Shown one piece after another: positions 1 to 64,000 of a DNA stretch of 64,000 bases. The DNA comes from Gemmatimonas sp. Lineage in GTDB: Bacteria; Gemmatimonadota; Gemmatimonadetes; Gemmatimonadales; Gemmatimonadaceae. The translations under genes and the position numbers were made by a program. Numbering within the stretch: the first letter of the stretch is position 1; the number at the start of each line of letters is the position of its first letter. The stretch spans positions 896,001 through 960,000 of the forward strand of contig OZ257156.1 of the NCBI GenBank assembly GCA_965279375.1, in the 5' to 3' direction. The notes under the pieces were generated by a model. The model worked only from the letters and a program-made list of their open reading frames with translations. It was not told the origin of the DNA and did no database searches.

Positions 1-1283
1 ACGCGATCTCGAGTGCGCACGCGCTGCTCTCCGCGCTGCTCGACAATCATCTGCATCACGGCAACGCGCTCGGTATCGACACGAAGCGCATCACATGGCC
101 ACGCACGATCGACATGAACGATCGCGCGTTGCGAAGCGCGGTGATTGCATTGGGCACAGGCAACGGTGCCACGCGTGAAGAGCGCTGGGTGATCATCCCG
201 GCCAGTGAAGTCATGGCGATTCTTTCGTTGGCCAGCGACGCGGCCGATCTCGAGCGCCGTCTTGGCGACATTCTCGTTGGTGCGACGGCCGGCGCGGGTC
301 GTACGCCGGTGCGTGCGCGCGATCTCAAGGCGACGGGTGCGATGTCGCTGCTGCTGAAAGACGCGCTACGCCCCAACCTCGTGCAGACGCTGGAAGGCGG
401 CCCCGCACTCATTCATTGCGGCCCGTTCGGCAACATTGCGCACGGTTGCAACAGTCTGGTGGCCACGCGCACGGCGCTGGCCTTGGGTGATGTCGTCGTG
501 ACGGAAGCCGGCTTCGGTTCCGACTTGGGCGCGGAGAAATTCTTCGATATCAAGTGTCGCGCGGGCGGACTCAATCCCGAAGCCGCGGTGTTGGTCGCCA
601 CGGTGCGCTCGCTCAAGATGCAGGGCGGCGCGCCAAAGTCGGCACTCGACAAGGAAGACCTGGGCGCGCTCGAGCGCGGGCTCGCGCATCTCGACCATCA
701 CATCGCCAACGTGCGGCAGTTTGGTGTGCCGGTGGTAGTAGCGATCAATCGTCGACTGAGCGATACGGACGCCGAACTGCAGATGGTCGCCGCGCAGGCC
801 GCGCGCACCAACACGCCCGTGGCGCTGTGCAACGTGTGGGCGGACGGCGGAGAGGGCGGCGAAGCACTCGCGCGCGAGGTGCTCGCACTGCTCGACGGCA
901 AAACGGCATCGTTCCGTCCACTCTACGACGCGTCGCTTCCCATTCGCGAGAAGATCAACACCATCGCGACCAAAGTGTACGGCGCCGACGGCGTGGACAT
1001 CGCACCAAGTGCCGCGCGCGCAATCGACTATCTGGAATCGATCGGCATGGGCAACACGCCGGTGTGCATGGCCAAGACACAGTACTCACTCAGCGACGAC
1101 GCAACGAAGCTGGGCACACCGCGCGGCTTCCGCATCTCCATCAACGAAGTGTACGGCTCGGCGGGCGCTGGCTTCGTGGTGGCCAAGGCGGGTGACATCA
1201 TGACGATGCCCGGCTTGGGCAAGGAGCCGGCTGCGGAAAAGATGCGCCTGCGGCCCGATGGCACGATCGAGGGGTTGTCGTAG
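1..1283 (+). CDS. fhs: Formate--tetrahydrofolate ligase, 5' end outside window
   Basis: Frame open from position 3 (AISSAHALLSALLDNHLHHGN...DMNDRALR); motifs PNLVQTLEG, HCGPFGNIAHGCNS, TEAGFGSDLGAEKF, MAKTQYSLS, IMTMPGL. Confidence 0.97.
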   Translation, partial: AISSAHALLSALLDNHLHHGNALGIDTKRITWPRTIDMNDRALRSAVIALGTGNGATREERWVIIPASEVMAILSLASDAADLERRLGDILVGATAGAGRTPVRARDLKATGAMSLLLKDALRPNLVQTLEGGPALIHCGPFGNIAHGCNSLVATRTALALGDVVVTEAGFGSDLGAEKFFDIKCRAGGLNPEAAVLVATVRSLKMQGGAPKSALDKEDLGALERGLAHLDHHIANVRQFGVPVVVAINRRLSDTDAELQMVAAQAARTNTPVALCNVWADGGEGGEALAREVLALLDGKTASFRPLYDASLPIREKINTIATKVYGADGVDIAPSAARAIDYLESIGMGNTPVCMAKTQYSLSDDATKLGTPRGFRISINEVYGSAGAGFVVAKAGDIMTMPGLGKEPAAEKMRLRPDGTIEGLS

Positions 1284-1343
1284 CGGCTGCTACAACCGCA
1301 ACGGTGGATTGAACTGCGGATATCAACTCAACGGTTACAGCGT

Positions 1344-1453
1344 GTCACGGATACGAACAGAATTGAAAACGGATGAACGGGGAGACTGCGGAATACCAAG
1401 CAGTTATCGCTGTATCCCTGTTATCTGATTTTGCTTCTGTTCTTATCCGTGAC
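1344..1453. repeat. Long imperfect inverted repeat (~110-nt hairpin) between convergent fhs and YigZ genes
   Basis: GTCACGGATACGAACAGAA (from 1344) pairs with TTCTGTTCTTATCCGTGAC (to 1453) with one mismatch; inner arms continue with G-T wobbles. Confidence 0.75.
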
Positions 1454-1513
1454 CAAAGAGTTGTAGTTATCCCTTGGTCTGACTAACGCGCGGATGCGGC
1501 CGAGCAGGCAGCT

Positions 1514-2134
1514 CTATGTGCGTTCGTCCACCACAATCCCCGCCTGCCCACGCGTCAAGTCCAGCAACGCTTGACGTAGCGCATCCACGCGCTCCAGTGG
1601 GCAACGCAACGCGAATTGCACGTCGGCGGCGTACGTCTCATCCAGTACGTCCACCTCGTGTACAGGCCACAGCAACTGACACGCCGTGATGTGCGAGTAG
1701 CTCACAGTCACCTGCAGCGTGGCGTATTCGCGGTACTCACCGCGTGGCATCTCCAGTAGCGCCTGTTGCACCGATTGACTGTATGCCTTCACCAGTCCAC
1801 CAGTCCCAAGCTTCACACCGCCAAACCAGCGCGACACCACGGCCACCACATCGCCAACGCCGCTGTGCAGCAGCACGGTGAGCATCGGTCGCCCCGCAGT
1901 GCCATGCGGTTCGCCGTCGTCGCTCATGCCGATGCGATCGGTGCTTCCCGGCGGGCCGATCACGAACGCCCAGCAGTGATGCGTCGCATCGGGGAACTCC
2001 GCGTTCAATGCATGGATGAACGCGTGCGCCTCGTCGGCGGAACTCGCTGGCGCGATCGTGCAGAGAAACCGGCTCCGGTCGATCACGATCTCTGCGCGAT
2101 GACGCGCACCCGGAATCGCGTATCGCGGGCTCAC
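1514..2134 (-). CDS. IMPACT/YigZ family protein
   Basis: Motifs SRF, DATHHCWAF, SDDGEPHGTAG, VSRWFGGVKLGTGGLVKAY; probable GTG start at 2134, just after the upstream gene's stop. Confidence 0.92.
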   Translation of the reverse strand: MSPRYAIPGARHRAEIVIDRSRFLCTIAPASSADEAHAFIHALNAEFPDATHHCWAFVIGPPGSTDRIGMSDDGEPHGTAGRPMLTVLLHSGVGDVVAVVSRWFGGVKLGTGGLVKAYSQSVQQALLEMPRGEYREYATLQVTVSYSHITACQLLWPVHEVDVLDETYAADVQFALRCPLERVDALRQALLDLTRGQAGIVVDERT

Positions 2135-2138
2135 GGCG

Positions 2139-2453
2139 TCACAGGTCGTCGTCTTCCCAGTGAAAGACGCGCAGCACGTGATGAAAGACCGGCGTGAGCA
2201 ACAACCCACCCGCAATCAGAAAGACGAGCCCCGAGTACAGTGCGAAGAACGACGCGAACAGCTTGCCGTCGGTACTGACCTTGGTCAGATCACCGACCGG
2301 CCCCATGCCACCGAGCAACATGGACGCGTTCAGGAACGCATCCACGGCGTGCTGATCGCAGAACTCCATGAAGCCGAGGGTGCCGAGCACCAGCGACCCG
2401 CACATGACCGCGAGCGTGTAGCCCAGGTGACGCAGCAGTCTGAAGGCGAACAT
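2139..2453 (-). CDS. Small two-TM membrane protein, ion-channel-pore-like
   Basis: MFAFRLL..., hydrophobic helix, DAFLNASMLLGGMGP re-entrant-like motif, then GKLFASFFALYSG helix. Confidence 0.7.
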   Translation of the reverse strand: MFAFRLLRHLGYTLAVMCGSLVLGTLGFMEFCDQHAVDAFLNASMLLGGMGPVGDLTKVSTDGKLFASFFALYSGLVFLIAGGLLLTPVFHHVLRVFHWEDDDL

Positions 2454-2484
2454 CCGCGGCGAGAGCGGCCGCGGACCTCGCCTT

Positions 2485-3927
2485 CTATCGACCACCACCG
2501 CTGCTCGGACGACCACCACCACTGCGGCCGCCGCTCGCACCGCCGCTCGCACCGCCGCCGCTCCGGCCACCACCTGACGGCTTCGCACCGCTTGGTCGTC
2601 CACCGCCGGCAGAGCGGCCACCACCGCCGCCGCCCGCGCGCGGCGGAGCACTCCGCGGTGCAGCACCTGCGCTCTCACGACGCGCGGCCTTGGCTGCGGA
2701 CCGTGCACGATCTTCCGCCTTCTTGCGCTTGATCTCCGCGATACGCTCGGCGAGCGGCACTTCCAGCTTGCCCGCCGGACGCGCCGCGTAGTCGAAGCCC
2801 GGCACCGTCACACGCGGCAGCTGACGACCAATCGCCTTCTCGATCTGCTTCAACTCGCCTTCTTCTTCCGGCGAGACGAAGGTGAACGCCTCACCCGTGC
2901 TTTCAGCGCGCGCCGTCCGACCCACGCGGTGGATGTAGTCTTCCGACGCCACCGGCACGTCGAAGTTGACCACGTGACCGAGTGCTTCGACGTCGATGCC
3001 GCGGGCAGCGATGTCCGTCGCCACGAGCACCTGATACGTGCCGTCCTTGAAGCCCGCCAACGCCAGCGTGCGCTGCGACTGCGAACGGTTGCCGTGAATG
3101 CGCTCCGCCTTGATGCCGTGCGTGACCAGCTGCGACGCGAGACGGTTGGCGCGATGCTTCGTGCGCGTGAACACCAGCGCCTGCGGCATGTCGCCACGCT
3201 TGAGCAGTTCGATCAGCAGCGCGCTCTTGAGATCCTGCGAGACGGGATAAATCGCCTGCGTGATCCCCACCGCCGGCGCCGCCTTGCGCTGCAGGTTGAG
3301 CGTGACCGGCTGCGACAGCATCTCCTTGGTCAGCGCGGCAATCGGCGCCGGCATCGTCGCGCTGAAGAACAGCGTCTGCCGCTTTCTCGCGGGCAGGTGA
3401 CGCAGGATCTTCTTGATCTCGGGGAGGAAACCCATGTCGAGCATGCGATCCGCTTCGTCGAGCACGAGATACTCGAGGTGATCGAGCTTCGCGTACGGCG
3501 AGCGGAAATGATCGAGCAGACGACCCGGCGTCGCGACCATCACGTCGACGCCCGTGCGGAACGCGTGCTCCTGCGGCCCCATCCCTACGCCACCAAATAT
3601 CGCAGCGCCCGTCAGCGGCGTGTGCACCGCGACGTCGTTGAGGCTTTCGAGGATCTGTGCGGCCAGTTCACGCGTGGGCGTCAGCACGAGCGCGCGCGTG
3701 ACACCGCGCGGCTTCTCGAGGAGCTGATGCATGATCGGCAACAGGAACGCGTACGTCTTGCCGCTGCCCGTCATCGCGCACGCCAGCACGTCGCGCCCTT
3801 CGAGGGCGGGCGGGATGGCCTCGCTCTGAATCGGCGTCGGACGAAGGAATCCGAGCTCCTTGAGGCCGCTTTGGAGGCTCGGATGCAGCTGCAGGCTGGT
3901 GAATGAGACGGGTGCGGTCAGGGTCAG
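2485..3927 (-). CDS. DEAD-box RNA helicase (RhlE-like) with Gly/Arg-rich tail; probable CTG start
   Basis: Q motif GFLRPTPIQ upstream of the first GTG; AMTGSGKT, PTRELA, DEAD, SAT, ARGID, HRVGRTAR. Confidence 0.93.
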   Translation of the reverse strand: MTLTAPVSFTSLQLHPSLQSGLKELGFLRPTPIQSEAIPPALEGRDVLACAMTGSGKTYAFLLPIMHQLLEKPRGVTRALVLTPTRELAAQILESLNDVAVHTPLTGAAIFGGVGMGPQEHAFRTGVDVMVATPGRLLDHFRSPYAKLDHLEYLVLDEADRMLDMGFLPEIKKILRHLPARKRQTLFFSATMPAPIAALTKEMLSQPVTLNLQRKAAPAVGITQAIYPVSQDLKSALLIELLKRGDMPQALVFTRTKHRANRLASQLVTHGIKAERIHGNRSQSQRTLALAGFKDGTYQVLVATDIAARGIDVEALGHVVNFDVPVASEDYIHRVGRTARAESTGEAFTFVSPEEEGELKQIEKAIGRQLPRVTVPGFDYAARPAGKLEVPLAERIAEIKRKKAEDRARSAAKAARRESAGAAPRSAPPRAGGGGGGRSAGGGRPSGAKPSGGGRSGGGASGGASGGRSGGGRPSSGGGR

Positions 3928-5744
3928 GTCCGGACAGGGGTGACAGTCGTGAAGTCTTCACCAGGGTTGATGAAGCGATCGCTTTCGAGATGGTACTGGC
4001 GGTCGTACAGGTCGCGGTAGCGTCCACTCAACGCCATCAGCTCGGCGTGAGTGCCCCGCTCGACGATCTGCCCATGTTCCAGCACCAGAATCTGGTCGGC
4101 CGAGGTGATCGTGGAGAGCCGGTGCGCGATCACGAACGTGGTGCGTCCAGCGCGCAGGCGGCGGAGCCCTTCCTGAATGAGCTGCTCGCTCTCGCTGTCG
4201 AGGCTGGAGGTCGCTTCGTCGAGAATGAGAATGCGCGGGTCGGCAAGAATTGCGCGCGCGATCGCCACGCGCTGCCGCTGTCCGCCGGAAAGCTTCACGC
4301 CGCGCTCGCCCACGATCGTGTCGTACTGCTGCGGGAAGCCCTGAATGAACTCGTCCGCATTCGCGATGAGCGAGACCTCACGAATCTGGTCGTCCGTGGC
4401 GCCAGGCTTGGTGAAGGAGATGTTCTCCTTGACCGTGCCATCGAACAAGAAGTTGTCCTGCATGACCACGCCCAAGTGACGGCGATACTCGTGCAGCTTG
4501 AGGTCGGAGAGCGGCTTCCCATCAATGAGAATGCGCCCCTGCTGCGGCTGCGCGAAGGCCATGATCAGCGAGATCATCGTGCTCTTGCCCGAGCCGCTCG
4601 AACCCACCAGCGCCGTCGTCGTGCCGGCCGGCGCGGTGAAGTTCACGCCCTTGAGCACGGGCACATCCTTCTCGTACTCGAAGACCACGTTCTCGAACTG
4701 CACGTCGCCGTTCACCACGGGGACGGTCTGACGTGACGCGTCTTCCTGATCTTCCGTCGCCATGTCGCGCAGTTCGCGAATGCGATCGAGCCCCGCAAAC
4801 GCTTCCGTCAGCTGCGTGCCGATGTTCGCGATCTGGATCAGCGGCAGCGTGACGAGTCCGATGAAAAACACGTACATGATCAGGTCGCCCAACGTCATCG
4901 TTCTGTTGAGCACCGCCTTGCCACCCACCGCCATCACCAGCACACCCACCATGCCAACGACAGCCGTGGACAGCGCCGTCGTCGCCGAGGTGCCCGTGAT
5001 GGTGGCCGCGATGTTCCTGAAGAGGCGATTGGTGCCGTCGGCGAAGACTTTCTGCTCGCGCGCTTCGGCCGTGTAGACCTTGATCAGACGAATGCCGCCG
5101 ATCGTTTCCGTGAGGCGCCCAGTCACGTCGGCGGTGATCACACTCCGCTCGCGGAAGATCGGGCGCAGCTTCTTGAACGCCGTCGCCATCCCGACGCCGA
5201 AGATCACGAGAAAGACCATCGTCGCGACGGTCAGCTGCCAGTTGAGCCAGAAGAGCACGCCCAGTCCGACAGTTGCGGTGAGCAGGCCACCCACCATCTG
5301 AATGAGACCGGTGCCGATCAGATTGCGAATGCCTTCCGGATCATTCATCACGCGGGCCACCAGCACGCCGCTCTTGGTGCTGTCGAAAAACCGCACCGGC
5401 AGGCGGATCAGGTGGGCTTGTACTTCACTGCGCAGATTGGCGATCGCTTGCTGCGCCGCGACGCTCACCACCTGCGAGAGCGAGTACGATGTGATCGACT
5501 GAATCAGCGTCGCCACACCCACCGCGATCACGATTGGCATGAGCAGCGAGAAGTCCTGCTTGGTGAGCACATTGTCGATCAGCCACTTGGAGCTGGCGGG
5601 CAGCACCAACCCGGCCGCACGGCTCAGCACCATGAGCGCCAATCCGATGGAGACGGAGCGACGGTGTGTCCAGATGAGCGCGCGAGCTTCCGCCCAGGCG
5701 CGCTTCGTGTCGTACTTGGGCTTCTTTGGGGGCGTAGGGACCAT
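3924..5744 (-). CDS. ABC exporter, fused TMD-NBD (MsbA/Sav1866-like)
   Basis: N-terminal TM helices; Walker A GSSGSGKS, signature LSGGQRQR, Walker B ILILDEATS, H-loop IAHRLST. Confidence 0.95.
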   Translation of the reverse strand: MVPTPPKKPKYDTKRAWAEARALIWTHRRSVSIGLALMVLSRAAGLVLPASSKWLIDNVLTKQDFSLLMPIVIAVGVATLIQSITSYSLSQVVSVAAQQAIANLRSEVQAHLIRLPVRFFDSTKSGVLVARVMNDPEGIRNLIGTGLIQMVGGLLTATVGLGVLFWLNWQLTVATMVFLVIFGVGMATAFKKLRPIFRERSVITADVTGRLTETIGGIRLIKVYTAEAREQKVFADGTNRLFRNIAATITGTSATTALSTAVVGMVGVLVMAVGGKAVLNRTMTLGDLIMYVFFIGLVTLPLIQIANIGTQLTEAFAGLDRIRELRDMATEDQEDASRQTVPVVNGDVQFENVVFEYEKDVPVLKGVNFTAPAGTTTALVGSSGSGKSTMISLIMAFAQPQQGRILIDGKPLSDLKLHEYRRHLGVVMQDNFLFDGTVKENISFTKPGATDDQIREVSLIANADEFIQGFPQQYDTIVGERGVKLSGGQRQRVAIARAILADPRILILDEATSSLDSESEQLIQEGLRRLRAGRTTFVIAHRLSTITSADQILVLEHGQIVERGTHAELMALSGRYRDLYDRQYHLESDRFINPGEDFTTVTPVRT

Positions 5745-5821
5745 GTCGGAACTTACCACCTTTGAGTGGTCGCGTGTCGGACCAGCTCGCCCGACACGTT
5801 TACGCCACCGCTATGTCACTG

Positions 5822-6808
5822 CTATGCCGACGCCGCGACCAGCGCTTCGATCCTCTTGCGCATCGCTTCGTCGGGGAGCGCGCCGCGCGCCGCGCCCTGA
5901 TTGTCCTGCAGATACGCCATCGTGGCGGTACCGGGAATGACACAGGTCACCGCCGGGTTGGACAGGATGTACTTGAGGAAGACCTGTGCCCACGTCGTGG
6001 CCTCGAACTCCTTGGTCCACTCGGGCACCGGCTTCCCCAGCACGTTCTGAAAGACGCGACTGCGCCCGAAGGGCAGGTTGATCAGCACGCCGATCCCCTT
6101 GTCCCGGGCCAGCGGCAGGATGCGATCGGCCGCTTCTCGATTATCCACGGCGTAGTCCACCTGGATGAAGTCCAGCGTCTCCTTCTGCATCAGCTGCTCG
6201 AGTGCGGCATACTGCCGCTCGCTCGACGTCGTCACGCCGATGTATCGAATCTTCTTCGCCTGTTTCATGTCGCGCAGCACGGGCAACAGCGTCTCGGTGC
6301 CGCCGAGGTTCCACACCTGCATGAGATCCACGCGATTGGTCTTGAGCCGCGCGAACGACTCCTCCATCTGCTTGATCCCTTCGGCCGCGTCCGTTCCGCG
6401 CACCGACACCTTGGTCGCCAGGAAGAGCTTGTCCCTGTTCCCCGCCTTGGCCACCAGTTCGCCCACCACACCCTCGGCGGCCCCATAACTGGGCGCCGTA
6501 TCGATCAGCTTTCCGCCCAGCTCCGGCAGCTTTCGCAACACATCGAGCAGCGGTGCCTTGGCCTCTTCTGTGGTCACGTCGTAGCGCCGTGCCGTGCCGA
6601 TCCCGATCGCGGGGAGCTTTTCGCCGCTGCTTGGGATGGTGCGCAGAATGAGCGGTCCAGACTGTGCGGTCAGACGAGACAGTGGAAGCAGCGGTGTCAG
6701 AGCGAGCCCGAGTCCTGCGCCAATGCCGAGCTGCAGCGCATCGCGCCGTGTCACGGTGCGGTGGAGCAGACTGCTGTGTGCCGGAGAGGAGGTCCGAGGG
6801 TCTGTCAC
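5822..6808 (-). CDS. Aldo/keto reductase with twin-arginine-like leader
   Basis: TRRDALQLGIGAG leader; IGIGT, IDTAPSYG, FLATKV, DLMQVWN, IRYIGVT, VIPGT; probable GTG start at 6808. Confidence 0.88.
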   Translation of the reverse strand: MTDPRTSSPAHSSLLHRTVTRRDALQLGIGAGLGLALTPLLPLSRLTAQSGPLILRTIPSSGEKLPAIGIGTARRYDVTTEEAKAPLLDVLRKLPELGGKLIDTAPSYGAAEGVVGELVAKAGNRDKLFLATKVSVRGTDAAEGIKQMEESFARLKTNRVDLMQVWNLGGTETLLPVLRDMKQAKKIRYIGVTTSSERQYAALEQLMQKETLDFIQVDYAVDNREAADRILPLARDKGIGVLINLPFGRSRVFQNVLGKPVPEWTKEFEATTWAQVFLKYILSNPAVTCVIPGTATMAYLQDNQGAARGALPDEAMRKRIEALVAASA

Positions 6809-6995
6809 GGTAGTGGCCCGCTGTCTTGGGTAGAGATTCGCGCGCGAACTCGCGCATTCACCACGAACGCGTGCAAAATACGCGCGACCTGCGCCGAGCG
6901 TTCCGTCTGGGACGCGCGTATCTTTCCAAGGCTGGTCCCCGCTCTCTCCGCGCCGCAGTAGTGGCGCGCGCCCCTCCGCTCGAATCCCCACGGGA

Positions 6996-7964
6996 ATGCA
7001 CATCCCCGATGCAGACTTGCTCGCCAAGGTCGAAGTGCTGGCCGACCTCGAGCCCGATGTCAACGAACTGATGGAAGCGCACGAAGCCAAGCGCATCCTG
7101 TGGTTCCCGAGCGAAGTGCTCGCCCCCGCCCCCGACACCGACCCCGATGAGCATGTTCGCGCTCTTCGCGAACGTGCCAAGGGGATCAGTCTCCCGGGTC
7201 GCGTCTCGCTCGCGCTCAATCTCCTGACGGAAGAAGGACTCCCGCACTTCCATCGCCTGCTCGCCGTGTACTTGGGCAACGAGTCGTTCTGGTCGCGCTG
7301 GACCAATCTCTGGACCGCCGAGGAAGACCGCCACGGCGCGATCCTGCACGACTACATGCACGACAGCCGCATCCTCGACAATCCGATCCTCGAGCGGATG
7401 CAGTTCGAATATCTCAAGGCGGGTTTTGCGCCGGCGTGGGATCGCGACCCGTATCGCGTGTTCGTCTACACCTCGCTGCAGGAGCGCGCCACGCAGGTCA
7501 GCCACGCCAACACCGGCAAGCTGGCCAGCGAGTACGAACCGCTCATCGGCGAAGTGCTCTCGAACGTGGCCAAGGAAGAAGCGCGGCACTACGTCTTCTA
7601 TCGCGAGATTTTCCAGCGCTGCCTCGTGCGCGATCCCAACAACGCACTCGCTTCCGCGGCGCTGATCATGCCGTCGATCGACATGCCCGGCCTCAACATG
7701 CCGCACTTCCGCGAGATGGCCGACGTGGTCCGTCGCGCCGGCATCTACGGGCCTCGTGACTATCTCAAGATTGTCGAAGATCTCATCAAGTTCTGGGCGA
7801 TCGAAAAGCTCGACGGCTTGAACGAGATGGGCCGCAAGGCGCAGGAAAAGATCTGCGCGATTCCCGCGCGCCTCGAGCGCGTCGCCGACATGATGGAGAC
7901 GCGCAGTCGCGCAAAGACCTTCTCGTTTGCCGTGACTTTCCAGCGCGAATTCGCGATGGACTGA
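6996..7964 (+). CDS. Soluble acyl-ACP desaturase (di-iron, DesA type)
   Basis: NLLTEEGLP, WTAEEDRHG, YTSLQERAT, EEARHY di-iron motifs. Confidence 0.93.
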   Translation: MHIPDADLLAKVEVLADLEPDVNELMEAHEAKRILWFPSEVLAPAPDTDPDEHVRALRERAKGISLPGRVSLALNLLTEEGLPHFHRLLAVYLGNESFWSRWTNLWTAEEDRHGAILHDYMHDSRILDNPILERMQFEYLKAGFAPAWDRDPYRVFVYTSLQERATQVSHANTGKLASEYEPLIGEVLSNVAKEEARHYVFYREIFQRCLVRDPNNALASAALIMPSIDMPGLNMPHFREMADVVRRAGIYGPRDYLKIVEDLIKFWAIEKLDGLNEMGRKAQEKICAIPARLERVADMMETRSRAKTFSFAVTFQREFAMD

Positions 7965-7992
7965 GTGGGGCCGGTGCAGCGGGTGGCGTCTG

Positions 7993-8048
7993 TCGTCACC
8001 CGCTGATCGTCACCCGCTGATCGTCACTCGCTGATCGTCACTCGCTGG
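7993..8048 (+). repeat. Four tandem 14-bp repeats, TCGTCAC(C/T)CGCTG(A/G)
   Basis: Units read directly at 7993, 8007, 8021 and 8035; no spacers. Confidence 0.95.
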
Positions 8049-8174
8049 CAATCACCTGTTCGTCGTCGCGATCGCCGCCGGGCAGGATCCACCCCGATGG
8101 GCGACGCTGAACGCGCATTGCAGCGGCAGGATCTCGCGCGCGACACCAATGCTGCCGCGATTGGCGGCAGCAAC

Positions 8175-8920
8175 TCAAGGCTGGTTGGACGGCTCGACAG
8201 GCGAGCAATCGCCGTACCGCGCCAGATAGTGCCAGACCTTCTTGAGGTCCTGCGGGTGATGACGTTCCGTGCGCACTGCCATTTCAAGGATGTCTGGCGT
8301 GAGCCATCCATCGACCGCAATCGACCGTCCCAGCGCCACGTACTCTGGCCCACGATAACTTGGATGCTGCGCCATCTCGTCGACGTGGAGGCGAAAGCCC
8401 GAGTGCCATTCAAGCTCGCATGGGAGTTGAAGCGCGAGTGCCTCGACCTCGGTATCGCGGAAGCACGGATCGAGGACGAGCGCCTCCACGTCGATCGCAA
8501 AGCGAAGAGGGCCATGCACGTGCGCTTCGATGTAGTCGTCGAGGCGGTCCCGCTGATCCGCGACGGCGAGTTCCATGAGACTCGTTCGCGAAGCCGTACC
8601 GAACGCGGACGGGTCGAAGCAGGAATCGGGAAAGCAAAAAGTGCAGCGCGGCGCGATCTCAGGCCGCAGCCGCAGATGCGCGGAGCCGAAGCGCGGGGCC
8701 GCTCCAGTCGCGCGGCGAGCGTAGTTGAGCGCGCCGACCTTCGGGCGCTCAGTGGCGGGGGCGGCGTCGTACGCGCCGCCGAAGAGACGAGTCTCCCAGT
8801 GCCATCGCTCGCCCCCCGGGTGTGCTGAGAGGCTTCCGTTGCGTTCTGCTGCAGGGCACTTCGACAAATTGCGACCGGCGATCGGAGCGATTCGCGGAGC
8901 GATTCACGGGCCGCCATCCG
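8175..8920 (-). pseudogene. DUF3626-like gene with degraded or frameshifted 5' end
   Basis: HPGGERWHWETRLFGGAYD, ERPKVGALN, PRFGSAHLRL, DDYIEAHVHG resemble DUF3626. The expected upstream RSQF motif is in a different frame (RRSQFVE) and there is no good start codon. Confidence 0.55.
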
Positions 8921-9085
8921 GACAGGCGCTGTCTACCGCAACGCAAGGATAGTCGCCAGTGACATGAGCCGCCTTGGTCACTGGCTGCCATGCTGACGGG
9001 TGGGCACGAGACACAGATTCCGCCCGTGCGGCCCGACCGACCATCAGAGTGTATTCCTGCAGCTCGGCGGGTGCCGGTGCGGCCG

Positions 9086-9538
9086 TTACGTGTCGTCGTC
9101 GCCAAACGTAAAGAACGTCACGGGCGTGGGCACGCCGCCGATGGCCCGATAGAAGTCGAGCGCGTGCGTGTCTTCGTTGTCGGCGGGGACGAACGCGATC
9201 GAGATGCCCGCCTTTGCGGCCTCGGCGCAGAGTGTCGTGACGAGCCTTCGACCGACCCCGTGGCGTTGCCAGGCCGGCACTACCGCCAGATCGTAGATGA
9301 AGAGTTCGGAAACTTCCGCACGCGTGAGCGGCAGCGTGTGGGCGGTCAGTCCACCGGCCAGCTGGCCGTCGACACTGGCGTGGAGCGCCCAGAAATCGGG
9401 GCGCTGGAGCAACTGCAGGAGATAGGCATCGCTGAGTGGATCGGCCTCGGTCTCGAACACGTCGGCCATCGTCGCGAACAGCTGGCGCGCGCGCGCCACG
9501 TCGGCGACCGTGAGTCGTGTTACCTGAATGTCCGCCAT
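9086..9538 (-). CDS. GNAT acetyltransferase, AAC(3)-I-like, in a gene cassette
   Basis: ELFIYDLAV...QRHGVGRRL, FVPADNED...ALDFY parallel AAC(3)-I motifs; follows GTTAGGT core site; TAA stop lies within an R''-like AAC. Confidence 0.8.
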   Translation of the reverse strand: MADIQVTRLTVADVARARQLFATMADVFETEADPLSDAYLLQLLQRPDFWALHASVDGQLAGGLTAHTLPLTRAEVSELFIYDLAVVPAWQRHGVGRRLVTTLCAEAAKAGISIAFVPADNEDTHALDFYRAIGGVPTPVTFFTFGDDDT

Positions 9539-9575
9539 CGCGCCTCTCGCCTCCGTCATAGAAGTCGTGCACGCC

Positions 9576-9667
9576 ACCTAACGCTGGCTTCTGCTGCGAG
9601 CGGAGCGCGTGATGCCGTGCGCCACGCTGTTGGTTGGTCCGCTCGTCAGCAGCAATCATCGTTCGAA
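9576..9667 (-). mobile_element. Integron attC site (non-canonical R'')
   Basis: Minus strand: TTCGAAC-GATGA-TTgCTGCTGaCGAGCGGA...TCCGCTCGCAGCAGAA-GCCAGC-GTTAGGT; two extrahelical bases, 5/6-nt spacers. Confidence 0.82.
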
Positions 9668-9731
9668 CCCGTGTAGGTGCTGGCGAATCGTGCGAACGGG
9701 CCGCCGCTGTTCAAGCTCCCTCAACTCTGCG

Positions 9732-11282
9732 CTAGGCCCGGTCGGGCACATACATCAATTGCCCTGTTCTGTCCGGTTCCAGGCAATAGATGTCCCATCC
9801 GGCGTTCACCTTCTCCTTACGGTAAGCCATCGCCACATTCTTCCCGTCCGTGCGCAGGTTGATCGCACCATACACCTCCACGCCGCGACCAAGCACCGTG
9901 CGTTGGATTCTTTCAAAGGCTGCCTGGGCCTCTTCACGCGCTGTGTCCGTGCTGGCCTTCTCCACCTTCTCCTCTGCGTCTTTGAGCCTGTCGTAGTCTT
10001 CCTTGGTCACACCGTTCTCTCTGGCCGAGCGCGCCAGTTCCGTGCTGAAGATCAGCGGACGCTTGCCGCGCCCATACAGCCCTATTGCGCCCAATGTGTC
10101 GCATCGGGGATGCGCATGGCTTTCGTTGTCACCGCTGGATATGACCGTGGCGACCGCGTTGAAAGCGCGCATCAGGTCATCTGGAATGTCATGGCTACCG
10201 TGGTGGCAGCTCTTGGCCACATCGCTTTGGAAAACCTCGCGAGCGAGCATTACCGCTGCCTCCCGCGCTGCTCCAGACTTTGGTAGCGGCTCTCCATCGT
10301 TGCCGTATTGCTCCAACAGAAACTCCCCAGCAGAGGTGTTGAGGTCTCCGCCCAAAAGCAGTTTCACAGCGCCATACTGCAACTGCAGGATCACAGAATG
10401 TCCGTTCTTGGTTTTGCCCTTGTCAAAGCTCTTACTCCGCGGCGAGGGTCCGAACCAGCGCAGCCGATCTACCCCATCGCTATTTCTCTCCAGCACTGGG
10501 CCGAGCACTTGTATTTGAAGGTCGTTCTCTCCTGGCTTGAACCCGGGCAGGTACGACTTCTTGCCTGGCTTGGCATTCAACGCTTTGAATGCATCCACTC
10601 GCTTGGATTCCACGAGGTTGTTGAGCAGCGTGCCGTACACCTTGGGCGACTCCCTGCCTGCTGCGGTCGTTCCCACCCAGCGCGATCGATCCTTCAAGAA
10701 ATCCTTCATCCCCTTGCTGTCCTTGATGATCTCATCGACATAACGCCGCCCGTCGATATCGACATGTGCGCCGAGACCGTCATCGCTTGTGTCTTCGATG
10801 ATGCCATTGTGGTAGATGGTGCTGAATCGCACGTTGGCATCCTCGAAAAGCCACTCGAAGCCCTTGTAGTGGTCCAGATCGGAGTGGCTGATAATCCCCG
10901 TGAACTTGAAAGGCACCGGCTGCTTTCTGAAGTTGTACTTCCACCTCAGGAAGCGGTACATGTTGTTCGCCTGGCCGGCGTCCAGAATGATATGCTGGTC
11001 ATCCGGGGTGCGAATAAGGGCGCCATCACCCTGACCGATGTCAACGAAGGTCACTTCCAGCAATCGATCATTCTGAACTTCCGCTTCCTTCACGCGGCAG
11101 GGCATGTTCGCCTCCAGGCCTCGGGGGCGCACAGGTAACCAGCCACCTTCTGCTCTTCCGGTAACCTCCATCCAATCGCCCCAAAGTAGTTCACGCGTTC
11201 TTGTTCTGCCGTCTTCCTCCTGCACCTTGAGCGTGGCCTTGGGATAGCCAGCGTAGCAGACGTCTCCTTTCTCGTATGGCAT
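9732..11282 (-). CDS. MBL-fold metallohydrolase (ComEC/Rec2-like)
   Basis: FVDIGQGD, ILDAG, SHSDLDH metal motif, LLGGD, KSCHHGS, SSGDNESHAHP. Confidence 0.88.
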   Translation of the reverse strand: MPYEKGDVCYAGYPKATLKVQEEDGRTRTRELLWGDWMEVTGRAEGGWLPVRPRGLEANMPCRVKEAEVQNDRLLEVTFVDIGQGDGALIRTPDDQHIILDAGQANNMYRFLRWKYNFRKQPVPFKFTGIISHSDLDHYKGFEWLFEDANVRFSTIYHNGIIEDTSDDGLGAHVDIDGRRYVDEIIKDSKGMKDFLKDRSRWVGTTAAGRESPKVYGTLLNNLVESKRVDAFKALNAKPGKKSYLPGFKPGENDLQIQVLGPVLERNSDGVDRLRWFGPSPRSKSFDKGKTKNGHSVILQLQYGAVKLLLGGDLNTSAGEFLLEQYGNDGEPLPKSGAAREAAVMLAREVFQSDVAKSCHHGSHDIPDDLMRAFNAVATVISSGDNESHAHPRCDTLGAIGLYGRGKRPLIFSTELARSARENGVTKEDYDRLKDAEEKVEKASTDTAREEAQAAFERIQRTVLGRGVEVYGAINLRTDGKNVAMAYRKEKVNAGWDIYCLEPDRTGQLMYVPDRA

Positions 11283-11333
11283 CGCGATGGTGGTATGGGT
11301 TTGACGTGTGTAGCGCGTGAGTCGAGTGTGTTA

Positions 11334-14300
11334 TCAATCAAACGCGCGGAGGATCCCCTTGATGGCGGCGCGTCGTGTCGGCTTTTTGATTTTTCCAGCG
11401 CACTGTCGGCAGAGTTCCAGCGGCCCGGCGTCCCATCGAATGTCCTCCTCGTTGTTGTAATAGCCGGGACAGTTCTTGGGGCCGATGGAATGCGTCGACA
11501 CCTCGCTTAACGAAAAAGCGAGCGCATTCGCGAGGAAACGCTCAATCGTGTACGGTGCATGCATTTTTTCGAGTCGGCCGCCAGTAGAAACAATGGAGAT
11601 GCGTCCGTCGTCCGATACGCTCGCTGACAAACTCTCTTTGCCGTCGCTCCAAAGCGCCATTGTGGTAATGCAACACAGTTGCGCCACGCCGAGCCGCTCG
11701 AGCGTTGGTTTCAGCTTCGTTTCGACTTCTGCGGCGTCGAGCACCGCGTGCTGCGTATTCCTTTGCCGTGATCGACGCCACGTGCCCAATGGCGCGGTGA
11801 GGTTCGCGCGTTCAAACACAAACACCTCTTGTGCATCATTGAGCCGTTGAACTACCCTATTGAGTTCGGGAATGACGTAGTTGAGATCCCATATCGCAAT
11901 GGTTGGCTTGGTGGATCGCGTGAGCGATCGCCGTGCAGTCGTGGCTGGAGCGAGATCCGTCATGCGAGCGATTGCTGTCGCGGACGTATCAGCGTGCGGA
12001 ACCAACACGTCATCTGGGTTGCGCGCGAACAGCACCGGAACGGCCCAGTCGATAGCCTCGCCCGCAATTGAATAGTTGACAGCCACGCGAGCCTCACGCG
12101 CAGCATCGCCGATCGTGCGGCCAATACTCAATGCCCAATAGAAATGTTGCGCGAATGCGGTGGCCGAGACATCCAACACGCTAAACTGATTTGCGACAAT
12201 GGCGGGAACCCCACCGCTCACGAGCATTGGCGCGACGCCGCTTGAAAAATCGAACACGCGATTGGGGTGACGTCGACCAAATCCGGTGCCCGTTTCGCAC
12301 GCATTCAGAAAGACGAGGCGCACGCCGCGATGGGCCGCGATCTGCCGGAAAATGTCAGCGCGTAACTCGTGAGACCGCCCCGACCGATCTTCGAACAGCA
12401 AATATCCAAATCCGGTTGTCTCGTCAAACTCTCCGTGACCAATAAAGTGGAGCACATCAAAGCGATCACCAATGACGTCGGTGAGGCTCAACAGTTCATG
12501 CAGCTTTTGCGGTGTGACGTCGACTTCGACTTGTACTTCCGCAAGCCCCGCACGAATGAGCGGTTCAAACGCGCTCCGCACCATGGAAATCTCTTCATCG
12601 ATCGAAAGCGCACCTGCGCCCACGGGCTGTGCGGCAATGACGAGAATGCGAAGCTTGCCAGAACGCGCACCCAATGCATCAGCCGGCACGGCCGTGATGG
12701 AATTGCGAATGAAGTTCACTTCTTCCGTACAAATAAACGTTTCTTCGTACGGATCGAACGCAAATTCCCATGGTTTGTCCGCTACCCAACCGATGGTTGA
12801 AGTGAGGCACACATTGAGACGCCGCTCTTTCAATTCTGCACGCGCAGTGTCGTAGAGTCGCCGCACCTCTCCAGGGAAAATCGAATCGAACAGGAGCGCT
12901 CCGTACTTGCGAAGCTCTTCCTCCGAGGGAAGGGATTTGTACCTGGAATTTCCGTCGATGTATCCCTTGATTCGTTTATGCGTGTTGTCAATGAGTTGAT
13001 AGCGATCCCGCGCTTCGCCTCTCGTCGGCCGGAATGGTTCAATCACACGCGCATTGCGAAAGCTGGCAATGAGCAACGCGGTGTCGCCTTTGGTGCTGTT
13101 TGCAACCATCTGCGAGAGGCCGTAGTCGGAGTCGTTTTCTTTCGGCATCGCGAGCGCATTGAGCGGCGACACAATGAAGAGGTGCAGCACTTCGTCAAGA
13201 AATGATTGCCGGCTGGGACGCACCGTGGAGACTCTTGGCGGGTGATTACCGTCGGTCTCGGGTGGCAGAGTGGTGGATGGTGGATTGATAGGCGGTGTTG
13301 CAGCACCGCGCGCATCTGATGTCATCGCTCCATTGCCACGTCGACCGTCGCGCTTCGTTGGCAATTCCGCGTCGAGCTGCATCGTAGGAAGCCCTTGTGG
13401 CTGGCCGAGTACGGCGCGCGCCAGGAAATCGACTGTTTCCGTTTGATTGAAGAAGGTGGTGTGCGTCACATCGACAGGTCCGTTCGTTCGCAGATTGCCA
13501 CCGGGACCGTAGCATCCGACACGATCGTTTCCAACGATGGTCATGGTTGGCGTTCCTACTCTCCAACCGCCGCGGGTTGGAACGACGAGATCATTCGCCA
13601 TACCAAAAAATCCATCAACACCCACATCGACCATGCGTGCCACCACACCTTCGCTCGGCTCGTGATTCGACGCGAGTGCTGACCATGTTCCGGCGGGATG
13701 CGGCAATGATTGCAATTCGTCGATCAGTGGACCGCGCGGATTCATAGTTGCCAATCCGGGAATGACATCGCCAACTTTTCCGGCCAACCACGCGACCGAC
13801 TCGACGAGAAAATCCGCGCCCGTGGTAAATGGATTGTCAGGAAAGAGATCGATGACATTGCCGATCCAATCCGTGAAGAGGTGCCATCGATCTGGTGATG
13901 CTAGCGGGGTTCCTTCGTTGGGTCCGGCGACGAGTACGACATTGCCCACGCTAAAGCGTTTCGCGAGCGGGGCGAGTTCAGCGCTTTCGAGAATCGTGCG
14001 AAGCACCAATGCGCCGCGAGAATGCGTGATAACATCGAATTCCTGATTCGTTGTTGACAACGCCAACATTAGGTCGCGACCATTCGCCTCTGCAGTTTCG
14101 CTCACCGTAAAGTGATTGAACGCGTAAATGCGTTCGCCATACGTTGCTCGAACCTTGTCAAAGAACGTCTGCCCATCCGCTCCGCGGGTTTTTCCGAGTG
14201 CACCAAACCCTCCCTGAAAATTGGAGAAGGTGCCGTGAATGAACAGCAGCTTTCGTCCTTCTGGGAGCTTGCGCGAATTCTTGAGTTGTACGAGCGACAG

Positions 14301-14990
14301 CGTACCATCTGCGCCCACCTGCACCTGCTGAAAACCTCGCACTATTTTCTTCTTCTTCCAAGTACGTGTTTCCCAAAGCGACGCAAGTTTTTCGATCGCG
14401 AAGTCGGCAACTTTGTCGGCGGCTTTCTTCATGATCTTGACCACGACAAACTTGATGACTTTGCTGACGGGGCCGCGCCGTCCGGTTGCTGTCGCCGAAC
14501 TCTGGGTGGTAATGCGAAAGCGAAGTACGCCCTGTGGGCTCGACGAACGCTTTTTGTCGGTTGACTTTGCAGCTCTGCGCTTTCGTGCGCCGCGCATTCC
14601 TGTGCCGAGGATGTCACCGACCGCGAAACTCACGGCATCCGATGCATGACGTGCAATGACGACGTGCGTTTGGCGATCTGTCGGCTCGTATTCGAATGTG
14701 AGCGGTTGATCCTCCACGTTGCGCCGTGCTGGAAGCACCGCTTCGTGCGAGCTTACCATCTCGATTTCATTCGTGGCAAGCAGTGTCTTGACAAATGGGT
14801 CGATCCCGCTGTCGGCCCGTTGGCCTCGTCGCACTCGCCGTGCGCGTTCCGCGAGTGGTGCTGCGGAGATAAACCACGCACTGGTGCTCGTAATTGCACC
14901 TCTGCCCGAAGTACCTGATCTCTTCGTACTGGCGCGCTTGGTCGTTGATCGAGAGGCAACGGAGCGCTTGGGTCGGCGAGGCGAGGGCAT
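11334..14990 (-). CDS. Alpha/beta-hydrolase + CHAT (caspase-like) protease + Cys-rich C-terminal domain
   Basis: Lipase-like FIHGTFS, THSRG, NDLVVP, VTH; CHAT motifs PWE, LHFIGHG, VFLNAC, VANQFSV, WAVPVLF; C-terminal H...CPGY...LCRQC. Confidence 0.85.
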   Translation of the reverse strand: MPSPRRPKRSVASRSTTKRASTKRSGTSGRGAITSTSAWFISAAPLAERARRVRRGQRADSGIDPFVKTLLATNEIEMVSSHEAVLPARRNVEDQPLTFEYEPTDRQTHVVIARHASDAVSFAVGDILGTGMRGARKRRAAKSTDKKRSSSPQGVLRFRITTQSSATATGRRGPVSKVIKFVVVKIMKKAADKVADFAIEKLASLWETRTWKKKKIVRGFQQVQVGADGTLSLVQLKNSRKLPEGRKLLFIHGTFSNFQGGFGALGKTRGADGQTFFDKVRATYGERIYAFNHFTVSETAEANGRDLMLALSTTNQEFDVITHSRGALVLRTILESAELAPLAKRFSVGNVVLVAGPNEGTPLASPDRWHLFTDWIGNVIDLFPDNPFTTGADFLVESVAWLAGKVGDVIPGLATMNPRGPLIDELQSLPHPAGTWSALASNHEPSEGVVARMVDVGVDGFFGMANDLVVPTRGGWRVGTPTMTIVGNDRVGCYGPGGNLRTNGPVDVTHTTFFNQTETVDFLARAVLGQPQGLPTMQLDAELPTKRDGRRGNGAMTSDARGAATPPINPPSTTLPPETDGNHPPRVSTVRPSRQSFLDEVLHLFIVSPLNALAMPKENDSDYGLSQMVANSTKGDTALLIASFRNARVIEPFRPTRGEARDRYQLIDNTHKRIKGYIDGNSRYKSLPSEEELRKYGALLFDSIFPGEVRRLYDTARAELKERRLNVCLTSTIGWVADKPWEFAFDPYEETFICTEEVNFIRNSITAVPADALGARSGKLRILVIAAQPVGAGALSIDEEISMVRSAFEPLIRAGLAEVQVEVDVTPQKLHELLSLTDVIGDRFDVLHFIGHGEFDETTGFGYLLFEDRSGRSHELRADIFRQIAAHRGVRLVFLNACETGTGFGRRHPNRVFDFSSGVAPMLVSGGVPAIVANQFSVLDVSATAFAQHFYWALSIGRTIGDAAREARVAVNYSIAGEAIDWAVPVLFARNPDDVLVPHADTSATAIARMTDLAPATTARRSLTRSTKPTIAIWDLNYVIPELNRVVQRLNDAQEVFVFERANLTAPLGTWRRSRQRNTQHAVLDAAEVETKLKPTLERLGVAQLCCITTMALWSDGKESLSASVSDDGRISIVSTGGRLEKMHAPYTIERFLANALAFSLSEVSTHSIGPKNCPGYYNNEEDIRWDAGPLELCRQCAGKIKKPTRRAAIKGILRAFD

Positions 14991-15314
14991 ATAGGGACCT
15001 CAGTGGGAAAGACCAAACATTTCGGGGGCAATTCGCGCAAGAACAGTGTTGCGATCTGTGAGTTCGCGCAATTCGGCAGCTGCCCAGTCGACGGCTTGCT
15101 TGAAGGATTCACTTCGCGCATTTCTCGCGACCTGATCAGGCAACGCCATTCGCGCGGTCGGTGACTGGCGGGCTGTTCAATACCGATCTGACGCCGTGGC
15201 ATCACCATCAATCGCAGTGGTCCGAGCGTCTCGCGCTGGCACGTTCCTTCCTCGGCGGCCTTCGGTGTTGAACGCGCCGTCTCCCTGCGACGCAGAAGAC
15301 CGGGTCCCATACAC

Positions 15315-15537
15315 AGCGAACGTCGCGGAATCGTCCTTCGGCAGTTTGAAGAAGGAACGGGTAAAGAAGCACATCTATCGGAACGGCGAGCTCGCGACCG
15401 TGGAGATCGCAGACGATATCAACCGCTTCTTCAATTGCATACGGCGGCACGGTCACTTAGACGGGCTCAGTCCCGAGCGATTTGAAGCCGCTCACAAGTC
15501 CCGCTGCCGACGTGTCCACTAAGCGCTGGGAACTCCA
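15315..15537 (+). mobile_element. IS3-family remnant (transposase C-terminus and right inverted repeat)
   Basis: ANVAESSFGSLKKERVKKHIY...FNCIRRHGHLDGLSPERFE matches the IS3 OrfB integrase-core end; terminal GTGTCCACTAAGCGCTGGGAACTCCA at 15512-15537. Confidence 0.85.
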
Positions 15538-15676
15538 ATTCCTCCTCAATCATGACCCACGGCTCGCCGAGTGGACCCTCCTTCAGCGAGAAGCTAACGC
15601 CTCTGTGATAGGTATGTGCGCGATCTCCTGTTGTTCGATCATTGGGGCCAAGGCATTCTGGAAAGTCTGATACCAT
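15538..15676 (-). pseudogene. Cassette ORF truncated by the IS3 end
   Basis: ATG about 45 nt after the GTTAGGT core site; the frame (MVSDFPECLG...WVMIEEE) runs directly into the IS terminal repeat. Confidence 0.5.
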
Positions 15677-15714
15677 TCGAGAAACTCTAGCGTGGGTGGT
15701 ACCGTCTTAGGCCC

Positions 15715-15827
15715 ACCTAACGCTCGCGTTCTGTTGCAGCGCCCTTCAACAGGATGCGGCCAGCGAGCGCAGCGAGCAATAGGCCGCACTCCTTGAAAGC
15801 GCTCTCAACAGCAACGCAAGGTTAAGC
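15715..15827 (-). mobile_element. Integron attC site
   Basis: Minus strand: GCTTAAC-CTTGC-GTTgCTGTTGaGAGCGC...GCGCTGCAACAGAAC-GCGAGC-GTTAGGT; canonical R''/L''/L'/R' layout with internal stem. Confidence 0.9.
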
Positions 15828-16068
15828 GGCGCTGGCGCGCACCCGCCCACCCCCGGATTGCGGGTTTCGCCCACTTACTCATCGGAGCGTCATTCCGGTG
15901 GTCACTGGACGGTGGTTCGAGGGCCTCGGCGCGCCCGATCCCCTGTTTTGCACTAGGCTCTTGAGTCGCATCCATATGTATACAGTTCGCGGCCTCCGTC
16001 CTCTAAGCCACCCTACTGCTTCTTCGTCGACCGGGTGCGATTCCGCTCTTTGGCCAGCCTCTAGCCGT

Positions 16069-18495
16069 TCAATCCAGTATGGGTGGGTAGGCAAGAGGGT
16101 CGGTGGAGGCCATCAGATCGTACACCGCCTGAAATACGCTCTCGGTGTTCGGCTTCGACATGTAGTCGCCGTCGCGGCCGTACGCAGGTCGATGCGCTGC
16201 CGCCGTGAGCGTTCGCGGGGCCGCATCCAGCCAGTGGAAGCCGCCTTGCCTTTCCAACACCTCTTGCATCATGTACGATGTCGCGCCGCCGGGCACGTCC
16301 TCGTCGAGGAAGAGGACACGGTTTGTTTTCTTCAACGACTCAACAATCGCGCAGTCGATATCGAACGGCAGCAACGACTGGACATCGATCACCTCTACGC
16401 TCACACCGGTGGTCGCAGCGAGAGAGTCCGCCGCCTCCAGGGCGACCTGACAGCACGCGCCGTACGTCACGACGGTCACGTCCTTCCCTTGCCGGATGAC
16501 CTCGACGCGGCCGATCGGCGTCTTCAGCTCACCGATGTTCAGCGGCATCCGCTCCTTCCGATAGTACCCGTTCAGGACCTCGACAACCACGGCCGGGTCC
16601 CCGGATTGGAGGAGGGAATTGTAGAACCCAGCCGCACGGGTCATGTCGCGTGGGACGAGCACGTACATTCCTCGCAAAAGGTGCACGATCGCCGCCATCG
16701 GTGAGCCCGAGTGCCAGACTCCGACGAGACGATGACCTCGTGTCCGCACGATGACTGGTGCTTTCTGTCCGCTCTTAGTGCGGTAGCGGAGCGACGCGAG
16801 ATCGTCGCTCAGGATCTGTAGCGCATAAGGCATGTAGTCGACGTACTGGATCTCTGCAATTGGACGAAGTCCACGCATCGCGAGGCCGATCGCCTGGCCA
16901 ATGATGGTGCACTCTCGGATACCGGTGTCCGCCACGCGACTCTCCCCGAAGCGAGCCTGCAGCCCCGCGAATCCTTTGTTGACGTCCCCGAGACGACCCA
17001 CGTCTTCGCCGAACGCGATGATACGTGGGTCGCGCGCGAGCGCGGCATCGAAACAGGCGTTCAGCACACGATGAGCATCAACGCCGCTCCCATCTCCGTA
17101 CACCGGTGCCACCGACTTCACACGCAATGCGGAGTCCGCGCCTTCCGCATAAAGGTGGGAGTCGTATTGCTCGCGGCTTGCCTCCCGCTGTTCCCTGACC
17201 CATCGCCGGAGCGGTTCGACAGCCGCAGTGTCGCATCCCCGGACAGCGACTAGGGCGCGGTGGGCCGTCGACGCAAGATCGCGACGCAGCGGCTCGGTGC
17301 AGGCAGCCACCGCGGCGCTTGCCGCGGCGAACTCTGCGTGGCCGTCGGGACATGCCGCACCAACCTCTTTCAACGCGGCAGTCAGCGACCGTGCCTCGGC
17401 CAGGATCGGAGCCTGGTAGTCATTCCATGCCTCGTCACGCTCCCGCCGCACGTACTCACGCTCCCCGCGCTCCAGCATCTCGAGGTCTTCCACCGACGCG
17501 AACCCGTCGGTGATGAGCCATGCGCGCATCCGCGCGAGGCAGTCATGCTCCTTCTCCCAGGTCAAGCGTTCAGTAGACTTGTAGCGCTCGTGGCTCCCAG
17601 TCGTCGAGTGACCGAGAGGTTGCGTTAGCTCGACCACATGCACGACTGCCGGCACGTGGTCCCGTCGCACCCCCGCGGCCGCGATGGCGAACGTGTCGAC
17701 AAGGGCCGGATAGTCCCAGCCGAGTACGGTCATAAGCTCGAGACCGCCTTTCCTGTTTGGCGTGCGACGGAATCCCTCTAGCAGCTCTGCGAGGTGCCCC
17801 TTTGTTAGCTGAAGCTCGTTCGGGACCGAGATGCCATAGCCGTCGTCCCAGACTGAGAGCAGCATGGGGACCTGCATGACGCCGGCGGCGTTGAGCGTCT
17901 CCCAGAACATCCCTTCGGCGCACGATGCATTTCCGATTGTACCGACGGCGATCTCGTCGCCGTCGCGCGAGAACCGCGTCATGGAGCGCAGCTCTGGCAA
18001 CGTCCGGTAGAGCTTGGATGCCTGTGCGAGCCCGAGAAGTCGAGGCATCTGTGCAGCCGTCGGCGAGATATCCGCGGAAGAATGGAAGTCATCAACAAGT
18101 GCCTTCCACTCGCCCGACTCGTCGAGCATGCGAGTGGCGAAATGAGCGTTCATGCTGCGACCCGCGGACGAGGGTTCGGCAACGACGTCGACGTGTCCGT
18201 ATAGTTGCGCAAAGAACTGACGGACGTCGAGCGCGCCGAGCGCGAGCATGAGCGTCTGGTCGCGGTAGTAGCCGGACCGGATGTCGCCAGGCCGCAGCGC
18301 GCGGGCCAAGGCTACTTGGGCGACTTCTTTTCCGTCTCCGAAAATCCCGAACATGGCACGTCCGGTTATGACCTCATCGCGGGCGACGAGGCTCAGCTGG
18401 CGGCTCCGGTAGGCGGTTCGGTAGTCCTCCAGCACGAGGGCCGGATCGAGTCCCTCCACCGCCCTCTGCTGGATAGTGCTCCCGACAAGTGTCAT
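16069..18495 (-). CDS. Branched-chain 2-oxoacid dehydrogenase E1, fused alpha/beta
   Basis: GDGKEVAQ, SGYYRDQT, ThDP-motif variant GNASCAEG...WDDGYGIS, GEDVG, DTGIRE, EIQYVDY, WHSGS, EVIDVQSLLPFD. Confidence 0.92.
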   Translation of the reverse strand: MTLVGSTIQQRAVEGLDPALVLEDYRTAYRSRQLSLVARDEVITGRAMFGIFGDGKEVAQVALARALRPGDIRSGYYRDQTLMLALGALDVRQFFAQLYGHVDVVAEPSSAGRSMNAHFATRMLDESGEWKALVDDFHSSADISPTAAQMPRLLGLAQASKLYRTLPELRSMTRFSRDGDEIAVGTIGNASCAEGMFWETLNAAGVMQVPMLLSVWDDGYGISVPNELQLTKGHLAELLEGFRRTPNRKGGLELMTVLGWDYPALVDTFAIAAAGVRRDHVPAVVHVVELTQPLGHSTTGSHERYKSTERLTWEKEHDCLARMRAWLITDGFASVEDLEMLERGEREYVRRERDEAWNDYQAPILAEARSLTAALKEVGAACPDGHAEFAAASAAVAACTEPLRRDLASTAHRALVAVRGCDTAAVEPLRRWVREQREASREQYDSHLYAEGADSALRVKSVAPVYGDGSGVDAHRVLNACFDAALARDPRIIAFGEDVGRLGDVNKGFAGLQARFGESRVADTGIRECTIIGQAIGLAMRGLRPIAEIQYVDYMPYALQILSDDLASLRYRTKSGQKAPVIVRTRGHRLVGVWHSGSPMAAIVHLLRGMYVLVPRDMTRAAGFYNSLLQSGDPAVVVEVLNGYYRKERMPLNIGELKTPIGRVEVIRQGKDVTVVTYGACCQVALEAADSLAATTGVSVEVIDVQSLLPFDIDCAIVESLKKTNRVLFLDEDVPGGATSYMMQEVLERQGGFHWLDAAPRTLTAAAHRPAYGRDGDYMSKPNTESVFQAVYDLMASTDPLAYPPILD

Positions 18496-18512
18496 GATGG
18501 TCGTCCTTTTCG

Positions 18513-20978
18513 TTACGACACGATGTTCACAAGTACTGGCGAGACGTAGACCACGCGACGCGGTTCTCTTCCATTCAGGTGCCGCTGCACCACCTCGCTG
18601 GCTGCCGCCGCCGCTTTGGTCTCATCAGGCGCGAGACTCGCGTTGACGCGAATACGGTCTCGCACTCTTCCGTTGACCTGCACCACGAGGAGATGCGTCT
18701 CCGCTCGCACCGCGCTCTCGTCCACGGTAGGCCAGCGTTGGAGGTGCACCGAGTATGGCTTTCCCATTCGGCACCACAGTTCCTCGGCTATGTGCGGCAT
18801 GAGGGGTGCTAGCATGAGAACGAGCATGTCACACGCCTCGACCCATTCGTGCGTCCCCTCGAGTCCGTCGCGCTGAGCTTCGATGAGATCACTGGTGAAC
18901 TGCATGAGCGACGGCACGACGGTGTTGAATGCGAACCTGTCAAGGTCGTTGGTCACTGACAGTAGCGTACGATGCGCGCTGGCCTTGAGGGCGGTGCGAG
19001 CGGCCGCACTGGCCACCGGCTCCGTAGGATGCTCCCTGCGCGTCGCGAGCAACGCCCACACGCGCCGCACCCAGCGCGCGGAACCTTCAATGGCTTTTTC
19101 GTTCCATGGTCCCCCCTGGTCCCAGCGGGCGAACCATGCCAAGTACACGCGGACAACGTCTGCACCGTAGCGGTCGACGAGATCGTCCGGAGCGACCACG
19201 TTCCCCTTCGACTTCGACATCTTCGTCGCATCCGCGCCCAAGATCGGGCCTTGGTTGCGAAGCTGGAGCATCGGCTCGGGACCACTCGTGAGTCCGATGT
19301 CGCGAAGCGCCTTGTGGAAGAAGCGCGTGTAAATCAGGTGCATCGTCGCGTGTTCGACACCGCCAGTGTAGGTGTCGACCGGCATCCAGTAGGCGTACTC
19401 CTCCTTGGAGAACGGACCCGCATCGTCGTGCGGGCTCAGGTAGCGAAGGTGGTACCAGGATGAACAGACGAACGTGTCCATGGTGTCGGAATCCCGCTCC
19501 GCATCACCGCCGCAGCGCGAACACTGCGTCATCCGCCAAGTCGGGTGCAGTTTGAGAGGGCTTTCTCCAGTTGGGAGCCACTCCACGTCTTCGGGAAGGG
19601 TGACAGGCAGCTCACCGTCCGGAACCAGCACCGGACCGCACGACTGGCAGTGCACGACGGGAATGGGCGCTCCCCAGTACCGCTGCCGTGATACCAGCCA
19701 GTCACGGAGCCGATATTGTACAGTGCGGTGGCCGACGCCCTTGTTCTCGAGAAACTCGATGGTGCGACCGATTGCGTCGGCAGCCGAGGTTCCCGTGAGC
19801 GATCCCGAGTCCACCATGCGACCACGGCCGGTCCAGGGGAGCTTCGGACCCTTGGACGAGTCCGTGACATCGGTCGGCTGGAGCACCTGCCGGACCTTAA
19901 GTTCGTAGCGTGTCGCGAAGTCGAAATCCCGCTGGTCGTGCGCCGGCACACCCATTACCGCCCCAGTGCCGTACCTCGCGAGGACATAGTCGGCAACCCA
20001 GATCGGCACCCGGTCACCGGTCAACGGGTGGGTAGCAAAGGCGCCTGTATCGACGCCTGTCTTGACGCCGTCCGTCGATTCACGCTGAACGTCCGACTGG
20101 CGTAACGCGGCGGAAACATACGACATGACGGGATCGCGCTGGTCGACCTTCAGAAGCCGCGGAAGAAGCGGGTGCTCGGGGGCGATCGCGAGGAAGGTGA
20201 CGCCCCATAGTGTGTCCGGGCGCGTCGTGAACACTTCCAGCGATTCCCCGGCATCCGTCGCGAATCGAACGAGAGCTCCTTCGGACCGACCGATCCAGTT
20301 GGTCTGCGCAAGCTGCACGCGCTCGGGCCAATCCAAGCCTGAGAAGTCCAGCAGCTCTTCGGCGTATCGCGTCGTTCGAAAGAACCACTGCTCCAGTTCA
20401 CGCCGCGTCACGGGGGATTCGCAGCGTTCACAGATACGGTCGTCGGTGATAACCTGTTCGCGCGCTAGGGTCGTGTTGCACCCAGGACACCAGTCCACGG
20501 CGGCGCGCTTACGGTACGCAAGCCCGGCCTTGAAGAGCCAGACGAATAGTTGCTGTGTCCAGCGATAATACTCGGTGTCGGACGATACCATCTCGCGCCT
20601 CCAATCGAACATCGCGCCCATGCGCTGAAGCTGGCTGCGCATGCGATCGATGCTGGCGTAGGTCCACTGCGCCGGGTGCACGCCGTTCTTGATCGCGGCG
20701 TTTTCCGCCGGGAGCCCGAACGCATCGAAGCCCATCGGGAAGAGCACATTGAACCCCTGCATGCGCATGAACCTTGCCCGCATGTCGGACGGCACCATGG
20801 CATACCAGTGACCGATGTGGAGGGCGCCCGACGGATACGGCAGCATCGTGAGCGCAAAGTGCTTGGGACGCGTATGGTCGACGCGCGCACGATCGATGCC
20901 GTCCGCGGCCCAGCGCGCCTGCCAACGGGTCTCGACCTCTCCCGGCCGGTATTCTGATCTAATCTTCGCATCGACCAT
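18513..20978 (-). CDS. leuS: Leucyl-tRNA synthetase (probably an accessory copy)
   Basis: MLPYPSGALHIGH, GFDAFGLPAENAA, Zn knuckles, CP1 editing motifs TTRPDT and GTGAVMGVPAHDQRD, DWLVSRQRYWG, GGVEHA, KMSKSKGN, VQVNGRVR. Confidence 0.97.
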   Translation of the reverse strand: MVDAKIRSEYRPGEVETRWQARWAADGIDRARVDHTRPKHFALTMLPYPSGALHIGHWYAMVPSDMRARFMRMQGFNVLFPMGFDAFGLPAENAAIKNGVHPAQWTYASIDRMRSQLQRMGAMFDWRREMVSSDTEYYRWTQQLFVWLFKAGLAYRKRAAVDWCPGCNTTLAREQVITDDRICERCESPVTRRELEQWFFRTTRYAEELLDFSGLDWPERVQLAQTNWIGRSEGALVRFATDAGESLEVFTTRPDTLWGVTFLAIAPEHPLLPRLLKVDQRDPVMSYVSAALRQSDVQRESTDGVKTGVDTGAFATHPLTGDRVPIWVADYVLARYGTGAVMGVPAHDQRDFDFATRYELKVRQVLQPTDVTDSSKGPKLPWTGRGRMVDSGSLTGTSAADAIGRTIEFLENKGVGHRTVQYRLRDWLVSRQRYWGAPIPVVHCQSCGPVLVPDGELPVTLPEDVEWLPTGESPLKLHPTWRMTQCSRCGGDAERDSDTMDTFVCSSWYHLRYLSPHDDAGPFSKEEYAYWMPVDTYTGGVEHATMHLIYTRFFHKALRDIGLTSGPEPMLQLRNQGPILGADATKMSKSKGNVVAPDDLVDRYGADVVRVYLAWFARWDQGGPWNEKAIEGSARWVRRVWALLATRREHPTEPVASAAARTALKASAHRTLLSVTNDLDRFAFNTVVPSLMQFTSDLIEAQRDGLEGTHEWVEACDMLVLMLAPLMPHIAEELWCRMGKPYSVHLQRWPTVDESAVRAETHLLVVQVNGRVRDRIRVNASLAPDETKAAAAASEVVQRHLNGREPRRVVYVSPVLVNIVS

Positions 20979-21029
20979 TGCGTTGTCCTCGTTTTTGCGT
21001 CGTGGCGCGCAGGATTCCCGTACGCCGAA

Positions 21030-22340
21030 TCAGGCGGCGAGCTGAGAGTCGTTGAGTGTGAGGCACTGGTAGGCCGCGTGGATCGTGGCCGCGTCCACGC
21101 CGCCCATGAGGCGTGCTTCGCGACAGAGACCACGAACGCACTCGCGGGCGATCGCTCGCGAATCGTCGTTGACGCGCTCTGCGTCCCACGTCGGTAGGAG
21201 CTCGTGCGACACCGCGACAACGCCGCCGCCGGAAACAATGGGATCGGGGATGAACACAATGCCAACGGCCGTGAACTCCTGAAGCAGCGCGTCGCCGCGA
21301 TGCTCGATCGAGCCGAGTTGGTCGTTGCCGGCGCCGAGGATCAGGCGAACGCGTGCGCCCGCGCGGCGAGCCGCGGCCAGGATCTCACCTCGGGTGCGCA
21401 GATCGCCGACGGGGCGCGTGCCTAGGAAATCGGTGCCTCCTCCGTTCGGGCTGACGACCTCGACCGTCGGATCTTCGAGCGCGGCAACCTCAGAGTCGAA
21501 GACGCTGCCACGCTCGACCAATCGGCGCAGCAGCGCCAGGTGGCGCTCTTCATCGACCTCGCCGCCGCGCGCCTTTGTGGCACGATAGAGACGATCCGCG
21601 GAATCGAGGGACGGATCGAGTTGCGGATCGAACACAACGACGTCGGCGCCAGCGCGATCGAGCAGGTACGCGAGAGGGAGACCAACCTTGCCGAGACCAA
21701 GAACGAGCACCCGAACCTCATCCAAGGATGTCTGGCCCTGCAGCTCCTCGATCGTCTCGAGCAGGCCCGCCTTCACGCCTTCCGCTGTCGCCTCACCAGT
21801 GTCACGTCCGCACTTGAGGCCGATCGTGTAATCGGTGAGGGAGTTCATCAGTTCCAGGTCCGCGTGACTCAGGCCCTGATCAAGCGAGCCAAGGTAGTCG
21901 CCAGCAATGAAGTTCAGGAGCGCCGCATGCGCGCGAAGGCGAGCCTCTCCCACGCCGGTGCCACCGGGGCCGAGTTTGTGCTCCGCAGGAACCCAGATCG
22001 TCCCCTTGCCTCCGGCCCACGAGTAGTGCCGCACGTCGGGTCCCAAGCGGCACGCCGCTCCATAGATGAGCGTCGTCTTGGCGTCCATGGCCCGCGCGAG
22101 CGCCCCAGCGGTGCGCAAGGCATGGGTGTGATCAGGGCACTGAACGATCCGGGTGCCACCAAGACCGACGCGGTTACCCCCCAACGCGGTCTTCGAGACG
22201 ACGACCGAGCTGTAGATCCGGGCGTCGGGGGCGACCGAAGACCCGTTGAAGGCTTCGAAAAGGACGTAGCCGCCATCGAATCGCGCGGGACCTCGAAGTG
22301 TGAGATCCCCCTGCTGAACTTCGCGGTAGTGCATCGACAT
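21030..22340 (-). CDS. Divergent Leu/Phe/Val dehydrogenase family protein
   Basis: LGGTR, LARAMDAK, GGK, D in SLDQG, ATAEGV, Rossmann GLGKVG, GAGNDQL, PD...GGVV; purine-rich RBS GAGAAAGG before ATG 22340. Confidence 0.82.
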   Translation of the reverse strand: MSMHYREVQQGDLTLRGPARFDGGYVLFEAFNGSSVAPDARIYSSVVVSKTALGGNRVGLGGTRIVQCPDHTHALRTAGALARAMDAKTTLIYGAACRLGPDVRHYSWAGGKGTIWVPAEHKLGPGGTGVGEARLRAHAALLNFIAGDYLGSLDQGLSHADLELMNSLTDYTIGLKCGRDTGEATAEGVKAGLLETIEELQGQTSLDEVRVLVLGLGKVGLPLAYLLDRAGADVVVFDPQLDPSLDSADRLYRATKARGGEVDEERHLALLRRLVERGSVFDSEVAALEDPTVEVVSPNGGGTDFLGTRPVGDLRTRGEILAAARRAGARVRLILGAGNDQLGSIEHRGDALLQEFTAVGIVFIPDPIVSGGGVVAVSHELLPTWDAERVNDDSRAIARECVRGLCREARLMGGVDAATIHAAYQCLTLNDSQLAA

Positions 22341-22431
22341 GGCCTTTCTCTCGCACGAAAAGGGTGAGCCCGAGCAAAGGACGGACGGCAGGCCAGCCGC
22401 ATCTGCGCAGGCGGTCAATCTACTTACCGCG

Positions 22432-22460
22432 ATAATATATCATATTTATCTTCATTGCAA
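22432..22460 (-). promoter_or_regulatory. Sigma70-like promoter for the dehydrogenase-leuS-E1 operon
   Basis: Minus strand TTGCAA-N17-TATTAT inside a very AT-rich patch. Confidence 0.65.
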
Positions 22461-22529
22461 GAGTTTATATCGATTAAAATAGCCTAAGGTATCGAGTTGA
22501 GTGCGTTCCGCGGGGAGGCGTCGTTGGGT

Positions 22530-22559
22530 TTGACGGATTATCTATGGAGCTCGTAGTAT
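22530..22559 (+). promoter_or_regulatory. Sigma70-like promoter for the RSH-ATPase operon
   Basis: TTGACG-N18-TAGTAT, 45 nt before ATG 22605; GGAGAG RBS. Confidence 0.55.
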
Positions 22560-22604
22560 TCCTTCGGGGGATTCATAGACGGGCCGATAATCGTTGGAGA
22601 GAAC

Positions 22605-25600
22605 ATGATGAATACCGAGCCGAACGGAGATAGATTTCACACCCCGTTGATGCGTGGCGCCGGGACCGGTGCGGTCCTCGCCGTTCCGGCAAGCCGTGTG
22701 GAGTGGGATCACTGTCAACGCCTTGCGGCGATCCTTCACCAGCGGTTCGACGATCCCGTGCTCACCGAAGCGGGGTTGCTGCACGGCATAGGTGCCCACG
22801 CAGTTGAACGACTCGGCGCGAGCGGAAGGCCAGAGGTCGTCGCGATTCTCGAGGATGTCGAAAAGCTTCGCGCGCTTGAGTTCCGTGACGAGGATCTGAC
22901 GGGAAGTGCTCTTCGAAACGTCTTGCCGCTTCTACGGGATCCGCGGTCCGGCGTGCTGCTGGCGTTCGACCAACTGGACCACGTCGACCCCGATCAATCC
23001 TTTAGACGATGGAGCGCAAAGTTCCACCGTCTTCCCGAGATCGGCGTGGACGCGCTTCCGAGAGAGACCGCGCATCTCGACCCGTTAGTGGAACTCGGGT
23101 CCTATCCACGATTTCTTCGCCGCGTGGTGGCTCCGGTCGCCGCACTCAGTGGATTTTGGCGCGAGCGAAATGCTCTGGATGACTGCGCAACCCTGATTTG
23201 GGACCCCGATCGTGCTAAGGACATCTCCATCGAGGTGAGGCGAGCATCGGGGGCGTGTCGACGCTTGGTTGGGGAAATTGAGGCTTCCTTTGGCGATGGA
23301 GCCGACGCTTCGGTGCTTTGGGAGTGGCGGCACCTCGGTCGGCTGGATCGAGAACTTCCGCGGTCGAACGATCAACTTGCCAGCGCTTTCGATGCACGCA
23401 TCGGAACCCTCGGCTTCGTCACGGTCGTGTGCGTGGACGAGGACGAGTGCTACCGGCTTCTAGGCCGCATTCATCGTCACTTCGAGGGGAGGGGGGAGGC
23501 GTTCCGGGACTATATCGGCAACAAGAAGGGCGACGACTACCGTGCGCTCCACACGCGCGTGGGTCGCCAAGGAGCGGGACGCGGTCCGCGAGAGATCTCC
23601 ATCCGCTTGATTTCCCGAAGTGATGACTTGAAACGAAGCCAGCCGGCTCGACGGTGGCATGATCTGCGCCCGACGAATCCCGCCGGTCCGATGCGCGTGT
23701 TCACCCTCCACGGCGACCCGGTCGATCTTCAGCCGGGTGCTACTGTGGCTGCGTTCGCGGTCGAGGTACACGACGCTCTGCTATTCTACGCGATCGGCGC
23801 CCGGGTCAACCGTCGAACGGTCGAGCTAAACTACAAGTTGTCGCCCGGCGACGTCGTTGAAGTGCTAAAGAGCGAGCGGCTGCAGCCGCTTCCGTCTACT
23901 TGGAAGACTTGGATCCCCGAGATTCTGCCGCAGTCGACGACTTCGTTAAGGGAGTCGACGCCGAACCCAACGCATCGAAGAGTGCGAAAGGCGTATAAAC
24001 GCTTGTTCGAGAGCGAACTCGGCCGGCAGGGATACGCTGAGCTGGAACGACATCTCATACGAGAAGGAATCCGTCGGGTTCCCAGCATGGACGAGATCGG
24101 CCGATTCATTCTTGCGGCAGTGAACTCTTTGTCGGGAGCGCCCCGCAGCGCATGGCTGGACGCGGATTGGTGGTTGCAGCAGATCGGGGCGCTGGTCTAC
24201 AACTCAAAAGACTTCGACCCACTCTTCGAAGTTCAACTCACGAAGGATTTCCAAGGTCTTCTCTTCGAGAAAGTTCGAGACTTGGTCGCCGCCAGCCAGC
24301 TCTGTGAGGAGCTCGGTATCGATCCGCGGACGGCTGGTACTTTCTCTCTGGTACGATGCTCGGCCTGCCATCCTACGACGAGCGACCAAATCCTCGTCGA
24401 ACGGACATACTCGCTACTCACGCTGCACAGGGCCGGTGCTGACTGCGCCAAGGACGCTAGGCCGGTCGACGCCATTGGTCCCTTCGAAGATCAGTTCCTC
24501 TGGATTGAAGGACCGAATAGAGTGGGGTTTGCGGCGACTGTCGCCGAAACATTTTCGAAACACGGTATCGACATCGAGGAGATCATCGCACGAGCGATAA
24601 ATCAGCAGCGAGCTGCCGTCAGGGTGCAGCTGGCGCCTCTGCCGGCTACTCGACTGAAGCAGGTCCTCGAAACATTGCGATCGAACCATGGACTGAAGGT
24701 GACCGACCCGGACGCCGGCCAAGCGACCAGTGAAGAGCGAAATCACTTTCCTCCACGGTCAATGCGCTCGGCCACCCCGCTGACAGATTTCGTTGACTCG
24801 CCATACCGCGTCGGTGACGCACTCTATCAGGACGCGGATTTCTACGGTCAGCAAAGCTCTCTGACGAAACTAAGGACCATCTTTGAAGGCCTGTTGGCGA
24901 ACCCACGTGGTCACGGCCGTCGTTGCTCGATACTGGGGCCGATTAAGGTGGGGAAGACATCGCTGGCGCTCGCGTTCCTCCGCAGGATGTCGAAGGACCA
25001 CGATAGGGTGACGACGATTTATGAGCGGGCGACCCAAACAATGACGTGGCAGGAGATGGAGGCGAATCTTCGAGAGACGATCCTGAAAGAATCTGCCGAG
25101 GTTGCCGCACGCAACAATCGTTCTTTCGACCTTCCACCCGACATCGCACGCAACACGAACATGTACACGGTCGTCAATTCTGTGCGCGAACGTACCGGCG
25201 GTCCAATGATTATCGTGATCGACGAAGCACCGTGGCTGTTCAAAACCTCGCACGAGGGCGGAGAGGCATCCCGACTCGCAGAGGTGGTAGCGCAGCTGCT
25301 TCGAGCCGGCGTGATGTTGATCTGCGTTGGCCCCAAAGTCGGATTCGAGCGTATCCCACCGCGCTTGAGGCCGATCCTTCGCGATGGGACCGATGTCTCC
25401 GTCGACAAGCTGACGCTTCTTGAGGTTCGGGACCTGCTCTTAGCGCGACAGAAGGGAGGTCGATACTCCATCCTGATCGAATCCGGCATTGCCGAAGCTG
25501 TCATGAAAGCAACAAGAGGGAATCCGTTCTGGACAGCCGCGCTCGCAGACAAAATGTGGGAGCTGAACCATGAACGGTACGACAAGACCGTTTTTGAGAA

Positions 25601-25946
25601 CGCGCAAGCTCGTCTGGCGCGTGACAAAATAAAGTTCTACGACCGCTGGGATGATGAGGATCAGTCTTGGCATCCAAATTCGACGATCAAAGGAATTGTC
25701 CGCAAGCTCCTGCAGGAGCTTGCGAAAGAGACTCCTCCCACGGACAAGATGGTTCGAATGCGTACCCAGACTGCTCTCCGCCGTCTGGCGGATGATTCAA
25801 TTCCCTCCGCTGACGAGCTACTCAAAGAACTCGAAGATCTTGGAACCATAGAGCTAAACGCTGAGAGCGCCGGCAAGGATCAGATGTGGTCGCTCGCGGC
25901 ACCAATTTTGGCGCTTCATCTTCGAGAGCATCTTCACAATGCGTGA
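22605..25946 (+). CDS. Degenerate long RelA/SpoT homolog (pseudo-HD, pseudo-synthetase, TGS, Zn-finger, ACT) fused to STAND/AAA-type P-loop ATPase
   Basis: AGLLHG, VVAPVAALSG, ECYRLLGRIH, FRDYIG...DYRALHT; TGS VFTLHG...GATVAAFAVEVH...GARVN...GDVVEV; CSACHP...LHR...DC; ACT NRVGF; SPYRVG, GPIKVGKT, IVIDE, TRGNPF. Confidence 0.8.
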   Translation: MMNTEPNGDRFHTPLMRGAGTGAVLAVPASRVEWDHCQRLAAILHQRFDDPVLTEAGLLHGIGAHAVERLGASGRPEVVAILEDVEKLRALEFRDEDLTGSALRNVLPLLRDPRSGVLLAFDQLDHVDPDQSFRRWSAKFHRLPEIGVDALPRETAHLDPLVELGSYPRFLRRVVAPVAALSGFWRERNALDDCATLIWDPDRAKDISIEVRRASGACRRLVGEIEASFGDGADASVLWEWRHLGRLDRELPRSNDQLASAFDARIGTLGFVTVVCVDEDECYRLLGRIHRHFEGRGEAFRDYIGNKKGDDYRALHTRVGRQGAGRGPREISIRLISRSDDLKRSQPARRWHDLRPTNPAGPMRVFTLHGDPVDLQPGATVAAFAVEVHDALLFYAIGARVNRRTVELNYKLSPGDVVEVLKSERLQPLPSTWKTWIPEILPQSTTSLRESTPNPTHRRVRKAYKRLFESELGRQGYAELERHLIREGIRRVPSMDEIGRFILAAVNSLSGAPRSAWLDADWWLQQIGALVYNSKDFDPLFEVQLTKDFQGLLFEKVRDLVAASQLCEELGIDPRTAGTFSLVRCSACHPTTSDQILVERTYSLLTLHRAGADCAKDARPVDAIGPFEDQFLWIEGPNRVGFAATVAETFSKHGIDIEEIIARAINQQRAAVRVQLAPLPATRLKQVLETLRSNHGLKVTDPDAGQATSEERNHFPPRSMRSATPLTDFVDSPYRVGDALYQDADFYGQQSSLTKLRTIFEGLLANPRGHGRRCSILGPIKVGKTSLALAFLRRMSKDHDRVTTIYERATQTMTWQEMEANLRETILKESAEVAARNNRSFDLPPDIARNTNMYTVVNSVRERTGGPMIIVIDEAPWLFKTSHEGGEASRLAEVVAQLLRAGVMLICVGPKVGFERIPPRLRPILRDGTDVSVDKLTLLEVRDLLLARQKGGRYSILIESGIAEAVMKATRGNPFWTAALADKMWELNHERYDKTVFENAQARLARDKIKFYDRWDDEDQSWHPNSTIKGIVRKLLQELAKETPPTDKMVRMRTQTALRRLADDSIPSADELLKELEDLGTIELNAESAGKDQMWSLAAPILALHLREHLHNA

Positions 25947-27306
25947 TCCGACGCAGATGGGTGGCGGAGCCCCTGCAAATTCTCCGCCAGCTGAGTTCAA
26001 CGGTAACCCGTTCTTCTTCGACGAGCTGATAACGCCGTTGAGCCGGACACTGAAAGAACAAGGCCGATACCTCCGCGGATTTAGGGGGGCAGGAAAAACT
26101 CACATCCTGCGAGCGTTCTCGGTGATCGCCGAATCGATGCTTCTGATGAACCGAAGCCTGAGGGATCGGCCAATCATCTCACCGCTCGATCGGTCGGCGG
26201 AAGAAATCGACATCGTGCTGCGTGACATCGCGCGATCGAAAGGATCGAAGGGAGTTGTCCTCATCGACGACCTAGATCTTCTGCTAGAGCACTCGCAAAA
26301 AGATGGCTTGGACCGCTGGGACTCGCTTTCCGACTCACTGGAGCGGATTTTCACCAGACTTGAGAATGTGCACATTCTCTTCACGACCACCCGCAATCCA
26401 GTTGACATCGGAACGCGGAATCAGATGCTCTCCAACTTCTTGCAAAATGCTCGGGAGCAGCCGCTTGAGCCTTGGAAAACCGCAGAAGAGTGGCACCGAA
26501 AAGTGCGGGATATTCTGGGAGCAAGTCTCGGAGGGGACGCGTGCAGCACTGACGTCGTGGCGAAAGGCATAGTCATACTGAGCGGAGGTCATCCGACCCT
26601 CATCGGTGCCGCCGTGCGGCGGATTCGGAAAACGATGTCGCAGTCGAGCGGATGGATCCCCCCGACCAGGCTTGCGCCCGTGCTCAAGGAGATCCCGCGC
26701 CTTCTCACCGACGACGGCCTCCCGTCTATTAGACGTCGCATCTTAGCGCTGGCCCCAGACCAGCGTAGGGCGCTGGCAGATCTGGCAGGGCATAGCGTAG
26801 GCTACCGTGCGCTCCTCGAGAGGCGAATCGGCGAGGAGCTCACAAATGCAGGGCTTGTACGCAGGCATGACGGCCATCGCGAAGGTCAGCGCGAGTATTC
26901 GATTCCGTCCCCGCTAATTCGGGAAGAGGCATCTGCCGAGCTTTCTTCCCGGGTGGACGATTTCGTTTTGCTTGACCCGTCGACAAGTAATCCAGACCAA
27001 GAAGGCGCGGTGGTCGCCGGTTCGGGATCGACGACTCGCATCGTCAGTCTAAGCGGTCGTTCATGGCAACTCGCGCGTGTGCTCTATGACAACGCGGGGA
27101 AACCGCTGGCGCCCGACGAACTAAATCGACTGCTCGGAGAATTGGTGACCGAAACAGGAAAGCCATTCGTCGTTCACGCCGCGCTCCAACGACTCAGGTC
27201 TTCATTGAAGAACGAGCTGCCGAATCTACTACAAACACATCGCGGCAGCGGATACCTGTTTGACGTACCGCAGCTGCGAGATTACTCCAGGCGACCCAGT
27301 GCTTGA
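25939..27306 (+). CDS. P-loop ATPase with C-terminal OmpR-type winged-helix domain
   Basis: NPF, GFRGAGKT, VVLIDD, SGGHP; C-terminal LARVLYDNAGKPL...ALQRLRSSL...LQTHRGSGYLF; 8-bp overlap with the upstream stop. Confidence 0.8.
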   Translation: MRDPTQMGGGAPANSPPAEFNGNPFFFDELITPLSRTLKEQGRYLRGFRGAGKTHILRAFSVIAESMLLMNRSLRDRPIISPLDRSAEEIDIVLRDIARSKGSKGVVLIDDLDLLLEHSQKDGLDRWDSLSDSLERIFTRLENVHILFTTTRNPVDIGTRNQMLSNFLQNAREQPLEPWKTAEEWHRKVRDILGASLGGDACSTDVVAKGIVILSGGHPTLIGAAVRRIRKTMSQSSGWIPPTRLAPVLKEIPRLLTDDGLPSIRRRILALAPDQRRALADLAGHSVGYRALLERRIGEELTNAGLVRRHDGHREGQREYSIPSPLIREEASAELSSRVDDFVLLDPSTSNPDQEGAVVAGSGSTTRIVSLSGRSWQLARVLYDNAGKPLAPDELNRLLGELVTETGKPFVVHAALQRLRSSLKNELPNLLQTHRGSGYLFDVPQLRDYSRRPSA

Positions 27307-27735
27307 CATAGCGCCGTGCACGAGACCCTTCAGAAAGTCTGCTGAGAACGAGGCCCAAATCATTGGTGGCGGGCGCTACACCGGTCGCTGCGGCGCGGTT
27401 GTGGTTTGTCGACCCTCGCCCCATCGAGCCTACCTTAGCAATTCCGCGCTCACTTTCTTGGCGGCGATTTTGGCCAGCTCGCTTGGAACGCGAGACTTCG
27501 AAACGCCTAACCGTCGCTGTTCGGCTCTGCCTGTGCCCTGCGACTAGACCCCGTGCGAGCGGGAATCCGGTACGAGTCCCGCTCGCCCGCGACGTGAAGG
27601 TGTTCTACTATCCTGGCGTTACAATAGAGGTGGTTTTGCGCTGCTGGGGGTGCGAGAGGACGACGGGCCGGTATTCGCGCACCGTAGGACGTCCCGAACG
27701 TGGGCTTCGCTATGTCTGTTACGGTGAATGGCGCC

Positions 27736-27845
27736 GCCTAACGATTGCGTTCGCTTGCAGGGCCCTTCCATAGGATGCCGACAGTGAGCACAGCGAACAG
27801 TCGGCAGTCCGTGAAGGCCCTGTCAAGCGCAACGCCGGGTTAGAC
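27736..27845 (-). mobile_element. Integron attC site
   Basis: Minus strand: GTCTAAC-CCGGC-GTTgCGCTTGaCAGGGCC...GGCCCTGCAAGCGAAC-GCAATC-GTTAGGC; canonical spacers and two extrahelical bases. Confidence 0.93.
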
Positions 27846-27864
27846 CGCAGCAACGCTGACGGTG

Positions 27865-28989
27865 CTAGTTGGGCGAGAGCGCGGCGAGGACCCGCCGTAA
27901 GATGTCCTCGGAGCGGCGCTGGCCGTAGGGGCGGCCGTAGGCGCTGGAGCTGATCGCCAGCACTGCGTCGTACGCGGGGATGACGTAGATCTTGTTGCCG
28001 CCGTTGCCCGACGCGAAGTGCACCGTGACGTGGCGGTCGCCGAGCGCATAAGTCTTCGTGTACCACAGGTAGCCATAGCTGTCCGCGTAGCGGTCGACCG
28101 CGCCGATGGACACGGAAGGGGCGAGGGCGTGGGCAATCCAGGCGCTGTCCACGAGTTGTTGCCCACCGGCACGCCCGTGGCGCAGCACCAACTCGCCAAT
28201 CGCGACCATATCCCGCACGCGGATCGACAGATTGCCTTGGCCCACCCCTTCGCCCCGCGGCCCGCGACGCCACGCAAATCGGGGCACGCCGAGCGGCCGA
28301 AACAGGACGCGGTTGGCGAAGTCCGCCAGCGGCGCCTGCGCCTGTTGCTCGACCACCCGCCCCGCGAGGAAGGCCGTGAGCGAGGAATAGACGTAGCGCT
28401 CGCCCGGGGGCGACGCCATCGGGACCGCGCGGACGAAGGCCATCCAATCCGGACTGTCGTCGAGACGGGTCTCATTTCCGCGCGCCAGCGAGTCCTCGTC
28501 GTCGGCGTCGAGTCCGGCGCGCATGGTAAGGAGATCGCGGAGACGAATGCGCTGCTGCGCGGGGGTCAGACTCCCTGGCAGGAGCGCGCCCAGGGGAGCG
28601 TCGAGCGTCTGGAGTGCCTGCGGTCCGAGGGCGATGCCGACCAGCAGCGCGGTAATGCTCTTGGTCGCCGACCGGATATCGTGCAACGTGGCGACCGCGT
28701 CGCCATTGAAGTACTGCTCGGCGACGCGTTGGCCATGCTGCTGCACGACCACGCCCTTCAGATCGCGGACCGAGTCCGCGCGATAGGACTGCAGGACGCG
28801 ATCGAGCGCCGGGCGGACCGCGCGCGCCGCGCGTTGGTGGGCCGTGTCGCTCGCCGGCACCCGTCGCCGCACGAGCGAATCACGCACTTGGGCGTGCAGT
28901 GGCTGGGATGACAATCCGCACCACAGGACGAAGCCCAGCACGACACGCGCACAGCGCAGGCGAGGTTCGACGCGGCGAAGGGTAGGCAT
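27865..28989 (-). CDS. Secreted serine hydrolase (beta-lactamase class C/AmpC-like fold) in a gene cassette
   Basis: Signal peptide; SATK (SxxK), LLTMRAG, YSS, YGYLW, ASGNGG; cassette ends form a 13-bp perfect inverted match. Confidence 0.88.
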   Translation of the reverse strand: MPTLRRVEPRLRCARVVLGFVLWCGLSSQPLHAQVRDSLVRRRVPASDTAHQRAARAVRPALDRVLQSYRADSVRDLKGVVVQQHGQRVAEQYFNGDAVATLHDIRSATKSITALLVGIALGPQALQTLDAPLGALLPGSLTPAQQRIRLRDLLTMRAGLDADDEDSLARGNETRLDDSPDWMAFVRAVPMASPPGERYVYSSLTAFLAGRVVEQQAQAPLADFANRVLFRPLGVPRFAWRRGPRGEGVGQGNLSIRVRDMVAIGELVLRHGRAGGQQLVDSAWIAHALAPSVSIGAVDRYADSYGYLWYTKTYALGDRHVTVHFASGNGGNKIYVIPAYDAVLAISSSAYGRPYGQRRSEDILRRVLAALSPN

Positions 28990-29034
28990 GCTCGCTCGGA
29001 CGTGCGCGCCGACGGAAAAGTTTGAAGAGCTGCG

Positions 29035-29149
29035 GTCTAACCCGCTTTCACCTGCACCCCTCAACAGAGCGAATCAATATCGCTCCAACCCTCGGCATGA
29101 CGACTGTAATCGCGCGGCAGTCGGCCCACATCGCACACGCCCGTTATCG
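29035..29149 (-). mobile_element. Decayed attC (or attI-like site) at the head of the array
   Basis: GTTAGAC core on the minus strand at 29035-29041; adjacent TTCACCTGCACCCCTCAACAG resembles the matching arm of the 15715 site; the opposite arm is poorly paired. Confidence 0.5.
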
Positions 29150-29183
29150 CGCAGTCGTCGGATCCTGCTCACGGCGCAAATTC

Positions 29184-29633
29184 TCAGTCACCTGCCCCAG
29201 GCACAACTCTCCACCCCGCATCCAACAACGGAACCGTCGCCGCCGCCGGCCCTCCGTCACGCGCACGCCCATGAATCTCCGCGCGTAGTACTGCCCCCGG
29301 CGACAGCAACACTGCTTGTATGAGCTCCTTCGCAACGCCGCCGAGCGGCACCTTCGCACGCCGCGACCACGGTGACGGCGGTCCGCCAGCGTACTGGCCG
29401 GCGTTGATGTACACGAACCGCCCCGCCGGTGGCCCCTGCACCTCGGGGCCCTTCAACACGAGCACACCGTCCGCGCGTACTACCGCTTCCACACGCAACT
29501 CGAACGTGACGCTATCGTCTGCGACGTGCATGGGCTCCACCAGCTCGAATCGTCCGCGCTGCATGCGCAGTTGGACCTCGGGATGTGGCGCACGCACCAC
29601 CACCTGCAACGTCAACGTGTCGGCCATCGTCAT
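29184..29633 (-). CDS. DUF5990-like hypothetical protein
   Basis: GPEVQGPPAGRFVYIN...WSRRAKVPL...DGGPAAATV recalled as DUF5990-like; start uncertain. Confidence 0.65.
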   Translation of the reverse strand: MTMADTLTLQVVVRAPHPEVQLRMQRGRFELVEPMHVADDSVTFELRVEAVVRADGVLVLKGPEVQGPPAGRFVYINAGQYAGGPPSPWSRRAKVPLGGVAKELIQAVLLSPGAVLRAEIHGRARDGGPAAATVPLLDAGWRVVPGAGD

Positions 29634-29742
29634 TCCTGTCGATGTGCGAGAAACTGACTTCGCAGCGAGCACCCTTGCGACCAATTCTCGTGGCGAGTCG
29701 CTAAACCTCTCTTTCCCATCGCCGCGAATCGAGCGCCGTTCG

Positions 29743-32574
29743 TCACCCGCTGTTCCGCAGCCCCGCGCTGATGCCGTTGATGGTCAGGTGAATGCCACGC
29801 TCCAGTCGCTCATCCAACGGCTCCCCACGCGCTTCCGCGTTGCGGAGCCGTTGCAGCATGGCAATCTGCAGATGGTTCAGTGGATCCATGTACGGAAAGC
29901 GATTGGCGATCGAGCGCGCCAACAGTCGGTTGTCCACCAGAAACCGCGACTGTCCCGTAATCGACCACAGCGCCTCCTTGCTGCGATGCCACTCGGCTTC
30001 GATCCGCCCAAAGATGTTCGTGCGGAGCGACACATCCGTCACCAACTCCGCGTAGCGCGATGCGATCGGCAAGTCGGACTTGGCCAGCACCATGTCCATG
30101 TTGGACAACAGACTCCGAAAGAACGGCCACGTCTGCGCCATGCGCTGCAGCGTGGTTAACCCATCCGGCACCTCGCGCAGCCACGCGTCGACCGCGCTAC
30201 CGAAACCGTACCACCCCGGCAGCATCACGCGACTCTGCGCCCACGCGAACACCCACGGAATCGCGCGCAGATCTTCAATGCGATCGGAGCCGCTGCGCGA
30301 CGCCGGCCGACTGCCGATGTTGAGCGTGGCGATCGCCGACAGCGGCGTGCTTTCACGAAAATACTGCGCGAATCCGGGCGTTTCGTACACGAGTGCTCTA
30401 TACGCGGCATACGCGTGCGCCGACAACCGGTCCATCACTGGCCGATACTGCGCGCCACGCTCACTCTCCTGCGCGTGATCGGTGAGCGACGCCTCGAGAG
30501 TCGCGGCGACGAAGATCTCGAGATTGCGACGCGCCACATCGGGGTTGGCATACTTGGATGCGATCACTTCGCCCTGCTCGGTGATGCGGATCTGCCCCTG
30601 CACGGCGCCCGCCGGCTGCGCGAGAATCGCTGAGTAGCTGGGGCCACCGCCGCGCCCCACCGACCCGCCGCGCCCATGAAACAGCCGCATCTGCACGCCG
30701 TGCAATGCAAACACGCGCGTCAGCTCCACCTCAGCTTGATACAGCTCCCACCCCGAGGTCAGAAAGCCTCCGTCCTTGTTGCTGTCGGAGTAGCCGAGCA
30801 TGACCTCCTGCGTGTCACCGTGAGAGGCGACCATCGCGCGATAGATCGGGAGCGAGAACGCCGATTGCATCGTGGCGCCGGCGCGCCGCAGGTCGTCGAT
30901 GGTCTCGAAGAGCGGGATGATCTGCATCGACAGCGTGGGCACGACACCACCACGCAGCAGCCCCGCTTCCTTGAGCAGCAGCGCAACTTCGAGCAAGTCG
31001 GAGACGCCGTCGCACTTGGAGATGATGCAGTGCGGTAACGCCGCATTGCCGTAGCGCGCACGCAACTCAGCCGCGACAAAGAAGATCGACAGCTCGCCGC
31101 TCGTCTCCGGTGAGTAGGTGAGGTACGGTGCGTACAGCGGACGCGTGCCGGCGAGTTCGCTGGTGAGCAACGCAATGCGCGCGGCTTCGTCGAGCGACGC
31201 GTAGCCATCGGTGACGCCGGCGCGCGTCAGCAGCTCGCCCACCACGCGCGCATGCACGTCGGAGTTCTGCCGCAGGTCGAGCGGTGCCAGATGAAATCCG
31301 AATACGTCCACAGCGCGCAACAACCGACGCAACCGACCGTTAGCTAATCTGGCCACGCCATTCGCACGCAGCGACTCGCGCACCACGCGCAAGTCGCTCG
31401 CGAACTCGTCGGCCGTGGCGTACGGCGCTCCGTCGGCCACCGCCGCGCGCGCTGGCTGCGCCTGCACCAGCGCGTGCATCGTGGCGGCCATGCGCGCATA
31501 CATACCGATCAACGCGCGGCGATAGGGCTCGTCCACGCGCTGCGGCGACGTATCCGGAGAACGCGCCGACAGTTCAAGCAGCGCTGGCGACACATCGAGC
31601 AGCAGCTGCGACAATGGCAAGTCTTCGCCCAGCGCATGAATCTCGTCCAGATAGAAAGACAGGGCGGCCGTGGACTGCAGTCGCACCGTTTCGCGCAGAA
31701 TCTCCGCGGTCACATACGGATTGCCGTCTCGATCGCCACCAATCCAACTGCCGATGCGGAAGAAGTTCGGCAGCTCCCACTGTTCTTCGGGAAAGCGCGC
31801 GCGCAGCAGATCTTCCATCGTGCTGTACAGCCGCGGCACTTCAGCGAAGAAGGTGCTGTGAAAGTAGTTGACGCCGTTCTTCACCTCGTCGATCACGCGC
31901 AGTCGCGTCGGGCGCACCAACCGCGTGTGCCACAACGTGAGCACGAGTTGCGAGAGCTCATCGTCGATGGCGGTGCGTTCCGTCGGCGTGAGCGCCACAC
32001 GATCCCGTCGATCCAAGAGTCCTGCCACGGCGTGCAACCCACGCTGTGTACTCTGTCGCAAGACTTCGGTGGGGTGCGCCGTCAGCACCGGCGAGATGTG
32101 CGCCTGCGCAAAGAAGGCCGCAATGCGATCCGACAGCGCAGCATCGCCTTCCTTCGAGACCTCGTCCACCGCATACGGCAAGCTGCCCTCGCGCGGAGGC
32201 GAGCCCGCCAGGTCATGCGCCCGACGACGCCGAATCGTGTGCGCGTCCTCGGCGATGTTCGCCAGCTGCAGGAAGTACGTAAACGCGCGAACCACGGGCA
32301 GAATGCGCTGACGCGGCAAGTCGTCGAGCAGCTCGTGCAGCGCTTCGCGGTACTCCGGCTTCCCTTCGCGGGCAAAGCGGATCGCCGTCTTTCGCACCGT
32401 CTCCACCAGGGCGAACGCGTCGTCTCCCTCCTGGTCGCGCAGCGTGTCGCCGAGCACGCGGCCCAGAAGCCGGATGTCGTCGCGGAGTGGACGATCGGTG
32501 TCGGGCACTGCGCCGAACGGTGCCGACCCGGGGGACGCCGCGTCTGGAACAGTTGCTGGGAACGTGTCAGCCAT
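29743..32574 (-). CDS. ppc: Phosphoenolpyruvate carboxylase
   Basis: VLTAHPTE, SWIGGDRDGNP, PLFET, QEVMLGYSDSNKDGG, FHGRGGSVGRGG, LRAIPW, C-terminal GLRNSG. Confidence 0.97.
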   Translation of the reverse strand: MADTFPATVPDAASPGSAPFGAVPDTDRPLRDDIRLLGRVLGDTLRDQEGDDAFALVETVRKTAIRFAREGKPEYREALHELLDDLPRQRILPVVRAFTYFLQLANIAEDAHTIRRRRAHDLAGSPPREGSLPYAVDEVSKEGDAALSDRIAAFFAQAHISPVLTAHPTEVLRQSTQRGLHAVAGLLDRRDRVALTPTERTAIDDELSQLVLTLWHTRLVRPTRLRVIDEVKNGVNYFHSTFFAEVPRLYSTMEDLLRARFPEEQWELPNFFRIGSWIGGDRDGNPYVTAEILRETVRLQSTAALSFYLDEIHALGEDLPLSQLLLDVSPALLELSARSPDTSPQRVDEPYRRALIGMYARMAATMHALVQAQPARAAVADGAPYATADEFASDLRVVRESLRANGVARLANGRLRRLLRAVDVFGFHLAPLDLRQNSDVHARVVGELLTRAGVTDGYASLDEAARIALLTSELAGTRPLYAPYLTYSPETSGELSIFFVAAELRARYGNAALPHCIISKCDGVSDLLEVALLLKEAGLLRGGVVPTLSMQIIPLFETIDDLRRAGATMQSAFSLPIYRAMVASHGDTQEVMLGYSDSNKDGGFLTSGWELYQAEVELTRVFALHGVQMRLFHGRGGSVGRGGGPSYSAILAQPAGAVQGQIRITEQGEVIASKYANPDVARRNLEIFVAATLEASLTDHAQESERGAQYRPVMDRLSAHAYAAYRALVYETPGFAQYFRESTPLSAIATLNIGSRPASRSGSDRIEDLRAIPWVFAWAQSRVMLPGWYGFGSAVDAWLREVPDGLTTLQRMAQTWPFFRSLLSNMDMVLAKSDLPIASRYAELVTDVSLRTNIFGRIEAEWHRSKEALWSITGQSRFLVDNRLLARSIANRFPYMDPLNHLQIAMLQRLRNAEARGEPLDERLERGIHLTINGISAGLRNSG

Positions 32575-32769
32575 ACCGCAATATGGTGAAGGCCTCGGGT
32601 GCGGCGCGTCCTCGCGCGCGCGCGCCAGATCCCTCTCCATGGACAAGCGCCCGAGGTGCGCAAATGTTCAGGGTTCTGGACTGACGCGGCGCGGCCAATG
32701 GGCGGGCCTGCGTTCGCCTAACTGGGTAAGCCCCCGTAGCATTTCAGCACACCCAAAGGAGCACCACGC

Positions 32770-33339
32770 ATGAGCTCATCGCCGGACGAACAGGTGGCCA
32801 AGATGGTGGCGCAGCTCAAGTCCACCACCGGGCGGAACATCGACGAGTGGCTGAAGCTGACCCGCGCGAGCGGGAAGGCAAAGCACGGCGAGCTCGTCTC
32901 GTGGCTCAAGGCCGAGCACGGCATCACACATGGCTATGCCAACCTGATCTCGCACCAGACCTTTCGCTCCGATTCGGCGTCGATGCGGAACGAAGGCGAA
33001 GACCTCGTCGGCGCGATGTTCACGGGTGAGAAGGCGGCGCTGCGTCCCATCTTCGACGCGCTGCTGCAAGGCATCCACGCGTTCGGCGGTGATATCGAGG
33101 AGTCGCCGAAGAAGGGCTACCTCAGCCTGCGCCGCAAAGCCCAGTTCGCCACGCTTCATCCGTCGACCAAGACACGGCTGGACCTCGGGCTCAAGCTGAA
33201 AGGCGTCGAGCCGATCGGACGCCTTGAAGCGGCGGGGTCGTGGAACGCGATGATGTCGCATCGAGTTCGGATCGCCGAGGTACGAGAGGTGGACGCCGAG
33301 GTCCTGGCGTGGCTTCGCAAAGCGTACGACAGCGCCTGA
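32770..33339 (+). CDS. DUF4287/DUF5655-like protein
   Basis: TGRNIDEW...KHGELVSWLKAEHGITHGYAN, PKKGYLSLRR, WLRKAYD; GGAG RBS. Confidence 0.75.
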   Translation: MSSSPDEQVAKMVAQLKSTTGRNIDEWLKLTRASGKAKHGELVSWLKAEHGITHGYANLISHQTFRSDSASMRNEGEDLVGAMFTGEKAALRPIFDALLQGIHAFGGDIEESPKKGYLSLRRKAQFATLHPSTKTRLDLGLKLKGVEPIGRLEAAGSWNAMMSHRVRIAEVREVDAEVLAWLRKAYDSA

Positions 33340-33400
33340 CCCTCGGCTTCCTGATACAGCGATACGGTGTGCGCGGCGGTGCGCCGACGTAGCATTCGGC

Positions 33401-33847
33401 ATGACCACTCGCCAGCTCACGGCCGCGTTACTGCTCGCCACTTCGCTCGTTGCGGTCGGTTGCGGCCTGCTCCCCGAGACCACCCGTCGTCAGGTGGCGA
33501 TGATAGGTGGCCCGTCGCTTCAGCGCATCGATGCGCCCGACACGGTGCGTGCAGGCGAGTTCTTCTCGATAACCGTGCACAGCTGGGGCAGCGGCTCGCG
33601 CCGGTGCAACGAACCCGACGGCGAGATCGTCGAAACGCGCGGCGCGATCATCCGCATCAAGCCCTACGACAAGGTGCCGACCGGCGAACTCGTGTGCACC
33701 GCAGACCTGCGCAACTATCCACGTCCGCTCTCCGTGCGCTTCGCGAACGCGGGCACCGGCACGATCCGCCTGGTCGGCAACGTGGACTCTCGCGGCGCAT
33801 CCAGTTCGCTCGATTCCCTCGAGCGCACGGTGATCGTGAAGCCCTGA
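33401..33847 (+). CDS. Hypothetical lipoprotein
   Basis: Hydrophobic leader with lipobox-like AVGC; beta-rich body with a Cys pair. Confidence 0.6.
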   Translation: MTTRQLTAALLLATSLVAVGCGLLPETTRRQVAMIGGPSLQRIDAPDTVRAGEFFSITVHSWGSGSRRCNEPDGEIVETRGAIIRIKPYDKVPTGELVCTADLRNYPRPLSVRFANAGTGTIRLVGNVDSRGASSSLDSLERTVIVKP

Positions 33848-33872
33848 TGCGCGGCAGGTAGCTGGGAGAGGG

Positions 33873-34952
33873 CTACCGGCCCAGTCCCTTCACCACGACG
33901 TCCGGGAAGTCCCCAAAGATCCCGTCCACGCCCAGACGCTGCATCTCGCGCGCCTCGGCCAGCGGATCACCGCCGTAGCGTTTGGGGAGAAACACCGCCT
34001 CCGACCGCAGCGTCCACACGTGCACCTTGAGGCCCGCGGCGTGCGCGTCGGCCACCAGCGACGTCGGCTTCGCGCTGCTGTCGGCGCCCACCACCAACCG
34101 CGTGTTCGCGCCCACGCCGTAGGCATAGCGCGCCATCGTCCGCAGCGCCGTCGGCGTCACCTGCGCAGGAAACGACACCAGATAGATCAGCCGGACCTTC
34201 GTCTCCTTGGCCAGCTGCTCGAGATTCCCCGACTCGAAGCTCTGGATGAAGACCGGCGCGTCCCGGCGATCGAGCCCGTGCGCCTTGAGTGCCGCCAGGA
34301 GCTTGGGCTCGATCGGCAAGCCAATCGAGCGGAAGTAGGTGGGATGCTTCGTTTCCGGATACACGCCCACCGCACGGCCACGGCGGCGCCCGGCGCTGTC
34401 CGCCAAGGCCAACACTTCCTCGAACGTCGGCACCGCGTACAGGCCGTCATTGGCATGCGACCGAAACGCCAGTCGCTCCTTCGCGCGCAGCGTCTTGAGC
34501 TCGGCGAGCGTGAAGTCCTCGGTGAACCAGCCACGCATCGAGTCGCCGTCCACCACCTTCACGGTCTTCCGCGCGGGAAATTTCTCCGCAACATCGGTGG
34601 TGGTCCCGATCTCGTTCTCGTGCCGTGCCACCAGCACGCCGTCCTTGGTGCTGACGAGATCCGGCTCGATGTAGTCCGCGCCCATGCTGATCGCGAGTGC
34701 GTACGCCGCCAGTGTGTGCTCCGGGCGGTGTCCGCTCGCACCTCGGTGCGCGATCACGATGGGCACCGGTTCCGCCGCTGCGGAGGGACCGGAGGCGACA
34801 GATGGCGCATTGCCGGCGCAGGCCGTCATCGCAGACACCAGCGCGACGAGCAGCGTCATCGGAAAAGCAGACTTGGCGCCGCGGGACGCAACGCTTGGGC
34901 GTGGCGTCGGTGTCACACGAGCAGTCGTGTGAAGCATCGTGTGTGGGGTCAT
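33873..34952 (-). CDS. Glycerophosphodiester phosphodiesterase
   Basis: IAHRGASG, PEHT, IEPDLV, YPETKHP, IQSFE, DGIFGDFP; start uncertain. Confidence 0.93.
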   Translation of the reverse strand: MTPHTMLHTTARVTPTPRPSVASRGAKSAFPMTLLVALVSAMTACAGNAPSVASGPSAAAEPVPIVIAHRGASGHRPEHTLAAYALAISMGADYIEPDLVSTKDGVLVARHENEIGTTTDVAEKFPARKTVKVVDGDSMRGWFTEDFTLAELKTLRAKERLAFRSHANDGLYAVPTFEEVLALADSAGRRRGRAVGVYPETKHPTYFRSIGLPIEPKLLAALKAHGLDRRDAPVFIQSFESGNLEQLAKETKVRLIYLVSFPAQVTPTALRTMARYAYGVGANTRLVVGADSSAKPTSLVADAHAAGLKVHVWTLRSEAVFLPKRYGGDPLAEAREMQRLGVDGIFGDFPDVVVKGLGR

Positions 34953-35092
34953 GATGGGTGGCATGTCGCACGAAATTAGCGGCGCCACTACTCGCCGGCC
35001 CTCGCTCTCGTCCCTTGTTACCGCGTCGCGACGGAACTTTTCGGTTCCAGCCGTAGTGTAGGCATGCAGTCCCCAGCGTCTCCTCTCTGATA

Positions 35093-38000
35093 ATGACCGC
35101 CTCGCACGTGCAGGATCTCCACGCCCGACTGTCGAAGGCGCTCGAAGGCCAATACAAGATCCTCCAACCGCTCGGTCAGGGCGGCATGGGGATGGTCTTT
35201 CTCGCACGCGACATCACGCTCGATCGGCCGGTCGCGATCAAAGTCATTTCGGCGGAAGTCGGCACCAGCGTCGAGTTGCGCGAACGCTTTGCTCTCGAGG
35301 CGCGCACCGTCGCGCGTCTGCGGCACCCCAACATCGTGGCTGTCTTTGCCGCCGGCGAAGTCGACGGGCTCCTCTACTTCGTCATGGAGTACGTGCCGGG
35401 CGAAAGCCTGCGCGAGCGCCTCCTGCGCGATCGCACGCTGCGCGCCGACGAAGCGGTCCCCCTGCTGCGCGACCTCGCCCTCGCGCTCGACTACGCACAC
35501 GCGGCCGGCATCGTCCATCGCGACGTGAAGCCGGAAAACGTCCTGCTCGATCGGGAAACGGGACGGGCGATGCTCACCGACTTCGGCGTCTCACGCGCCC
35601 TCTCGAACCCCACCAACATCACCGGCGGTGGATTCGTCCTCGGCTCGCCGCGCTACATGAGCCCCGAACAGGCCGCCGGCGAAGACACGCTCGACGGGCG
35701 GAGCGACCTCTATTCACTCGGACTGGTCGCCTACGAGTCGCTCACGGGCGCGCCGCCGATCGACGCACCGACCGCCGCGCAGATCCTCGTCAAACAGATC
35801 TCCGAGAAGATCGAACCGCTTGGCAAGAAGGCACCCAAGCTGCCATCGGACGTGACATCATCCGTCGACCGACTGCTGCACAAGCTCCCCGGCGAGCGAT
35901 TCCAGCGAGGCGCCGAGTTCGCGGCGGCGCTCACCGGCGAAGACTTCGATGCGTCGACGCCGACGCACCAGATCGGACGCATCGTGTCCGGGCCTCGTCG
36001 CGCTGCTGGCAGCCGCAGGCGCGCACGCCCCCTCGCGGCAATTGCATCGCTGCTGGTCGCGCTCGTCGCGATCTTTGCCTGGACGCGCACGCATCAGCCG
36101 GCGGCGAACGACCGCGCGTGGTTCGTCGCCCCCTTCGAGGTGCAGGGCCCCGATCGCTCCCTCGACTGGCTGCGCGAGGGGTCTCTCAACATGCTCACGC
36201 TCTCGCTCGCGCAGTGGACCGACCTCCACGTGATCGAGTACGAGCGCACGCTCGACTTGCTGCGCAACGCAAAACTCGAAGGACAACCGCGCGTTGGACT
36301 CGACGACGCGCGCACGCTGGCCAAGCGGGTCGGTGCCGGACGATTGGTCATGGGACAGGTGGCCACGATGGGCGACTCGATCGTCGTGACCGCCAGCCTC
36401 TATGACGTGAACTCCGGACAGAGCACCGACAAGGCGCGCATCGCCGCAGCCAAGGGAAGCGATCCGCGTCCGCTCTTTGAATCCGTCGCCGGCGAACTGC
36501 TCGATCTCGTTGGCGCACCGCGTCTCACATTCGACCTGGCCAAGCAGACCACCAGCTCGGTCACCGCCTATCGTTTCTACCTCGAGGGGCTGCGCCATCT
36601 CAATCGCTGGCGCTTGCGTCAGGCCGACACCGCCTTTGCGCGCGCCATCGCCACCGACTCCACCTTCGCCCTCGCGCACTACAAACGCTCGCTCGCGCTC
36701 GGCTGGGAAAGCAGCACCGACAGCGCGCGTCTGACCGGTGCGGAAAAGGCGGTGCAGTTCGCCGAGCGACTACCCACGCGGCAACAGGAGATCGTGCGTG
36801 GCCATCTCGATCTCACGCGCGCCTTCGACGCGATGCAGCGCGGCGATACGGCGGGCACGCGCGGCGGCTTTCTCGCCTCACGCAACCGACTGGCGCGGCT
36901 GATCGCGGTGGATTCCACGGATGCAGAGGCCTGGTATGCCCTCGCCGATGCCGACTTTCATCTCGCACTCAACACCACGTACGGATACTCTGCGGACAGT
37001 CTCGCCAAGTATCTAACGGAATCGCTGCGCGGTTTCAGACGAACCATTCACATCGACTCCACCTTCCATCTCGCACATCAGCACCTGGTCGAGATGTATG
37101 GGTTGGCGGCGAACAGTGCCTCGCTGGTGGTGCTGAGCGGCGACACGATCAGGGCGGCTGGCACCAGCGAGGCGGAGCGTCGCATCGGATCGGTCGAACA
37201 GGTGAAGGTGCTACGGGATCAGGCGCAGTCAATGGCGCGGGAAGCCGCGGGCGGTTGGGTGGCTGCAGATCCTGACGCTATCAATGCGCGCAGCACTTTG
37301 GCCAGCATGTTCGAGCAGATGGCCGAGCCGGATAGCGCCATCTCTGCGTTACGCGACGCACTCGCGCGTCCCGCCACCGCCGAGCCGAGCTTCGAATGGC
37401 GTATTCCGCTTATCAAGGCGCGCGCAGGGATGCCGTCGGCCGGCCCCGAACTGCGCGCGGTGATGGCGCGTTTCCCGGCGGACTCGGTGCGTCGCTTCCC
37501 GACGGCCGATCGCTTGCAGGGCGTGCTCGGCGCCATGACCGTCGGTGGCCAGACGGGGATGCCGTCGCTCGTGGATTCCGCGGCTCGACTGCTCAACGCG
37601 ACGGATCCGGTGATGCCCGGCCCCGATCCCATTCGCACGATGCTGGTCACGTCGTGGTTGTCATCGGGGATCAAGGTGGGGATGGGACTGCCGATGAATG
37701 GCGCGACACGAGCGGTGCTGCTGGACGGCGTGCGCACGATCGAACGCGTGCAGGTGGATGCGCGCCGCGATGCGTCCACGCCGTACATGGTCTTTCTCGA
37801 AACGCGTGATCCAGCGTTCGCCGAGATCGCGCGCCGCTGGAGTCCAGCGCCAGCGACCGGTTATCCGGAGTTGGATGCGCTCGCCGCCATCCGGCGCGGC
37901 GACACCGCCACCGCGATGCGCATCGCGCAGGCGTTCCCCTCAGCCGACTCGCTGCGCCGCGCCGCTCTGGGGATGACCGGTATGCGGACCATTGCCCGCG

Positions 38001-38323
38001 CCTCGGTCTTTGCGGAGCTGGGCGATCTGCGCCGGGCGATCGAGCTGTACGAGACCATCGATCCCAAGCGCTTTGGTCAGACGGGCTTTCCCGAAACCAC
38101 CTGGCCGATGTATGTGCGCAGCTACCTCGCGCGCGGTCATCTTCTGGCACAGCTTGGAGAGCGGGAGCGAGCGATCGCGTCGTACGAGCGTTTCCTGACG
38201 CTTTGGAAAGACGCCGAACCGCCGCTGCAACCGCAACTCAGAGAAGCGCGCGAGGCGATCGCCCGACTGCGGGATGCAGGCTATGCCCGGGGAGGGACCG
38301 CCATGAAGGCCACCGTCAAGTAA
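35093..38323 (+). CDS. Ser/Thr protein kinase with TM segment and TPR-like C-terminal region
   Basis: GQGGMG, VAIK, HRDVKPEN, DFG, YMSPEQ; TM helix; helical repeats. Confidence 0.93.
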   Translation: MTASHVQDLHARLSKALEGQYKILQPLGQGGMGMVFLARDITLDRPVAIKVISAEVGTSVELRERFALEARTVARLRHPNIVAVFAAGEVDGLLYFVMEYVPGESLRERLLRDRTLRADEAVPLLRDLALALDYAHAAGIVHRDVKPENVLLDRETGRAMLTDFGVSRALSNPTNITGGGFVLGSPRYMSPEQAAGEDTLDGRSDLYSLGLVAYESLTGAPPIDAPTAAQILVKQISEKIEPLGKKAPKLPSDVTSSVDRLLHKLPGERFQRGAEFAAALTGEDFDASTPTHQIGRIVSGPRRAAGSRRRARPLAAIASLLVALVAIFAWTRTHQPAANDRAWFVAPFEVQGPDRSLDWLREGSLNMLTLSLAQWTDLHVIEYERTLDLLRNAKLEGQPRVGLDDARTLAKRVGAGRLVMGQVATMGDSIVVTASLYDVNSGQSTDKARIAAAKGSDPRPLFESVAGELLDLVGAPRLTFDLAKQTTSSVTAYRFYLEGLRHLNRWRLRQADTAFARAIATDSTFALAHYKRSLALGWESSTDSARLTGAEKAVQFAERLPTRQQEIVRGHLDLTRAFDAMQRGDTAGTRGGFLASRNRLARLIAVDSTDAEAWYALADADFHLALNTTYGYSADSLAKYLTESLRGFRRTIHIDSTFHLAHQHLVEMYGLAANSASLVVLSGDTIRAAGTSEAERRIGSVEQVKVLRDQAQSMAREAAGGWVAADPDAINARSTLASMFEQMAEPDSAISALRDALARPATAEPSFEWRIPLIKARAGMPSAGPELRAVMARFPADSVRRFPTADRLQGVLGAMTVGGQTGMPSLVDSAARLLNATDPVMPGPDPIRTMLVTSWLSSGIKVGMGLPMNGATRAVLLDGVRTIERVQVDARRDASTPYMVFLETRDPAFAEIARRWSPAPATGYPELDALAAIRRGDTATAMRIAQAFPSADSLRRAALGMTGMRTIARASVFAELGDLRRAIELYETIDPKRFGQTGFPETTWPMYVRSYLARGHLLAQLGERERAIASYERFLTLWKDAEPPLQPQLREAREAIARLRDAGYARGGTAMKATVK

Positions 38324-38333
38324 GGGAATTCTC

Positions 38334-39002
38334 ATGTCTGCTGCTGTCGCCTCGGAGGCGTTACTCCTCGCTATCAGAAACCGCGACGCGGCAGCGGTCC
38401 GCCAACAGTTCGCCAACGACCCACTCGCTGCCTCGAGCACTGGCCCCAACGGGGAATCGCTCTTGATGCACGCATGCTATGTGGGCGCGGCCGAACTCGC
38501 CCCGGTGCTTCGCGGTGCGCGCGCACTCGATCTGGCCGAAGCGGTCACGCTGGGCGATCTCGAGGCAATCGATCAGGCGCTGGACCGTGAGCCCGACGCG
38601 CTCTCGCAGCACACGGCGGATGGCTGGACGCCGCTGCATCTCGCCGGATTCTTCGGCAGAGAGGAGGCGGCCGTCGCACTGATCAATGCGGGTGCGTCAT
38701 TGGAGGTGCTCTCGACCAACGCGACGCGCAACACGCCGCTGCATGCGGCGCTCGCTGGTGCCTGTCTCCCCGCGCTGGTCAAGCGATTGGTCATGGCGGG
38801 TGCCAATGTGTCCGCCACCGGCGAGCAGGGCATCACACCGTTGCACATCGCTGCCTCGCGCGGCAACGAGGCTTTGTGTGAACTGCTGATCAGTCGCGGC
38901 GCACTCGCACACGCGGCGATGACGGACGGAACGACACCGGCGCAGCTGGCAACGGCGCGTGGATTCCCGGAGCTGGCGGAGAAGTTGATCGCGATGGCGT
39001 AG
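38334..39002 (+). CDS. Ankyrin repeat protein
   Basis: GWTPLHLAG, NTPLHAA, GITPLHIAA, GTTPAQLA. Confidence 0.92.
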   Translation: MSAAVASEALLLAIRNRDAAAVRQQFANDPLAASSTGPNGESLLMHACYVGAAELAPVLRGARALDLAEAVTLGDLEAIDQALDREPDALSQHTADGWTPLHLAGFFGREEAAVALINAGASLEVLSTNATRNTPLHAALAGACLPALVKRLVMAGANVSATGEQGITPLHIAASRGNEALCELLISRGALAHAAMTDGTTPAQLATARGFPELAEKLIAMA

Positions 39003-39014
39003 TTGCGCGCGACG

Positions 39015-39461
39015 CTATCGGGTGGAGACTACCGTCACCGTTCCGTTCGGCTTTACGTCCAAGCGAACGTCAAATTCGTTCAACCCGAGAATAACGCACC
39101 CCGCTTCAGGCTGCCTCGGCGGCACTTTGACGGTCCACCCCGGAATCGTCTCGCCGTATCGGAGTTCGCGCCGTCGTATCGAGCTACCGTCAGTCCACCA
39201 GTACAAGACTGGGTGTTCTACGTACTCGTCGTAGCACTTGCCGACCGAGATCGAATACAACGACGCGGTGCTCGATCGATCCGATTTGCTCCAGAGGTCG
39301 AACACCAGCGACGACATGGTGGAGCCGCTCCTCAGCTCCGCACGCAGGGAGTCGTCGGGGCAGCCGAGGCAGACGAGTGCCAAGAGAGGGAGCGACAGCG
39401 CTGATGCGCGGCGCCTCACTTGCAGCCTCCTGGCATCGGCGGAGCGCGATGGCGTGATCAC
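39015..39461 (-). CDS. Hypothetical protein, possible lipoprotein
   Basis: LLALVCLGC lipobox-like segment; abuts the cytochrome gene stop. Confidence 0.5.
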   Translation of the reverse strand: MITPSRSADARRLQVRRRASALSLPLLALVCLGCPDDSLRAELRSGSTMSSLVFDLWSKSDRSSTASLYSISVGKCYDEYVEHPVLYWWTDGSSIRRRELRYGETIPGWTVKVPPRQPEAGCVILGLNEFDVRLDVKPNGTVTVVSTR

Positions 39462-40511
39462 CTAGCGTCGTGCGCGCATGCGCTTGGCGTCATTGGGCGG
39501 CAACGATCCCAGATACGCCGACAGCGCGACCATGTCGTCCACCGTGAGCGCCTGTACCACCGGCGTCATCACCACGCTCAGCGAGTCGTGGCGCGCGCCG
39601 GTGCGAAAGTTCATGAGCTGACGCAGGATGTTGGACGGCGAGCGACCCGCCAGCGGCGGCACTGCCTTGAGTCCCAGCAGCTTGGCGCCATGACAGGTGG
39701 CGCACACCGTCGCCTTGCCGGCGGGACCGCGTGTCGCCAACTGCCGACCGCGAGCGATGCTCCCGACGGGCACGTAGGTCGTGTACTCCACCGTGGGGTC
39801 GCGCAATTCGTGCCGCTCGAACGACGCCGGCACTTCGATCAGCCGACCATCGATCGGCTCCGTCCCTTCGCCGTCGTACGCGAAGAGCATGATCTCGACG
39901 CGTGTCCTTGGTACCTGCGCGACTTCCTTCACGTGATTGGGGCGCGTCAGCGGGAGCTTGGCGAAGTACTCCGCTGCGATGACGACGTCCGCGTCGCTCG
40001 TCCCAGCGGCCACGGCGTGCATGCTGTTGGTCGCCAGCACTGGATTGGCCGCGAGCCGCGTGCTGTCACGGAATGCGCGCACCTGCTTGACGATGTACTC
40101 CGCGGGGAGTCCAGACAGCGTGCCGTTTTCGGGGCGCCCTTGTCCATCGGGGAGATGGCAGTAGCCGCAGGCACGCGCCGCCGGACGCTTGCCGTACAGC
40201 ACCGGCGCCGGCGCAGGCGGGTGCGACTCGGGAAACCAGTCCGGGATATCGAACGCGTTACCCACCTGTCGCTTGGTGTACGTGCGCGCCGAGCCCGGAA
40301 TGCGATGCTGCACGACGCTATCTGGGACGGGCGCTGGCGACGGCGACGGCGAGGTGGGGAACGCCCACGCCGGCACCACGAACGGCGCTACGTTCAGCGC
40401 CGACGGCTTGGTGGCAGATTGCGCCTCCACGGATGGTGCATACACCAACACGCATGCCATCGACATGACGACACGCGTGGATGTGAAGCGGTGCGCAGTG
40501 AAGCGAAGCAT
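39462..40511 (-). CDS. Di-heme c-type cytochrome (c4/c553-like)
   Basis: Signal peptide; CGYCH and CATCH heme motifs with distal Met residues. Confidence 0.88.
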   Translation of the reverse strand: MLRFTAHRFTSTRVVMSMACVLVYAPSVEAQSATKPSALNVAPFVVPAWAFPTSPSPSPAPVPDSVVQHRIPGSARTYTKRQVGNAFDIPDWFPESHPPAPAPVLYGKRPAARACGYCHLPDGQGRPENGTLSGLPAEYIVKQVRAFRDSTRLAANPVLATNSMHAVAAGTSDADVVIAAEYFAKLPLTRPNHVKEVAQVPRTRVEIMLFAYDGEGTEPIDGRLIEVPASFERHELRDPTVEYTTYVPVGSIARGRQLATRGPAGKATVCATCHGAKLLGLKAVPPLAGRSPSNILRQLMNFRTGARHDSLSVVMTPVVQALTVDDMVALSAYLGSLPPNDAKRMRARR

Positions 40512-40589
40512 GAGCCGGCGATCACGAGTCGGGACCGCAGCGCGCCATATGAAGCGACGCGCTGCGAAGGACGGACGGGAGTCGCGACG

Positions 40590-43500
40590 TTACGCCGGGA
40601 CCAACGTCGGCGCAACAACCGCAACCGGCGCCTCGTCGAGCTCCAGCTCCGGCGCCAGCAGCTTGTACAGCACCGGCGTCACCAGACGCGCGATCAACGT
40701 GCTCGAGATCAGTCCACCGATGATCACCCACGCCAACGGCGAGTAGAGCCCCGAGCCCTGGAACGCGAGCGGCAGCAATCCACCGATCGCCGTCAGCGTC
40801 GTCAACACGATCGGCAGAAAGCGAATCTCGCCCGCCTTCTGAATCGCGTCATCGAGACTCATCCCTTCGCGCCGCAGCTGATCGGTGAAGTCCACCAGCA
40901 GAATGCTCGTCTTGATCTCGATACCCACCAGCGCCACGAAGCCGATCGTCGCGGTGAACGAGAGCGTGTAGCCGCTGAACAGCAGCGCGAGAATGCCGCC
41001 CACCACACCCAATGGAATCACGCTCGCCACCACCATCGTCGTGCGGAAGTCGCGGAACTCGAGCACGAGAATCGCCAGAATCGCGAACACCGCCACGATG
41101 ATCGCCGCGCCAATGCCACCGAAGCTCTCCTGCCGACTCTCGATCTCACCCGCGGGGCGCAGCACGTATCCCGGCGGCAACGTCACGGCATCGAGTCCCT
41201 GCAGCACTTCCTTGGTGACCGCATCGGTGTTGAAGCCGCTCTTCACATAGCTCGTCACCGTGACCGAGCGCTGACGACCATCATGATCGATGATGGTCGG
41301 CGTCGCGCTGAACGTCGTCGTCGCAATCTGGGACAGCGGCACCATCGCTCCCGACACCGAACTCACCTTGATGCGCTCGAGCGCTTCCGGTGCAGGTCGC
41401 CCATCGTGTGCAATGCGCACCACCAGCGGATACTCATCGCCATTGTCAGCGCGGATCTTCCCCGCCTCCAACCCGGCAATCCCCAACCGCAGCGTGCGCT
41501 CCACCTCGGCCGACGGAATACCCAGCAGCCCCGCCTTCTGACGGTCCACACGTAAACGCAGGTCCGAGCGACGCAGACGCACGGGATTGTTCACGTACTG
41601 TGTGCCCGGCGTCGCGGCAAACACCTTCTCGTACTGTGCCGCCAGCTGCGCCAGCGTATCCAGATTCGTTCCTTCGATGCGCATCGCGACCGGCGCGTCG
41701 ATCGGCGGGCCGTTCTCGAACTCCTTCACCTCGATGCGCGCACCCGGATACCCCGCCAGCGTGCGGCGCAGCGAGTCGAGCGTCAGCGGCGTCTTGTCGT
41801 TGTCATACTCCTTGAGCAACACCAGCAACTGCGCGCGGTTAGGTGCTTCGGCGCGCTGAAAAACGTTGTAGTACACCGCCGGATTGTCCTTGCCGATGTT
41901 GGCGAACACCGCACGCGTTCCCGGATGCGCACCGATCACCTTCTCCGCAAAGCGCGTCGCGCGATCGGTCTCAGCCAGCGATGTCCCTTCGGGCGTTTCG
42001 ATGTCCACGTGGTACTGCGGCGTTCCCGCCTTGGGGAAGAGTGAGAAACCGACGGCCGGCACCAGTGCAAACGAGGCCACCACCAACGACGCCGCGATCG
42101 CCAGCGTCCGCTTTGGTGCCGCCAACGCGCGATGCAGCAACGGCGCGTACGTGGCATGAATGCCCTTGTCGAGCGCACGCAGCACGCGATTGCCTTCCGC
42201 GTGCTCCGTCTCCGGCAGAATACGACTCGCCAGCCACGGAATGATCGTCAACGACACCAGCAATGAAGCGAGTACCGCGTACACCACCGCAATCGGCAGT
42301 GAGCGGATGTACTTGCCCGCCAACCCAGGCAAGAAGAGCAACGGCAGGAAGGCAAAGATCAACGTGGCCGTCGCGCCCAACACCGCCACACTGATCTGCT
42401 TGGTCGCCGCAATCGCTGCATCGCGCCGCGAGACACCGCCACGCATGAATCGCGTGATGTTCTCCACCACCACAATGCTGTCGTCCACCAGCAGCCCCAG
42501 CGCAATCACGAAGCCCACGATCGAGAGCTGATTGATGCTGTATCCCGTCGCATTGAGCATCACCACGGCGAGTGCGAGCGACAACGGAATCGAAATCATC
42601 ACCACGATCGACGCGCGCGTCCCGAGCGGCAGCAGCGTGATCAACACCAGCGCGATCGCGATCGCAAAGTCTTCGCCCAACCGCGACAGACGGGCATCCA
42701 CGTTCTTCGACTGATCGAACCCGCGCGCCAGCGTAATGCCACGCGGCAGCGTCTTCTCCAAGCGATCGAGCTCGGCCCACACATCCTGTTTGACGGTGGA
42801 CACGTTGCGCCCCTTCTGCACGGCCACGGTCACGAACATCGCGCGCTGCCCATTGTAGCGACCCATGTGCACTGCGTCGCCATCCCCCCACGCCACACTC
42901 GCTACATCGCCGACGCGCACCGCACGACCGTTCGCACTCGTGATCACCGTACGCGTGACTTCCTCTGCCGTGCGATAGCGACCGGGCGTGGCGATGTTGT
43001 AGCGCCGCGTGCCCACATCCACCGATCCACCGGGGATCTGCGTGTTGTCGCTGCCCAGCGCCTGCAGCACCTGCGCCGGCGTGAGACCCAGCACCGCCAT
43101 GCGCCCCAGGTCCAGCGTCACCTGCATCTCACGCTGCGGCGCCGCCCAGCGCTTGGCGGTCTTCACGCCGTTCACGCGCGCCAATCCATCCTCAAAGCGC
43201 TGCGCGATGTCGTCGAGCTGCGAGTACGGCGTCGCCGGCGAGACCAGCGCAATCTGAAACACGGCGAGATCGGAGTTCTCGTTGCGCAATACTTCCAGTC
43301 GCTGCAGCGCGGACGGCAGATCGGCGCGCAGCGCGTTGATCTCGCGCACCACCTGATCGTACTTGCGTTCGGCATCCACCTCTGGCTTGAACTCCACCTT
43401 GATCACGGCAAGTCCATCCGAGCTGGTGGAGGTCAGCTCCTTCACATCATCGAGCGCATTGAGCTTCTTCTCGATCGGCTCCGTGACCAGCTGCTCCATG

Positions 43501-43685
43501 TCTTCGGGAGACGCGCCGGGATACACCGCCACCGCCGTGTAGATGGGCACCGGAAAGTCCGGATCTTCCGCGCGCGGGATCGACATCCAGTTGGAGACAC
43601 CAAGCGCGGCGAACATCAGAAACAGCAGCACCGTGAACTGCCACCGCTTCACGGCAAACTCGGCGAGCCCTCCAAGCATGTTCAT
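40590..43685 (-). CDS. RND efflux permease (AcrB/AcrD/AcrF family)
   Basis: 1031 aa; YPGASPE, GLLVDDSIVVVENI, RFLPIVLTT. Confidence 0.95.
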   Translation of the reverse strand: MNMLGGLAEFAVKRWQFTVLLFLMFAALGVSNWMSIPRAEDPDFPVPIYTAVAVYPGASPEDMEQLVTEPIEKKLNALDDVKELTSTSSDGLAVIKVEFKPEVDAERKYDQVVREINALRADLPSALQRLEVLRNENSDLAVFQIALVSPATPYSQLDDIAQRFEDGLARVNGVKTAKRWAAPQREMQVTLDLGRMAVLGLTPAQVLQALGSDNTQIPGGSVDVGTRRYNIATPGRYRTAEEVTRTVITSANGRAVRVGDVASVAWGDGDAVHMGRYNGQRAMFVTVAVQKGRNVSTVKQDVWAELDRLEKTLPRGITLARGFDQSKNVDARLSRLGEDFAIAIALVLITLLPLGTRASIVVMISIPLSLALAVVMLNATGYSINQLSIVGFVIALGLLVDDSIVVVENITRFMRGGVSRRDAAIAATKQISVAVLGATATLIFAFLPLLFLPGLAGKYIRSLPIAVVYAVLASLLVSLTIIPWLASRILPETEHAEGNRVLRALDKGIHATYAPLLHRALAAPKRTLAIAASLVVASFALVPAVGFSLFPKAGTPQYHVDIETPEGTSLAETDRATRFAEKVIGAHPGTRAVFANIGKDNPAVYYNVFQRAEAPNRAQLLVLLKEYDNDKTPLTLDSLRRTLAGYPGARIEVKEFENGPPIDAPVAMRIEGTNLDTLAQLAAQYEKVFAATPGTQYVNNPVRLRRSDLRLRVDRQKAGLLGIPSAEVERTLRLGIAGLEAGKIRADNGDEYPLVVRIAHDGRPAPEALERIKVSSVSGAMVPLSQIATTTFSATPTIIDHDGRQRSVTVTSYVKSGFNTDAVTKEVLQGLDAVTLPPGYVLRPAGEIESRQESFGGIGAAIIVAVFAILAILVLEFRDFRTTMVVASVIPLGVVGGILALLFSGYTLSFTATIGFVALVGIEIKTSILLVDFTDQLRREGMSLDDAIQKAGEIRFLPIVLTTLTAIGGLLPLAFQGSGLYSPLAWVIIGGLISSTLIARLVTPVLYKLLAPELELDEAPVAVVAPTLVPA

Positions 43686-44758
43686 GGCTTGTTGCCCTCC
43701 AGCGCCATCGCGACGGACGCGTCGATCACACGCACGCGCGCACCCGGCGTGACGTACGGCGCGCCACGCGTCACCACACGCGCACGTTCGTCGAGCCCAC
43801 TCACCGCCGCGCGATCACCGATCAACTGCGCAATGCGCACCCGATGCGCCGTCGCCACGGGCTCCCGATCGTTCGACAACGTGTAGACCGTCGCCGAGTC
43901 GGCGTCGGCTTCGAGCAGCGCATCAACGGGAACCATCGCTGCACGCGTCGTGCCACGCACCGCGATCTCCACCTTGCCGACCAACCCGGCCGGCAGCGAT
44001 CCTGCGTCGCCGATCGCGATCTCGGCGGAGTACGTCCCCGTGCGCGAGTCCGCCGACTGACCGAGCAGCGACACGCGACCGCGGAACACCTTGTCGCCCA
44101 CCGCCGAGAAGCGCACCGTCGCTGCATCTCCAACGTTCACGCGCAGCGCATCACGATCGGGCAAGCCCACGCGAAGTACACGGCCGCGCGCGCCGCCGCC
44201 CAACACCAGCACCGTCGTTCCGGGAGCGATCGTGCTCCCCGGCATGCCCGAGCGCAGAAGAATCACGCCATCTTCCGGTGCCACGATGGATGCGTATTCG
44301 CGATTGACACGTGCGGACTGTGCATCGGCCTTGGCCGCATCGAGCGCCGACGTCGCGTCCTGCAGCTGCGCCAGCGTGGCCACGCTATCGGCAGCAAGAC
44401 GTCGAATGCGCGCCTGATCGCGCTCAGCCTTGTCGACGCCGACCTTGGCCTTGTCGTACGCCGCGTCGATCTCACGCAGGTCGAGCGTGGCCAGCAATTG
44501 GCCGCGTCGCACCGCCTGCCCTTCGTCCACCAGCACGCGTGCAACCACGCCGCCGATCTTGAATGCCAACGGGATTTCGTCGCGCGGGCCAAAGCTGCCG
44601 GTAGCGATCACCGGTTCGGCGACGGTGTCAGTGGTGACAACTGCAGCGGCGACCGAGAGCGGCGGCGTCGCCACTTCCGCGACGTCGGCTTTCCCGCATG
44701 CTGCGACAACAACGAGTGTAGGAGCAATCCAGCGGAGTACGATCTGCGTCTTGGTCAT
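43682..44758 (-). CDS. RND periplasmic adaptor (membrane fusion protein), lipoprotein
   Basis: VAACG lipobox; GGVVARVLVDEGQAVRRGQLLA, IVAPEDG. Confidence 0.92.
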   Translation of the reverse strand: MTKTQIVLRWIAPTLVVVAACGKADVAEVATPPLSVAAAVVTTDTVAEPVIATGSFGPRDEIPLAFKIGGVVARVLVDEGQAVRRGQLLATLDLREIDAAYDKAKVGVDKAERDQARIRRLAADSVATLAQLQDATSALDAAKADAQSARVNREYASIVAPEDGVILLRSGMPGSTIAPGTTVLVLGGGARGRVLRVGLPDRDALRVNVGDAATVRFSAVGDKVFRGRVSLLGQSADSRTGTYSAEIAIGDAGSLPAGLVGKVEIAVRGTTRAAMVPVDALLEADADSATVYTLSNDREPVATAHRVRIAQLIGDRAAVSGLDERARVVTRGAPYVTPGARVRVIDASVAMALEGNKP

Positions 44759-44785
44759 CGTCGTGAGCCTCAAGTCTCTGCTGGG

Positions 44786-46195
44786 TTAGTTGGGGAGTAC
44801 GCGGAGGGCCGCAGCGCGTTCGAACTCCACGCGCCGTGATGCGAGGGTGTAGCGGGTAAGGACCTGATTGAGCGCCGCCGCGGTGAACGACGCGCGGGCG
44901 CTCAGGAATTCGACCTGTGTGGCCAAGCCTTCCGCGTAGCGACGTTCGACCAGCGTGAAGGCACGGCGCGCGGACTCGAGGCGATCGTTGGCGGAGCCGA
45001 GTGCGCTGCGTGCGGTGTTGACGGCATCGAGGGCGTTCTCGACTTGCAGTTCCACGCCACGCTCGGCTTCACGACGGCGATAGGTGGCTTCGTCGTGCGC
45101 GTACTTGGCTTGCTCGCGCCGCGCCAAGTCCTGGCCGCCGTTCAGGAGATTCCAGGAGAAGACGAGGTTGGCCTGCGCGACATCGCTGTTGCGATTGAAA
45201 CGGTACTTGTCGCCCTGCACTCCGTAGGTGGCAGACATCGCGACCGAGGGGAGGAAGTCAGCGCCGGCGATGCGCTGCTGGGCACGCGCGATGCGAATAC
45301 CGCCGTCGGCCTGCTGCAGCTCTTCGCGGTGGGACATGGCCCACGAGAGTGCGCCATCGCGGGGGAGCGTGTCCGTCGCGGTCAGCGAGCTGTCGTCGAT
45401 GATGGTGATGGGCGCATCGGCATTCTGATTGCGCAGCAGGTTGAAGCTTCGGCGTGCCGCGTCGCGCTGCCGCTTGGCGTCGGCGATCTGCTGCTGCAGG
45501 TCGCTGCGTTCGGCGCGGGCGCGCAGTACGACATCGGGCGTCGCTTGACCGGCCTGCACGAGGCGCTCACTGACGCGCTGGTTCTCGTCGAGTACCGGAA
45601 GTGTCGCTTCGAGCGTTGCGACGACGGTGCCAGCGCTGGCCACGCCAAGCCACGCCTGCTGCACGTCGGCGGCGAGTTGGCGCATGGCACCTTTGCGCGT
45701 GGCGCCGATCAGGTCGCGTTGTGCACGGGCTGCGGCCGCGGCGCCGAAGAGCGCGTCGTTGAAGATCGGCTGCACCAGCTCGAGCTTCGTTTCCTGCCGA
45801 AACGGGAGCGTCGCGTTGACGTCGGTCGGGAAGCGCTTCTCGCCGATGAGCTGGTTGAGCGCGCTGTAGGCGGGGTTGATGAAGTCGCCGATGTTCACGA
45901 CGCCGCTGAACTCCGAGTAGCGGGCGTTCACCCCGACGGAGGGCAGGAATCGGCCACGTGCTTCTCGCACGGCGGCGTCGGCACGTTGCGTGGCGGTGGT
46001 TTGCTGGGCGAGCGCGAGGTTGGCGCGCATCGCTTCGGCCACGTACCCGTCCACGACCGTTCGCGCCGTTGGCGTCGCCGTTAGCGTCGCTGGCACCGAC
46101 TGGGCGTCTGCGCGCACCGCGACCGCCGCCACGATCGGCATGGCCAGCAGCAGGTGACGAGCGCGCCATACTAACGGCGGTCGAGGAATGAACAT
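44786..46195 (-). CDS. TolC family outer membrane efflux protein
   Basis: Signal peptide; two OEP-like repeats (FLPSV..., RYAEG); position in the operon. Confidence 0.9.
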   Translation of the reverse strand: MFIPRPPLVWRARHLLLAMPIVAAVAVRADAQSVPATLTATPTARTVVDGYVAEAMRANLALAQQTTATQRADAAVREARGRFLPSVGVNARYSEFSGVVNIGDFINPAYSALNQLIGEKRFPTDVNATLPFRQETKLELVQPIFNDALFGAAAAARAQRDLIGATRKGAMRQLAADVQQAWLGVASAGTVVATLEATLPVLDENQRVSERLVQAGQATPDVVLRARAERSDLQQQIADAKRQRDAARRSFNLLRNQNADAPITIIDDSSLTATDTLPRDGALSWAMSHREELQQADGGIRIARAQQRIAGADFLPSVAMSATYGVQGDKYRFNRNSDVAQANLVFSWNLLNGGQDLARREQAKYAHDEATYRRREAERGVELQVENALDAVNTARSALGSANDRLESARRAFTLVERRYAEGLATQVEFLSARASFTAAALNQVLTRYTLASRRVEFERAAALRVLPN

Positions 46196-46207
46196 GAGTA
46201 GAGTGTG

Positions 46208-46221
46208 TAACATTGTTAAGT
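46208..46221. promoter_or_regulatory. Candidate TetR operator upstream of the TolC gene
   Basis: Palindrome TAACA-T-TGTTA; 11/14 identical to the site at 46954-46967. Confidence 0.55.
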
Positions 46222-46282
46222 CCAGTGGCCAAAGAGAGGGCGCCGAAGCGCCCACGGGTGCTGCAAGGTTTTGAGGCGGTCG

Positions 46283-46936
46283 TCAGCTCTTCACCGCGCC
46301 TCGGATCGTTACGTCGATCAGGGTGCGGATGGTTTCAAGCGGCGGGTGCCACTCGATGTACGGATCGTCGCAGTGTGTGAGCCAGAGCGAGATGACGCCG
46401 TGGATTCCGGCCCACATCATTTGGGAGATCTCGTGCGGATTGCTCAGCTCCGGGCGGTAGCGGCCGGCGGCCAGCCCTTCCGAGACGGTTTGGAAAAGGA
46501 AGCCATAGGCGTCCTCGTCGGGCTTGTGCGTGGGGCGACCGCACTCATCCACCGGTCCATGGCGCTGTGCTGTCATGAACATGAATCGATACTGGCTTGG
46601 ATTCGCCAGTGCAAAATCTGCGTACGCCATTCCCAGCCGCTGCAGTCGCGCGACCGGATCTTCAATACGGCCGATCCGATACATCGCCTGGCCAAGCGCG
46701 GTGAAGTCGGCGATACACAGCTCCTCGATCAGCGCGTCCTTGTCCCGGAAGTGATGATAGATGGCCGTGGCCGTGTACCCGATCTTGGCCGCGATCGCCC
46801 GCATCGTCGTCGCCTCGATCCCATCCGTCACGAACAGCTCCCGCGCCGCGTCCAGGATGGCCTGGCGCGTCTCGGCTTTGAGGCGCTCGCGACGAACGAA
46901 CGACGCGGATCGAACGGCAGTAGAGGTCACGGACAT
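46283..46936 (-). CDS. TetR/AcrR family regulator
   Basis: ILDAARELF...TMRAIAAKIGYTATAIYHHFRDK helix-turn-helix. Confidence 0.95.
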   Translation of the reverse strand: MSVTSTAVRSASFVRRERLKAETRQAILDAARELFVTDGIEATTMRAIAAKIGYTATAIYHHFRDKDALIEELCIADFTALGQAMYRIGRIEDPVARLQRLGMAYADFALANPSQYRFMFMTAQRHGPVDECGRPTHKPDEDAYGFLFQTVSEGLAAGRYRPELSNPHEISQMMWAGIHGVISLWLTHCDDPYIEWHPPLETIRTLIDVTIRGAVKS

Positions 46937-46953
46937 AATATCGTTCGGTCGTT

Positions 46954-46967
46954 TAACGCTGTCAAGT
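46954..46967. promoter_or_regulatory. Candidate autoregulatory operator overlapping a TTGACA -35 box
   Basis: TAACGCTGTCAAGT; the minus strand reads ACTTGACAGCGTTA just upstream of tetR. Confidence 0.5.
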
Positions 46968-46997
46968 GAAATCGACTCGGGCGGGAGGGAGGCCCGG

Positions 46998-47348
46998 TCA
47001 GCTCTGCGCGCGGAACATGAAATAGAGCGCCCCGACCACGCAAAGCGACGCCCACAGATAGTCCAGCTTGATCGGCTGCTTCATGTAAAGAACGGCGAAA
47101 GGCACGAACACCGCCAGAGCGATCGCCTCCTGCAGGATTTTCAGCTGCGGTAGACTATACGCGGTGTACCCAATGCGATTGGCCGGCACCTGGATGGCGT
47201 ACTCGAAGAGCGCGATCGCCCAACTCGCCAAAGCGGCGACGTACCAGGGTTTGCCGCTCAGGTTCCGCAGGTGAGCGTACCACGCGAACGTCATGAAGAC
47301 GTTGGACGCAGCCAGGAGCAGGGACGTGCGAAGCAGCACACTCGACAT
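46998..47348 (-). CDS. DMT family small membrane protein
   Basis: SNVFMTFAWYAHL, SWAIALFEY, VPANRIG, QLKILQE. Confidence 0.88.
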   Translation of the reverse strand: MSSVLLRTSLLLAASNVFMTFAWYAHLRNLSGKPWYVAALASWAIALFEYAIQVPANRIGYTAYSLPQLKILQEAIALAVFVPFAVLYMKQPIKLDYLWASLCVVGALYFMFRAQS

Positions 47349-47469
47349 GGCGAAGCGGGACGAAGGGGTGTGCAGCATCACGGCTGCGGCAGCGACAACC
47401 ACGAATACTTCAGTCGGGCACACTGCAGGAATTGAGCGACGCCCGGGATATCTACTAGCATTCAGGAGC

Positions 47470-48126
47470 ATGATGAACGCAACCTCTCGCCGATCGTACA
47501 CCCGATCAGACACGCGATCGCTTTCACCGTCGCTTGGTGTGCCGGTGCTGCGAACCTCCGCGATGCTGGTCGCGCTACTGCTGATGCTCCCCGCACCAGT
47601 CGCCGGGCAGTCACGTCCCGTGACGCGTGCCGCGGCGAGTGGCGGTGCTGGTGGCGGCGCGTGGTCATTGCCGGAGCCCGCCGTGCTCGTCGAGCGCGTG
47701 CTCGCGCGCATCGTGTCGCAGGACAAGCCCGGCGGCGTGCCCATGAACAGCTACGCACAGCGCTTTGTCGGGCGCGATGAAACCATCGATGCCGTGCGCC
47801 GCTTCGCCGGCCGCTCCATCGATCTGCCGCCGTCGGCATTCTCTGCAGTGTCCGGCTGGACCGACGCGCGCATGGTCGCGTTTCCCAAGTGCGCCGCCGC
47901 GCAGTGTCCGCCGACAGACAACGCCGTGTGGCTGGCCGTCACCCGCATCGATCGCGGCGACTTGCCGCACGAAGTGAACGTCTGGTACACCACCAACTTC
48001 GTGGCCTATACCGAAGCTGGTGTGCAGAAAAGCGCCTACGCGTTTTGCGAGCGCTGGCTGCGCGTTGGTGGCGTCTGGCGCTACGACGGATTCATTCGCG
48101 TCAACAGCGTCGGCGTGCCGGGCTGA
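47470..48126 (+). CDS. Hypothetical secreted protein
   Basis: AGGAG RBS, signal-like segment, high-GC codon pattern. Confidence 0.6.
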   Translation: MMNATSRRSYTRSDTRSLSPSLGVPVLRTSAMLVALLLMLPAPVAGQSRPVTRAAASGGAGGGAWSLPEPAVLVERVLARIVSQDKPGGVPMNSYAQRFVGRDETIDAVRRFAGRSIDLPPSAFSAVSGWTDARMVAFPKCAAAQCPPTDNAVWLAVTRIDRGDLPHEVNVWYTTNFVAYTEAGVQKSAYAFCERWLRVGGVWRYDGFIRVNSVGVPG

Positions 48127-49454
48127 GTGCCCGCGGTGAGCTCGATGGGTGATTCGAGCTTCGCCTGTGACTGCTGCATCGCCGCCTGACGCCGCCCCAG
48201 CCAGATCGCGACGATCAACCAGATCGCCGACATCGGCGCGGCGATGAACGAAATGACGTTGAGGCCAAGACCCATCGCCGCCATCCAGGCGTAGCTCCAC
48301 GCCCCGATCTGATCGCCGCTGCGATACATGAACGTGTCGATGAAGTTCTTCGCCTTGTACTTGTCTTCCGGCGACACCACGGTGAAGAGCACTTCGCGCC
48401 CCGGGCTCGAGAAGGCGTAGTTCCCCGCGCGCCGCAGCACGTTGAATACCACGAACAGCCCGACGGTGGGCATGAAGCCAAGCGCCGTGAAGCCGACGAC
48501 GCTCATCACCGGCAAGATGGCCAGCGTGACCGCGACGCCCAGCCACTTGATGATGCGCCCCGTGAAGAACAGCTGCGTGACCACGGTCAGCGTCTGCACG
48601 GTGAAGTCGATCTGCGCGAGAAACGCCGTGCGCGCGCCACGATCCGCAAAGCGCGCCTTCACGATCTCGGCTTGCTGGAAGTACAGCACCGTCGTGCCGA
48701 TCGTGAAGAGCATCATGAACAGGCAGATACCCAGCAGATACGGCGACTTGAGCACATGCGTGATGAACGCGAGGTTGGTGCCGCCGATCGGACGCTTGGC
48801 GTCCTCACGCTCGCGTGTATCCGCGCGAAAGCTCGACGGGAACCGGCGCGTGCACTGCACGGCCAGCTCGATCATGCCGACCGACAGCAGCATCAGTACC
48901 GATGTGCCAACGCGCGTGGCGAGAAAGGCGGTGATCGCCGATCCGGCCATCGCCCCTACGGTGCCACCCACACTGATGAATCCGTAGAGCCGCTTGGACT
49001 GCTCGCTGCGGAAGGTGTCGGACATGAAGCCCCAGAACACCGACACCACGAACAGGTTGAAGACGCTCGTCCAGACGAAGAAAATGGACGTGATGATCTT
49101 TTCGCTGCTCGGCGGCAGCCACGTGAGCGCCGCCGCAAACGCAATCAGACACGCCGCGAAGCAGCGATAGACGATCGGAATGAAACGCCGCACCGGCACA
49201 CGCGTGACGAGCCCGGAGAACAACGGCTGCAACGCAAGCGTGGAAATCAGCGTGCCGCTGAAGAGCCACGGCAGATTCGACACGCCGGCCTGCACACCCA
49301 ACGCATCGCGTATCGAGCGCAGAATGAAGTAGCCGGCGAGCAGGAAGAAGAAGTACAGAAACGCCAGAAACGTGGCGCGCATCTCCTCCGGCTCGATCGT
49401 CACCAACCGACCGAGCAGTGAGGCCGTCCTGCCACGTTGCGTCGCAGCTGACAT
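48081..49454 (-). CDS. MFS transporter of the NTP/NDP exchange (TLC/Npt-like) family
   Basis: About 12 TM helices; YFILRSIRD, SVFWGFMSD, KRLYGFI, EDKYKAKNFIDT. Confidence 0.85.
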   Translation of the reverse strand: MSAATQRGRTASLLGRLVTIEPEEMRATFLAFLYFFFLLAGYFILRSIRDALGVQAGVSNLPWLFSGTLISTLALQPLFSGLVTRVPVRRFIPIVYRCFAACLIAFAAALTWLPPSSEKIITSIFFVWTSVFNLFVVSVFWGFMSDTFRSEQSKRLYGFISVGGTVGAMAGSAITAFLATRVGTSVLMLLSVGMIELAVQCTRRFPSSFRADTREREDAKRPIGGTNLAFITHVLKSPYLLGICLFMMLFTIGTTVLYFQQAEIVKARFADRGARTAFLAQIDFTVQTLTVVTQLFFTGRIIKWLGVAVTLAILPVMSVVGFTALGFMPTVGLFVVFNVLRRAGNYAFSSPGREVLFTVVSPEDKYKAKNFIDTFMYRSGDQIGAWSYAWMAAMGLGLNVISFIAAPMSAIWLIVAIWLGRRQAAMQQSQAKLESPIELTAGTQPGTPTLLTRMNPS

Positions 49455-50551
49455 CAGCGCCCGATCTTGGCGTGCCACGCGAGCAGCGTTTCCTTCTCCT
49501 TCTCGGGCGGCAATCCAGCCTTGAGTGTCGCCTGTCGTTCCGGCGTTTGCGCGTGGTAGTACGTCAGCGTTTCGCGTGCCGTATCTGCCAGTGGTCGGAA
49601 GGTCAGGCCGGCCGCCACCGCCTTGCTGATGTCCATGCGCGCCCAGCCAGCGCTGTCACCACGCGGCGGCATCCACACGGGAAGCTCCGCGTACGGACGC
49701 AGCTTCCGCTCCAACACGAAGTCCGCGTCCACCCAGGTGAAGGTGGCCGTACTCGACGTGACGGCTTTGCACCCATAGAGCATCTGCGCGACGGTCAGGC
49801 CGTAGCGTGGCCCCACCGCGTTGTACGTGCCGTTCGCTCCGTTCTCCACCAACCGCACCATCCACTCGGTCAGATCGCGCGCATCGATGAACGCGACGGG
49901 ATCATCCGGCGTACCGGGCGCGAGCACTTCTCCGCCCTGCTCGATGCGCACCGGCCAGTACGAAAACCGATCGGTCAGGTCACCAGGCCCCACGATGAGC
50001 CCCGGCCGCACGATCAGCGCCTTGCTGCCGAACGCATCCCGCGCTTCCTGCTCGCAGCGCACCTTGAGCTGTCCGTATGTGGCCGTCGGCCGCGCCGGAT
50101 CGGCCGGCGTGAAGCCTGCCGGCACGGCATCGTACGGCGCCGGATCGTTGAGGATGCCGGTGTTCTCCGTGATGCCGATCGCGGCGCGGGACTTGTACGT
50201 GGAGAGCGTGCTCACGAACACGTACTTGTCCGTGCTGTTCTTGAGCGCCGCACCCGCTTCACGCACCCAGCGCGGGATCTGCGTGGGATTATCGAGCACC
50301 ACATCCCACGTGCGTCCCTTGAGCGACGCGTAGCCATCGGGCGCGTTGCGATCGCCGATCAGCTTCTCGACACCGGGAAACAATCCCGGATTGGTCTGGC
50401 CGCGATTGAACAGCGTGACCTTGTGACCGCGCGACAGCGCGTACTGCACCTGATGCGGTCCGATGAATCCGGTGCCGCCAAGAATCAGAATGCGCAGCGG
50501 CTTGGGCTGCTGCGACGCTTGCTGCATTGCAGCGTTGGTCGGCTCGCTCAC
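49454..50551 (-). CDS. NAD-dependent epimerase/dehydratase (extended SDR), paralog 2
   Basis: ILILGGTGFIG, YGQLK, VRPGLIVGPGD; GTG start overlapping the upstream TGA. Confidence 0.9.
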   Translation of the reverse strand: MSEPTNAAMQQASQQPKPLRILILGGTGFIGPHQVQYALSRGHKVTLFNRGQTNPGLFPGVEKLIGDRNAPDGYASLKGRTWDVVLDNPTQIPRWVREAGAALKNSTDKYVFVSTLSTYKSRAAIGITENTGILNDPAPYDAVPAGFTPADPARPTATYGQLKVRCEQEARDAFGSKALIVRPGLIVGPGDLTDRFSYWPVRIEQGGEVLAPGTPDDPVAFIDARDLTEWMVRLVENGANGTYNAVGPRYGLTVAQMLYGCKAVTSSTATFTWVDADFVLERKLRPYAELPVWMPPRGDSAGWARMDISKAVAAGLTFRPLADTARETLTYYHAQTPERQATLKAGLPPEKEKETLLAWHAKIGR

Positions 50552-51708
50552 TTGGCCCCCTGCTTCGCATGCCACGCCGCCAGCACCGCGACTTCCTTTT
50601 CCGGCGCGATGCCGGCACGCGCCTTCTCCTGCTCGGCGGCCGGTCGGCTGTGATACCACGTCAGCGTGTCCTTCGCGGTATCCGCCAAGGGACGGAACGT
50701 CAGCCCCGCGTTCCACGCCTTGGTGCAGTCCACACGCATGAACGCATACGTCGGTCCGATCGGCGGAATCCACACGGGCATCTCACTCCACGGTCGCACC
50801 TTCTGCTCAGTCAGGAAATCCGCTGCCACCCACGTGAATCGCGCATCGCTCGTGGTCACGGCCTTGATGCCGTACAACATCTCGGAGATCGTCGTGGGCG
50901 TCTTGGGGCCGGTCGCGTTGAACGTGCCCATCGTGCGTGACTCAGCGAGACGCACAATCCACGAGCAGAGATCCTGCGCGTCGACATACTGCGCGGGATC
51001 GTCGGGCGTACCGGGGGCGAGAATCTCGCCGCCCTTGTCGATACGCACGGGCCAGTACGAAAAGCGATCGCTCAGATCACCGGGGCCAACGATCAGCCCG
51101 GGACGCACGATGGTGAGGTTGCTGCCGAACTGCGTCTTCGCTTCCTGTTCACATCGCACCTTGTTGCTGCCGTACTTCGCCGCATCGAATGGCGCATCGA
51201 TATCGCTGGGCGGATTGAGCGGACCGTTCTCGTCCATCGGCTTGGAGGTATCGCCGAACACCGAGATGGTGGAGACGAAGATGTAGTGTTTGGTGCGCCC
51301 CTTGAGCGCCTTGCCCGCATCACGCACCCACTTGGGGTTGGCCGTGGGATTGTCGATCACGACATCCCACTCACCGCTCTCGAGCGCCTTGTGTCCATCG
51401 GGCAGGTTGCGATCGCCGATCAGTCGCGGGACGTCGGGGAAGAGATCCGCATTGGTCTTGCCGCGATTGAAGAGCGTGATCTTGTGGCCACGGTCCAGCG
51501 CGTACTTGACCTGATACGGCCCGATGAAGCCGGTGCCGCCCAGAATCAGAATGCGCAGCGGTGCGACAATCTCCGCGCTCGCGTCAACGCCGTCCGAGGT
51601 GAACGTCGGTGCGGCAGAGGCCTGCGCGAACGAAGGAAGCGCGCCGAGTCCGAGCGCACCGCCAAGCAGCGCAGAGGACTTGAGGAAGGAGCGGCGATCG
51701 AGCGACAT
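50548..51708 (-). CDS. NAD-dependent epimerase/dehydratase (extended SDR), paralog 1, with Tat signal
   Basis: MSLDRRSFLK leader; ILILGGTGFIG, YGSNK, VRPGLIVGPGD. Confidence 0.9.
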   Translation of the reverse strand: MSLDRRSFLKSSALLGGALGLGALPSFAQASAAPTFTSDGVDASAEIVAPLRILILGGTGFIGPYQVKYALDRGHKITLFNRGKTNADLFPDVPRLIGDRNLPDGHKALESGEWDVVIDNPTANPKWVRDAGKALKGRTKHYIFVSTISVFGDTSKPMDENGPLNPPSDIDAPFDAAKYGSNKVRCEQEAKTQFGSNLTIVRPGLIVGPGDLSDRFSYWPVRIDKGGEILAPGTPDDPAQYVDAQDLCSWIVRLAESRTMGTFNATGPKTPTTISEMLYGIKAVTTSDARFTWVAADFLTEQKVRPWSEMPVWIPPIGPTYAFMRVDCTKAWNAGLTFRPLADTAKDTLTWYHSRPAAEQEKARAGIAPEKEVAVLAAWHAKQGAK

Positions 51709-51751
51709 GAGACGACTCCGGCAAAGAAGGAAGGATGCCGACGGCTGGCAC

Positions 51752-53065
51752 CTACTGCATGCGCTTGCGATCGAGTTGCTGAATGGTCTTGGTGGAGGCG
51801 GGCCGTTCCTTGCGCAAACGCGCCGACACGACTTCCGCGCGCGTAAGCGCACGGAGGATGTTCTCGCCAGCCACACCACGGAGCTCGGTGTCAGTCCAGC
51901 CGCGCTTCACCAGTTCGGCGAGCAGGTCGGGATACTTGGAGACATCCTCCAGCCCCACGACGGTTTCCGTGATGCCGTCGTAGTCACCGCCCATGCCGAT
52001 GTGTTCGGCGCCGGCGAGTTTCTTGATGTGATCCATGTGATCAGCCACGTCGGCGATCGTCGCCCGCGGGATCGGGTTGGCCTGCCGCCACGCTGCCGCG
52101 GCCTTGAACTGCGCGTCGTTGTCGTTCGGGAACGCCTTCGTGACGGAATCCCGCACGGCGTTCATTCGCTTCTCGAAGTCGGCCACCTTCTGGCTGGTGA
52201 AGCCGGGCACGAAGGTCATCATCACCACGCCGCCGTTCTTGGGCAAACGCGCGAGAATGCTGTCGGGCACATTGCGCGGCACATCGGTAAGGCCGCGCGC
52301 TGCTGAATGCGAGAAGATGACCGGCGCTTCGGTGACATCGAGGGCGTTGCTCATCACGGCGGGTGACACGTGCGACAGGTCCACCAGCATGCCGAGCCGA
52401 TTCATCTCGCGCACGACTTCCTTGCCGAACGGCGTGAGGCCGTTGTGCTTGGGTACGTCGTTGGCGGCGTCGGCCCAGTCGAGGGTGACGTTGTGCGTGA
52501 GCGTCATGTAGCGCGCGCCGAGATCGTAGTAGGCGCGCAGCGCGCCGAGCGAGTTCTCGATGGCGTGTCCGCCTTCCATGCCGAGCAGCGAGCCGATCTT
52601 TCCTGTCTTCTGTGCCTTGCGCACATCAGCCGCCGTCAGCGCCCACTGCAGGTCTTTCGGATAGCGCGAGATCACACGGCGCGCGATATCGATCTGCTCG
52701 AGCTGAATACGTGCGTAGCCCGAGTCGCGCACTTCACCGGGGATGTAGACCGACCAGAACTGTCCGCCGACCATGCCTTTGCGCAAACGGGCGATGTCGG
52801 TCATGCCCTTCGTGGGCTTGTTGAGATCGTACGCGTCCACGTCGAGCGGCGCGTTGGCGAACTCGCGCATCGCCCACGGGAGGTCGTTGTGTGAATCGAC
52901 GAGCGGCGTGGTCTTGAGCAGCGACTTCACGTGCGCGAGGCGTGTGGCGAAGTCGGCGTTGCGGAGCGGCTGCGTGCCGGCGGCCTTGTTCTGTGCTCCC
53001 AGCGACGACGCTACACCGAGCGTGAGTGCGCTGGCCAGCAGCGCCGAACGTGCAATGCCCGTCAT
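51752..53065 (-). CDS. Membrane dipeptidase (peptidase M19)
   Basis: DSHND, GQFWSVY, MEGGH, MTLTH, VDLSH, FSHS, GGDYDG. Confidence 0.93.
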   Translation of the reverse strand: MTGIARSALLASALTLGVASSLGAQNKAAGTQPLRNADFATRLAHVKSLLKTTPLVDSHNDLPWAMREFANAPLDVDAYDLNKPTKGMTDIARLRKGMVGGQFWSVYIPGEVRDSGYARIQLEQIDIARRVISRYPKDLQWALTAADVRKAQKTGKIGSLLGMEGGHAIENSLGALRAYYDLGARYMTLTHNVTLDWADAANDVPKHNGLTPFGKEVVREMNRLGMLVDLSHVSPAVMSNALDVTEAPVIFSHSAARGLTDVPRNVPDSILARLPKNGGVVMMTFVPGFTSQKVADFEKRMNAVRDSVTKAFPNDNDAQFKAAAAWRQANPIPRATIADVADHMDHIKKLAGAEHIGMGGDYDGITETVVGLEDVSKYPDLLAELVKRGWTDTELRGVAGENILRALTRAEVVSARLRKERPASTKTIQQLDRKRMQ

Positions 53066-53823
53066 AGTCCGATCCGTTCGATGTAGTGTGGCAGCATCTT
53101 GCGCCACCACGGCCAGTCGTGATTCACGTCGTGTCCCCACAGATCGAAGATGTGTGGGATGTGCTGGCGATCGAGGACGTCATGGAACGAGCGCGTGGCA
53201 TCTGGCGCCTCGTACGCGCCCTGTCCGGCCACCAACGCGATGCGACTGTCGTGACGCAGCTGCTCCAACGCGCCGCCGCCCATGTTGGGCACGTACCAGG
53301 CGGGATTGTTGAAGTAGCAGTTGTCGTCCGAGTAACCCTTGAGGTAGCTGCGATTGAGATCGTAGAAGCCGCTCATGCCGATCACGCCGCCAAAGAGGTC
53401 GGGGCGGCGAAAGAAGGCGTTGGCCGCGTGGAAGCAGCCGAAGCTGGCACCGGTGGTGATCGGTCGCGCGTAGCCCTGCCCATCGACTTGCCGAATGAAC
53501 GGCACGACTTCGTCTTCAATGTACCGCGAGTAGAGCGCCTGACGCCGTCCCTGCTCGGGCACGGGCAGCGTGCGATCCATCCAGGCGAGCTTGTTGATGC
53601 TGTCGATCGAGAAGACGCGAATGCGTCCCGCAATGAGCAGGGGCTCGATCGCCTTGATCAGCCAGAAGCGCTCGTTTTCGAGAAAATCTGCGGCGGCGGT
53701 GGGGAAGAGCAGGATGGGATAACCGCCCCAACCATACGTCACGATCGGCATCTCGAGGCCGAGTGCGGGGCTACGCCAGCGATCGATGCGTCGCGGCAGT
53801 CGGGGATCGACGAATTGGGCCAT
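53062..53823 (-). CDS. Esterase family alpha/beta hydrolase
   Basis: LLFPT, GASFG nucleophile elbow, WGHDVNHDWPWW. Confidence 0.85.
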   Translation of the reverse strand: MAQFVDPRLPRRIDRWRSPALGLEMPIVTYGWGGYPILLFPTAAADFLENERFWLIKAIEPLLIAGRIRVFSIDSINKLAWMDRTLPVPEQGRRQALYSRYIEDEVVPFIRQVDGQGYARPITTGASFGCFHAANAFFRRPDLFGGVIGMSGFYDLNRSYLKGYSDDNCYFNNPAWYVPNMGGGALEQLRHDSRIALVAGQGAYEAPDATRSFHDVLDRQHIPHIFDLWGHDVNHDWPWWRKMLPHYIERIGL

Positions 53824-53923
53824 GGCTGTAAGGTCGCCGCGCAGACGTGGGCTGGCCAGTGTAGCGCGGTCACGATCGGGGGAGACCGTTGCGCGAGGGT
53901 GACCGGACTGTGGCCTGATCCGT

Positions 53924-54895
53924 GTGGCGCAGCGACGTCGCGGCATGACCCTTCGCCGTCCGGGAGGTGCGCTCCCGGCGCCACCGTCAGGAGGCCGCAT
54001 GCTCGCTCGCGCCAATTCCGGTTTGTTCGCGTCGTTCGAACCAACGCACGATCCTTTGCTCCAGCAGTCCTTGGACGCGACGGTCGATCCACGGCTGGAC
54101 GCGCCGGTCTTCCCGCACCATGCCGACGCGATCCCGCCGGGCACGATCGAGGCGGGCGCGTACGAACTGCGCTTCGCCTGGACCCGGAGCGACCTGCACG
54201 CCGTCCAGGCCCTTCGCTTTCGCGTCTTCAACGAGGAGCTAGGCGAAGGATTGGCCGACTCGCGACAGACTGGGCGCGACGAGGATGCGCGCGATCCGTG
54301 GTTTCATCATCTGATGATCGTGCACCGCACGAGTGGCGCGGTGGTGGGCACGTATCGACTGCAGACGGCCGTGATGGCGGCGACGCGATTCGGCTTCTAC
54401 AGCGCGACGCTCTTCGAGCTGGGCGCGATGCCGGGTGCGGTGCTCAACGGCGCCGTGGAGATCGGCCGAGCCTGTGTGGACCCGCAGCATCGATCGGGGC
54501 GTGTGCTGCGCCTGCTGTGGCGCGGCCTTGCGCGATACCTGCAGTGGAACGAGAAGCGGTACCTTTTTGGCTGCTGTTCGCTGCCCGGCACCGCGCCGGC
54601 CGTCGCGTCGGACGCGTGGCGCGCGCTGCACGCGCGTCGCGCCATGCACGATCGGATTCTCGTGAAGCCGCGGCCACAGGTGAGTGCGCTTGCAGACGAC
54701 GGCCGGCATCGGCCGCTGATCAACGCCGCGGCGCTGACGGCTCCCCTGCCGCCGCTGTTCGATGGCTACCTCGCCCTTGGAGCCAAGGTGTGCGGCGCGC
54801 CGGCCACCGACCGTGAGTTCGGCACGACGGACTTTCTGGTGCTGCTGGACGTGCTCGAGCTGGACCAGCGCACTTACCAGTCGCTGTTTGGCTGA
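53924..54895 (+). CDS. N-acyltransferase, OlsB/FeeM-like GNAT (aminolipid synthesis)
   Basis: LRFRVFNEELGEG, DEDARD, VGTYRL, EIGRACV, LLWRGL, FGCCS, GYLALGAKVCG, DREFGTTD; start could be as late as 53999. Confidence 0.85.
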   Translation: MAQRRRGMTLRRPGGALPAPPSGGRMLARANSGLFASFEPTHDPLLQQSLDATVDPRLDAPVFPHHADAIPPGTIEAGAYELRFAWTRSDLHAVQALRFRVFNEELGEGLADSRQTGRDEDARDPWFHHLMIVHRTSGAVVGTYRLQTAVMAATRFGFYSATLFELGAMPGAVLNGAVEIGRACVDPQHRSGRVLRLLWRGLARYLQWNEKRYLFGCCSLPGTAPAVASDAWRALHARRAMHDRILVKPRPQVSALADDGRHRPLINAAALTAPLPPLFDGYLALGAKVCGAPATDREFGTTDFLVLLDVLELDQRTYQSLFG

Positions 54896-54911
54896 GCCCC
54901 GCACGACCTCG

Positions 54912-55814
54912 ATGCTGCCGATCGACGGGCGACAGCTCGGTCGATTCGTGCTCGTCAGCGCCGTCCTGCTGGGCGGCACGGTGCTGACGTTGGTGGTGTC
55001 ATTCCTGCCTGGAGCGCGCCGACGTCGCGCCTTCGCGGAGCGTGGTGTGTCACTGGTGTCGCGCGGTGTGCTGCGCGCGCTGGACGTGGCCGTGGTGCAG
55101 CGGGGGCCCACGCCGCGCGGTGACGCTTCGATCTCCCTTGCGGGGCCGCGTCGTGCTGCGGTGCCCGGCGCGCTGATTCTGGCCAATCATCTCTCGTGGC
55201 TCGATATCGTCGCGGCGCTGGCGAGCTGGCGATGCACGTTTGTCGCCAAGCGCGAAGTGGGGACGTGGCCGATCATCGGCACGCTGGCGCGCGCGATGGG
55301 GGTGGTGTTCGTGGACCGCACGCGCAAACGCGATCTGCTGCGCTCGATTCCCGCGCTGGAGGAGGCGCTGCGCGCCGGTGAATGCGTGATGCTCTTTCCC
55401 GAAGGCACCACGACGCACGGCACCCACGTGCTGCGCTTTCGATCAGCGCTGGTGGAAGCGGCGGTGCGTGCGGATGCCCCGGTGTTTCCCCTCGCTATCG
55501 GTGGTGGGTTGGAGGCGCGCGACACGCTCGAACGCCCACCGGCAGTGTGTTGGTGCGACGAGGAGACGCTGACATCCAACGTATGGCGGCTCGCGGGTGC
55601 GCGGAGTGCGTTTCTGTCGCTCCATGTCGGCGCACCGGTCGCGGCGCAGGGTGACCGGAAGGCGTGCACACGACGTGCGTTCGACGAAGTCATGCGTCGG
55701 TTCGTGCCCGTGGTCGACGGCGGGCGTATCACCGCGCCACGGACACGTCGGATCCCGCTCGCGTGGGGCGTGCAGACGCCGGTGCCGAGGGCACAGATCG
55801 GGTATCGGGCGTGA
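54912..55814 (+). CDS. Lysolipid acyltransferase (PlsC/OlsA-like)
   Basis: ANHLSWLD, FVAKRE, FVDR, FPEGTT. Confidence 0.88.
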   Translation: MLPIDGRQLGRFVLVSAVLLGGTVLTLVVSFLPGARRRRAFAERGVSLVSRGVLRALDVAVVQRGPTPRGDASISLAGPRRAAVPGALILANHLSWLDIVAALASWRCTFVAKREVGTWPIIGTLARAMGVVFVDRTRKRDLLRSIPALEEALRAGECVMLFPEGTTTHGTHVLRFRSALVEAAVRADAPVFPLAIGGGLEARDTLERPPAVCWCDEETLTSNVWRLAGARSAFLSLHVGAPVAAQGDRKACTRRAFDEVMRRFVPVVDGGRITAPRTRRIPLAWGVQTPVPRAQIGYRA

Positions 55815-57052
55815 GGACACGTCTGCTGCGCAGAGCCGCACAGACGATCGTCTCTTCACTGATTGCCGTCGGCATCGCCCTCCTGGTCGGGGTGTCCGCG
55901 AGCTATGCGTTCACACCGATCGTGCGCTTCCCGGAGCCCACACCGTTCGTCGGCAAGGTCTGGTACAATCCGTATGACGGTCTCGACGGACGCGGCCCCC
56001 AGTGGCGTGTCGCGAATTTTCACGCGCACTCGGCGGCGTGGGGCGGCATGACCAACGGCGCGCAGCCGGCGGACAGCGTCGTGGCGGCGTATCGGAAGCT
56101 CAAGTACGACGTTGTCGGCGTGTCCAACTATCAGGCATCGCCAGAGCACCGGCCGGCCGGCGCATTCCCCGTGTACGAGCACGGCTGGAATCTGCTGAAG
56201 GCGCATCATCTGCTCCTCGGCCCCGAGCGGGTGGTGTGGCGCGACTATCCGTTGATCCAGACACGCAGTCAGCAACAACTCGTGCTTTCCGCACTCTCGC
56301 AGAGCGCATCGATGGTGGCCATCGCGCATCCGTCGTTGCGCGGGGCACATTCGCCGAATGATCTGCGCTACTTGTCTGACTACGACCTGCTGGAAGTGCT
56401 CACGCGATACACGGCGCCGGCAGATGCGGCGTGGGACGCGGCGCTCTCGAGCGGACATCCCGTGTGGATGCTGGCCAGCGACGATTCACACAACAGCGCG
56501 GACTCCACGCAGGTCGGCATCAACGCCACGCGGATCTACAGCAACGACGCAGGCAGCGGGTCGATCATCGGCGCATTGCGCGCGGGACGTTCGTACGGCG
56601 TGCATGGCTCGCGCGGCCGTGGGCGACTGGCGCTGCGCTCGCTCCGTATGCGCGCAGACACGCTGGACGTGCGTATCGATGGAGCGCCCGACACGCTGCG
56701 CGTGATTGGGCAAGAGGGAGTGGTGCGCGCGCAGCTGACCGGTGCGGCCGCCCGTGAAGGCCGACTCACCGTGGTGGCGCACGAGACCGACGGATATTTG
56801 CGCGTAGTTGCGACAGGTAACGACGCGTTGCTGTACTTGAATCCCGTGCTGCGCTGGGATGGGAGAGATCTTCCGAGGCCGATCGCGTTCGTGGATGGCC
56901 CGCGCACTGCGCTCTGGCGATCCGCGTGGATGCTGGCATTTGGTTGGCTGGGCGCGCAGCTGTTTCTCGCGCGTGAGCGCGCACGGGCTCGTCGCTTGCG
57001 ACCGGTTCCGCGCACGGCGGTGGCGAAGCTCGCAGCGGTCTCTGGCGAGTGA
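55811..57052 (+). CDS. Membrane-anchored PHP-family metallophosphoesterase-like protein
   Basis: NFHAHS, AHP, DDSH metal motifs; N- and C-terminal TM segments; GTGA overlap with the upstream stop. Confidence 0.7.
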   Translation: MRTRLLRRAAQTIVSSLIAVGIALLVGVSASYAFTPIVRFPEPTPFVGKVWYNPYDGLDGRGPQWRVANFHAHSAAWGGMTNGAQPADSVVAAYRKLKYDVVGVSNYQASPEHRPAGAFPVYEHGWNLLKAHHLLLGPERVVWRDYPLIQTRSQQQLVLSALSQSASMVAIAHPSLRGAHSPNDLRYLSDYDLLEVLTRYTAPADAAWDAALSSGHPVWMLASDDSHNSADSTQVGINATRIYSNDAGSGSIIGALRAGRSYGVHGSRGRGRLALRSLRMRADTLDVRIDGAPDTLRVIGQEGVVRAQLTGAAAREGRLTVVAHETDGYLRVVATGNDALLYLNPVLRWDGRDLPRPIAFVDGPRTALWRSAWMLAFGWLGAQLFLARERARARRLRPVPRTAVAKLAAVSGE

Positions 57053-58644
57053 TGCGTAACCAAGGGAGTGTCACGCGTACGTTGGCGCCGGTGATTGCGG
57101 CGAGCGTGGTCCTGCGCCTCTCGATCGCTGCGGGCTCGGGCTTCGGCGTCGATGAAGCGTATGCCGTCACCGTCGCGCGTCCGCTGTCGCTCAGCTACTT
57201 CGATCATCCGCCGCTGCATTTCTGGATGGCGGGCGCGATGGCGTTTCTGACCGACGACACATCGCCGTTCTGGATGCGGCTGCCGTTCGTGCTCTGCTTC
57301 ACGATCACGCTATCGGCGATCGGCGCACTCACCGCGCGACTGTTCTCGCTCCGCGCTGGAGTCATCGCCGTGGCAGCGCTCGCCTCGAGTGGCGTGCTGG
57401 GCGTCACGGCCGGCACGTGGGTGCTTCCCGACGGACCGCTGATCGCCGCAACGAGTGTTGCAGCGTGGCTACTGGCGCCCCTGCTCGTATCGGATGACGA
57501 CGAGACGCGGCGGGTTGATGCAGCGTGGCGTTGGATCACAGCCGGCGCCTGCCTGGGACTCGGCCTGCTCTCCAAGTATCACGCGGTGCTTGCCGCGGCA
57601 GGCATTCTGCTGTTCCTCGCGACGAGTGCCCGTGCCAGGCCCTGGCTGCAGACGCGATGGCCATGGATCGCGGCCGTTGTGATGATGAGCTGCGCCGTGC
57701 CGATCGTGCTGTGGAACGCGCAGCACGACTGGGCATCCTTCGCCTTTCAAGGAGCGCGCGCGATTCCGTCGCGCTGGTCGGCAGCGCCGTTTCTCGAGAG
57801 TGTTGCAGGCCAATTGGCGTGGCTCCTGCCGTGGATCGGCGTGCCGCTGGCGATGTCGCTGGCGAGTGCCGTTGGACGGGGACCGGCGGATCGTGCGCGG
57901 TGGCTCTGCGTCTGCCTCGCCTGCGGGCCGATCGTGCTGTTCACCGGCGTGACCCTCGGCGGAGCGCGCGGACTTCCGCATTGGCAGGCCCCGGGTTGGT
58001 TGTTCGCGTTTCCGTTGCTCGGCGCATGGGCGGACGACGCACTGACGCGAGGCGCGCGATGGCCTCGACCGTGGCTCGTTGGCAGCTCGGCGCTGACCAC
58101 GGCGCTCGTCGTGCTTCTGTTGGGCCAGGGGAAATCCGGTTGGCTCGACGGTCGACTTTCGCCGTCGGCGCGGCTGGCTGATCCCACGCGCGACGCGGTG
58201 TCATGGCGCGCTGCGGTGGATGCCGCAGTGGAGGCCGCGGTGGACGACGCGAAAGAGGACCCGATCCGCGCTGCGGATGGCGACGCACCGCCACCACTCG
58301 TCCTCGCGGCGCGCAGCTGGATTCAGGCGGGGCAGATCGGGGTGGCGCTGCGAGGGCGAGACATTCCGGTCGTGTGTCTGTGCAGCGACCCGCACCACTT
58401 TCGCTGGCAGCACGACTCACTCCAGTCGCGCTGGACGCGGGTGGTGCTGCTCGATCGTTGGCAGCCGAACAAGCGCGGCTGGCAGGACGCGCCCGCCGCG
58501 CTGACCCGTGACAGCCTTCGTGTGGTCGTTCGCGATACATCGGTACTCGATCGCGGCGTCCATGTCATCCGCTACGACGTCGAGCGACCGGGTCCTGCGC
58601 TGAGTAGCGCTACGCGGCAGTCCGCAGCACGAGCTGCTTACTGA
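57049..58644 (+). CDS. GT-C fold glycosyltransferase (ArnT/GT39-like)
   Basis: DEAY, YFDHPPL, PDGP, LLSKY, WNAQHDWASF; multiple TM helices. Confidence 0.85.
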   Translation: MMRNQGSVTRTLAPVIAASVVLRLSIAAGSGFGVDEAYAVTVARPLSLSYFDHPPLHFWMAGAMAFLTDDTSPFWMRLPFVLCFTITLSAIGALTARLFSLRAGVIAVAALASSGVLGVTAGTWVLPDGPLIAATSVAAWLLAPLLVSDDDETRRVDAAWRWITAGACLGLGLLSKYHAVLAAAGILLFLATSARARPWLQTRWPWIAAVVMMSCAVPIVLWNAQHDWASFAFQGARAIPSRWSAAPFLESVAGQLAWLLPWIGVPLAMSLASAVGRGPADRARWLCVCLACGPIVLFTGVTLGGARGLPHWQAPGWLFAFPLLGAWADDALTRGARWPRPWLVGSSALTTALVVLLLGQGKSGWLDGRLSPSARLADPTRDAVSWRAAVDAAVEAAVDDAKEDPIRAADGDAPPPLVLAARSWIQAGQIGVALRGRDIPVVCLCSDPHHFRWQHDSLQSRWTRVVLLDRWQPNKRGWQDAPAALTRDSLRVVVRDTSVLDRGVHVIRYDVERPGPALSSATRQSAARAAY

Positions 58645-59125
58645 AGCAGAACTTTCGGCCGATGCTGAGCTCGGACCGCGAAATCTTCTGGTAGCGCGCA
58701 ATCTTTTCCGGATAGTGCGCGATGCTCGATTCCTGAAAGCCCATGCTGAGGAAGAGACCGTCGGCGAGGGAAATCGCGAACAGCTCGGGAAAGCCGCGCT
58801 GTCTGGCCAGCGCCTCGGCGGCGGCGATCAGGTGGCGACCGATCCCCTGCCCCTGTGCGCATGGCGACACGGCAAGCGACACCAACTCCACCAACGATGG
58901 TGAGTACTCGTCGAGCGCGACGCAGCCAATGACCGACCCATCGACGTCGCGCACCACCTGATAGTCCTGCAGGTGACTGGTCACGAACGCGGGGGACCGG
59001 TGCAGCGTGAGTCCGTCCGGGGCGAAGAGGTTGTTGAGTTCAGCGATGGCGGCGATGTCCTGCTCTTCGGCGTGCACGACCGTGATCGGTGCCGGAGTCG
59101 CGGCACCTGTAACTGTGGCGGTCAT
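58610..59125 (-). CDS. GNAT acetyltransferase, short ArgA-like
   Basis: IGCVAL, ELVSLAV, QGQGIGRHL; ATGA overlap with the upstream stop. Confidence 0.8.
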   Translation of the reverse strand: MTATVTGAATPAPITVVHAEEQDIAAIAELNNLFAPDGLTLHRSPAFVTSHLQDYQVVRDVDGSVIGCVALDEYSPSLVELVSLAVSPCAQGQGIGRHLIAAAEALARQRGFPELFAISLADGLFLSMGFQESSIAHYPEKIARYQKISRSELSIGRKFCFSKQLVLRTAA

Positions 59126-59625
59126 CCGCGGGACGCGTACACGCGAGCCTTGCCAGCCCGGTCGAAGAGCATGACGTCGTACTTGTCTGGCGTACCGCCT
59201 TCCATGCCCGGCGAGCCCACCGGCATGCCGGGGACGGCGAGACCGAGCGCCACCGGCTTTTCTTTCAGCAGCTTCTGGATCAGGTCGGCGGGCACGTGGC
59301 CCTCGATGACGTATGTGCCGACGCGGGCCGTGTGGCACGACTGCAGCGCGGTGGGGACGCCCATCGACGCCTTGACGGTGGACATGTCGGCGGTGTCATG
59401 GACAGTGACCGCGAAACCCGCCGCGCGCATGTGCTTCACCCAGTTCGCGCAGCAGCCGCAGTTGGGATCCTTGTAGACGCTGATCGGCGTGGGAGCACCG
59501 TTCATCCCGCCCGTGCGCGCTTGAGCGCCCGCGACACGAGCGACGCCGACGCCGGCGGCCGCCGCAACGACGGTGAGGAGGAATTCGCGACGAGTGCGCG
59601 ACGGATGCTCTGGAAAAGGCGACAT
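59122..59625 (-). CDS. DUF411/CopG-like metal-binding protein with Tat-like signal
   Basis: TRREFLL; CGCC, SCHT, EGHVP, GLAVPGMPVGSPGME. Confidence 0.9.
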   Translation of the reverse strand: MSPFPEHPSRTRREFLLTVVAAAAGVGVARVAGAQARTGGMNGAPTPISVYKDPNCGCCANWVKHMRAAGFAVTVHDTADMSTVKASMGVPTALQSCHTARVGTYVIEGHVPADLIQKLLKEKPVALGLAVPGMPVGSPGMEGGTPDKYDVMLFDRAGKARVYASRG

Positions 59626-59878
59626 GGCAAGGCGGGCGGGGCGTCGGGATCCGGCGTGCATACACGCCCGCCGGGTCCGAAAAGATCCCGCGCGGAAACA
59701 TCGGACGCGGACCGGAAAAGCTAACGAAATCTGCCGTCGGACGCTCAAGTGAACCGACCTTCAGCCGACACTCCTACACGACGGGCCGCGCGTTGTGTCG
59801 TCACGCCAGCGGCCCTTTCGATTGCCAGGATGGGGCGACGATGCCTCATGAGCGCACGCTCCCGCATCCTCACGCTAC

Positions 59879-61750
59879 GTGTCCAATAGTCCGTCGCATT
59901 CCGCCGAGCGCTTGCTCGACCGCAGTCGCGCGTCCGCCGATCGTCTGAACGGTGCCGTGCTGCTCGCGCATCTTCCGGTGGCCATCATTCTCGCCACCAT
60001 CTACGGCGGGTGGGGCACCGCCTTGGGCTTTGGACTTCCGCTCGGACTCGGCGCCTTTGCGCTGTCCCGGATGGCTCCCGGCGCCAACATGACCCGCATC
60101 GTGCTCGGCCTGTCGTACATGGCCTTCTCGGCGCTGTTCATTCAGCTGGCGCACGGCCTGATCGAGATGCACTTCCACATCTTCTCGGCGCTCGCGCTGC
60201 TGCTCGTCTACCGCGACTGGAAGGTGCCCACCGCGGCGGCGGCGGCCATCGCCGTGCACCACGTGGCCTTCCATATCCTGCAGCAGAAGGGCGTCGGTGT
60301 GTTCGTGATGAACCACGCCATGCCTGGAATCGCCGGCTTCTATATGGTAGGTGTGCATGCGGCGTTCGTGGTGTTCGAGACCGGCGTACTGATCGTCATG
60401 TCGCGCCAGCTGGAGCGCGAGGTGAACCAGACGCAGGATGTCTTCGATTCGCTTGACTCGCTGGGCATGGGCGCACTCAACCGCGAGCCGAGCGGCGATG
60501 GCGTAGCCAGCGCGTTGCGCACGGTCATCGGCGCCGTTCGCGTGCTGGATAGCTGCGCCACCGAACTGTCGCACTCGGTCCGTGAGCAGCGCCGTGCGCG
60601 CTTCGCCGATCTGGATGCATTGCACGGCTCGTTCAGCGAAGTCGCCGCGCGTATGCAGGAAGCGTCCGACCGCGTGGAAGAGCTGCGCATCCAGAACGAG
60701 CGCGACAACGCCAACACGCAGAAATTCCTCTCGACCGCCCTCGTGCCCGCCAACATGGCGATGCGCGACGGTGATTTGACGTCGACGGTCGCGACGGGCT
60801 TTGGCACGGAATACGACGCCACGGCCAAGGCGATGAACAGCGCGCTCGATCAGCTGCGCGACGCGCTGAGCGACCTGCGGTCATCGTCGGAACAGATCGA
60901 GGGCGCGTCAGGCGAGATTGCGACCGGCGCCGACAGCCTGGCTCGCCTCACGTCGGAGCAGGCCGCGGGTCTCGAGGAAATCACCGCCAGCCTGCACGAG
61001 ATGACCTCGCTGGGCAAGTCGAACGCGGCGGACGTCAACAGTGCGCGTACCGCGACCTCGTCGGCGACCGAAGCCGCCACGTTGGGTGTGACCCGCGTGC
61101 AGCATCTGATCACGTCGATGGACGAGACGCGGGATTCGGCGCGAGAGACAGCCAAGATCGTCAAGACGATCGACGAGATCGCCTTCCAGACCAACTTGCT
61201 GGCGCTCAACGCCTCCGTGGAAGCCGCGCGTGCCGGCGATGCAGGACGCGGGTTTGCTGTGGTGGCCGATGAAGTGCGCGCGCTGGCACTGCGCTGCGCG
61301 GACGCGGCACGCAACACGTCCAAGCTGATCGAGGATACCGTTTCGCGCGTGGAGGGCGGCGTGTCGATCTCTCGCGAGGTCGACGTGCAACTGCGCGACG
61401 TCTCCGGTCGCATCACTGTCGTCAACGACGTGATGGAGCGCATCGGCCAAGCGACGACATCGCAGCAGGATGGCATCGTGCAGATCCGTTCGGCGATCGA
61501 CTCGCTCAACGGAGCCGTCCAGAACGCGGCGGCGAATGCGGAAGAGTCTGCGAGTGCGGCCCAGGAGCTGAGCTCGCAGTCGCGGGCGCAGCTTGTCCAG
61601 ACGGAGCGTTTCGTGCTGTCAGGCGGCGGCGATCGGCGACGGTCGACGTCGGCATCACGCGGCGCGCAGCGACCGTCTACGCGGGGCGCCGCGCCGTCTC
61701 AGGCGCAGGAAAGCGATGATGCAGACTCGGAGACGCTCGCGATCTTCTAG
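59879..61750 (+). CDS. Methyl-accepting chemotaxis protein with integral-membrane sensor
   Basis: TM region with [41 protein letters not shown]. Confidence 0.95.
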
Positions 61751-61787
61751 TTCGGCACCTCGATATGCGCTATCTCTGGCGCCTTCA

Positions 61788-61830
61788 CGATCCCGCCCGG
61801 CGGCTCCATCGCCGGGCGGGATCGCTTTTT
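61788..61830 (+). terminator. Rho-independent terminator
   Basis: 15-bp perfect stem CGATCCCGCCCGGCG / CGCCGGGCGGGATCG followed by CTTTTT. Confidence 0.85.
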
Positions 61831-61978
61831 GCCCGCATGTCAATCGCAAATCAATACCACATACAAAGATCGGGGATTCCCCGACGTGAATTCGTCGGCT
61901 GCCTGACTCGGCCATCGCCGCACGCTGCCCATACTCACCAGCAACCCTCAGCGATTCACGACCTTACCGAGGCACGGC

Positions 61979-64000
61979 ATGACCCTCGCGCCAGGCGCGG
62001 CATCTTCCACAGCGCGCACATCAGCGGCCCAGCTGGACCGCTTTTCCTACGACGATGACATCGTCCGCAAATTCCTCTTCGCCACCCTGATCTGGGGTGT
62101 CGTGGGAATGCTGGTTGGAGTGCTCATCGCACTCCAGCTCGCCAACCCCTTCTTCAACTTCAACACGCCGTGGTTGTCCTTCGGTCGCCTGCGACCGTTG
62201 CACACCAACGCGGTGATCTTCGCTTTCGCGGGGAATGCCTTCTTCTGTGGCTGCTACTACTCCACGCAGCGACTGCTCAAGACGCGGATGTTCTCCGACG
62301 GCTTGAGCCGTTTTCACTTTTGGGGGTGGCAAGCCATCATCGTCAGCGCCGCGCTGACGTTGCCGTTCGGCTTCACGCAGGCGAAGGAATACGCCGAGCT
62401 GGAGTGGCCGATCGATATCGCGATCGCGGTGGTGTGGGTGGCGTTCGCCGTCAACTTCTTCGGCTCGCTGATCAAGCGGCGTGAACGGCATCTGTATGTC
62501 GCGCTCTGGTTCTACATCGCCAGCATCGTGACCGTCGCCATTCTGCACATCTTCAACAACCTGTCGATCCCGGCCGACTTCCTGAAGAGCTACAGCCTCT
62601 ACGCCGGTGTGCAGGACGCGTTCATGCAGTGGTGGTACGGGCACAACGCCGTCGCGTTCTTCCTCACGACGCCGTTCCTCGGGCTGATGTACTACTTCAT
62701 GCCCAAGGCCGCCGAAGGACCGGTCTTCAGCTACAAGCTGTCGATCCTGCACTTCTGGTCGCTGGTGTTCATGTACATCTGGGCTGGCCCACACCATCTG
62801 CACTACACCGCACTCCCGGAGTGGGCCTCCACCCTCGGCATGCTCTTCTCGGTGATGCTGTGGGCGCCGAGCTGGGGCGGCATGATCAACGGGTTGCTCA
62901 CGTTGCGCGGTGCGTGGCACAAGGTGACGCAGGATCCGATTCTCAAGTTCTTCGTCGTCGCGATCACCGCGTACGGCATGAGCACGTTCGAAGGCCCAAT
63001 GTTGTCGATCAAGAGCGTGAATGCGCTCGCGCACTACACCGACTGGATCATCGCGCACGTGCACACCGGCGCACTCGGCTGGAACGGCTTCATGACGTTC
63101 GGCATGGTGTACTGGCTGCTGCCGCGGCTGTTCCAGACGGAGATCTACAGCAAGAAGGCGATGGAGATTCACTTCTGGATCGCGTCTGTCGGCATCGTGC
63201 TGTACGTGGTCGCGATCTACAGCGCCGGTGCCACGCAGGGGCTGATGTGGCGCGCGTTCGACCAGACCGGTCGCCTGGCCTATCCCGACTTCGTCGAGAC
63301 GGTCGTCAAGCTGATGCCGATGTACTGGATGCGCGTCGTCGGCGGCTCGATGTACCTGGTGGGCACGCTGATCTTCGGCTGGAACGTGATCATGACGTGG
63401 CGCAAGCGTCCGGCCCGGTACGATGTGCCGGTGATCGAAGCGGCGCCGTTGTCGAAGAAGTACGAGCACCCGCCGGCAACGGCGTTGCCCGCCGGCCCGT
63501 CGGTTGGCGTCTTCGGCCGGTTCGCTGGTGTGGCGTGGCATCGCGCGTGGGAACGCGCGCCGATGCTCTTCACCGCGCTGACGTTGCTCGCCGTCGTCGT
63601 TGCCTCGCTCTTCGAGATTCTGCCCACGTTCCTCATCAAGTCGAACGTGCCGACGATCGCGTCGGTCAAGCCATACACGCCGCTCGAGTTGGCGGGACGC
63701 GATGTGTACATCGCCGAAGGGTGCTTCAACTGTCACTCGCAGATGATCCGTCCGTTCCGCTACGAGACGGAGCGCTTCGGCGAATACTCCAAGCCGGGCG
63801 AGTCGGTCTACGATCATCCGTTCCTGTGGGGATCGCGCCGCATCGGACCTGATCTGGCACGCGAAGGGGGCAAGTATCCCGATCTGTGGCATGTGCGGCA
63901 CTTCGAGAATCCGCGCGCGGTCACCGCGAAGTCGATCATGCCGGCCTACTCGCAGCTCCTCACCAACACGCTCGACTTCGACGGCATTCAGAAGCGCGTG
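61979..64000 (+). CDS. ccoN: cbb3-type cytochrome c oxidase, fused subunits I/II, runs off the window (absent from the ORF track)
   Basis: Read from ATG 61979: FGRLRPLHTNAVIF, QWWYGHNAV, GPHHL, IAHVH, then in frame PYTPLELAGRDVY...GCFNCHSQMIRP, LWGSRRIGPDL. Confidence 0.95.
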   Translation, partial: MTLAPGAASSTARTSAAQLDRFSYDDDIVRKFLFATLIWGVVGMLVGVLIALQLANPFFNFNTPWLSFGRLRPLHTNAVIFAFAGNAFFCGCYYSTQRLLKTRMFSDGLSRFHFWGWQAIIVSAALTLPFGFTQAKEYAELEWPIDIAIAVVWVAFAVNFFGSLIKRRERHLYVALWFYIASIVTVAILHIFNNLSIPADFLKSYSLYAGVQDAFMQWWYGHNAVAFFLTTPFLGLMYYFMPKAAEGPVFSYKLSILHFWSLVFMYIWAGPHHLHYTALPEWASTLGMLFSVMLWAPSWGGMINGLLTLRGAWHKVTQDPILKFFVVAITAYGMSTFEGPMLSIKSVNALAHYTDWIIAHVHTGALGWNGFMTFGMVYWLLPRLFQTEIYSKKAMEIHFWIASVGIVLYVVAIYSAGATQGLMWRAFDQTGRLAYPDFVETVVKLMPMYWMRVVGGSMYLVGTLIFGWNVIMTWRKRPARYDVPVIEAAPLSKKYEHPPATALPAGPSVGVFGRFAGVAWHRAWERAPMLFTALTLLAVVVASLFEILPTFLIKSNVPTIASVKPYTPLELAGRDVYIAEGCFNCHSQMIRPFRYETERFGEYSKPGESVYDHPFLWGSRRIGPDLAREGGKYPDLWHVRHFENPRAVTAKSIMPAYSQLLTNTLDFDGIQKRV

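What the first reader, a model, noticed from the sequence alone, without database searches (positions are those of the whole stretch)
15721..27741. The whole five-gene system appears to be one ~12-kb integron gene cassette
Seen: the segment begins (minus strand) GTTAGGCGGCGC at 27742-27731. The R'' end of the next attC reads GTTAAGCGGCGC on the plus strand at 15821-15832, an 11/12 inverted match. The neighbouring serine hydrolase cassette shows the same signature (13/13). I found no complete attC in between. Established: a cassette's 5' core site and its own R'' are complementary, and cassettes are usually short, promoterless and single-gene. Inference: an exceptionally large, self-promoted cassette carrying an aminoacyl-tRNA synthetase.
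Basis: partly seen in the sequence, partly recalled or inferred. Interest (0 to 1): 0.85.

Follow-up and report, generated by a model that had tools for sequence, protein, structure and literature searches.

The report
Giant 12-kb integron gene cassette
Five foreign genes, including a complete spare leucyl-tRNA synthetase and their own regulators, sit in one 12-kb unit between two intact integron recombination sites, several times the usual size limit for such cassettes, but whether it was captured whole or grew in place, and whether it can still move, is not shown.

Summary
Observation confirmed. Window 15721-27741 (12,021 bp, minus strand) lies between two intact attC sites of the family used by this genome's large chromosomal integron 330 kb away. 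Its ends match 11/12, and 5/5 at the variable positions, which 0 of 111 other sites do. No attC model hit lies inside, no gap between the five genes can hold one, and no transposase was found. Both sites fold as recombinogenic hairpins. The unit is 3.4 times the largest end-matched cassette of the host array. It sits in an integrase-less four-attC array within a 21.7-kb island missing from 7 of 7 congener loci examined. Its gene modules occur in other phyla without attC, so ready-made divergent operons ended up inside a cassette. Against: one genome only, no excision joint seen, an attC-like half-site 231 bp inside the 5' end, and a congener's 8.5-kb end-matched unit that is a small cassette swollen by an IS30-borne block. 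Verdict: a cassette in form (about 0.9); integrated whole by IntI (about 0.55). The scan had not noted this before.

The parts
15721..27741 (-). The 12,021-bp unit, from the TT after the attC1 crossover to the G of the attC2 crossover
27736..27845 (-). attC1 (ends the hydrolase cassette; crossover G/TT at 27742/27741); CM 125 bits; probability of recombinogenic fold 0.64
15715..15827 (-). attC2 (the unit's own attC; R'' at 15827-15821, crossover G/TT at 15721/15720); CM 114 bits; probability of recombinogenic fold 0.59
27307..27735 (-). Non-coding 5' leader, structured; holds an attC-like right half (L'-spacer-R') at 27525-27505 that the covariance model does not call
25939..27306 (+). AAA-type ATPase fused to a Trans_reg_C winged helix (455 aa), overlapping the upstream gene by 8 bp
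22605..25946 (+). RelA/SpoT-derived protein (HD-like, SYNTH-like, TGS, Cys/His, ACT) fused to an AAA_16 ATPase (1113 aa); catalytic HD and synthetase motifs degenerate
22341..22604 (.). AT-rich divergent spacer with one weak sigma-70-like site per strand (not above chance); contains no AAC...GTT pair that could be an attC
21030..22340 (-). Leu/Phe/Val-dehydrogenase-like protein (436 aa), divergent subfamily; GGKG and NAD-binding motifs present
18513..20978 (-). Leucyl-tRNA synthetase (821 aa), HIGH, KMSKS and editing motifs present; 42% identical to the host's own LeuRS, 60-65% to others, with Chloroflexota names most frequent among the named hits
16069..18495 (-). Fused alpha/beta 2-oxo-acid dehydrogenase E1 (808 aa); no E2/E3 in the unit
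15833..16068 (-). Non-coding 3' tail (contains no GTT on the cassette strand)
27742..29040 (-). Upstream cassette, 1,299 bp, serine hydrolase / beta-lactamase-fold gene, perfectly matched ends
29041..29066 (-). Head junction of the array; weakly attI-like (rank 15 of 4,180 GTTA sites under a profile of 25 genus attI sites); no intI-attI spacer homology
9582..15720 (-). Downstream unit, 6,139 bp: IS3 fragment, CHAT-domain protein, MBL-fold protein; ends in decayed attC3 (9570-9673), so its end match cannot be tested cleanly
8825..9581 (-). Last cassette: GNAT acetyltransferase (AAC(3)-I-like, below the family cut-off) with decayed attC4 (8825-8960)
7993..8005 (+). Left copy of a 13-bp direct repeat bounding the whole island (followed by three tandem variants); right copy at 29740-29752 overlaps the ppc stop

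Best explanation
The 12,021-bp segment is a true, oversized integron cassette: one attC (attC2) plus five genes, which entered this site as a single IntI substrate. Shown: two intact attC sites of the host's own family, self-matched ends, no attC between the genes, an intact integron integrase elsewhere in the genome, absence of the island in congeners. Inferred: the host's IntI, acting in trans, added cassettes one after another at the weakly attI-like head junction (29041) of an integrase-less array: GNAT first, then the 6.1-kb unit, then the 12-kb unit, last the hydrolase, which fits the attC decay from intact at the head to broken at the tail. Inferred: the cargo was a ready-made divergent operon from another lineage (regulator pair on one strand; dehydrogenase, LeuRS and E1 on the other), so it expresses from its own central spacer and needs no Pc. 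Inferred: excision today is possible in principle (both sites fold) but rare, because of the length and because the bottom strands lie on the leading-strand template. For the cargo the likeliest working (inference, about 0.4) is that the catalytically dead RelA/SpoT part senses amino acid or tRNA state through TGS/ACT, the ATPase pair relays it to the winged helix, and the divergent operon handles leucine or a leucine-like compound.
For: End match 5/5 at variable positions, seen with 0 of 111 other R'' ends and 1.2% of non-own pairs; unique best partner position. No internal attC by HMM, CM or family-independent scan. Fold probabilities 0.64 and 0.59, array median 0.78 over 108 sites. Integron integrase above the TIGR02249 cut-off, 384 bits against 265. 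No transposase family in the five genes or in 13 alternative ORFs; no terminal inverted repeats at the inner ends and no other copy in the genome. The host's array already holds end-matched 2-3.6 kb cassettes with 2-3 genes, antisense genes and leaders or tails of 150-420 bp. A second large unit (6.1 kb) follows directly. In the only other genome of 401 in the phylum with the ATPase-fused RelA/SpoT protein (G009), the regulator pair also lies beside an integrase-less attC array, whose head is 88% identical over 252 nt to that genome's intI-attI spacer.
Against: Single genome, single sample. Matched ends are equally expected if a small cassette was enlarged in place, and congener G061 shows exactly that: an 8,547-bp unit, ends 10/12, with an IS30-like transposase starting right after the core. 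Five other gaps of 7-15 kb in congeners: the four with both cores readable have unmatched ends (6-9/12), and several hold IS-like ORFs by my reading. An attC-like half-site lies at 27525-27505. In G009 no attC was found at the far end of the block and an IS lies between it and the array. Ten loci from other phyla or metagenomes with the RelA/SpoT-ATPase gene and four with the dehydrogenase-LeuRS pair show no convincing attC of this family (one HMM hit at E 0.049) and no IntI where it was sought. Published work finds that long cassettes recombine poorly (PMC5371416; 10.64898/2026.03.17.712381).
Confidence: 0.55

Rival explanations
1. A small, probably gene-less cassette (the 5' leader, the 3' tail and attC2, at most about 0.8 kb) was integrated first and was then enlarged in place by insertion of the 11.3-kb five-gene block through a non-integron route, for example IS-mediated with later loss of the IS. 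The result is a cassette in form that may never have moved whole.
For: Direct precedent in G061. Leader plus tail plus attC add up to an ordinary cassette size (array median 980 bp). A leader and a tail of 200 bp or more are uncommon in the array: 12 and 6 of 97 cassettes. An IS3 fragment lies in the next unit and an IS beside the G009 block. The modules exist elsewhere without attC.
Against: No transposase, IS end or duplicated target found in the unit. No split ORF is evident in the two ends, and neither end resembles any other cassette in the genome or in the loci held.
Confidence: 0.25
2. Nested or fused cassettes made by IntI: the G/TT at 27511 is a real old crossover. Either a 231-bp cassette with a decayed attC precedes an 11.8-kb cassette, or the block was inserted at this internal site of a small host cassette and lost its own attC. 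The block would still be a giant IntI substrate, but with other borders.
For: The word at 27525-27505 has L'-spacer-R' order; a pattern written after seeing it hits 24 times in the genome, 23 in the array and once here; a looser pattern has 12 hits outside the array, 4 of them at attC sites. An AAC lies 109 nt upstream, the usual attC length. The 27511 start matches attC2 at 4 of 5 variable positions.
Against: The covariance model does not call it even on the 429-bp stretch alone; the R-box pairing for that AAC/GTT pair has probability 0.01; total match to attC2 is 8/12 against 11/12 for 27742; the site scores far below attI; the 3' tail holds no GTT, so no guest attC remains. The tight pattern was chosen after the fact.
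Confidence: 0.12
3. Chance: the block is ordinary island DNA between two independently placed attC sites, and the end match is a coincidence.
For: 3.7% of non-own pairs reach 11/12; the unit's 5' end matches 8 of 111 foreign R'' ends at 11/12.
Against: attC2 must have come with a 5' end, and the only fitting one within 14 kb is exactly at the attC1 crossover; 5/5 at variable positions; all four attC sites are co-oriented.
Confidence: 0.05
4. Several ordinary one-gene cassettes fused by loss of their attC sites.
For: Fused cassettes are described for class 1 integrons (PMC4670013, abstract start in search listing).
Against: Gene gaps are 17, 51, 264 and -8 bp (with the dehydrogenase start at 22340); both gene pairs are conserved neighbours in other phyla; a fusion would not give matched outer ends.
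Confidence: 0.03

Closest known systems
Integron gene cassettes of sedentary chromosomal integrons (e.g. Vibrio cholerae superintegron)
   Same: attC with R''/L''/L'/R' hairpin, G/TT crossover, self-complementary ends, co-oriented array, bottom strands on the leading-strand template as in most SCIs (PMC5371416 passages).
   Different: 12.0 kb against about 2 kb named as the largest known in Cury et al. 2016 (PMC4889954 passage) and 3.56 kb for the largest end-matched cassette in this host; five genes in two divergent units, where defence systems in cassettes were reported never to exceed two components (10.1101/2024.07.02.601686 passage); carries a paralogue of a core translation gene.
CALIN / attG-integrated cassettes (Cury et al. 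2016; Loot et al., bioRxiv 10.1101/2022.09.11.507474)
   Same: attC cluster without a nearby integrase in a genome that encodes IntI elsewhere; head junction is a G/TT without full attI homology.
   Different: Site spacings of 12.0 and 6.1 kb exceed IntegronFinder's default 4-kb clustering distance, so the array would be split into pieces; several cassettes accumulated at one junction.
Cassettes enlarged by an IS or transposon
   Same: Large attC-to-attC distance with the original matched ends kept.
   Different: No transposase or IS end found in this unit; in the cited screen the IS-bearing cassette was not recovered.
Long RelA/SpoT homologues (Rel) and STAND-type ATPase regulators
   Same: HD-SYNTH-TGS-Cys/His-ACT order of Rel; Walker A and B motifs; partner with winged helix.
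   Different: Catalytic motifs degenerate across the family, C-terminal ATPase fusion, conserved ATPase-wHTH partner; I found no description in one paper search and one paper's passages. The STAND label is my recall, resting on the AAA_16 hit.

Membership tests
Integron gene cassette | Ends in an attC with R''/L''/L'/R' boxes and a folding bottom strand | tested here: met
   CM 114 bits; fold z -3.6; recombinogenic-fold probability 0.59
Integron gene cassette | Begins at the G/TT crossover of the preceding att site | tested here: met
   attC1 crossover at 27742
Integron gene cassette | 5' core complementary to its own R'' | tested here: met
   11/12; 5/5 variable positions; 0 of 111 other R'' ends fit as well
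Integron gene cassette | No further attC inside | tested here: met
   None by HMM, CM or generic scan; none possible in intergenic gaps or 3' tail; a decayed half-site in the 5' leader remains open and would shorten the unit to 11.6-11.8 kb
Integron gene cassette | Excised and integrated as one circle by IntI | not testable with these tools
   Only contigs of one sample were available and they drop rare variants
Integron gene cassette | Usually one short promoterless ORF (typical, not defining) | tested here: not met
   Five ORFs, divergent, 12 kb
Integron gene cassette | Found at other array positions or in other genomes (mobility footprint) | tested here: inconclusive
   No second copy: genome blastn, 61 relatives and 401 phylum genomes, sequencing runs of one sample only
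CALIN | Two or more co-oriented attC sites, no integron integrase nearby | tested here: met
   Four minus-strand sites; nearest tyrosine recombinase is the IntI about 320 kb away
CALIN | Sites less than 4 kb apart (IntegronFinder default) | tested here: not met
   Spacings 12.0, 6.1 and about 0.75 kb
Complete integron | intI and attI adjacent to the array | tested here: not met
   No intI; head junction only weakly attI-like, no spacer homology
IS- or transposon-enlarged cassette | Transposase, terminal inverted repeats or target duplication inside the unit | tested here: not met
   loss of an IS after insertion cannot be excluded
Active RelA/SpoT enzyme | HD hydrolase motif and synthetase catalytic motifs | tested here: not met
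   LLHD of the host Rel aligns to LLHG, YDLLAIR to GTLGFVT; same pattern across 70 homologues; activity itself not tested
Bacterial LeuRS | TIGR00396 above cut-off; HIGH, KMSKS, editing motifs | tested here: met
   908 bits against 548; motifs present

The most novel reading that the evidence does not exclude
Integron cassettes can be made from, and moved as, whole multi-operon DNA blocks of more than 10 kb. This unit was built from a pre-existing divergent operon of another phylum, promoters and spacer included, which a copy of a single mRNA could not supply; cassette genesis would then have a DNA route, and integrase-less arrays in this genus would be a store of giant cassettes (12.0 and 6.1 kb here) that standard 4-kb clustering does not see.
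Probability: 0.35. Interest if true: 0.85.

Novelty: new variant of a known kind. Interest (0 to 1): 0.62.

Why it matters
[quoted passage not shown] A natural 12-kb unit with two intact sites, divergent transcription units and a spare core translation enzyme tests both ideas directly: one PCR after IntI induction shows whether IntI can move 12 kb, and one relative with or without the block shows whether the cassette was born large or grew in place. It also shows a blind spot: default IntegronFinder clustering would split this array. The cargo is of separate interest: an apparently undescribed, catalytically dead RelA/SpoT-ATPase regulator pair that recurs beside amino-acid dehydrogenases and tRNA-synthetase domains.

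Tried and rejected
Rfam has no match in the window. Reads: no RNA holder listed; 4 runs of one sample, contigs only, show neither the empty-site joint (15720 to 27742) nor a circle junction; the two listed long joints have short sides (22-29 nt), lie at the wrong coordinates and are best read as other cassettes of the main array mapping by their attC ends; absence in contigs is uninformative. A relic intI-attI spacer in the 5' leader, suggested by an 11-nt word shared with the main integron, was rejected: 23 of 200 shuffles scored as well and a spacer HMM from 25 genus sites gave nothing. A conserved cassette-tail signature upstream of R'' does not exist beyond two bases, so the tail cannot be typed. 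Phage or plasmid origin: no relative in viral contigs for either module (short-pattern searches) or for the RelA/SpoT-ATPase in plasmids. PADLOC gave no hit for the five genes. The tblastx gave unreadable coordinates and was not used. In one search the attC1 string was off by one base, so its attC1 rows were ignored and redone. One search stopped at a script error after the array statistics had printed. In one search, 8 of 33 intI loci gave no usable attI and one of the 25 kept (L078) was probably mis-picked. The genus searches scored only 150 candidates per genome, so congener attC lists were completed on fetched regions only; pairs whose cores my script could not read were left out. No structure or complex prediction was run. 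Literature searches that returned nothing; two searches returned 2 and 4 papers, none describing a cassette near this size in the passages read.
Full report
1. What is there. The window lies at C1:896,001-960,000 of a closed 5.31-Mb genome. No call names the organism; I take it for a Gemmatimonadota member, which is my guess. The genome has a large chromosomal integron: an integrase above the integron-integrase cut-off at C1:1.246 Mb, followed on the same strand by more than 120 attC hits up to 1.40 Mb, next to the GC-skew minimum that marks the origin. The window holds four attC sites of the same family on the minus strand: attC1 (27736-27845), attC2 (15715-15827), and the decayed attC3 (9570-9673) and attC4 (8825-8960). 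Read on the minus strand, the array is: head junction at 29041, a 1,299-bp hydrolase cassette, attC1, the 12,021-bp unit, attC2, a 6,139-bp unit, attC3, a GNAT cassette, attC4. There is no integrase nearby. In 5 of the 7 congener ppc loci examined (chosen among the best ppc hits in 86 genomes) the acyl-ACP desaturase gene ends within about 50 bp of the ppc stop, and in the other 2 only a kinase gene lies between; none has an attC there. The whole 21.7 kb is therefore an insertion, bounded by a 13-bp direct repeat whose three exact copies in the genome are all here.

2. The unit starts GTTAGGCGGCGC and its R'' end reads GTTAAGCGGCGC. Using 111 full-length sites of the main array as a control, 89 of 110 consecutive pairs match at 11 or 12 of 12, against 448 of 12,211 non-own pairs. 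Seven of the twelve positions are nearly constant, so I tested the five variable ones: the unit scores 5/5; own pairs do so in 63 of 110 cases, non-own pairs in 147 of 12,211; and none of the 111 array R'' ends fits the unit's start at all five. Against over-reading: 8 of 111 foreign R'' ends do reach 11/12 with this start. The best partner for attC2 anywhere up to ppc is the base at the attC1 crossover. Inside the unit an HMM from 93 array sites found nothing, a covariance model from 49 sites found at most 7.8 bits where even decayed sites score 32-59, and a family-independent scan found only the two flanking sites. The gaps between the genes and the 3' tail contain no AAC...GTT pair at attC distance, so the five genes are in any case in one attC-free stretch of at least 11.6 kb. 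Both flanking sites fold into the recombinogenic form with probability 0.64 and 0.59 (array median 0.78, n = 108). The unit is one unitig without differences in four runs of one sample, which checks the assembly but is not independent.

3. One complication. 231 bp inside the 5' end, at 27525-27505, lies a word with the order L'-spacer-R', the only minus-strand GTTAG in the unit. A pattern written after seeing it hits 23 times in the array and once outside, here; a looser pattern has 12 hits outside the array, 4 at attC sites. The covariance model does not call it, the matching R-box pairing is improbable (0.01), and its start fits attC2 worse (8/12, though 4/5 at variable positions). It may be chance or the scar of an older crossover; it would shift the border, not remove the giant unit.

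4. The cargo is foreign and pre-assembled. Plus strand: a 1,113-aa protein with RelA/SpoT, TGS, ACT and AAA_16 hits, and a 455-aa ATPase with a winged helix. Minus strand, from a 264-bp AT-rich spacer: an amino-acid-dehydrogenase-like protein, a LeuRS and a fused E1. The LeuRS keeps HIGH, KMSKS and editing motifs, is 42% identical to the host's own and 60-65% to its best hits, among which Chloroflexota names are the most frequent. The large protein belongs to a family of 117 clusters at E <= 1e-30 whose hydrolase and synthetase motifs are degenerate. It is rare: the ATPase-fused form was in 2 of 401 genomes of the host phylum, 3 of 301 in one Acidobacteriota class and 1 of 401 in that phylum. 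Where the downstream DNA is held, an ATPase or winged-helix partner follows in most loci. The neighbours vary, but an amino-acid dehydrogenase is the divergent neighbour in L070, a dehydrogenase fused to a ValRS-like domain follows in L141, and a B3/4 domain lies in G009's divergent unit. The dehydrogenase subfamily sits directly before a LeuRS of 59-62% identity in 4 of 4 genomes that have it, out of 301 searched. None of these loci outside the host genus shows a convincing attC of this family (the models are host-trained, so foreign-type sites could be missed; a generic scan of five loci gave four scattered weak hits). So native operon structure from other lineages lies inside a host-type cassette.

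5. How it most likely works. Shown: all static features of a cassette. Inferred: the host IntI added units in trans at the head junction, which ranks 15th of 4,180 GTTA sites under a profile of 25 genus attI sites (weak). The decay of the attC sites from head to tail fits stepwise addition, as in the main array, whose end matches fall off distally. G009 has a comparable integrase-less array headed by a copy of its own attI region, and its RelA/SpoT-derived pair lies right beside it, across an IS; no closing attC was found there. The host already tolerates end-matched cassettes of 2-3.6 kb with two or three genes, antisense genes and long non-coding ends; this unit is 3.4 times the largest. [quoted passage not shown] I put capture and integration as one unit at 0.55.

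6. The main rival is real. Matched ends survive an insertion into a small cassette. Congener G061 has an 8,547-bp unit with 10/12 ends in which an IS30-like transposase starts just after the core, followed by an efflux block. The window's leader, tail and attC add up to an ordinary cassette size, and ends this long are uncommon in the array. What is missing here is any transposase, IS end, target duplication or split gene. I give this 0.25, nested or fused IntI events at 27511 0.12, chance 0.05, and serial fusion of one-gene cassettes 0.03.

7. Comparison with what is known. Cury et al. 2016 set IntegronFinder's 4-kb clustering distance at twice the largest known cassettes, about 2 kb (PMC4889954, passages). 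A grammar-based study used 1,860 bp as its upper limit (PMC3087341, passages). Defence systems in cassettes never exceeded two components in a RefSeq survey (10.1101/2024.07.02.601686, passages). An IS-bearing V. cholerae cassette with sites 4 kb apart was the only one not recovered in a capture screen (10.64898/2026.03.17.712381, passages). Integration at secondary attG sites is described (10.1101/2022.09.11.507474, passages). I also read passages of PMC3856429, PMC7159879, PMC11551772, PMC2945992, 10.1101/2025.06.18.660453 and 10.1101/2023.11.21.568050 without finding a comparable cassette; PMC4670013 I saw only as a search listing. Searches for large or multi-gene cassettes, for a tRNA synthetase in a cassette and for integrons in this genus returned no such report; the library lacks most subscription papers, and I opened no supplements. 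That an RNA-templated route has been proposed for cassette genesis is my recall.

8. Verdict. Whether it was born and moved at this size is open and can be settled by a simple excision assay or one more strain. New variant of a known kind; interest 0.62.

Noticed in passing
window 22605-27306; L070-L074, L076, L140, L141, L009: A family of catalytically degenerate RelA/SpoT proteins fused to an ATPase (about 1,100 aa, 117 clusters at E <= 1e-30), paired with an ATPase-winged-helix gene and recurring beside amino-acid dehydrogenases and tRNA-synthetase domains; not found described in one paper search. Probably a finding in its own right.
   Followed up: partly
L141:13670-17281: A 1,203-aa fusion of an amino-acid dehydrogenase (ScyB-like hit) and a divergent ValRS-like domain directly after the regulator pair.
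   Followed up: partly
L126:12148-15927; L134:11564-16163; L136:10247-14006; L138:10298-15170: The dehydrogenase-like gene sits directly before a LeuRS in 4 of 4 genomes; in two of them a D-amino-acid-oxidase-like gene follows and a RidA-like gene lies upstream.
   Followed up: partly
window 9582-15720: A second oversized unit (6,139 bp): CHAT-domain and MBL-fold genes with weak defence-system hits and an IS3 fragment; its closing attC is decayed but keeps a word resembling the expected R''.
   Followed up: partly
G000 C1:1,246,000-1,400,000 (L033-L035): [quoted passage not shown]
   Followed up: partly
L091-L120, L078, L086, L089: Integron integrases at E <= 1e-70 in 61 of 87 genomes of the genus, with a conserved attI profile 220-290 bp after the integrase stop; I found no paper on integrons of this genus (genus name is my guess).
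   Followed up: partly
L032:14290-14545 against L089:5808-6058: In G009 an integrase-less array is headed by an 88%-identical copy of the genome's own intI-attI spacer: an orphan attI.
   Followed up: partly
L078:4904-13555: In G061 an 8.5-kb end-matched unit is a small cassette interrupted right after its core by an IS30-like element and a TetR-efflux block.
   Followed up: yes
window 7993-8047 and 29740-29752: 13-bp direct repeat at both island ends, overlapping the ppc stop, with four tandem 14-bp copies on the left; how the island itself arrived is unexplained (no integrase in it).
   Followed up: no
window 9086-9539: GNAT cassette resembling AAC(3)-I aminoglycoside acetyltransferases (88 bits, cut-off 200).
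   Followed up: no
G000 C1:109,642; 316,896 and 318,308; 673,922; 3,703,105 and 3,705,108: Further isolated attC sites or pairs elsewhere in the genome; no matching 5' end was found upstream of the first site of each group within 20 kb.
   Followed up: partly
window 29184-29684 and 8024-8917: A DUF5990 gene upstream of the head junction and an unannotated ORF after attC4 belong to the island but are not cassettes.
   Followed up: no

Follow-up and report, generated by a model that had tools for sequence, protein, structure and literature searches.

What is a protein built on the plan of the stringent-response factor RelA/SpoT, but fused to an NTPase, doing opposite genes for leucine metabolism and leucyl-tRNA charging in a Gemmatimonas genome? 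We addressed this question in a stretch of 64,000 nucleotides (the window; all coordinates below refer to it). Our preferred answer, which we hold tentatively and with a probability of about 0.4, is that this protein (the sensor) detects failure of tRNA charging and, through a second NTPase encoded directly downstream (the helper), drives transcription of the adjacent cargo genes.

Layout of the locus

ORF calling supports five real genes in two divergent operons, three leftward and two rightward, lying around a shared control region:

15196..15522, plus strand: integrase-core (rve_2) remnant, a 108-aa ORF (PF13333, 3.5e-07)
16069..18495, minus strand: E1 of a 2-oxoacid dehydrogenase with alpha and beta fused, 808 aa, at the distal end of the leftward operon
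18513..20978, minus strand: second LeuRS, complete, 821 aa
21030..22340, minus strand: amino-acid dehydrogenase of a divergent ELFV type, 436 aa, leading the leftward operon
22341..22604, no strand: control region shared by the two operons, AT-rich at its core, with a sigma-70-like promoter for each direction
22460-22432, minus strand: leftward sigma-70-like promoter, TTGCAA-17-TATTAT
22530-22559, plus strand: rightward sigma-70-like promoter, TTGACG-18-TAGTAT
22605..25946, plus strand: sensor (RSH-TGS-ZnF-ACT-NTPase), 1113 aa
25939..27306, plus strand: helper (NTPase-wHTH), 455 aa

The tight divergent arrangement and the AT-rich control region reported by the first-pass annotation are both confirmed. 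Gaps in the leftward operon measure 17 and 51 nt, and the sensor stop overlaps the helper start by 8 nt, so that the helper is probably translationally coupled to the sensor. The dehydrogenase has 436 aa if it starts at the ATG at 22340, and its ORF stays open to a TTG at 22418 (21030-22418). GC content is 0.50 across the 264-nt spacer, compared to 0.61 for the locus, and 0.23 in a 60-nt core. Two sigma-70-like promoters occur in the spacer, one per direction, against 0.2 expected from shuffled sequences, and an Rfam search of the region matched no family, T-box included. The region 22341-22604 may serve as an operator to which the helper would bind.

A dip in GC content (about 10001-27000) covers the five-gene block, whose left edge is marked by the integrase remnant, with a CHAT gene beyond. 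The block is missing from 25/25 genus genomes, making the island strain specific. The leftward genes have near-genomic GC contents (0.62 to 0.66) and the sensor-helper pair lower ones (0.56 to 0.61), which suggests separate origins for the two operons.

A RelA-derived putative sensor and its helper

The sensor, encoded on the plus strand, is composed of the following parts:

About residues 30-340, nt 22692-23624: pseudo-HD and pseudo-synthetase domains (Pfam RelA_SpoT at 273-336, 1.9e-07)
Residues 363-422, nt 23691-23870: TGS domain (Pfam, 1.6e-10)
Between TGS and zinc finger: helical linker
C585/C588/H608/C614, nt 24357-24446: zinc finger
Residues 634-692, nt 24504-24680: ACT/RRM domain (Pfam ACT, 2.9e-04)
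Residues 746-1113, nt 24840-25943: ORC/Cdc6-STAND-type NTPase with winged helix (AAA_16 at 746-883, 1.8e-08)

The domain order matches that of RelA/Rel on the ribosome (HD-SYNTH-TGS-helical-ZnF-ACT/RRM; 5IQR, 5KPS, and 8FR8), but in the sensor both catalytic centers are degenerate and a 370-residue NTPase-winged-helix module is appended. In the family alignment LLHD has become LLHG, with the HD dyad replaced, and three synthetase motifs are replaced in all nine aligned members: the ATP-binding R/K motif (GRxKHxxS to WEWRH), the Mg-binding Asp motif (DxxAxR to GFVTV), and the catalytic Glu motif (EIQIRT, or EVQIRT, to ISIRL). The RSH part is therefore probably a pseudo-enzyme, with hydrolase and synthetase motifs gone, as the earlier label of pseudo-RelA/SpoT implied. 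The protein scores only 71.6 bits against NCBIfam spoT_relA (cut-off, 499.2), and a normal 726-aa Rel is encoded elsewhere in the same genome.

In contrast to the degenerate catalytic centers, the whole C-terminal half of RelA is present (TGS, helical, zinc-finger, and ACT/RRM domains). Positions 364-701 of the sensor-family profile match ribosome-bound RelA (8fr8_I, 7.7e-51, from position 366 on; 5iqr_8, 6.2e-47), aligning with RelA residues ~399-793 (E values of 1e-47 to 1e-51). With this half, RelA reads a deacylated tRNA that occupies the A site of the ribosome. Within the family, three of the zinc-finger residues (C585, C588, and H608) never vary and the fourth, C614, hardly does; the TGS histidine (H389 in this sensor), which we take to sense the CCA end, is kept in 41/62 members. 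Walker A (with K784) and Walker B of the appended NTPase are also invariant. Its model (pLDDT, 85.4) has an NBD-helical-WH fold, with 2qen as top match (TM, 0.65/0.73), followed by ORC1/Cdc6 and NB-ARC proteins.

The helper carries an AAA domain (Pfam, 45-154) with Walker A (G52 K53), Walker B (D110 D111), and GGHP (216-219) motifs, and ends in an OmpR/PhoB-type winged helix (Trans_reg_C, residues 369-441; 30.0 bits versus a cut-off of 26.2). Its model (pLDDT, 76) resembles NRC2, Apaf-1, CED-4, ORC/Cdc6, and 2qen (Foldseek E from 6e-08, TM up to 0.45), and it is predicted to be a STAND/ORC-like NTPase of the same class as that of the sensor. The sensor family has 117 representatives at E<=1e-30, and the helper lies directly 3' of the sensor, overlapping or abutting its stop, in all 11 other loci with sequence downstream; a further locus, L035, retains a helper fragment there. 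The expected co-occurrence of the ATPase-wHTH partner was thus found throughout, and sensor and helper appear to form a rare, conserved two-gene signaling module. We found no published description of such a system.

Both chains have the P-loop NTPase NBD-helical-WH core that STAND regulators (MalT and AfsR/SARP-LAL) combine with a DNA-binding domain, and the modeled NTPases are likely to constitute a ligand-gated assembly switch. Unlike MalT or AfsR, the pair assigns sensing and DNA binding to two separate chains, has a sensor domain that is RelA derived rather than made of TPR/sensor repeats, and carries as its DNA-binding domain a C-terminal wHTH of the OmpR type that lacks a receiver domain. 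Two same-class NTPases that are co-encoded and divide recognition from output also recall NAIP-NLRC4 and plant sensor NLR-NRC helper pairs, and NRC helpers, Apaf-1, and CED-4 rank high in the fold searches with the Gemmatimonas pair. The likeness goes no further than fold and logic: a wHTH stands where those systems have a pore or protease platform as output, and the hetero-assembly of sensor and helper is a prediction.

The leftward genes and their counterparts elsewhere

The LeuRS is complete, as first annotated: it exceeds the NCBIfam cut-off (TIGR00396, 907.6 bits versus 548.4) and retains HIGH, KMSKS, and the CP1 editing motifs (TTRPDT; GTGAVMGVPAHDQRD). The genome encodes two LeuRS copies that are 43% identical to each other, and in 25 other genus genomes the matches to this copy all lie at just 37 to 48% identity. 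It is 59 to 61% identical to the LeuRS of three Thermoanaerobaculia-class genomes, in each of which (3/3) a homologue of the window's dehydrogenase is immediately followed by the LeuRS gene. This marks it as a foreign extra copy, acquired horizontally, beside the housekeeping one. These three genomes have the dehydrogenase-LeuRS pair without the sensor, and in two the linked LeuRS is the only one; the dehydrogenase-LeuRS pair therefore has no need of the sensor.

The dehydrogenase had been called a Leu/Phe/Val dehydrogenase. Its closest solved relatives are indeed leucine (6acf, 2e-12) and phenylalanine (1.4e-11) dehydrogenases, but it is only weakly ELFV-like (PF00208, 7.1e-07; ScyB-type Trp dehydrogenase, 4e-15) and belongs to a rare, divergent subfamily (31 clusters at about 35 to 47% identity) rather than to typical LeuDH. 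For the proposed fused branched-chain E1, the fusion of alpha and beta is evident from E1_dh (44-359, 6.1e-21), Transket_pyr (475-639, 6.2e-20), and Transketolase_C (662-767, 2.3e-21) in one ORF. The branched-chain class is not established, because PDH E1 beta (8.8e-49) and 2-oxoisovalerate dehydrogenase E1 beta (3.4e-37) match about equally in searches of the PDB, and no E2 or E3 gene lies within the locus.

Genes were called with a custom greedy ORF script in a small sample of 13 evaluable loci, including that of Gemmatimonas. An amino-acid oxidoreductase and an aaRS-related gene occur together in four, the other three being the following:

L021: dehydrogenase/aaRS-like (pseudo-aaRS) fusion and a second HisRS (two hisS)
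L039: DAO-type oxidase and two ProRS (two adjacent proS of different types)
L019: amino-acid-hydroxylase-like protein and a PheRS-beta B3_4 domain

Within the L021 fusion, the dehydrogenase part is 26% identical to the Gemmatimonas dehydrogenase (2e-08). The suggestion that the pair accompanies aaRS and amino-acid oxidation genes for other amino acids therefore holds for 3/12 other loci, but most carry TIR, kinase, or unknown genes, and 9/13 loci have no aaRS-related neighbor. The leucine genes themselves, whose recurrence had been anticipated, are found in none of the other evaluable loci, and the E1 has no homologue there, nor at any of the three dehydrogenase-LeuRS loci. In 3/13 loci an aaRS passes the NCBIfam cut-off (P = 0.014 to 0.08 by a rough binomial calculation with a background of 4 to 8% that was assumed, not measured), each time as an extra copy (two leuS, two hisS, and two proS). 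In 8/13 loci the cargo gene is divergent across an AT-rich spacer of 264 to 783 nt. At L021 and L039 it shares an operon with the helper, after a 63-nt gap in the former and with a 4-nt overlap between helper stop and oxidase start in the latter.

Weighing the explanations

The main rival is that the pair is an autonomous conflict (e.g., antiphage) system of defense islands that senses translation damage, with a helper acting on DNA or distant genes and with the leucine operon and other neighbors as passengers or separate systems. The family is rare and patchy (1/40 relatives, and 2/401 and 1/401 genomes in two phylum samples), the island has low GC content and an IS remnant, and an IS or transposase adjoins L019 and L038. 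Conflict-type neighbors (TIR, PD-T4-6/MAD6-like kinases, UvrD-PDDEXK, RHS, and CHAT) occur in 6/13 loci, and the L026 helper weakly resembles the MADS component mad8 (1.4e-08). The sensors of L031 and L038 are 81% identical, yet their flanks are unrelated; DNA homology (83.5%) is confined to the two genes, ending ~115 nt inside the sensor 5' end, so neither spacer nor neighbors are conserved along with the pair. Since cargo is unrelated in most loci, residence in a defense island fits as well as a role in regulation. In the part of their survey on which we draw, Kaur, Burroughs, Iyer and Aravind 2020 (PMC7159879) list TGS and RelA nucleotidyltransferase domains as rare components of NTPase-centered conflict systems with variable effectors, naming them as effectors of vWA-MoxR/ternary systems; that part describes no RSH-STAND sensor accompanied by a wHTH helper or by aaRS cargo. 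However, the pair contains no recognizable toxic effector domain, and its output is a winged helix. Helices of the OmpR/PhoB type are typical of transcription activators. PADLOC finds no known defense system, and the operon coupling at L039 and L021, together with three extra-copy aaRS neighbors, is hardly due to chance. We regard this explanation as rather unlikely.

It is improbable that the leucine module is itself one of several variable effectors, draining leucine and perturbing tRNA-Leu charging so as to halt an infected or attacked cell. TIR and kinase genes do take its place beside the same pair elsewhere, and dehydrogenase followed by E1 is, by the established biochemistry of both families, an irreversible exit from the leucine pool. 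However, motifs for both synthesis and editing are intact in the LeuRS, and two genomes rely on a close relative of it as their sole housekeeping enzyme, so that it is not obviously harmful; the E1 is missing from every other locus.

We give similarly little credence to an ordinary metabolic regulator, large and ATP binding like MalT/AfsR, whose ACT domain senses branched-chain amino acids and controls leucine catabolism, with LeuRS as passenger. ACT domains bind amino acids (Rel binds branched-chain ones), dehydrogenase and E1 are catabolic steps one and two, and the supposed regulator and target are divergent. Against this stand the missing E2/E3, a strain-specific island, nonmetabolic cargo elsewhere, and retention of the full ribosome-binding half of RelA beyond ACT.

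Family-wide conservation of the N-terminal half, in which eight residues are nearly invariant (W239, W241, G270, Y283, H290, D302, Y312, and T317), means that it is under selection for something, but that it has a new enzymatic activity as the output in place of transcription, such as the tRNA 3' end modification of toxic small alarmone synthetases, is very improbable given the motifs replaced in 9/9 members and a relative (G009) that lacks this half entirely.

We therefore return to sensing of tRNA-charging failure. When charging fails, the RelA-derived half would engage uncharged tRNA, ribosomal or free, which would free the sensor NTPase to assemble with the helper in a nucleotide-dependent manner; once clustered, the winged helices would switch on the neighboring promoter. 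Counting against this reading are the nine loci without an aaRS-related neighbor, the six with conflict-type ones, the unrelated flanks of L031 and L038, the dehydrogenase-LeuRS pairs that lack the sensor, the GC difference between the two operons, and the G009 relative devoid of the RSH N-terminal half. The leftward operon could be induced as a reserve for leucine charging and perhaps also clear leucine look-alikes or excess 2-oxoacid, for example when LeuRS inhibitors or leucine antimetabolites are present. Carrying a second, xenologous aaRS is a known way of becoming resistant to inhibitors, and the Gemmatimonas LeuRS gives only distant matches to the NCBIfam models of MupA and MupB, IleRS examples of inhibitor-resistance enzymes. 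In T-box riboswitches, uncharged tRNA switches an aaRS gene on; the logic proposed here is the same, with a protein instead of RNA as sensor. The two-gene switch may thus sense failed tRNA charging by means of a protein, and with its cargo the locus would be a protein counterpart of T-box control.

Gene content and control region of the locus

We find the five genes of the first-pass annotation as five long open reading frames (ORFs), three leftward and two rightward.

Genes of the locus (long ORFs with Pfam/NCBIfam matches)
16069-18495, leftward: fused E1 alpha/beta
18513-20978, leftward: bacterial LeuRS (the island copy)
21030-22418 (or 22340), leftward: weakly ELFV-like dehydrogenase
22605-25946, rightward: 1113-aa protein with RelA_SpoT, TGS, ACT, and AAA_16 matches (the sensor)
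25939-27306, rightward: 455-aa AAA protein with Trans_reg_C (the helper)

The leftward ORFs are separated by 17 and 51 nt, and the rightward ORFs overlap by 8 nt. The 264-nt spacer between the two operons has the AT-rich character ascribed to it at first reading (GC of 0.23 over a 60-nt core, against 0.61 for the locus) and holds one sigma-70-like promoter in each direction (2 observed versus 0.2 expected). A 13-nt element at 22346-22358 and 22591-22603, 85% complementary between strands and hence the same sequence in the sense of each gene, lies immediately upstream of both divergent start codons and takes in the GAGAGAA ribosome-binding sites of both. Rfam, searched at E<=1, matched nothing but a snoRNA, by chance, and no tRNA genes were found in the window.

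The five-gene block forms the right end of a dip in GC content at ~10001-27000 (0.55-0.62, compared to ~0.65), and its left boundary is an integrase-core remnant at 15196-15522. On the far side of this remnant (9732-14990, minus strand) are genes for a 1218-aa DUF7379 and CHAT protease-like protein (Pfam, 6.4e-41 and 7.9e-27; PADLOC SAVED_CHAT, 4.6e-13 for the CHAT part only) and then a 516-aa protein of unknown family, which share the low-GC stretch with the block. The CHAT-side gene is probably a separate conflict gene.

A degenerate RelA fused to an NTPase, and its helper

Judging from its sequence, the sensor is a fusion of a fossil RelA with an NTPase. In an alignment, nine members of the family were compared with four ordinary Rel proteins (the 726-aa Rel of this genome and three others), in which the HD and synthetase motifs have the roles known for Rel enzymes. 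In the family, the HD dyad has become HG: LLHG stands opposite LLHD, and other members have G, R, A, or S as the last residue. VEDT has disappeared as well, and DQLDHVDP stands opposite DRLHNMRT. On the synthetase side, the basic ATP-binding motif is replaced by WEWRH, the Mg-binding Asp segment by GFVTV (GFVTVVC), and EIQIRT by ISIRL, without the Glu of EVQIRT. The sensor also scores only 71.6 bits against NCBIfam TIGR00691 (spoT_relA; cut-off, 499.2). Lacking both the catalytic features and a sufficient curated score, the protein deserves the "pseudo-RelA/SpoT" label it had been given and falls outside the Rel/RelA/SpoT enzymes, from which it is clearly derived.

In contrast to its catalytic half, the sensor retains the C-terminal regulatory half of long RSH proteins (TGS, helical, Zn-finger CC, and ACT/RRM domains). 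Pfam detects TGS at 1.6e-10 and ACT at 2.9e-04, the latter under the gathering score. C585, C588, and H608, ligands of the Zn finger, are the same in all 62 aligned sequences, and the TGS histidine H389 occurs in 41. Over positions 364-701, a profile of these sequences matches structures of RelA bound to the ribosome (7.7e-51 and 6.2e-47). The remainder of the protein has the P-loop core and the NBD-helical lid-winged helix arrangement of ORC/Cdc6-STAND NTPases, with Walker A/B residues (G783, K784, and S786; D873 and E874) invariant in the same 62 sequences. A model of residues 715-1113, built with 13 homologues (pLDDT, 85.4; pTM, 0.86), shows an NBD-helical-winged-helix module. Its nearest match is 2qen, an archaeal Walker-type ATPase (TM, 0.65/0.73), followed by ORC1/Cdc6 and NB-ARC resistosome subunits (TM, 0.54-0.60).

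The helper has invariant Walker A/B motifs (G52 and K53; D110, D111, and D113 in 12 sequences), a GGHP motif, and a C-terminal winged helix of the OmpR/PhoB type. Its Trans_reg_C match (residues 369-441) scores 30.0 bits, above the Pfam gathering score of 26.2; two other helpers score 28.9 (L026, above) and 25.5 (L032, just under). It shares this winged helix with OmpR/PhoB-type activators but differs from them in that Pfam finds no N-terminal phospho-receiver (Response_reg), the N-terminal part being NTPase. The modelled fold (pLDDT, 76) matches NRC helper NLRs, Apaf-1, CED-4, and ORC/Cdc6. A complex prediction for sensor residues 730-1113 with the helper, run without controls, scored 0.07, which is evidence neither way.

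We conclude that the sensor family is real, rare, and always paired. An exhaustive protein search recovered 117 representatives at E<=1e-30, mostly ~1,050-1,230 aa long, colinear over their full length, and 24-32% identical; a word-index protein search returned only ordinary Rel proteins and no full-length relative. Among 40 relatives, only one, the same-genus G009, has a sensor relative, a 750-aa form that begins at the TGS domain. No new loci emerged from a 401-genome sample of the phylum (only the genome studied here, G000, and G009) or from one of the phylum of L026 (its own genome only), and tblastn of plasmids gave no match. Loci were collected by scanning for a degenerate TGS-motif DNA pattern, which yielded true loci for 5 of 7 matches in species genomes and 8 of 12 in metagenomes. 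It recovers about a quarter of known members (35/132 and 32/132), so the 13 evaluable loci are a biased quarter-sample of the family.

Whether the helper accompanies the sensor had been put forward as a check. In profile searches it directly follows in all 11 of the scan and G009 loci with sequence there, its start codon overlapping or abutting the sensor stop; in L035 a helper fragment lies at the contig end, and the L033 and L034 contigs end inside the sensor. The G009 locus (L019, 9508-16106 on contig C20) combines its short sensor, which lacks the RSH N-terminal half, with its own helper, a divergent gene pair that encodes a PheRS-beta B3_4 domain protein and a membrane hydroxylase resembling GntB, and an adjoining rve transposase. 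The metagenomic loci L031 (667-5272) and L038 (6579-11190) are 83.5% identical in DNA over the two genes only, with unrelated flanks. Their sensors are 81% identical, and the DNA homology stops inside the sensor 5' end. This confinement to two genes suggests that the pair moves as a unit. An IS1595 transposase lies just downstream of the pair in L038.

PADLOC 2.0 has no model for the pair and found no known defence system at the locus: four of the five genes matched none of its families, and the sensor matched only mad8, at 0.0028. In L026 the helper matched mad8 at 1.4e-08 and the sensor had no match. Compared to known STAND-type signalling regulators, the pair is new in its sensor, in the division of the system between sensor and helper, and in the kind of cargo (the genes adjoining it). 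The literature searched contained no description of an RSH-STAND fusion, a sensor/helper pair, or a link to aminoacyl-tRNA synthetases (aaRS). The passages of Kaur et al. 2020 (PMC7159879) consulted name TGS and RelA domains solely among the rare effectors of other NTPase systems and describe no RSH-STAND fusion, which the figures or supplements might show. The words ATPase, NTPase, and AAA are absent from the available part of Atkinson et al. 2011 (PMC3153485).

Leucine genes and other cargo

The LeuRS is a bona fide, complete bacterial enzyme, as first annotated (907.6 bits versus an NCBIfam cut-off of 548.4; Pfam editing domain, 1e-61; Anticodon_1, 2.8e-21), with HIGH, KMSKS, and both CP1 editing motifs (TTRPDT and AHDQRD). 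It is one of two leuS copies in the genome and 43% identical to the other, a housekeeping gene (L002, 1468-3909; G000:C1:2383711-2386152) that has HVGN in place of the canonical HIGH; both have KMSKS and the editing motifs. As 25 other genomes of the genus contain only matches 37-48% identical to the island copy, we consider it unique to this strain. We dropped an editing-defective, mischarging LeuRS, as the editing motifs are intact, and a biosynthetic cluster with a self-resistance LeuRS, as no biosynthetic genes flank the locus.

The other two leucine labels were too strong. Pfam finds fused alpha and beta domains in the E1, but its beta part scores alike for the pyruvate dehydrogenase and 2-oxoisovalerate types, all under the NCBIfam cut-offs, and no E2 or E3 ORF occurs within 16069-27306, so that "branched-chain" is not warranted. 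The closest solved relatives of the dehydrogenase are indeed Leu/Phe dehydrogenases (a PDB LeuDH over residues 46-239, 2e-12), and its translation contains LGGTR- and GGK-type motifs, which we take to be ELFV dehydrogenase motifs. However, it belongs to a divergent subfamily: PF00208 matches residues 207-261 only (29.6 bits versus 23.4) and PF02812 is not detected.

This subfamily comprises 31 clusters at ~35-47% identity, several labelled Thermoanaerobaculia or Acidobacteriota; within the class of L021 it occurs in 3 of 300 additional genomes (301 if that of L021 is counted). In these three Thermoanaerobaculia-class genomes (L053, 9400-14164; L054, 9299-14171; L055, 9248-13007) the gene immediately after the dehydrogenase is a LeuRS that shares 59-61% identity with the island copy, with a DAO-type oxidoreductase next in two. 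No sensor lies within 10 kb, and in two genomes this LeuRS is the only one. In L054 an amine-oxidase/RidA fusion and a RidA lie upstream and an MNT/HepT pair downstream. Dehydrogenase and LeuRS thus make up a preexisting, conserved gene pair that probably came from a lineage of this kind; what this island alone adds is the E1 and the sensor pair. A tie in function that links class I aaRS bodies to ELFV dehydrogenases, for which the literature searched held no description, appears widespread, because the dehydrogenase/class I aaRS-like fusion of L021 (13470-17081, plus strand) is a large family. It has 165 matches of ~1,000-1,250 aa, the best 120 of which all carry PF02812/PF00208 plus PF00133. 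Its HIGH and KMSKS motifs have degenerated to PHLG-like and PMR-like forms.

Neighbours were called with a greedy ORF script at the 13 evaluable loci (L034 and L035, with too little flank, were left out); the window counts in two groups.

Cargo of the pair at 13 loci
Amino-acid oxidoreductase plus aaRS-related gene, 4/13
Window: dehydrogenase, LeuRS, E1
L021: 63 nt past the helper, a 1203-aa fusion of a ScyB-like dehydrogenase with a class I aaRS-like body
L039: DAO/MSOX-type oxidase, start overlapping the helper stop
L019: fatty-acid-desaturase-family protein and PheRS-beta B3_4 domain protein
Conflict-type genes, 6/13
Window: CHAT protein
L025: kinase like PD-T4-6 and MAD6
L026: TIR protein
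L027: UvrD-PDDEXK protein
L029: kinase and cNMP-binding PP2C phosphatase
L038: RHS and IS1595
No recognisable cargo, 4/13
L024, L031, L032, L033

In L021 a convergent true HisRS comes next (354 bits versus 287), one of two hisS in that genome; in L039 the oxidase is followed by an archaeal-type ProRS (488 versus 437) and then a bacterial-type ProRS (580 versus 558). The desaturase-family protein of L019 resembles the arginine hydroxylase GntB at 74.5 bits, far under the cut-off. The L029 cargo (11322-19257, plus strand) includes a possible cyclase (771 aa, weakly cyclase-like; an Atlas lead only, 0.90), the phosphatase, with a cNMP domain similar to that of Pycsar effectors (6.6e-18), a protein of unknown kind, and a kinase-TPR protein similar to MAD6 and PD-T4-6. 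As a set, these genes look like a second-messenger cascade. For the 541-aa cargo protein of L033, Atlas gave no usable lead. Cargo is divergent over an AT-rich spacer of 264-783 nt at 8 of the 13 loci.

An aaRS-related gene together with an amino-acid oxidoreductase, as in the window, thus recurs beside the sensor at three of the 12 other loci. Cargo as a whole is heterogeneous. An aaRS lies nearby at 3/13, a modest excess (binomial P = 0.014 to 0.08 for an assumed, not measured, background of 4-8%). Each of the three is an additional copy with an amino-acid oxidoreductase at its side, a context that adds weight to the link, although the amount is not quantifiable.

A putative switch reading uncharged tRNA, and its meaning

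We propose, with a probability of about 40%, that the pair regulates the adjacent cargo. It would act as an NTPase switch made of sensor and helper. That the RelA half is retained speaks for uncharged tRNA, ribosome-bound or free, as its signal; the helper's OmpR-type winged helix speaks for transcription as the output, and the divergent or operonic cargo for local targets. The target in this genome would be the spare LeuRS operon, in a protein-based analogue of T-box control. Four main objections lie behind this estimate. L031 and L038, with sensors 81% identical, have only the two genes in common; the cargo is heterogeneous, with many defence-like neighbours; the dehydrogenase and LeuRS function elsewhere without the sensor; and the GC content of the pair differs from that of the cargo.

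The more specific version of local control is doubtful. Here an NLR-like pair, whose fossil RelA docks on stalled ribosomes with uncharged tRNA and makes no (p)ppGpp, would assemble with a helper ATPase that binds DNA and turn on cargo particular to the locus: in some hosts spare aaRS genes and enzymes that destroy amino-acid look-alikes (Leu here; Pro and His or Val-like elsewhere), in others suicide or signalling effectors (TIR, kinases). Slightly less likely still is an autonomous conflict system, for which the shared two-gene unit and the defence-like neighbours speak; on the other side stand the winged helix and the recurring extra aaRS. That the cargo is itself the effector, with TIR and kinase genes beside the pair elsewhere, or that the pair is a catabolic regulator, with dehydrogenase and E1 as the first two catabolic steps, both seem improbable, and to the same degree. 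That the sensor's N-terminal half is still active is very improbable given its replaced motifs.

To our knowledge, RelA-type sensing of uncharged tRNA feeds alarmone synthesis only. If local control is the correct reading, one lineage kept the sensor, gave up its chemistry, and connected it to a transcription helper and an ATPase of the STAND type, so that a second and independent output pathway would keep watch on the ribosomal A site. Translation integrity would then be under a surveillance that does not need the stringent response, a protein counterpart of the T-box, and bacteria would have a paired sensor/helper NTPase paralleling NLR pairs. There are also two uncharacterised couplings of an amino-acid dehydrogenase to a class I aaRS, as separate genes in an operon and as a widespread fusion. 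Extra aaRS recurring next to amino-acid oxidoreductases hint at an unstudied means by which cells deal with aaRS inhibitors or with amino-acid antimetabolites.

Follow-up and report, generated by a model that had tools for sequence, protein, structure and literature searches.

A catalytically eroded RelA/SpoT homologue fused to an ORC/Cdc6-like AAA+ ATPase and encoded next to a predicted DNA-binding partner

The gene at positions 22605..25946 of the window, the whole 64,000-nucleotide stretch of DNA analysed here (features lie on the forward strand unless stated), encodes a protein of 1113 aa, P0001, in which a complete long RelA/SpoT-homologue (RSH) scaffold with both catalytic sites eroded is followed by an AAA+ ATPase with conserved motifs and a winged helix. 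A second ATPase gene accompanies it, and the gene pair is rare, scattered over phyla and often located beside variable cargo or mobile-element genes. Our preferred reading, which is tentative and falls a little short of an even call, is an ATP-dependent switch of two proteins that has a DNA-binding output and is driven by a RelA-derived sensor, which responds to deacylated tRNA or ribosome state or to a ligand. The initial annotation described the eroded scaffold and the fused ATPase and overlooked the obligatory partner gene, the scattered rarity of the pair and the N-terminally shortened variants of the fusion.

The reading frame of the fusion gene is unbroken in a complete, single-contig genome, and a GGAG lies 8 nt upstream of its ATG. 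The AF2 model of P0001 (pLDDT 86.1, pTM 0.68) is predicted with confidence across the RSH/ATPase junction, residues 722-729 excepted. We considered an assembly or gene-calling artefact joining a degenerate rel to a separate ATPase gene; it has practically no credibility, being refuted by 117 cluster representatives matching at E<=1e-30 and by the fusion at 10 independent genome loci, and among the matches listed nearly all are about 1100 aa long and aligned end to end. A canonical Rel is encoded elsewhere in the same genome (726 aa, 770.5 bits against TIGR00691), such that P0001 would be dispensable for (p)ppGpp metabolism.

The GC content is 0.57-0.61 across 22-28 kb of the window as compared with 0.63-0.67 in the flanking intervals. 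Divergent from the fusion gene is an ELFV-dehydrogenase-like gene of 462 aa (21030..22418, reverse strand; weak Pfam ELFV match), possibly a cargo or target of the module. A search of 20 other genomes of the same genus found no ortholog of it, and at the locus L012 a gene 28% identical to it occupies the equivalent position. The AT-rich intergenic sequence between the divergent genes (22419..22604) is a possible regulatory region. This reading is weak, since the single promoter-like site per strand is no more than shuffles give; the repeats there do not exceed chance and a target DNA site was not found. Farther along the window come genes for LeuRS and a 2-oxoacid dehydrogenase E1.

The RSH likeness is far above chance. 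Comparison of the family with canonical RSHs by hhalign gave one colinear match, 24-703 against 48-728/739 over 614 columns (Prob 100, profile-profile E 2.4e-50), and Foldseek aligned about 720-750 columns to full-length RelA (5kpv, E 7.6e-23), with further full-length matches to SpoT (7qpr) and Rel (6yxa). Both methods recovered the order HD, synthetase, TGS, helical, zinc finger (ZFD) and ACT, so that the complete scaffold originally proposed for this gene was confirmed, and the nucleotide positions assigned to its landmarks were correct (TGS 23691-23870, Zn-finger about 24357-24444, ACT about 24504-24680, GPIKVGKT 24936, IVIDE 25212). Against single models, P0001 scores 31.8 bits with Pfam RelA_SpoT at residues 273-336 (cut-off 27) and 71.6 bits with TIGR00691, below the curated cut-off of 499.2.

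Residue counts and invariance were determined on 71 family members, and the catalytic residues scored were those invariant in 27 canonical RSHs, six for the synthetase and five for the hydrolase. The erosion of both sites, first noticed in P0001, is seen across all 71 members. In the pseudo-synthetase domain (residues 171-345, 23115..23639; Pfam RelA_SpoT and alignment to RelA 181-349), no member retains more than two of the six equivalents of RelSeq R241, K243, D264, R269, E323 and Q325. According to PMC7983052, catalysis depends on D264 and E323, the adenine of ATP is held between R241 and R269, and Y308, whose counterpart in P0001 is Y312, contacts the guanine. At the synthetase positions P0001 has E240, R242, T273 (in the position of R269) and S332, and it retains E330. 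The family motif WEWRH stands where canonical RSHs have GRxKH, and the adenine-sandwich arginines are gone family-wide, with Arg at 240 in 5/71 and at 273 in 1/71. The loss of RxK in the initial annotation holds, R being changed to E and K to R, although the WRH given there is off by one from the aligned E240-W241-R242. The ExQxRT motif aligns to E330-I-S332-I-R334-L335, and its Glu, the equivalent of RelSeq E323, is still present although it had been called lost; P0001 is the sole member among the 71 with this Glu. D263, in the sequence FDAR, lies opposite the catalytic Asp and is followed by an insertion of 5-7 residues (MAFFT, HMMER); Asp at this position is not conserved in the family. DYI and Y312xxLH316T survive, as had been described, and the pocket residues Y312, H316 and D302 are kept in 66, 58 and 65 of the 71 members, respectively.

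The pseudo-hydrolase (HD-like) domain, residues ~30-170 (22692..23114), was delimited by hhalign and Foldseek colinearity with the canonical HD; Pfam finds no HD match in P0001. The reported change of LLHD to LLHG was verified and belongs to the family, in which HD reads HG (Gly in 54/71, Asp in 2/71). P0001 retains H36, H60 and D122 and has G61 at the D78-equivalent position; neither the ED pair nor the RLHNMRT motif survives in this domain, in which H126 and D128 are the equivalents of N149 and R151. None of the 71 members keeps more than one of the five hydrolase residues. Of the four residues that bind the metal in the HD domain of the RelSeq structure, three correspond to H36, H60 and E/D122, and their retention suggests that the metal site may persist. 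D128 is invariant (71/71), and W239 and W241 are found in 70/71; such conservation in the old active-site regions suggests that the N-terminal half has a role of its own, e.g., in ligand or protein binding, which a tRNA or ribosome sensor does not explain. We find it very improbable that this role is an altered chemistry, with the remodelled pockets (WEWRH, HG...E...D128) catalysing a different nucleotide reaction. The near-invariant W239, W241 and D128, together with E330 and perhaps D263 in P0001, would speak for it; however, both Mg-binding carboxylates are absent family-wide, Glu at 330 being confined to one member, and so are both adenine-sandwich arginines.

In RelA/Rel, it is the TGS-helical-Zn-finger-ACT apparatus that binds the ribosome and recognises the free CCA end of deacylated A-site tRNA, and the counterpart of this apparatus in P0001 is well preserved. 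The TGS domain (residues 363-422, 23691..23870; Pfam TGS E 1.6e-10) keeps its fold across the family, and the TGS histidine announced for it is present as H389, aligned to E. coli RelA H432. In PMC7797070, H432 is described as stacking on the tRNA CCA end and the TGS-helical unit alone as reading deacylated tRNA. The His occurs in 47/71 members and is replaced in 24/71 (by Asn in 12), so that possibly not all members read the CCA end. The helical (AH) domain, residues ~455-569 (23967..24311), follows from hhalign colinearity and from helices 455-486, 495-532 and 547-569 of the model. In the zinc-finger (ZFD/CC) domain (24345..24449, by alignment), the ligands C585, C588, H608 and C614 are conserved in 70, 70, 70 and 63 of 71. 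The ACT/RRM domain, residues ~630-700 (24492..24704), rests on hhalign colinearity and a Pfam ACT match at 634-692 (21 bits, E 2.9e-4) below the cut-off of 27, and shows a beta-alpha-beta-beta-alpha-beta topology in the predicted structure.

Shortened variants of ~740-770 aa, of which G247 is an example, start at the TGS and keep everything from there through the ATPase. Since the C-terminal half is conserved and these variants dispense with the pseudo-catalytic half, tRNA or ribosome sensing is at least as favoured as a small ligand. The original proposal of a ligand-binding sensor that would gate an NTPase is plausible as an idea. We regard as unlikely its form as a small-molecule receptor, in which binding of a guanosine nucleotide, (p)ppGpp or a branched-chain amino acid at the dead sites or the ACT domain would gate the ATPase without ribosome contact. 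Such a receptor would account for the keeping of Y312, H316 and D302 while ATP- and Mg-binding residues were lost, of H36, H60 and E/D122 in the HD pocket and of the near-invariant W239, W241 and D128, and it would suit the amino-acid-dehydrogenase-like neighbour here and at L012 as well as the LeuRS and E1 genes farther along. Nevertheless, variants without the whole HD/synthetase half keep the remaining architecture, and the dehydrogenase-like neighbour is present at only 2/12 loci.

The AAA+ ATPase (AAA_16/PF01637-like; 24840..25604) was defined by Pfam, motif invariance and Foldseek. Its AAA_16 match at 746-883 has 35.5 bits, above the cut-off of 32.6, and PF01637 ATPase_2 is below its own (22.0 vs 33.2 bits). 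The motifs are FYG, Walker A G778-PIKVGKT-S786, Walker B D873-E874 and G972-NPF, with G783, K784, S786, D873, E874 and G972 invariant in 71/71. The intact P-loop NTPase reported after the ACT domain is thus real and, judging from these motifs, the fused ATPase is predicted to be live. The best Foldseek matches were 2qen (TMt 0.69, rmsd 4.8), 2fna (0.63) and the archaeal Orc1/Cdc6 proteins 2v1u and 2qby, Orc1/Cdc6 and PF01637 proteins ranking above Apaf-1. The C-terminal helical and winged-helix module (residues 1001-1113, 25605..25943) has an H-H-H-E-E-H topology in the model and aligns with full Orc1/Cdc6 chains, their wH domain included. The ATPase is more precisely described as an ORC/Cdc6-like AAA+ of the AAA_16/PF01637 type that carries a winged helix. 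The earlier label STAND-like fits a P-loop NTPase with Walker A and B followed by a helical/wH region; it is only approximate, because P0001 has no repeat arm (TPR, WD40 or LRR) as sensor and ends ~110 residues past the ATPase. P0001 has no match to the named STAND clades (NACHT, NB-ARC, nSTAND1-6) at E<=1, and P0175 and P0179, of a sister subfamily, match nSTAND1 at 43 bits, above 27.1.

The start of the partner gene (25939..27306) overlaps the stop of the fusion gene by 8 nt. Its product, P0002 (455 aa), was recognised by Pfam, model and Foldseek as a STAND/ORC-like ATPase, with Walker A G52-K53, Walker B D110 and GGHP, followed by a C-terminal OmpR-type wHTH (Trans_reg_C, residues 369-441, 30.0 bits, cut-off 26.2); it has no receiver domain. 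A same-strand ORF of ~390-530 aa lies directly downstream of the fusion gene in 12/12 loci, under at least seven phylum-level labels, and is split in two at one of them. These ORFs are homologous in all 12 loci (BLASTP or tblastn), 6/11 scanned have Trans_reg_C above the Pfam cut-off, and the partner is the sole conserved neighbour of the fusion gene. The two ATPases are themselves homologous (hhalign Prob 95, E 3.5e-8). The predicted partner structure matches 2qen (TMt 0.53) and 2qby, the latter being the Orc1/Cdc6 heterodimer on DNA, and partner ORFs match nSTAND3, nSTAND5 and nSTAND6. It is likely that the partner supplies the output of the module.

The full-length form was found in 1/401 genomes sampled in its own phylum and 1/401 in another, yet the fusion is carried under at least seven phylum-level labels, and pairwise identity between members is only 21-30%. 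Neighbours include a TIR_2 gene (L016), protein kinases (L013, L020), a Uma2 nuclease (L020), an integrase with AbiEii/AbiEi (L015), rve (L011) and TraG (L014). A conflict system would explain the rarity, the patchiness and the TIR, kinase, Abi and integrase neighbours no worse than a regulator would. We weighed, as a possibility on the unlikely side, a STAND-type anti-phage or conflict system in which the dead RSH is the sensor arm for a phage protein or for damage done to translation by infection (cleaved or deacylated tRNA, stalled ribosomes), the two ATPases oligomerise, and growth is arrested by the DNA-binding partner or by the variable neighbours (TIR, kinase, dehydrogenase-like). The local GC dip and the nSTAND matches of partners and sister subfamily point the same way, as do the two-gene, two-STAND-NTPase systems predicted as counter-invader in PMC8195603. 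However, the bulk of the neighbours belong to ordinary metabolism or the envelope, the loci yielded no conserved effector gene, the two ATPase genes alone being common to all 12, and searches of the plasmid and phage collections found no family member. In PADLOC-DB v2 neither protein had a significant match (mad8 15.2 bits, E 0.0028; PtuA 12.4 bits, E 0.017).

In the preferred reading of a RelA-derived sensor and a two-protein switch, a long RSH derivative, catalytically dead and with its whole fold retained, would have exchanged alarmone synthesis and hydrolysis for the ORC/Cdc6-like AAA+ ATPase and winged helix, and would form half of a two-gene module with a translationally coupled downstream partner. 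The scaffold would sense most likely uncharged tRNA or stalled ribosomes, or alternatively a nucleotide or amino-acid ligand, and the signal would release or promote ATP-dependent association of both AAA+ modules; Orc1/Cdc6 paralogues co-assemble on DNA. The partner would then bind DNA, and cargo genes next to the pair, which vary between lineages, would be transcribed differently; at the present locus, the divergent dehydrogenase-like gene is perhaps one of them. A bolder form, which we hold to be rather doubtful, has the dead RSH dock on starved or damaged ribosomes and recruit the DNA-binding STAND partner through its fused AAA+ module, as a (p)ppGpp-independent ribosome-to-promoter pathway on a mobile two-gene cassette firing variable cargo or defence genes.

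In textbooks, it is the long RSH enzymes that connect starved ribosomes with the alarmone (p)ppGpp. That a large, old family kept the whole RelA body, lost both activities and gained an ATPase and an obligatory DNA-binding partner suggests that the RelA sensing apparatus is reusable as a stand-alone input module, and the pair, not found described in the literature searched, looks like an undescribed route from a starvation-type signal to a genetic response. With uncharged tRNA on the ribosome as its signal, the pair would constitute a stringent-type pathway independent of the alarmone; as a defence system, it would represent a new kind of translation-watching sensor. The family also offers a natural pseudo-enzyme for dissecting signal transmission by RSH C-terminal domains, with ~100 diverse sequences on hand for structural work.

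P0001 shares with Rel, RelA and SpoT the full domain order, colinear over ~680 residues, the Zn-finger ligands and the TGS His, and differs from them in its two dead sites, in the ~400-aa ATPase/wH extension past the ACT domain and in being an accessory gene beside a canonical Rel. RelA itself has a dead HD domain, according to PMC3153485. The last 370-400 residues and the partner have the AAA+/winged-helix fold of Orc1/Cdc6 and of the PF01637 'archaeal ATPase' proteins (2qen, 2fna, 2v1u, 2qby), and 2qby offers a working analogy, whereby paired paralogous AAA+-wH proteins might act on DNA; unlike Orc1/Cdc6, the system has an N-terminal RSH scaffold as presumed sensor and a partner with an extra OmpR-type wHTH. 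MalT- and AfsR-type STAND regulators couple a P-loop switch ATPase to a sensor and a DNA-binding output. The same three elements are predicted for the pair, with AAA_16 above cut-off, but here sensor and DNA-binding output would sit on separate polypeptides, the sensor is a pseudo-enzyme and an arm of TPR, WD40 or LRR repeats is lacking. The two-ATPase pair, its patchiness and its TIR and kinase neighbours recall the predicted NTP-dependent conflict systems, two-gene nSTAND2 systems among them, of Kaur et al. 2020/2021 (PMC7159879, PMC8195603), where the RelA nucleotidyltransferase and TGS appear as rare effector-position domains of vWA-MoxR systems and where a full-length RSH scaffold fused to an ATPase was not found by term. 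Unlike predicted conflict systems, the pair has neither a PADLOC match nor a conserved effector. The toxSAS and CapRel-type proteins are short, catalytically active synthetases. Like these fused toxin-antitoxin RSH defence proteins (cf. PMC11782079), P0001 is RSH-derived and stands outside the housekeeping stringent response; unlike them, it is a long RSH whose synthetase site is dead.

The open reading frame at 22605..25946 (+ strand) runs unbroken for 1113 aa, and a GGAG lies 8 nt 5' of its ATG. In its product, P0001, Pfam recognizes a partial RelA_SpoT domain (residues 273-336), a TGS domain (363-422), an ACT domain (634-692, under its cut-off) and an AAA_16 domain (746-883, over its cut-off); the score against the NCBIfam spoT_relA model is 71.6 bits, the cut-off of that model being 499.2. 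The initial annotation had proposed a full-length RelA/SpoT (RSH) scaffold, and this was confirmed by profile-profile alignment as well as by structural matches of an AlphaFold2 model. The profile of 71 related proteins (the family, numbered here as P0001) aligned with that of 27 canonical RSHs in a single colinear block, family columns 24-703 corresponding to RSH columns 48-728/739 (probability 100%, E 2.4e-50, 614 columns). The model of P0001 (pLDDT 86.1, pTM 0.68) matches ribosome-bound full-length RelA (5kpv; E 7.6e-23, 726 columns), as well as full-length SpoT (7qpr) and B. subtilis Rel (6yxa), so the N-terminal 700 aa do model as RSH domains.

Both catalytic sites of this scaffold had been described as eroded, which holds for P0001 and for the whole family when the residues invariant in the 27 canonical RSHs are compared with their equivalents in the 71 members. 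In the synthetase, R241 of the reference enzyme RelSeq corresponds to E240 (E in 57/71, R in 5/71), K243 to R or H at position 242, D264 to an unconserved region (263-268), and R269 to T273 (R in 1/71); E323 is replaced by A, S or L at position 330, with P0001 itself the one member of 71 that carries E, and Q325 finds no Q at position 332 (0/71). In RelSeq, D264 and E323 are catalytic, and R241 and R269 sandwich the adenine of ATP, according to the relevant passages of PMC7983052. On the hydrolase side, the HD motif reads HG (G in 54/71, D in 2/71), the ED pair is absent, and the NMR motif has become H126 and D128. No member keeps more than two of the six synthetase residues or more than one of the five hydrolase residues and, judged from these sequences, both sites are dead across the family. 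Every motif was found at the nucleotide position first assigned to it; the readings of RxK and ExQxRT were, however, each one residue off, as these motifs align to E240-W-R242 and E330-I-S-I-R-L, respectively, and the Glu of ExQxRT, reported as lost, is kept in P0001 as E330.

The erosion leaves part of each pocket in place. On the guanine side, Y312 (66/71), H316 (58/71) and D302 (65/71) are retained, and the HD-like domain retains H36, H60 and E/D122, which presumably align with three of the four metal ligands of the RelSeq HD domain. Some near-invariant residues are new to the family, namely W239 and W241 (70/71 each) and D128 (71/71), and the strong conservation of such residues in the old active sites leaves room for a ligand bound there. 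A canonical 726-aa Rel (770.5 bits) is encoded elsewhere in the same genome. A short ORF of that genome (C1:1643171-1643560, within a 249-aa open frame) aligns with the RSH model over its HD part alone, at 61 bits, and may encode a small alarmone hydrolase.

In the regulatory half, from TGS to ACT, three of the zinc-finger ligands, C585, C588 and H608, are each found in 70 of the 71 members, and the fourth, C614, in 63. P0001 H389 aligns to H432 of E. coli RelA, and the position is His in 47/71 and Asn in 12/71. The portions of PMC7797070 concerned with this region describe RelA H432 as stacking against the 3' CCA of the uncharged tRNA in the A site, and the isolated TGS-helical fragment as a specific reader of deacylated tRNA. 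Mean column conservation (0.29-0.47) is alike across all domains of the family and, therefore, selection acts on the whole fusion protein.

The remainder of P0001 (~746-1113) consists of an AAA+ ATPase followed by a winged helix, in which Walker A G783, K784 and S786, Walker B D873-E874 and G972 of the GNP motif are invariant in 71/71 members. The closest structures to the modelled module are the PF01637-type 2qen (TMt 0.69) and 2fna, together with archaeal Orc1/Cdc6 (2v1u, 2qby, 1fnn), Apaf-1 being ranked lower. The proposed fusion to an ATPase was thus borne out, but the label 'STAND-like' is only approximate because the repeat arm is absent.

An exhaustive HMMER search of 1.84 billion representatives returned 117 proteins at E<=1e-30, and nearly all of the matches listed are ~1050-1160 aa long and align end to end at 24-32% identity; the architecture is shared by homologs, and the fusion is real rather than an artefact of assembly. 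Three unnamed ESM Atlas clusters (87, 63 and 53 members) have the same domain set. Shorter variants of ~740-770 aa begin at TGS (P0130, P0138, P0158, P0163), one of them in a genome of the same genus. At one same-genus locus (L011:9391-11643, in G247:C20), a 750-aa variant from TGS on, without the HD/synthetase half, was observed; its own partner ORF spans 11574-13106, and just downstream lies an rve integrase gene (13336-14349). A sister subfamily of ~1115 aa (P0174, P0175, P0179) has a better preserved RSH half, with HD_4 and RelA_SpoT over their Pfam cut-offs and the HD dipeptide kept, but still lacks the equivalents of R241 and D264. The ATPase fused to it is of the nSTAND1/ATPase_2 type, and the subfamily may represent an evolutionary step between active Rel and the dead form. 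A linker motif, PYxxG...FYG, is shared ahead of Walker A, which suggests one fusion event.

The full-length form is rare. Among 401 genomes sampled in the phylum of the window, it was recovered from the window's own genome alone (16 were searched in its genus), and a sample of 401 in the phylum of G417, the genome of locus L012, likewise gave one; these figures are lower bounds, as two candidates only were scored per genome. The L012 copy (G417:C56:131574-134915) has one in-frame TGA and a split partner (ORFs 9182-9970 and 9921-10661), and may be decaying or reflect sequencing errors. Locus L018 has an open frame of 1834 aa (970-6474) that extends ~750 aa beyond the match at the N-terminus; this extension has no Pfam domain at E<=0.001, and the frame is probably an over-extended high-GC frame, not a real fusion. 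Plasmid and phage collections gave no family member, only canonical RSH-like partial matches with coverage <=41%. In a scan of metagenome contigs, 0/80 kept loci matched past residue 698 and no family loci were gained, the scan being dominated by canonical RSH genes because one of its patterns was a generic TGS motif.

Directly 3' of the fusion gene, and overlapping its stop by 8 nt, starts the gene of P0002 (25939-27306, + strand), whose product has the ATPase motifs Walker A G52-K53, Walker B D110 and GGHP, and a C-terminal Trans_reg_C winged helix (30.0 bits; cut-off 26.2). We compared 12 loci, one being that of the window, one that of a further genome of its genus, and 10 coming from species-representative genomes, where they had been found with a 14-row subset of the family alignment. 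These 10 genomes carry the labels Acidobacteriota (2), Gemmatimonadetes, Thermoanaerobaculia, Saccharimonadales, Ca. Angelobacter, Rickettsiales, Myxococcota, Proteobacteria and Thiotrichaceae. A same-strand ORF of ~390-530 aa lies directly 3' of the fusion gene in 12/12 (split in two in L012), and no other neighbour of the pair is conserved among these loci. BLASTP clustering places the partners of 10 loci in one group, and tblastn brings in L011 and L018. Trans_reg_C was found in 6 of 11 partner ORFs, the ORF used for L018 being probably in the wrong frame, and several match nSTAND3, 5, 6, AAA_16 or ORC-CDC6-like domains. The partner ATPase is homologous to that of the fusion (hhalign Prob 95, E 3.5e-8, 191 columns), although only profile-to-profile comparison makes this visible, BLASTP of the P0001 ATPase against P0002 not being significant. 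The P0002 model (pLDDT 75.5) matches, as P0001 does, 2qen and the DNA-bound Orc1/Cdc6 heterodimer 2qby, then NLR and CED-4. A protein search with the partner alignment, run through a word index too insensitive for so divergent a family, recovered P0002 alone from the partner family; its two other matches were weak (E 4e-7 and 3e-6) and fell on eukaryotic AAA proteins of the Cdc48 type. Complex prediction for P0001 residues 735-1113 with P0002 scored 0.00, uninformative either way.

The pair lies in a region of low GC (0.57-0.61 across 22-28 kb, vs 0.63-0.67 in flanking windows), and the sequencing runs listed as covering the stretch are four DNA runs from one study, with no RNA run among them. 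Island boundaries were sought by DNA synteny with 5 same-genus genomes and stayed undelimited; gene order is unconserved, and a PEP carboxylase gene alone matched well (68-72% identity). The spacer at 22419-22604 has repeats and promoter-like sites no more than expected by chance. Divergently upstream (21030-22418, - strand) lies an ELFV (Glu/Leu/Phe/Val) dehydrogenase-like gene, a remote relative (only ~33% identity over ~115 aa) of the ordinary 360-380-aa enzyme, with no ortholog in 20 other same-genus genomes searched; L012 has a 28%-identical gene in the equivalent position. In the window, this dehydrogenase-like gene is followed by the gene for LeuRS and by one for a fused 2-oxoacid dehydrogenase E1, which hints at a link to branched-chain amino acids. 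Elsewhere, the product of the upstream gene is a protein kinase in L013 and L020, a TIR_2 protein in L016, or else an unknown protein. Mobile or defence markers occur within 6 kb at several loci (integrase with AbiEii/AbiEi in L015, rve in L011, TraG in L014, Uma2 in L020), many other neighbours are ordinary, and PADLOC gave no significant match for the pair. In a second low-GC patch of the window (0.57, 10-16 kb), a 1218-aa protein (11334-14990, - strand) matches DUF7379 at 140.8 bits and, at 94.9 bits, a CHAT caspase-like domain; with the adjoining 516-aa ORF (9732-11282, - strand; sub-threshold DUF6894 match), it appears to form a further accessory or conflict-type locus. The window also encodes, at 35093-38323 (+ strand), a Ser/Thr protein kinase of 1076 aa with TPR repeats at its C-terminus.

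Five features thus come together: an RSH that is dead yet fully folded, an ATPase that is live, a DNA-binding ATPase as obligatory partner, a distribution that is accessory and patchy, and the variants without the N-terminal half. They are best accounted for by a signalling switch whose input would be the RelA-derived body of P0001 and whose output would be the P0002 winged helix. As the signal, we favour deacylated tRNA or the state of the ribosome, which P0001 would sense, because what all variants share is exactly the RelA half that binds ribosome and tRNA. On the 12 loci compared, the pair may serve nutritional regulation or defence. Full-text literature searches, with subscription journals and supplements (including RSH census tables, which could list it) outside their scope, returned no description of an RSH-ATPase fusion; term searches found none, nor the word 'ATPase', in the searched text of the RSH census PMC3153485, and none in that of the conflict-system surveys PMC7159879 and PMC8195603. 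In the searched text of the 2020 survey (PMC7159879), the RelA nucleotidyltransferase and TGS appear only as isolated domains, in vWA-MoxR systems.
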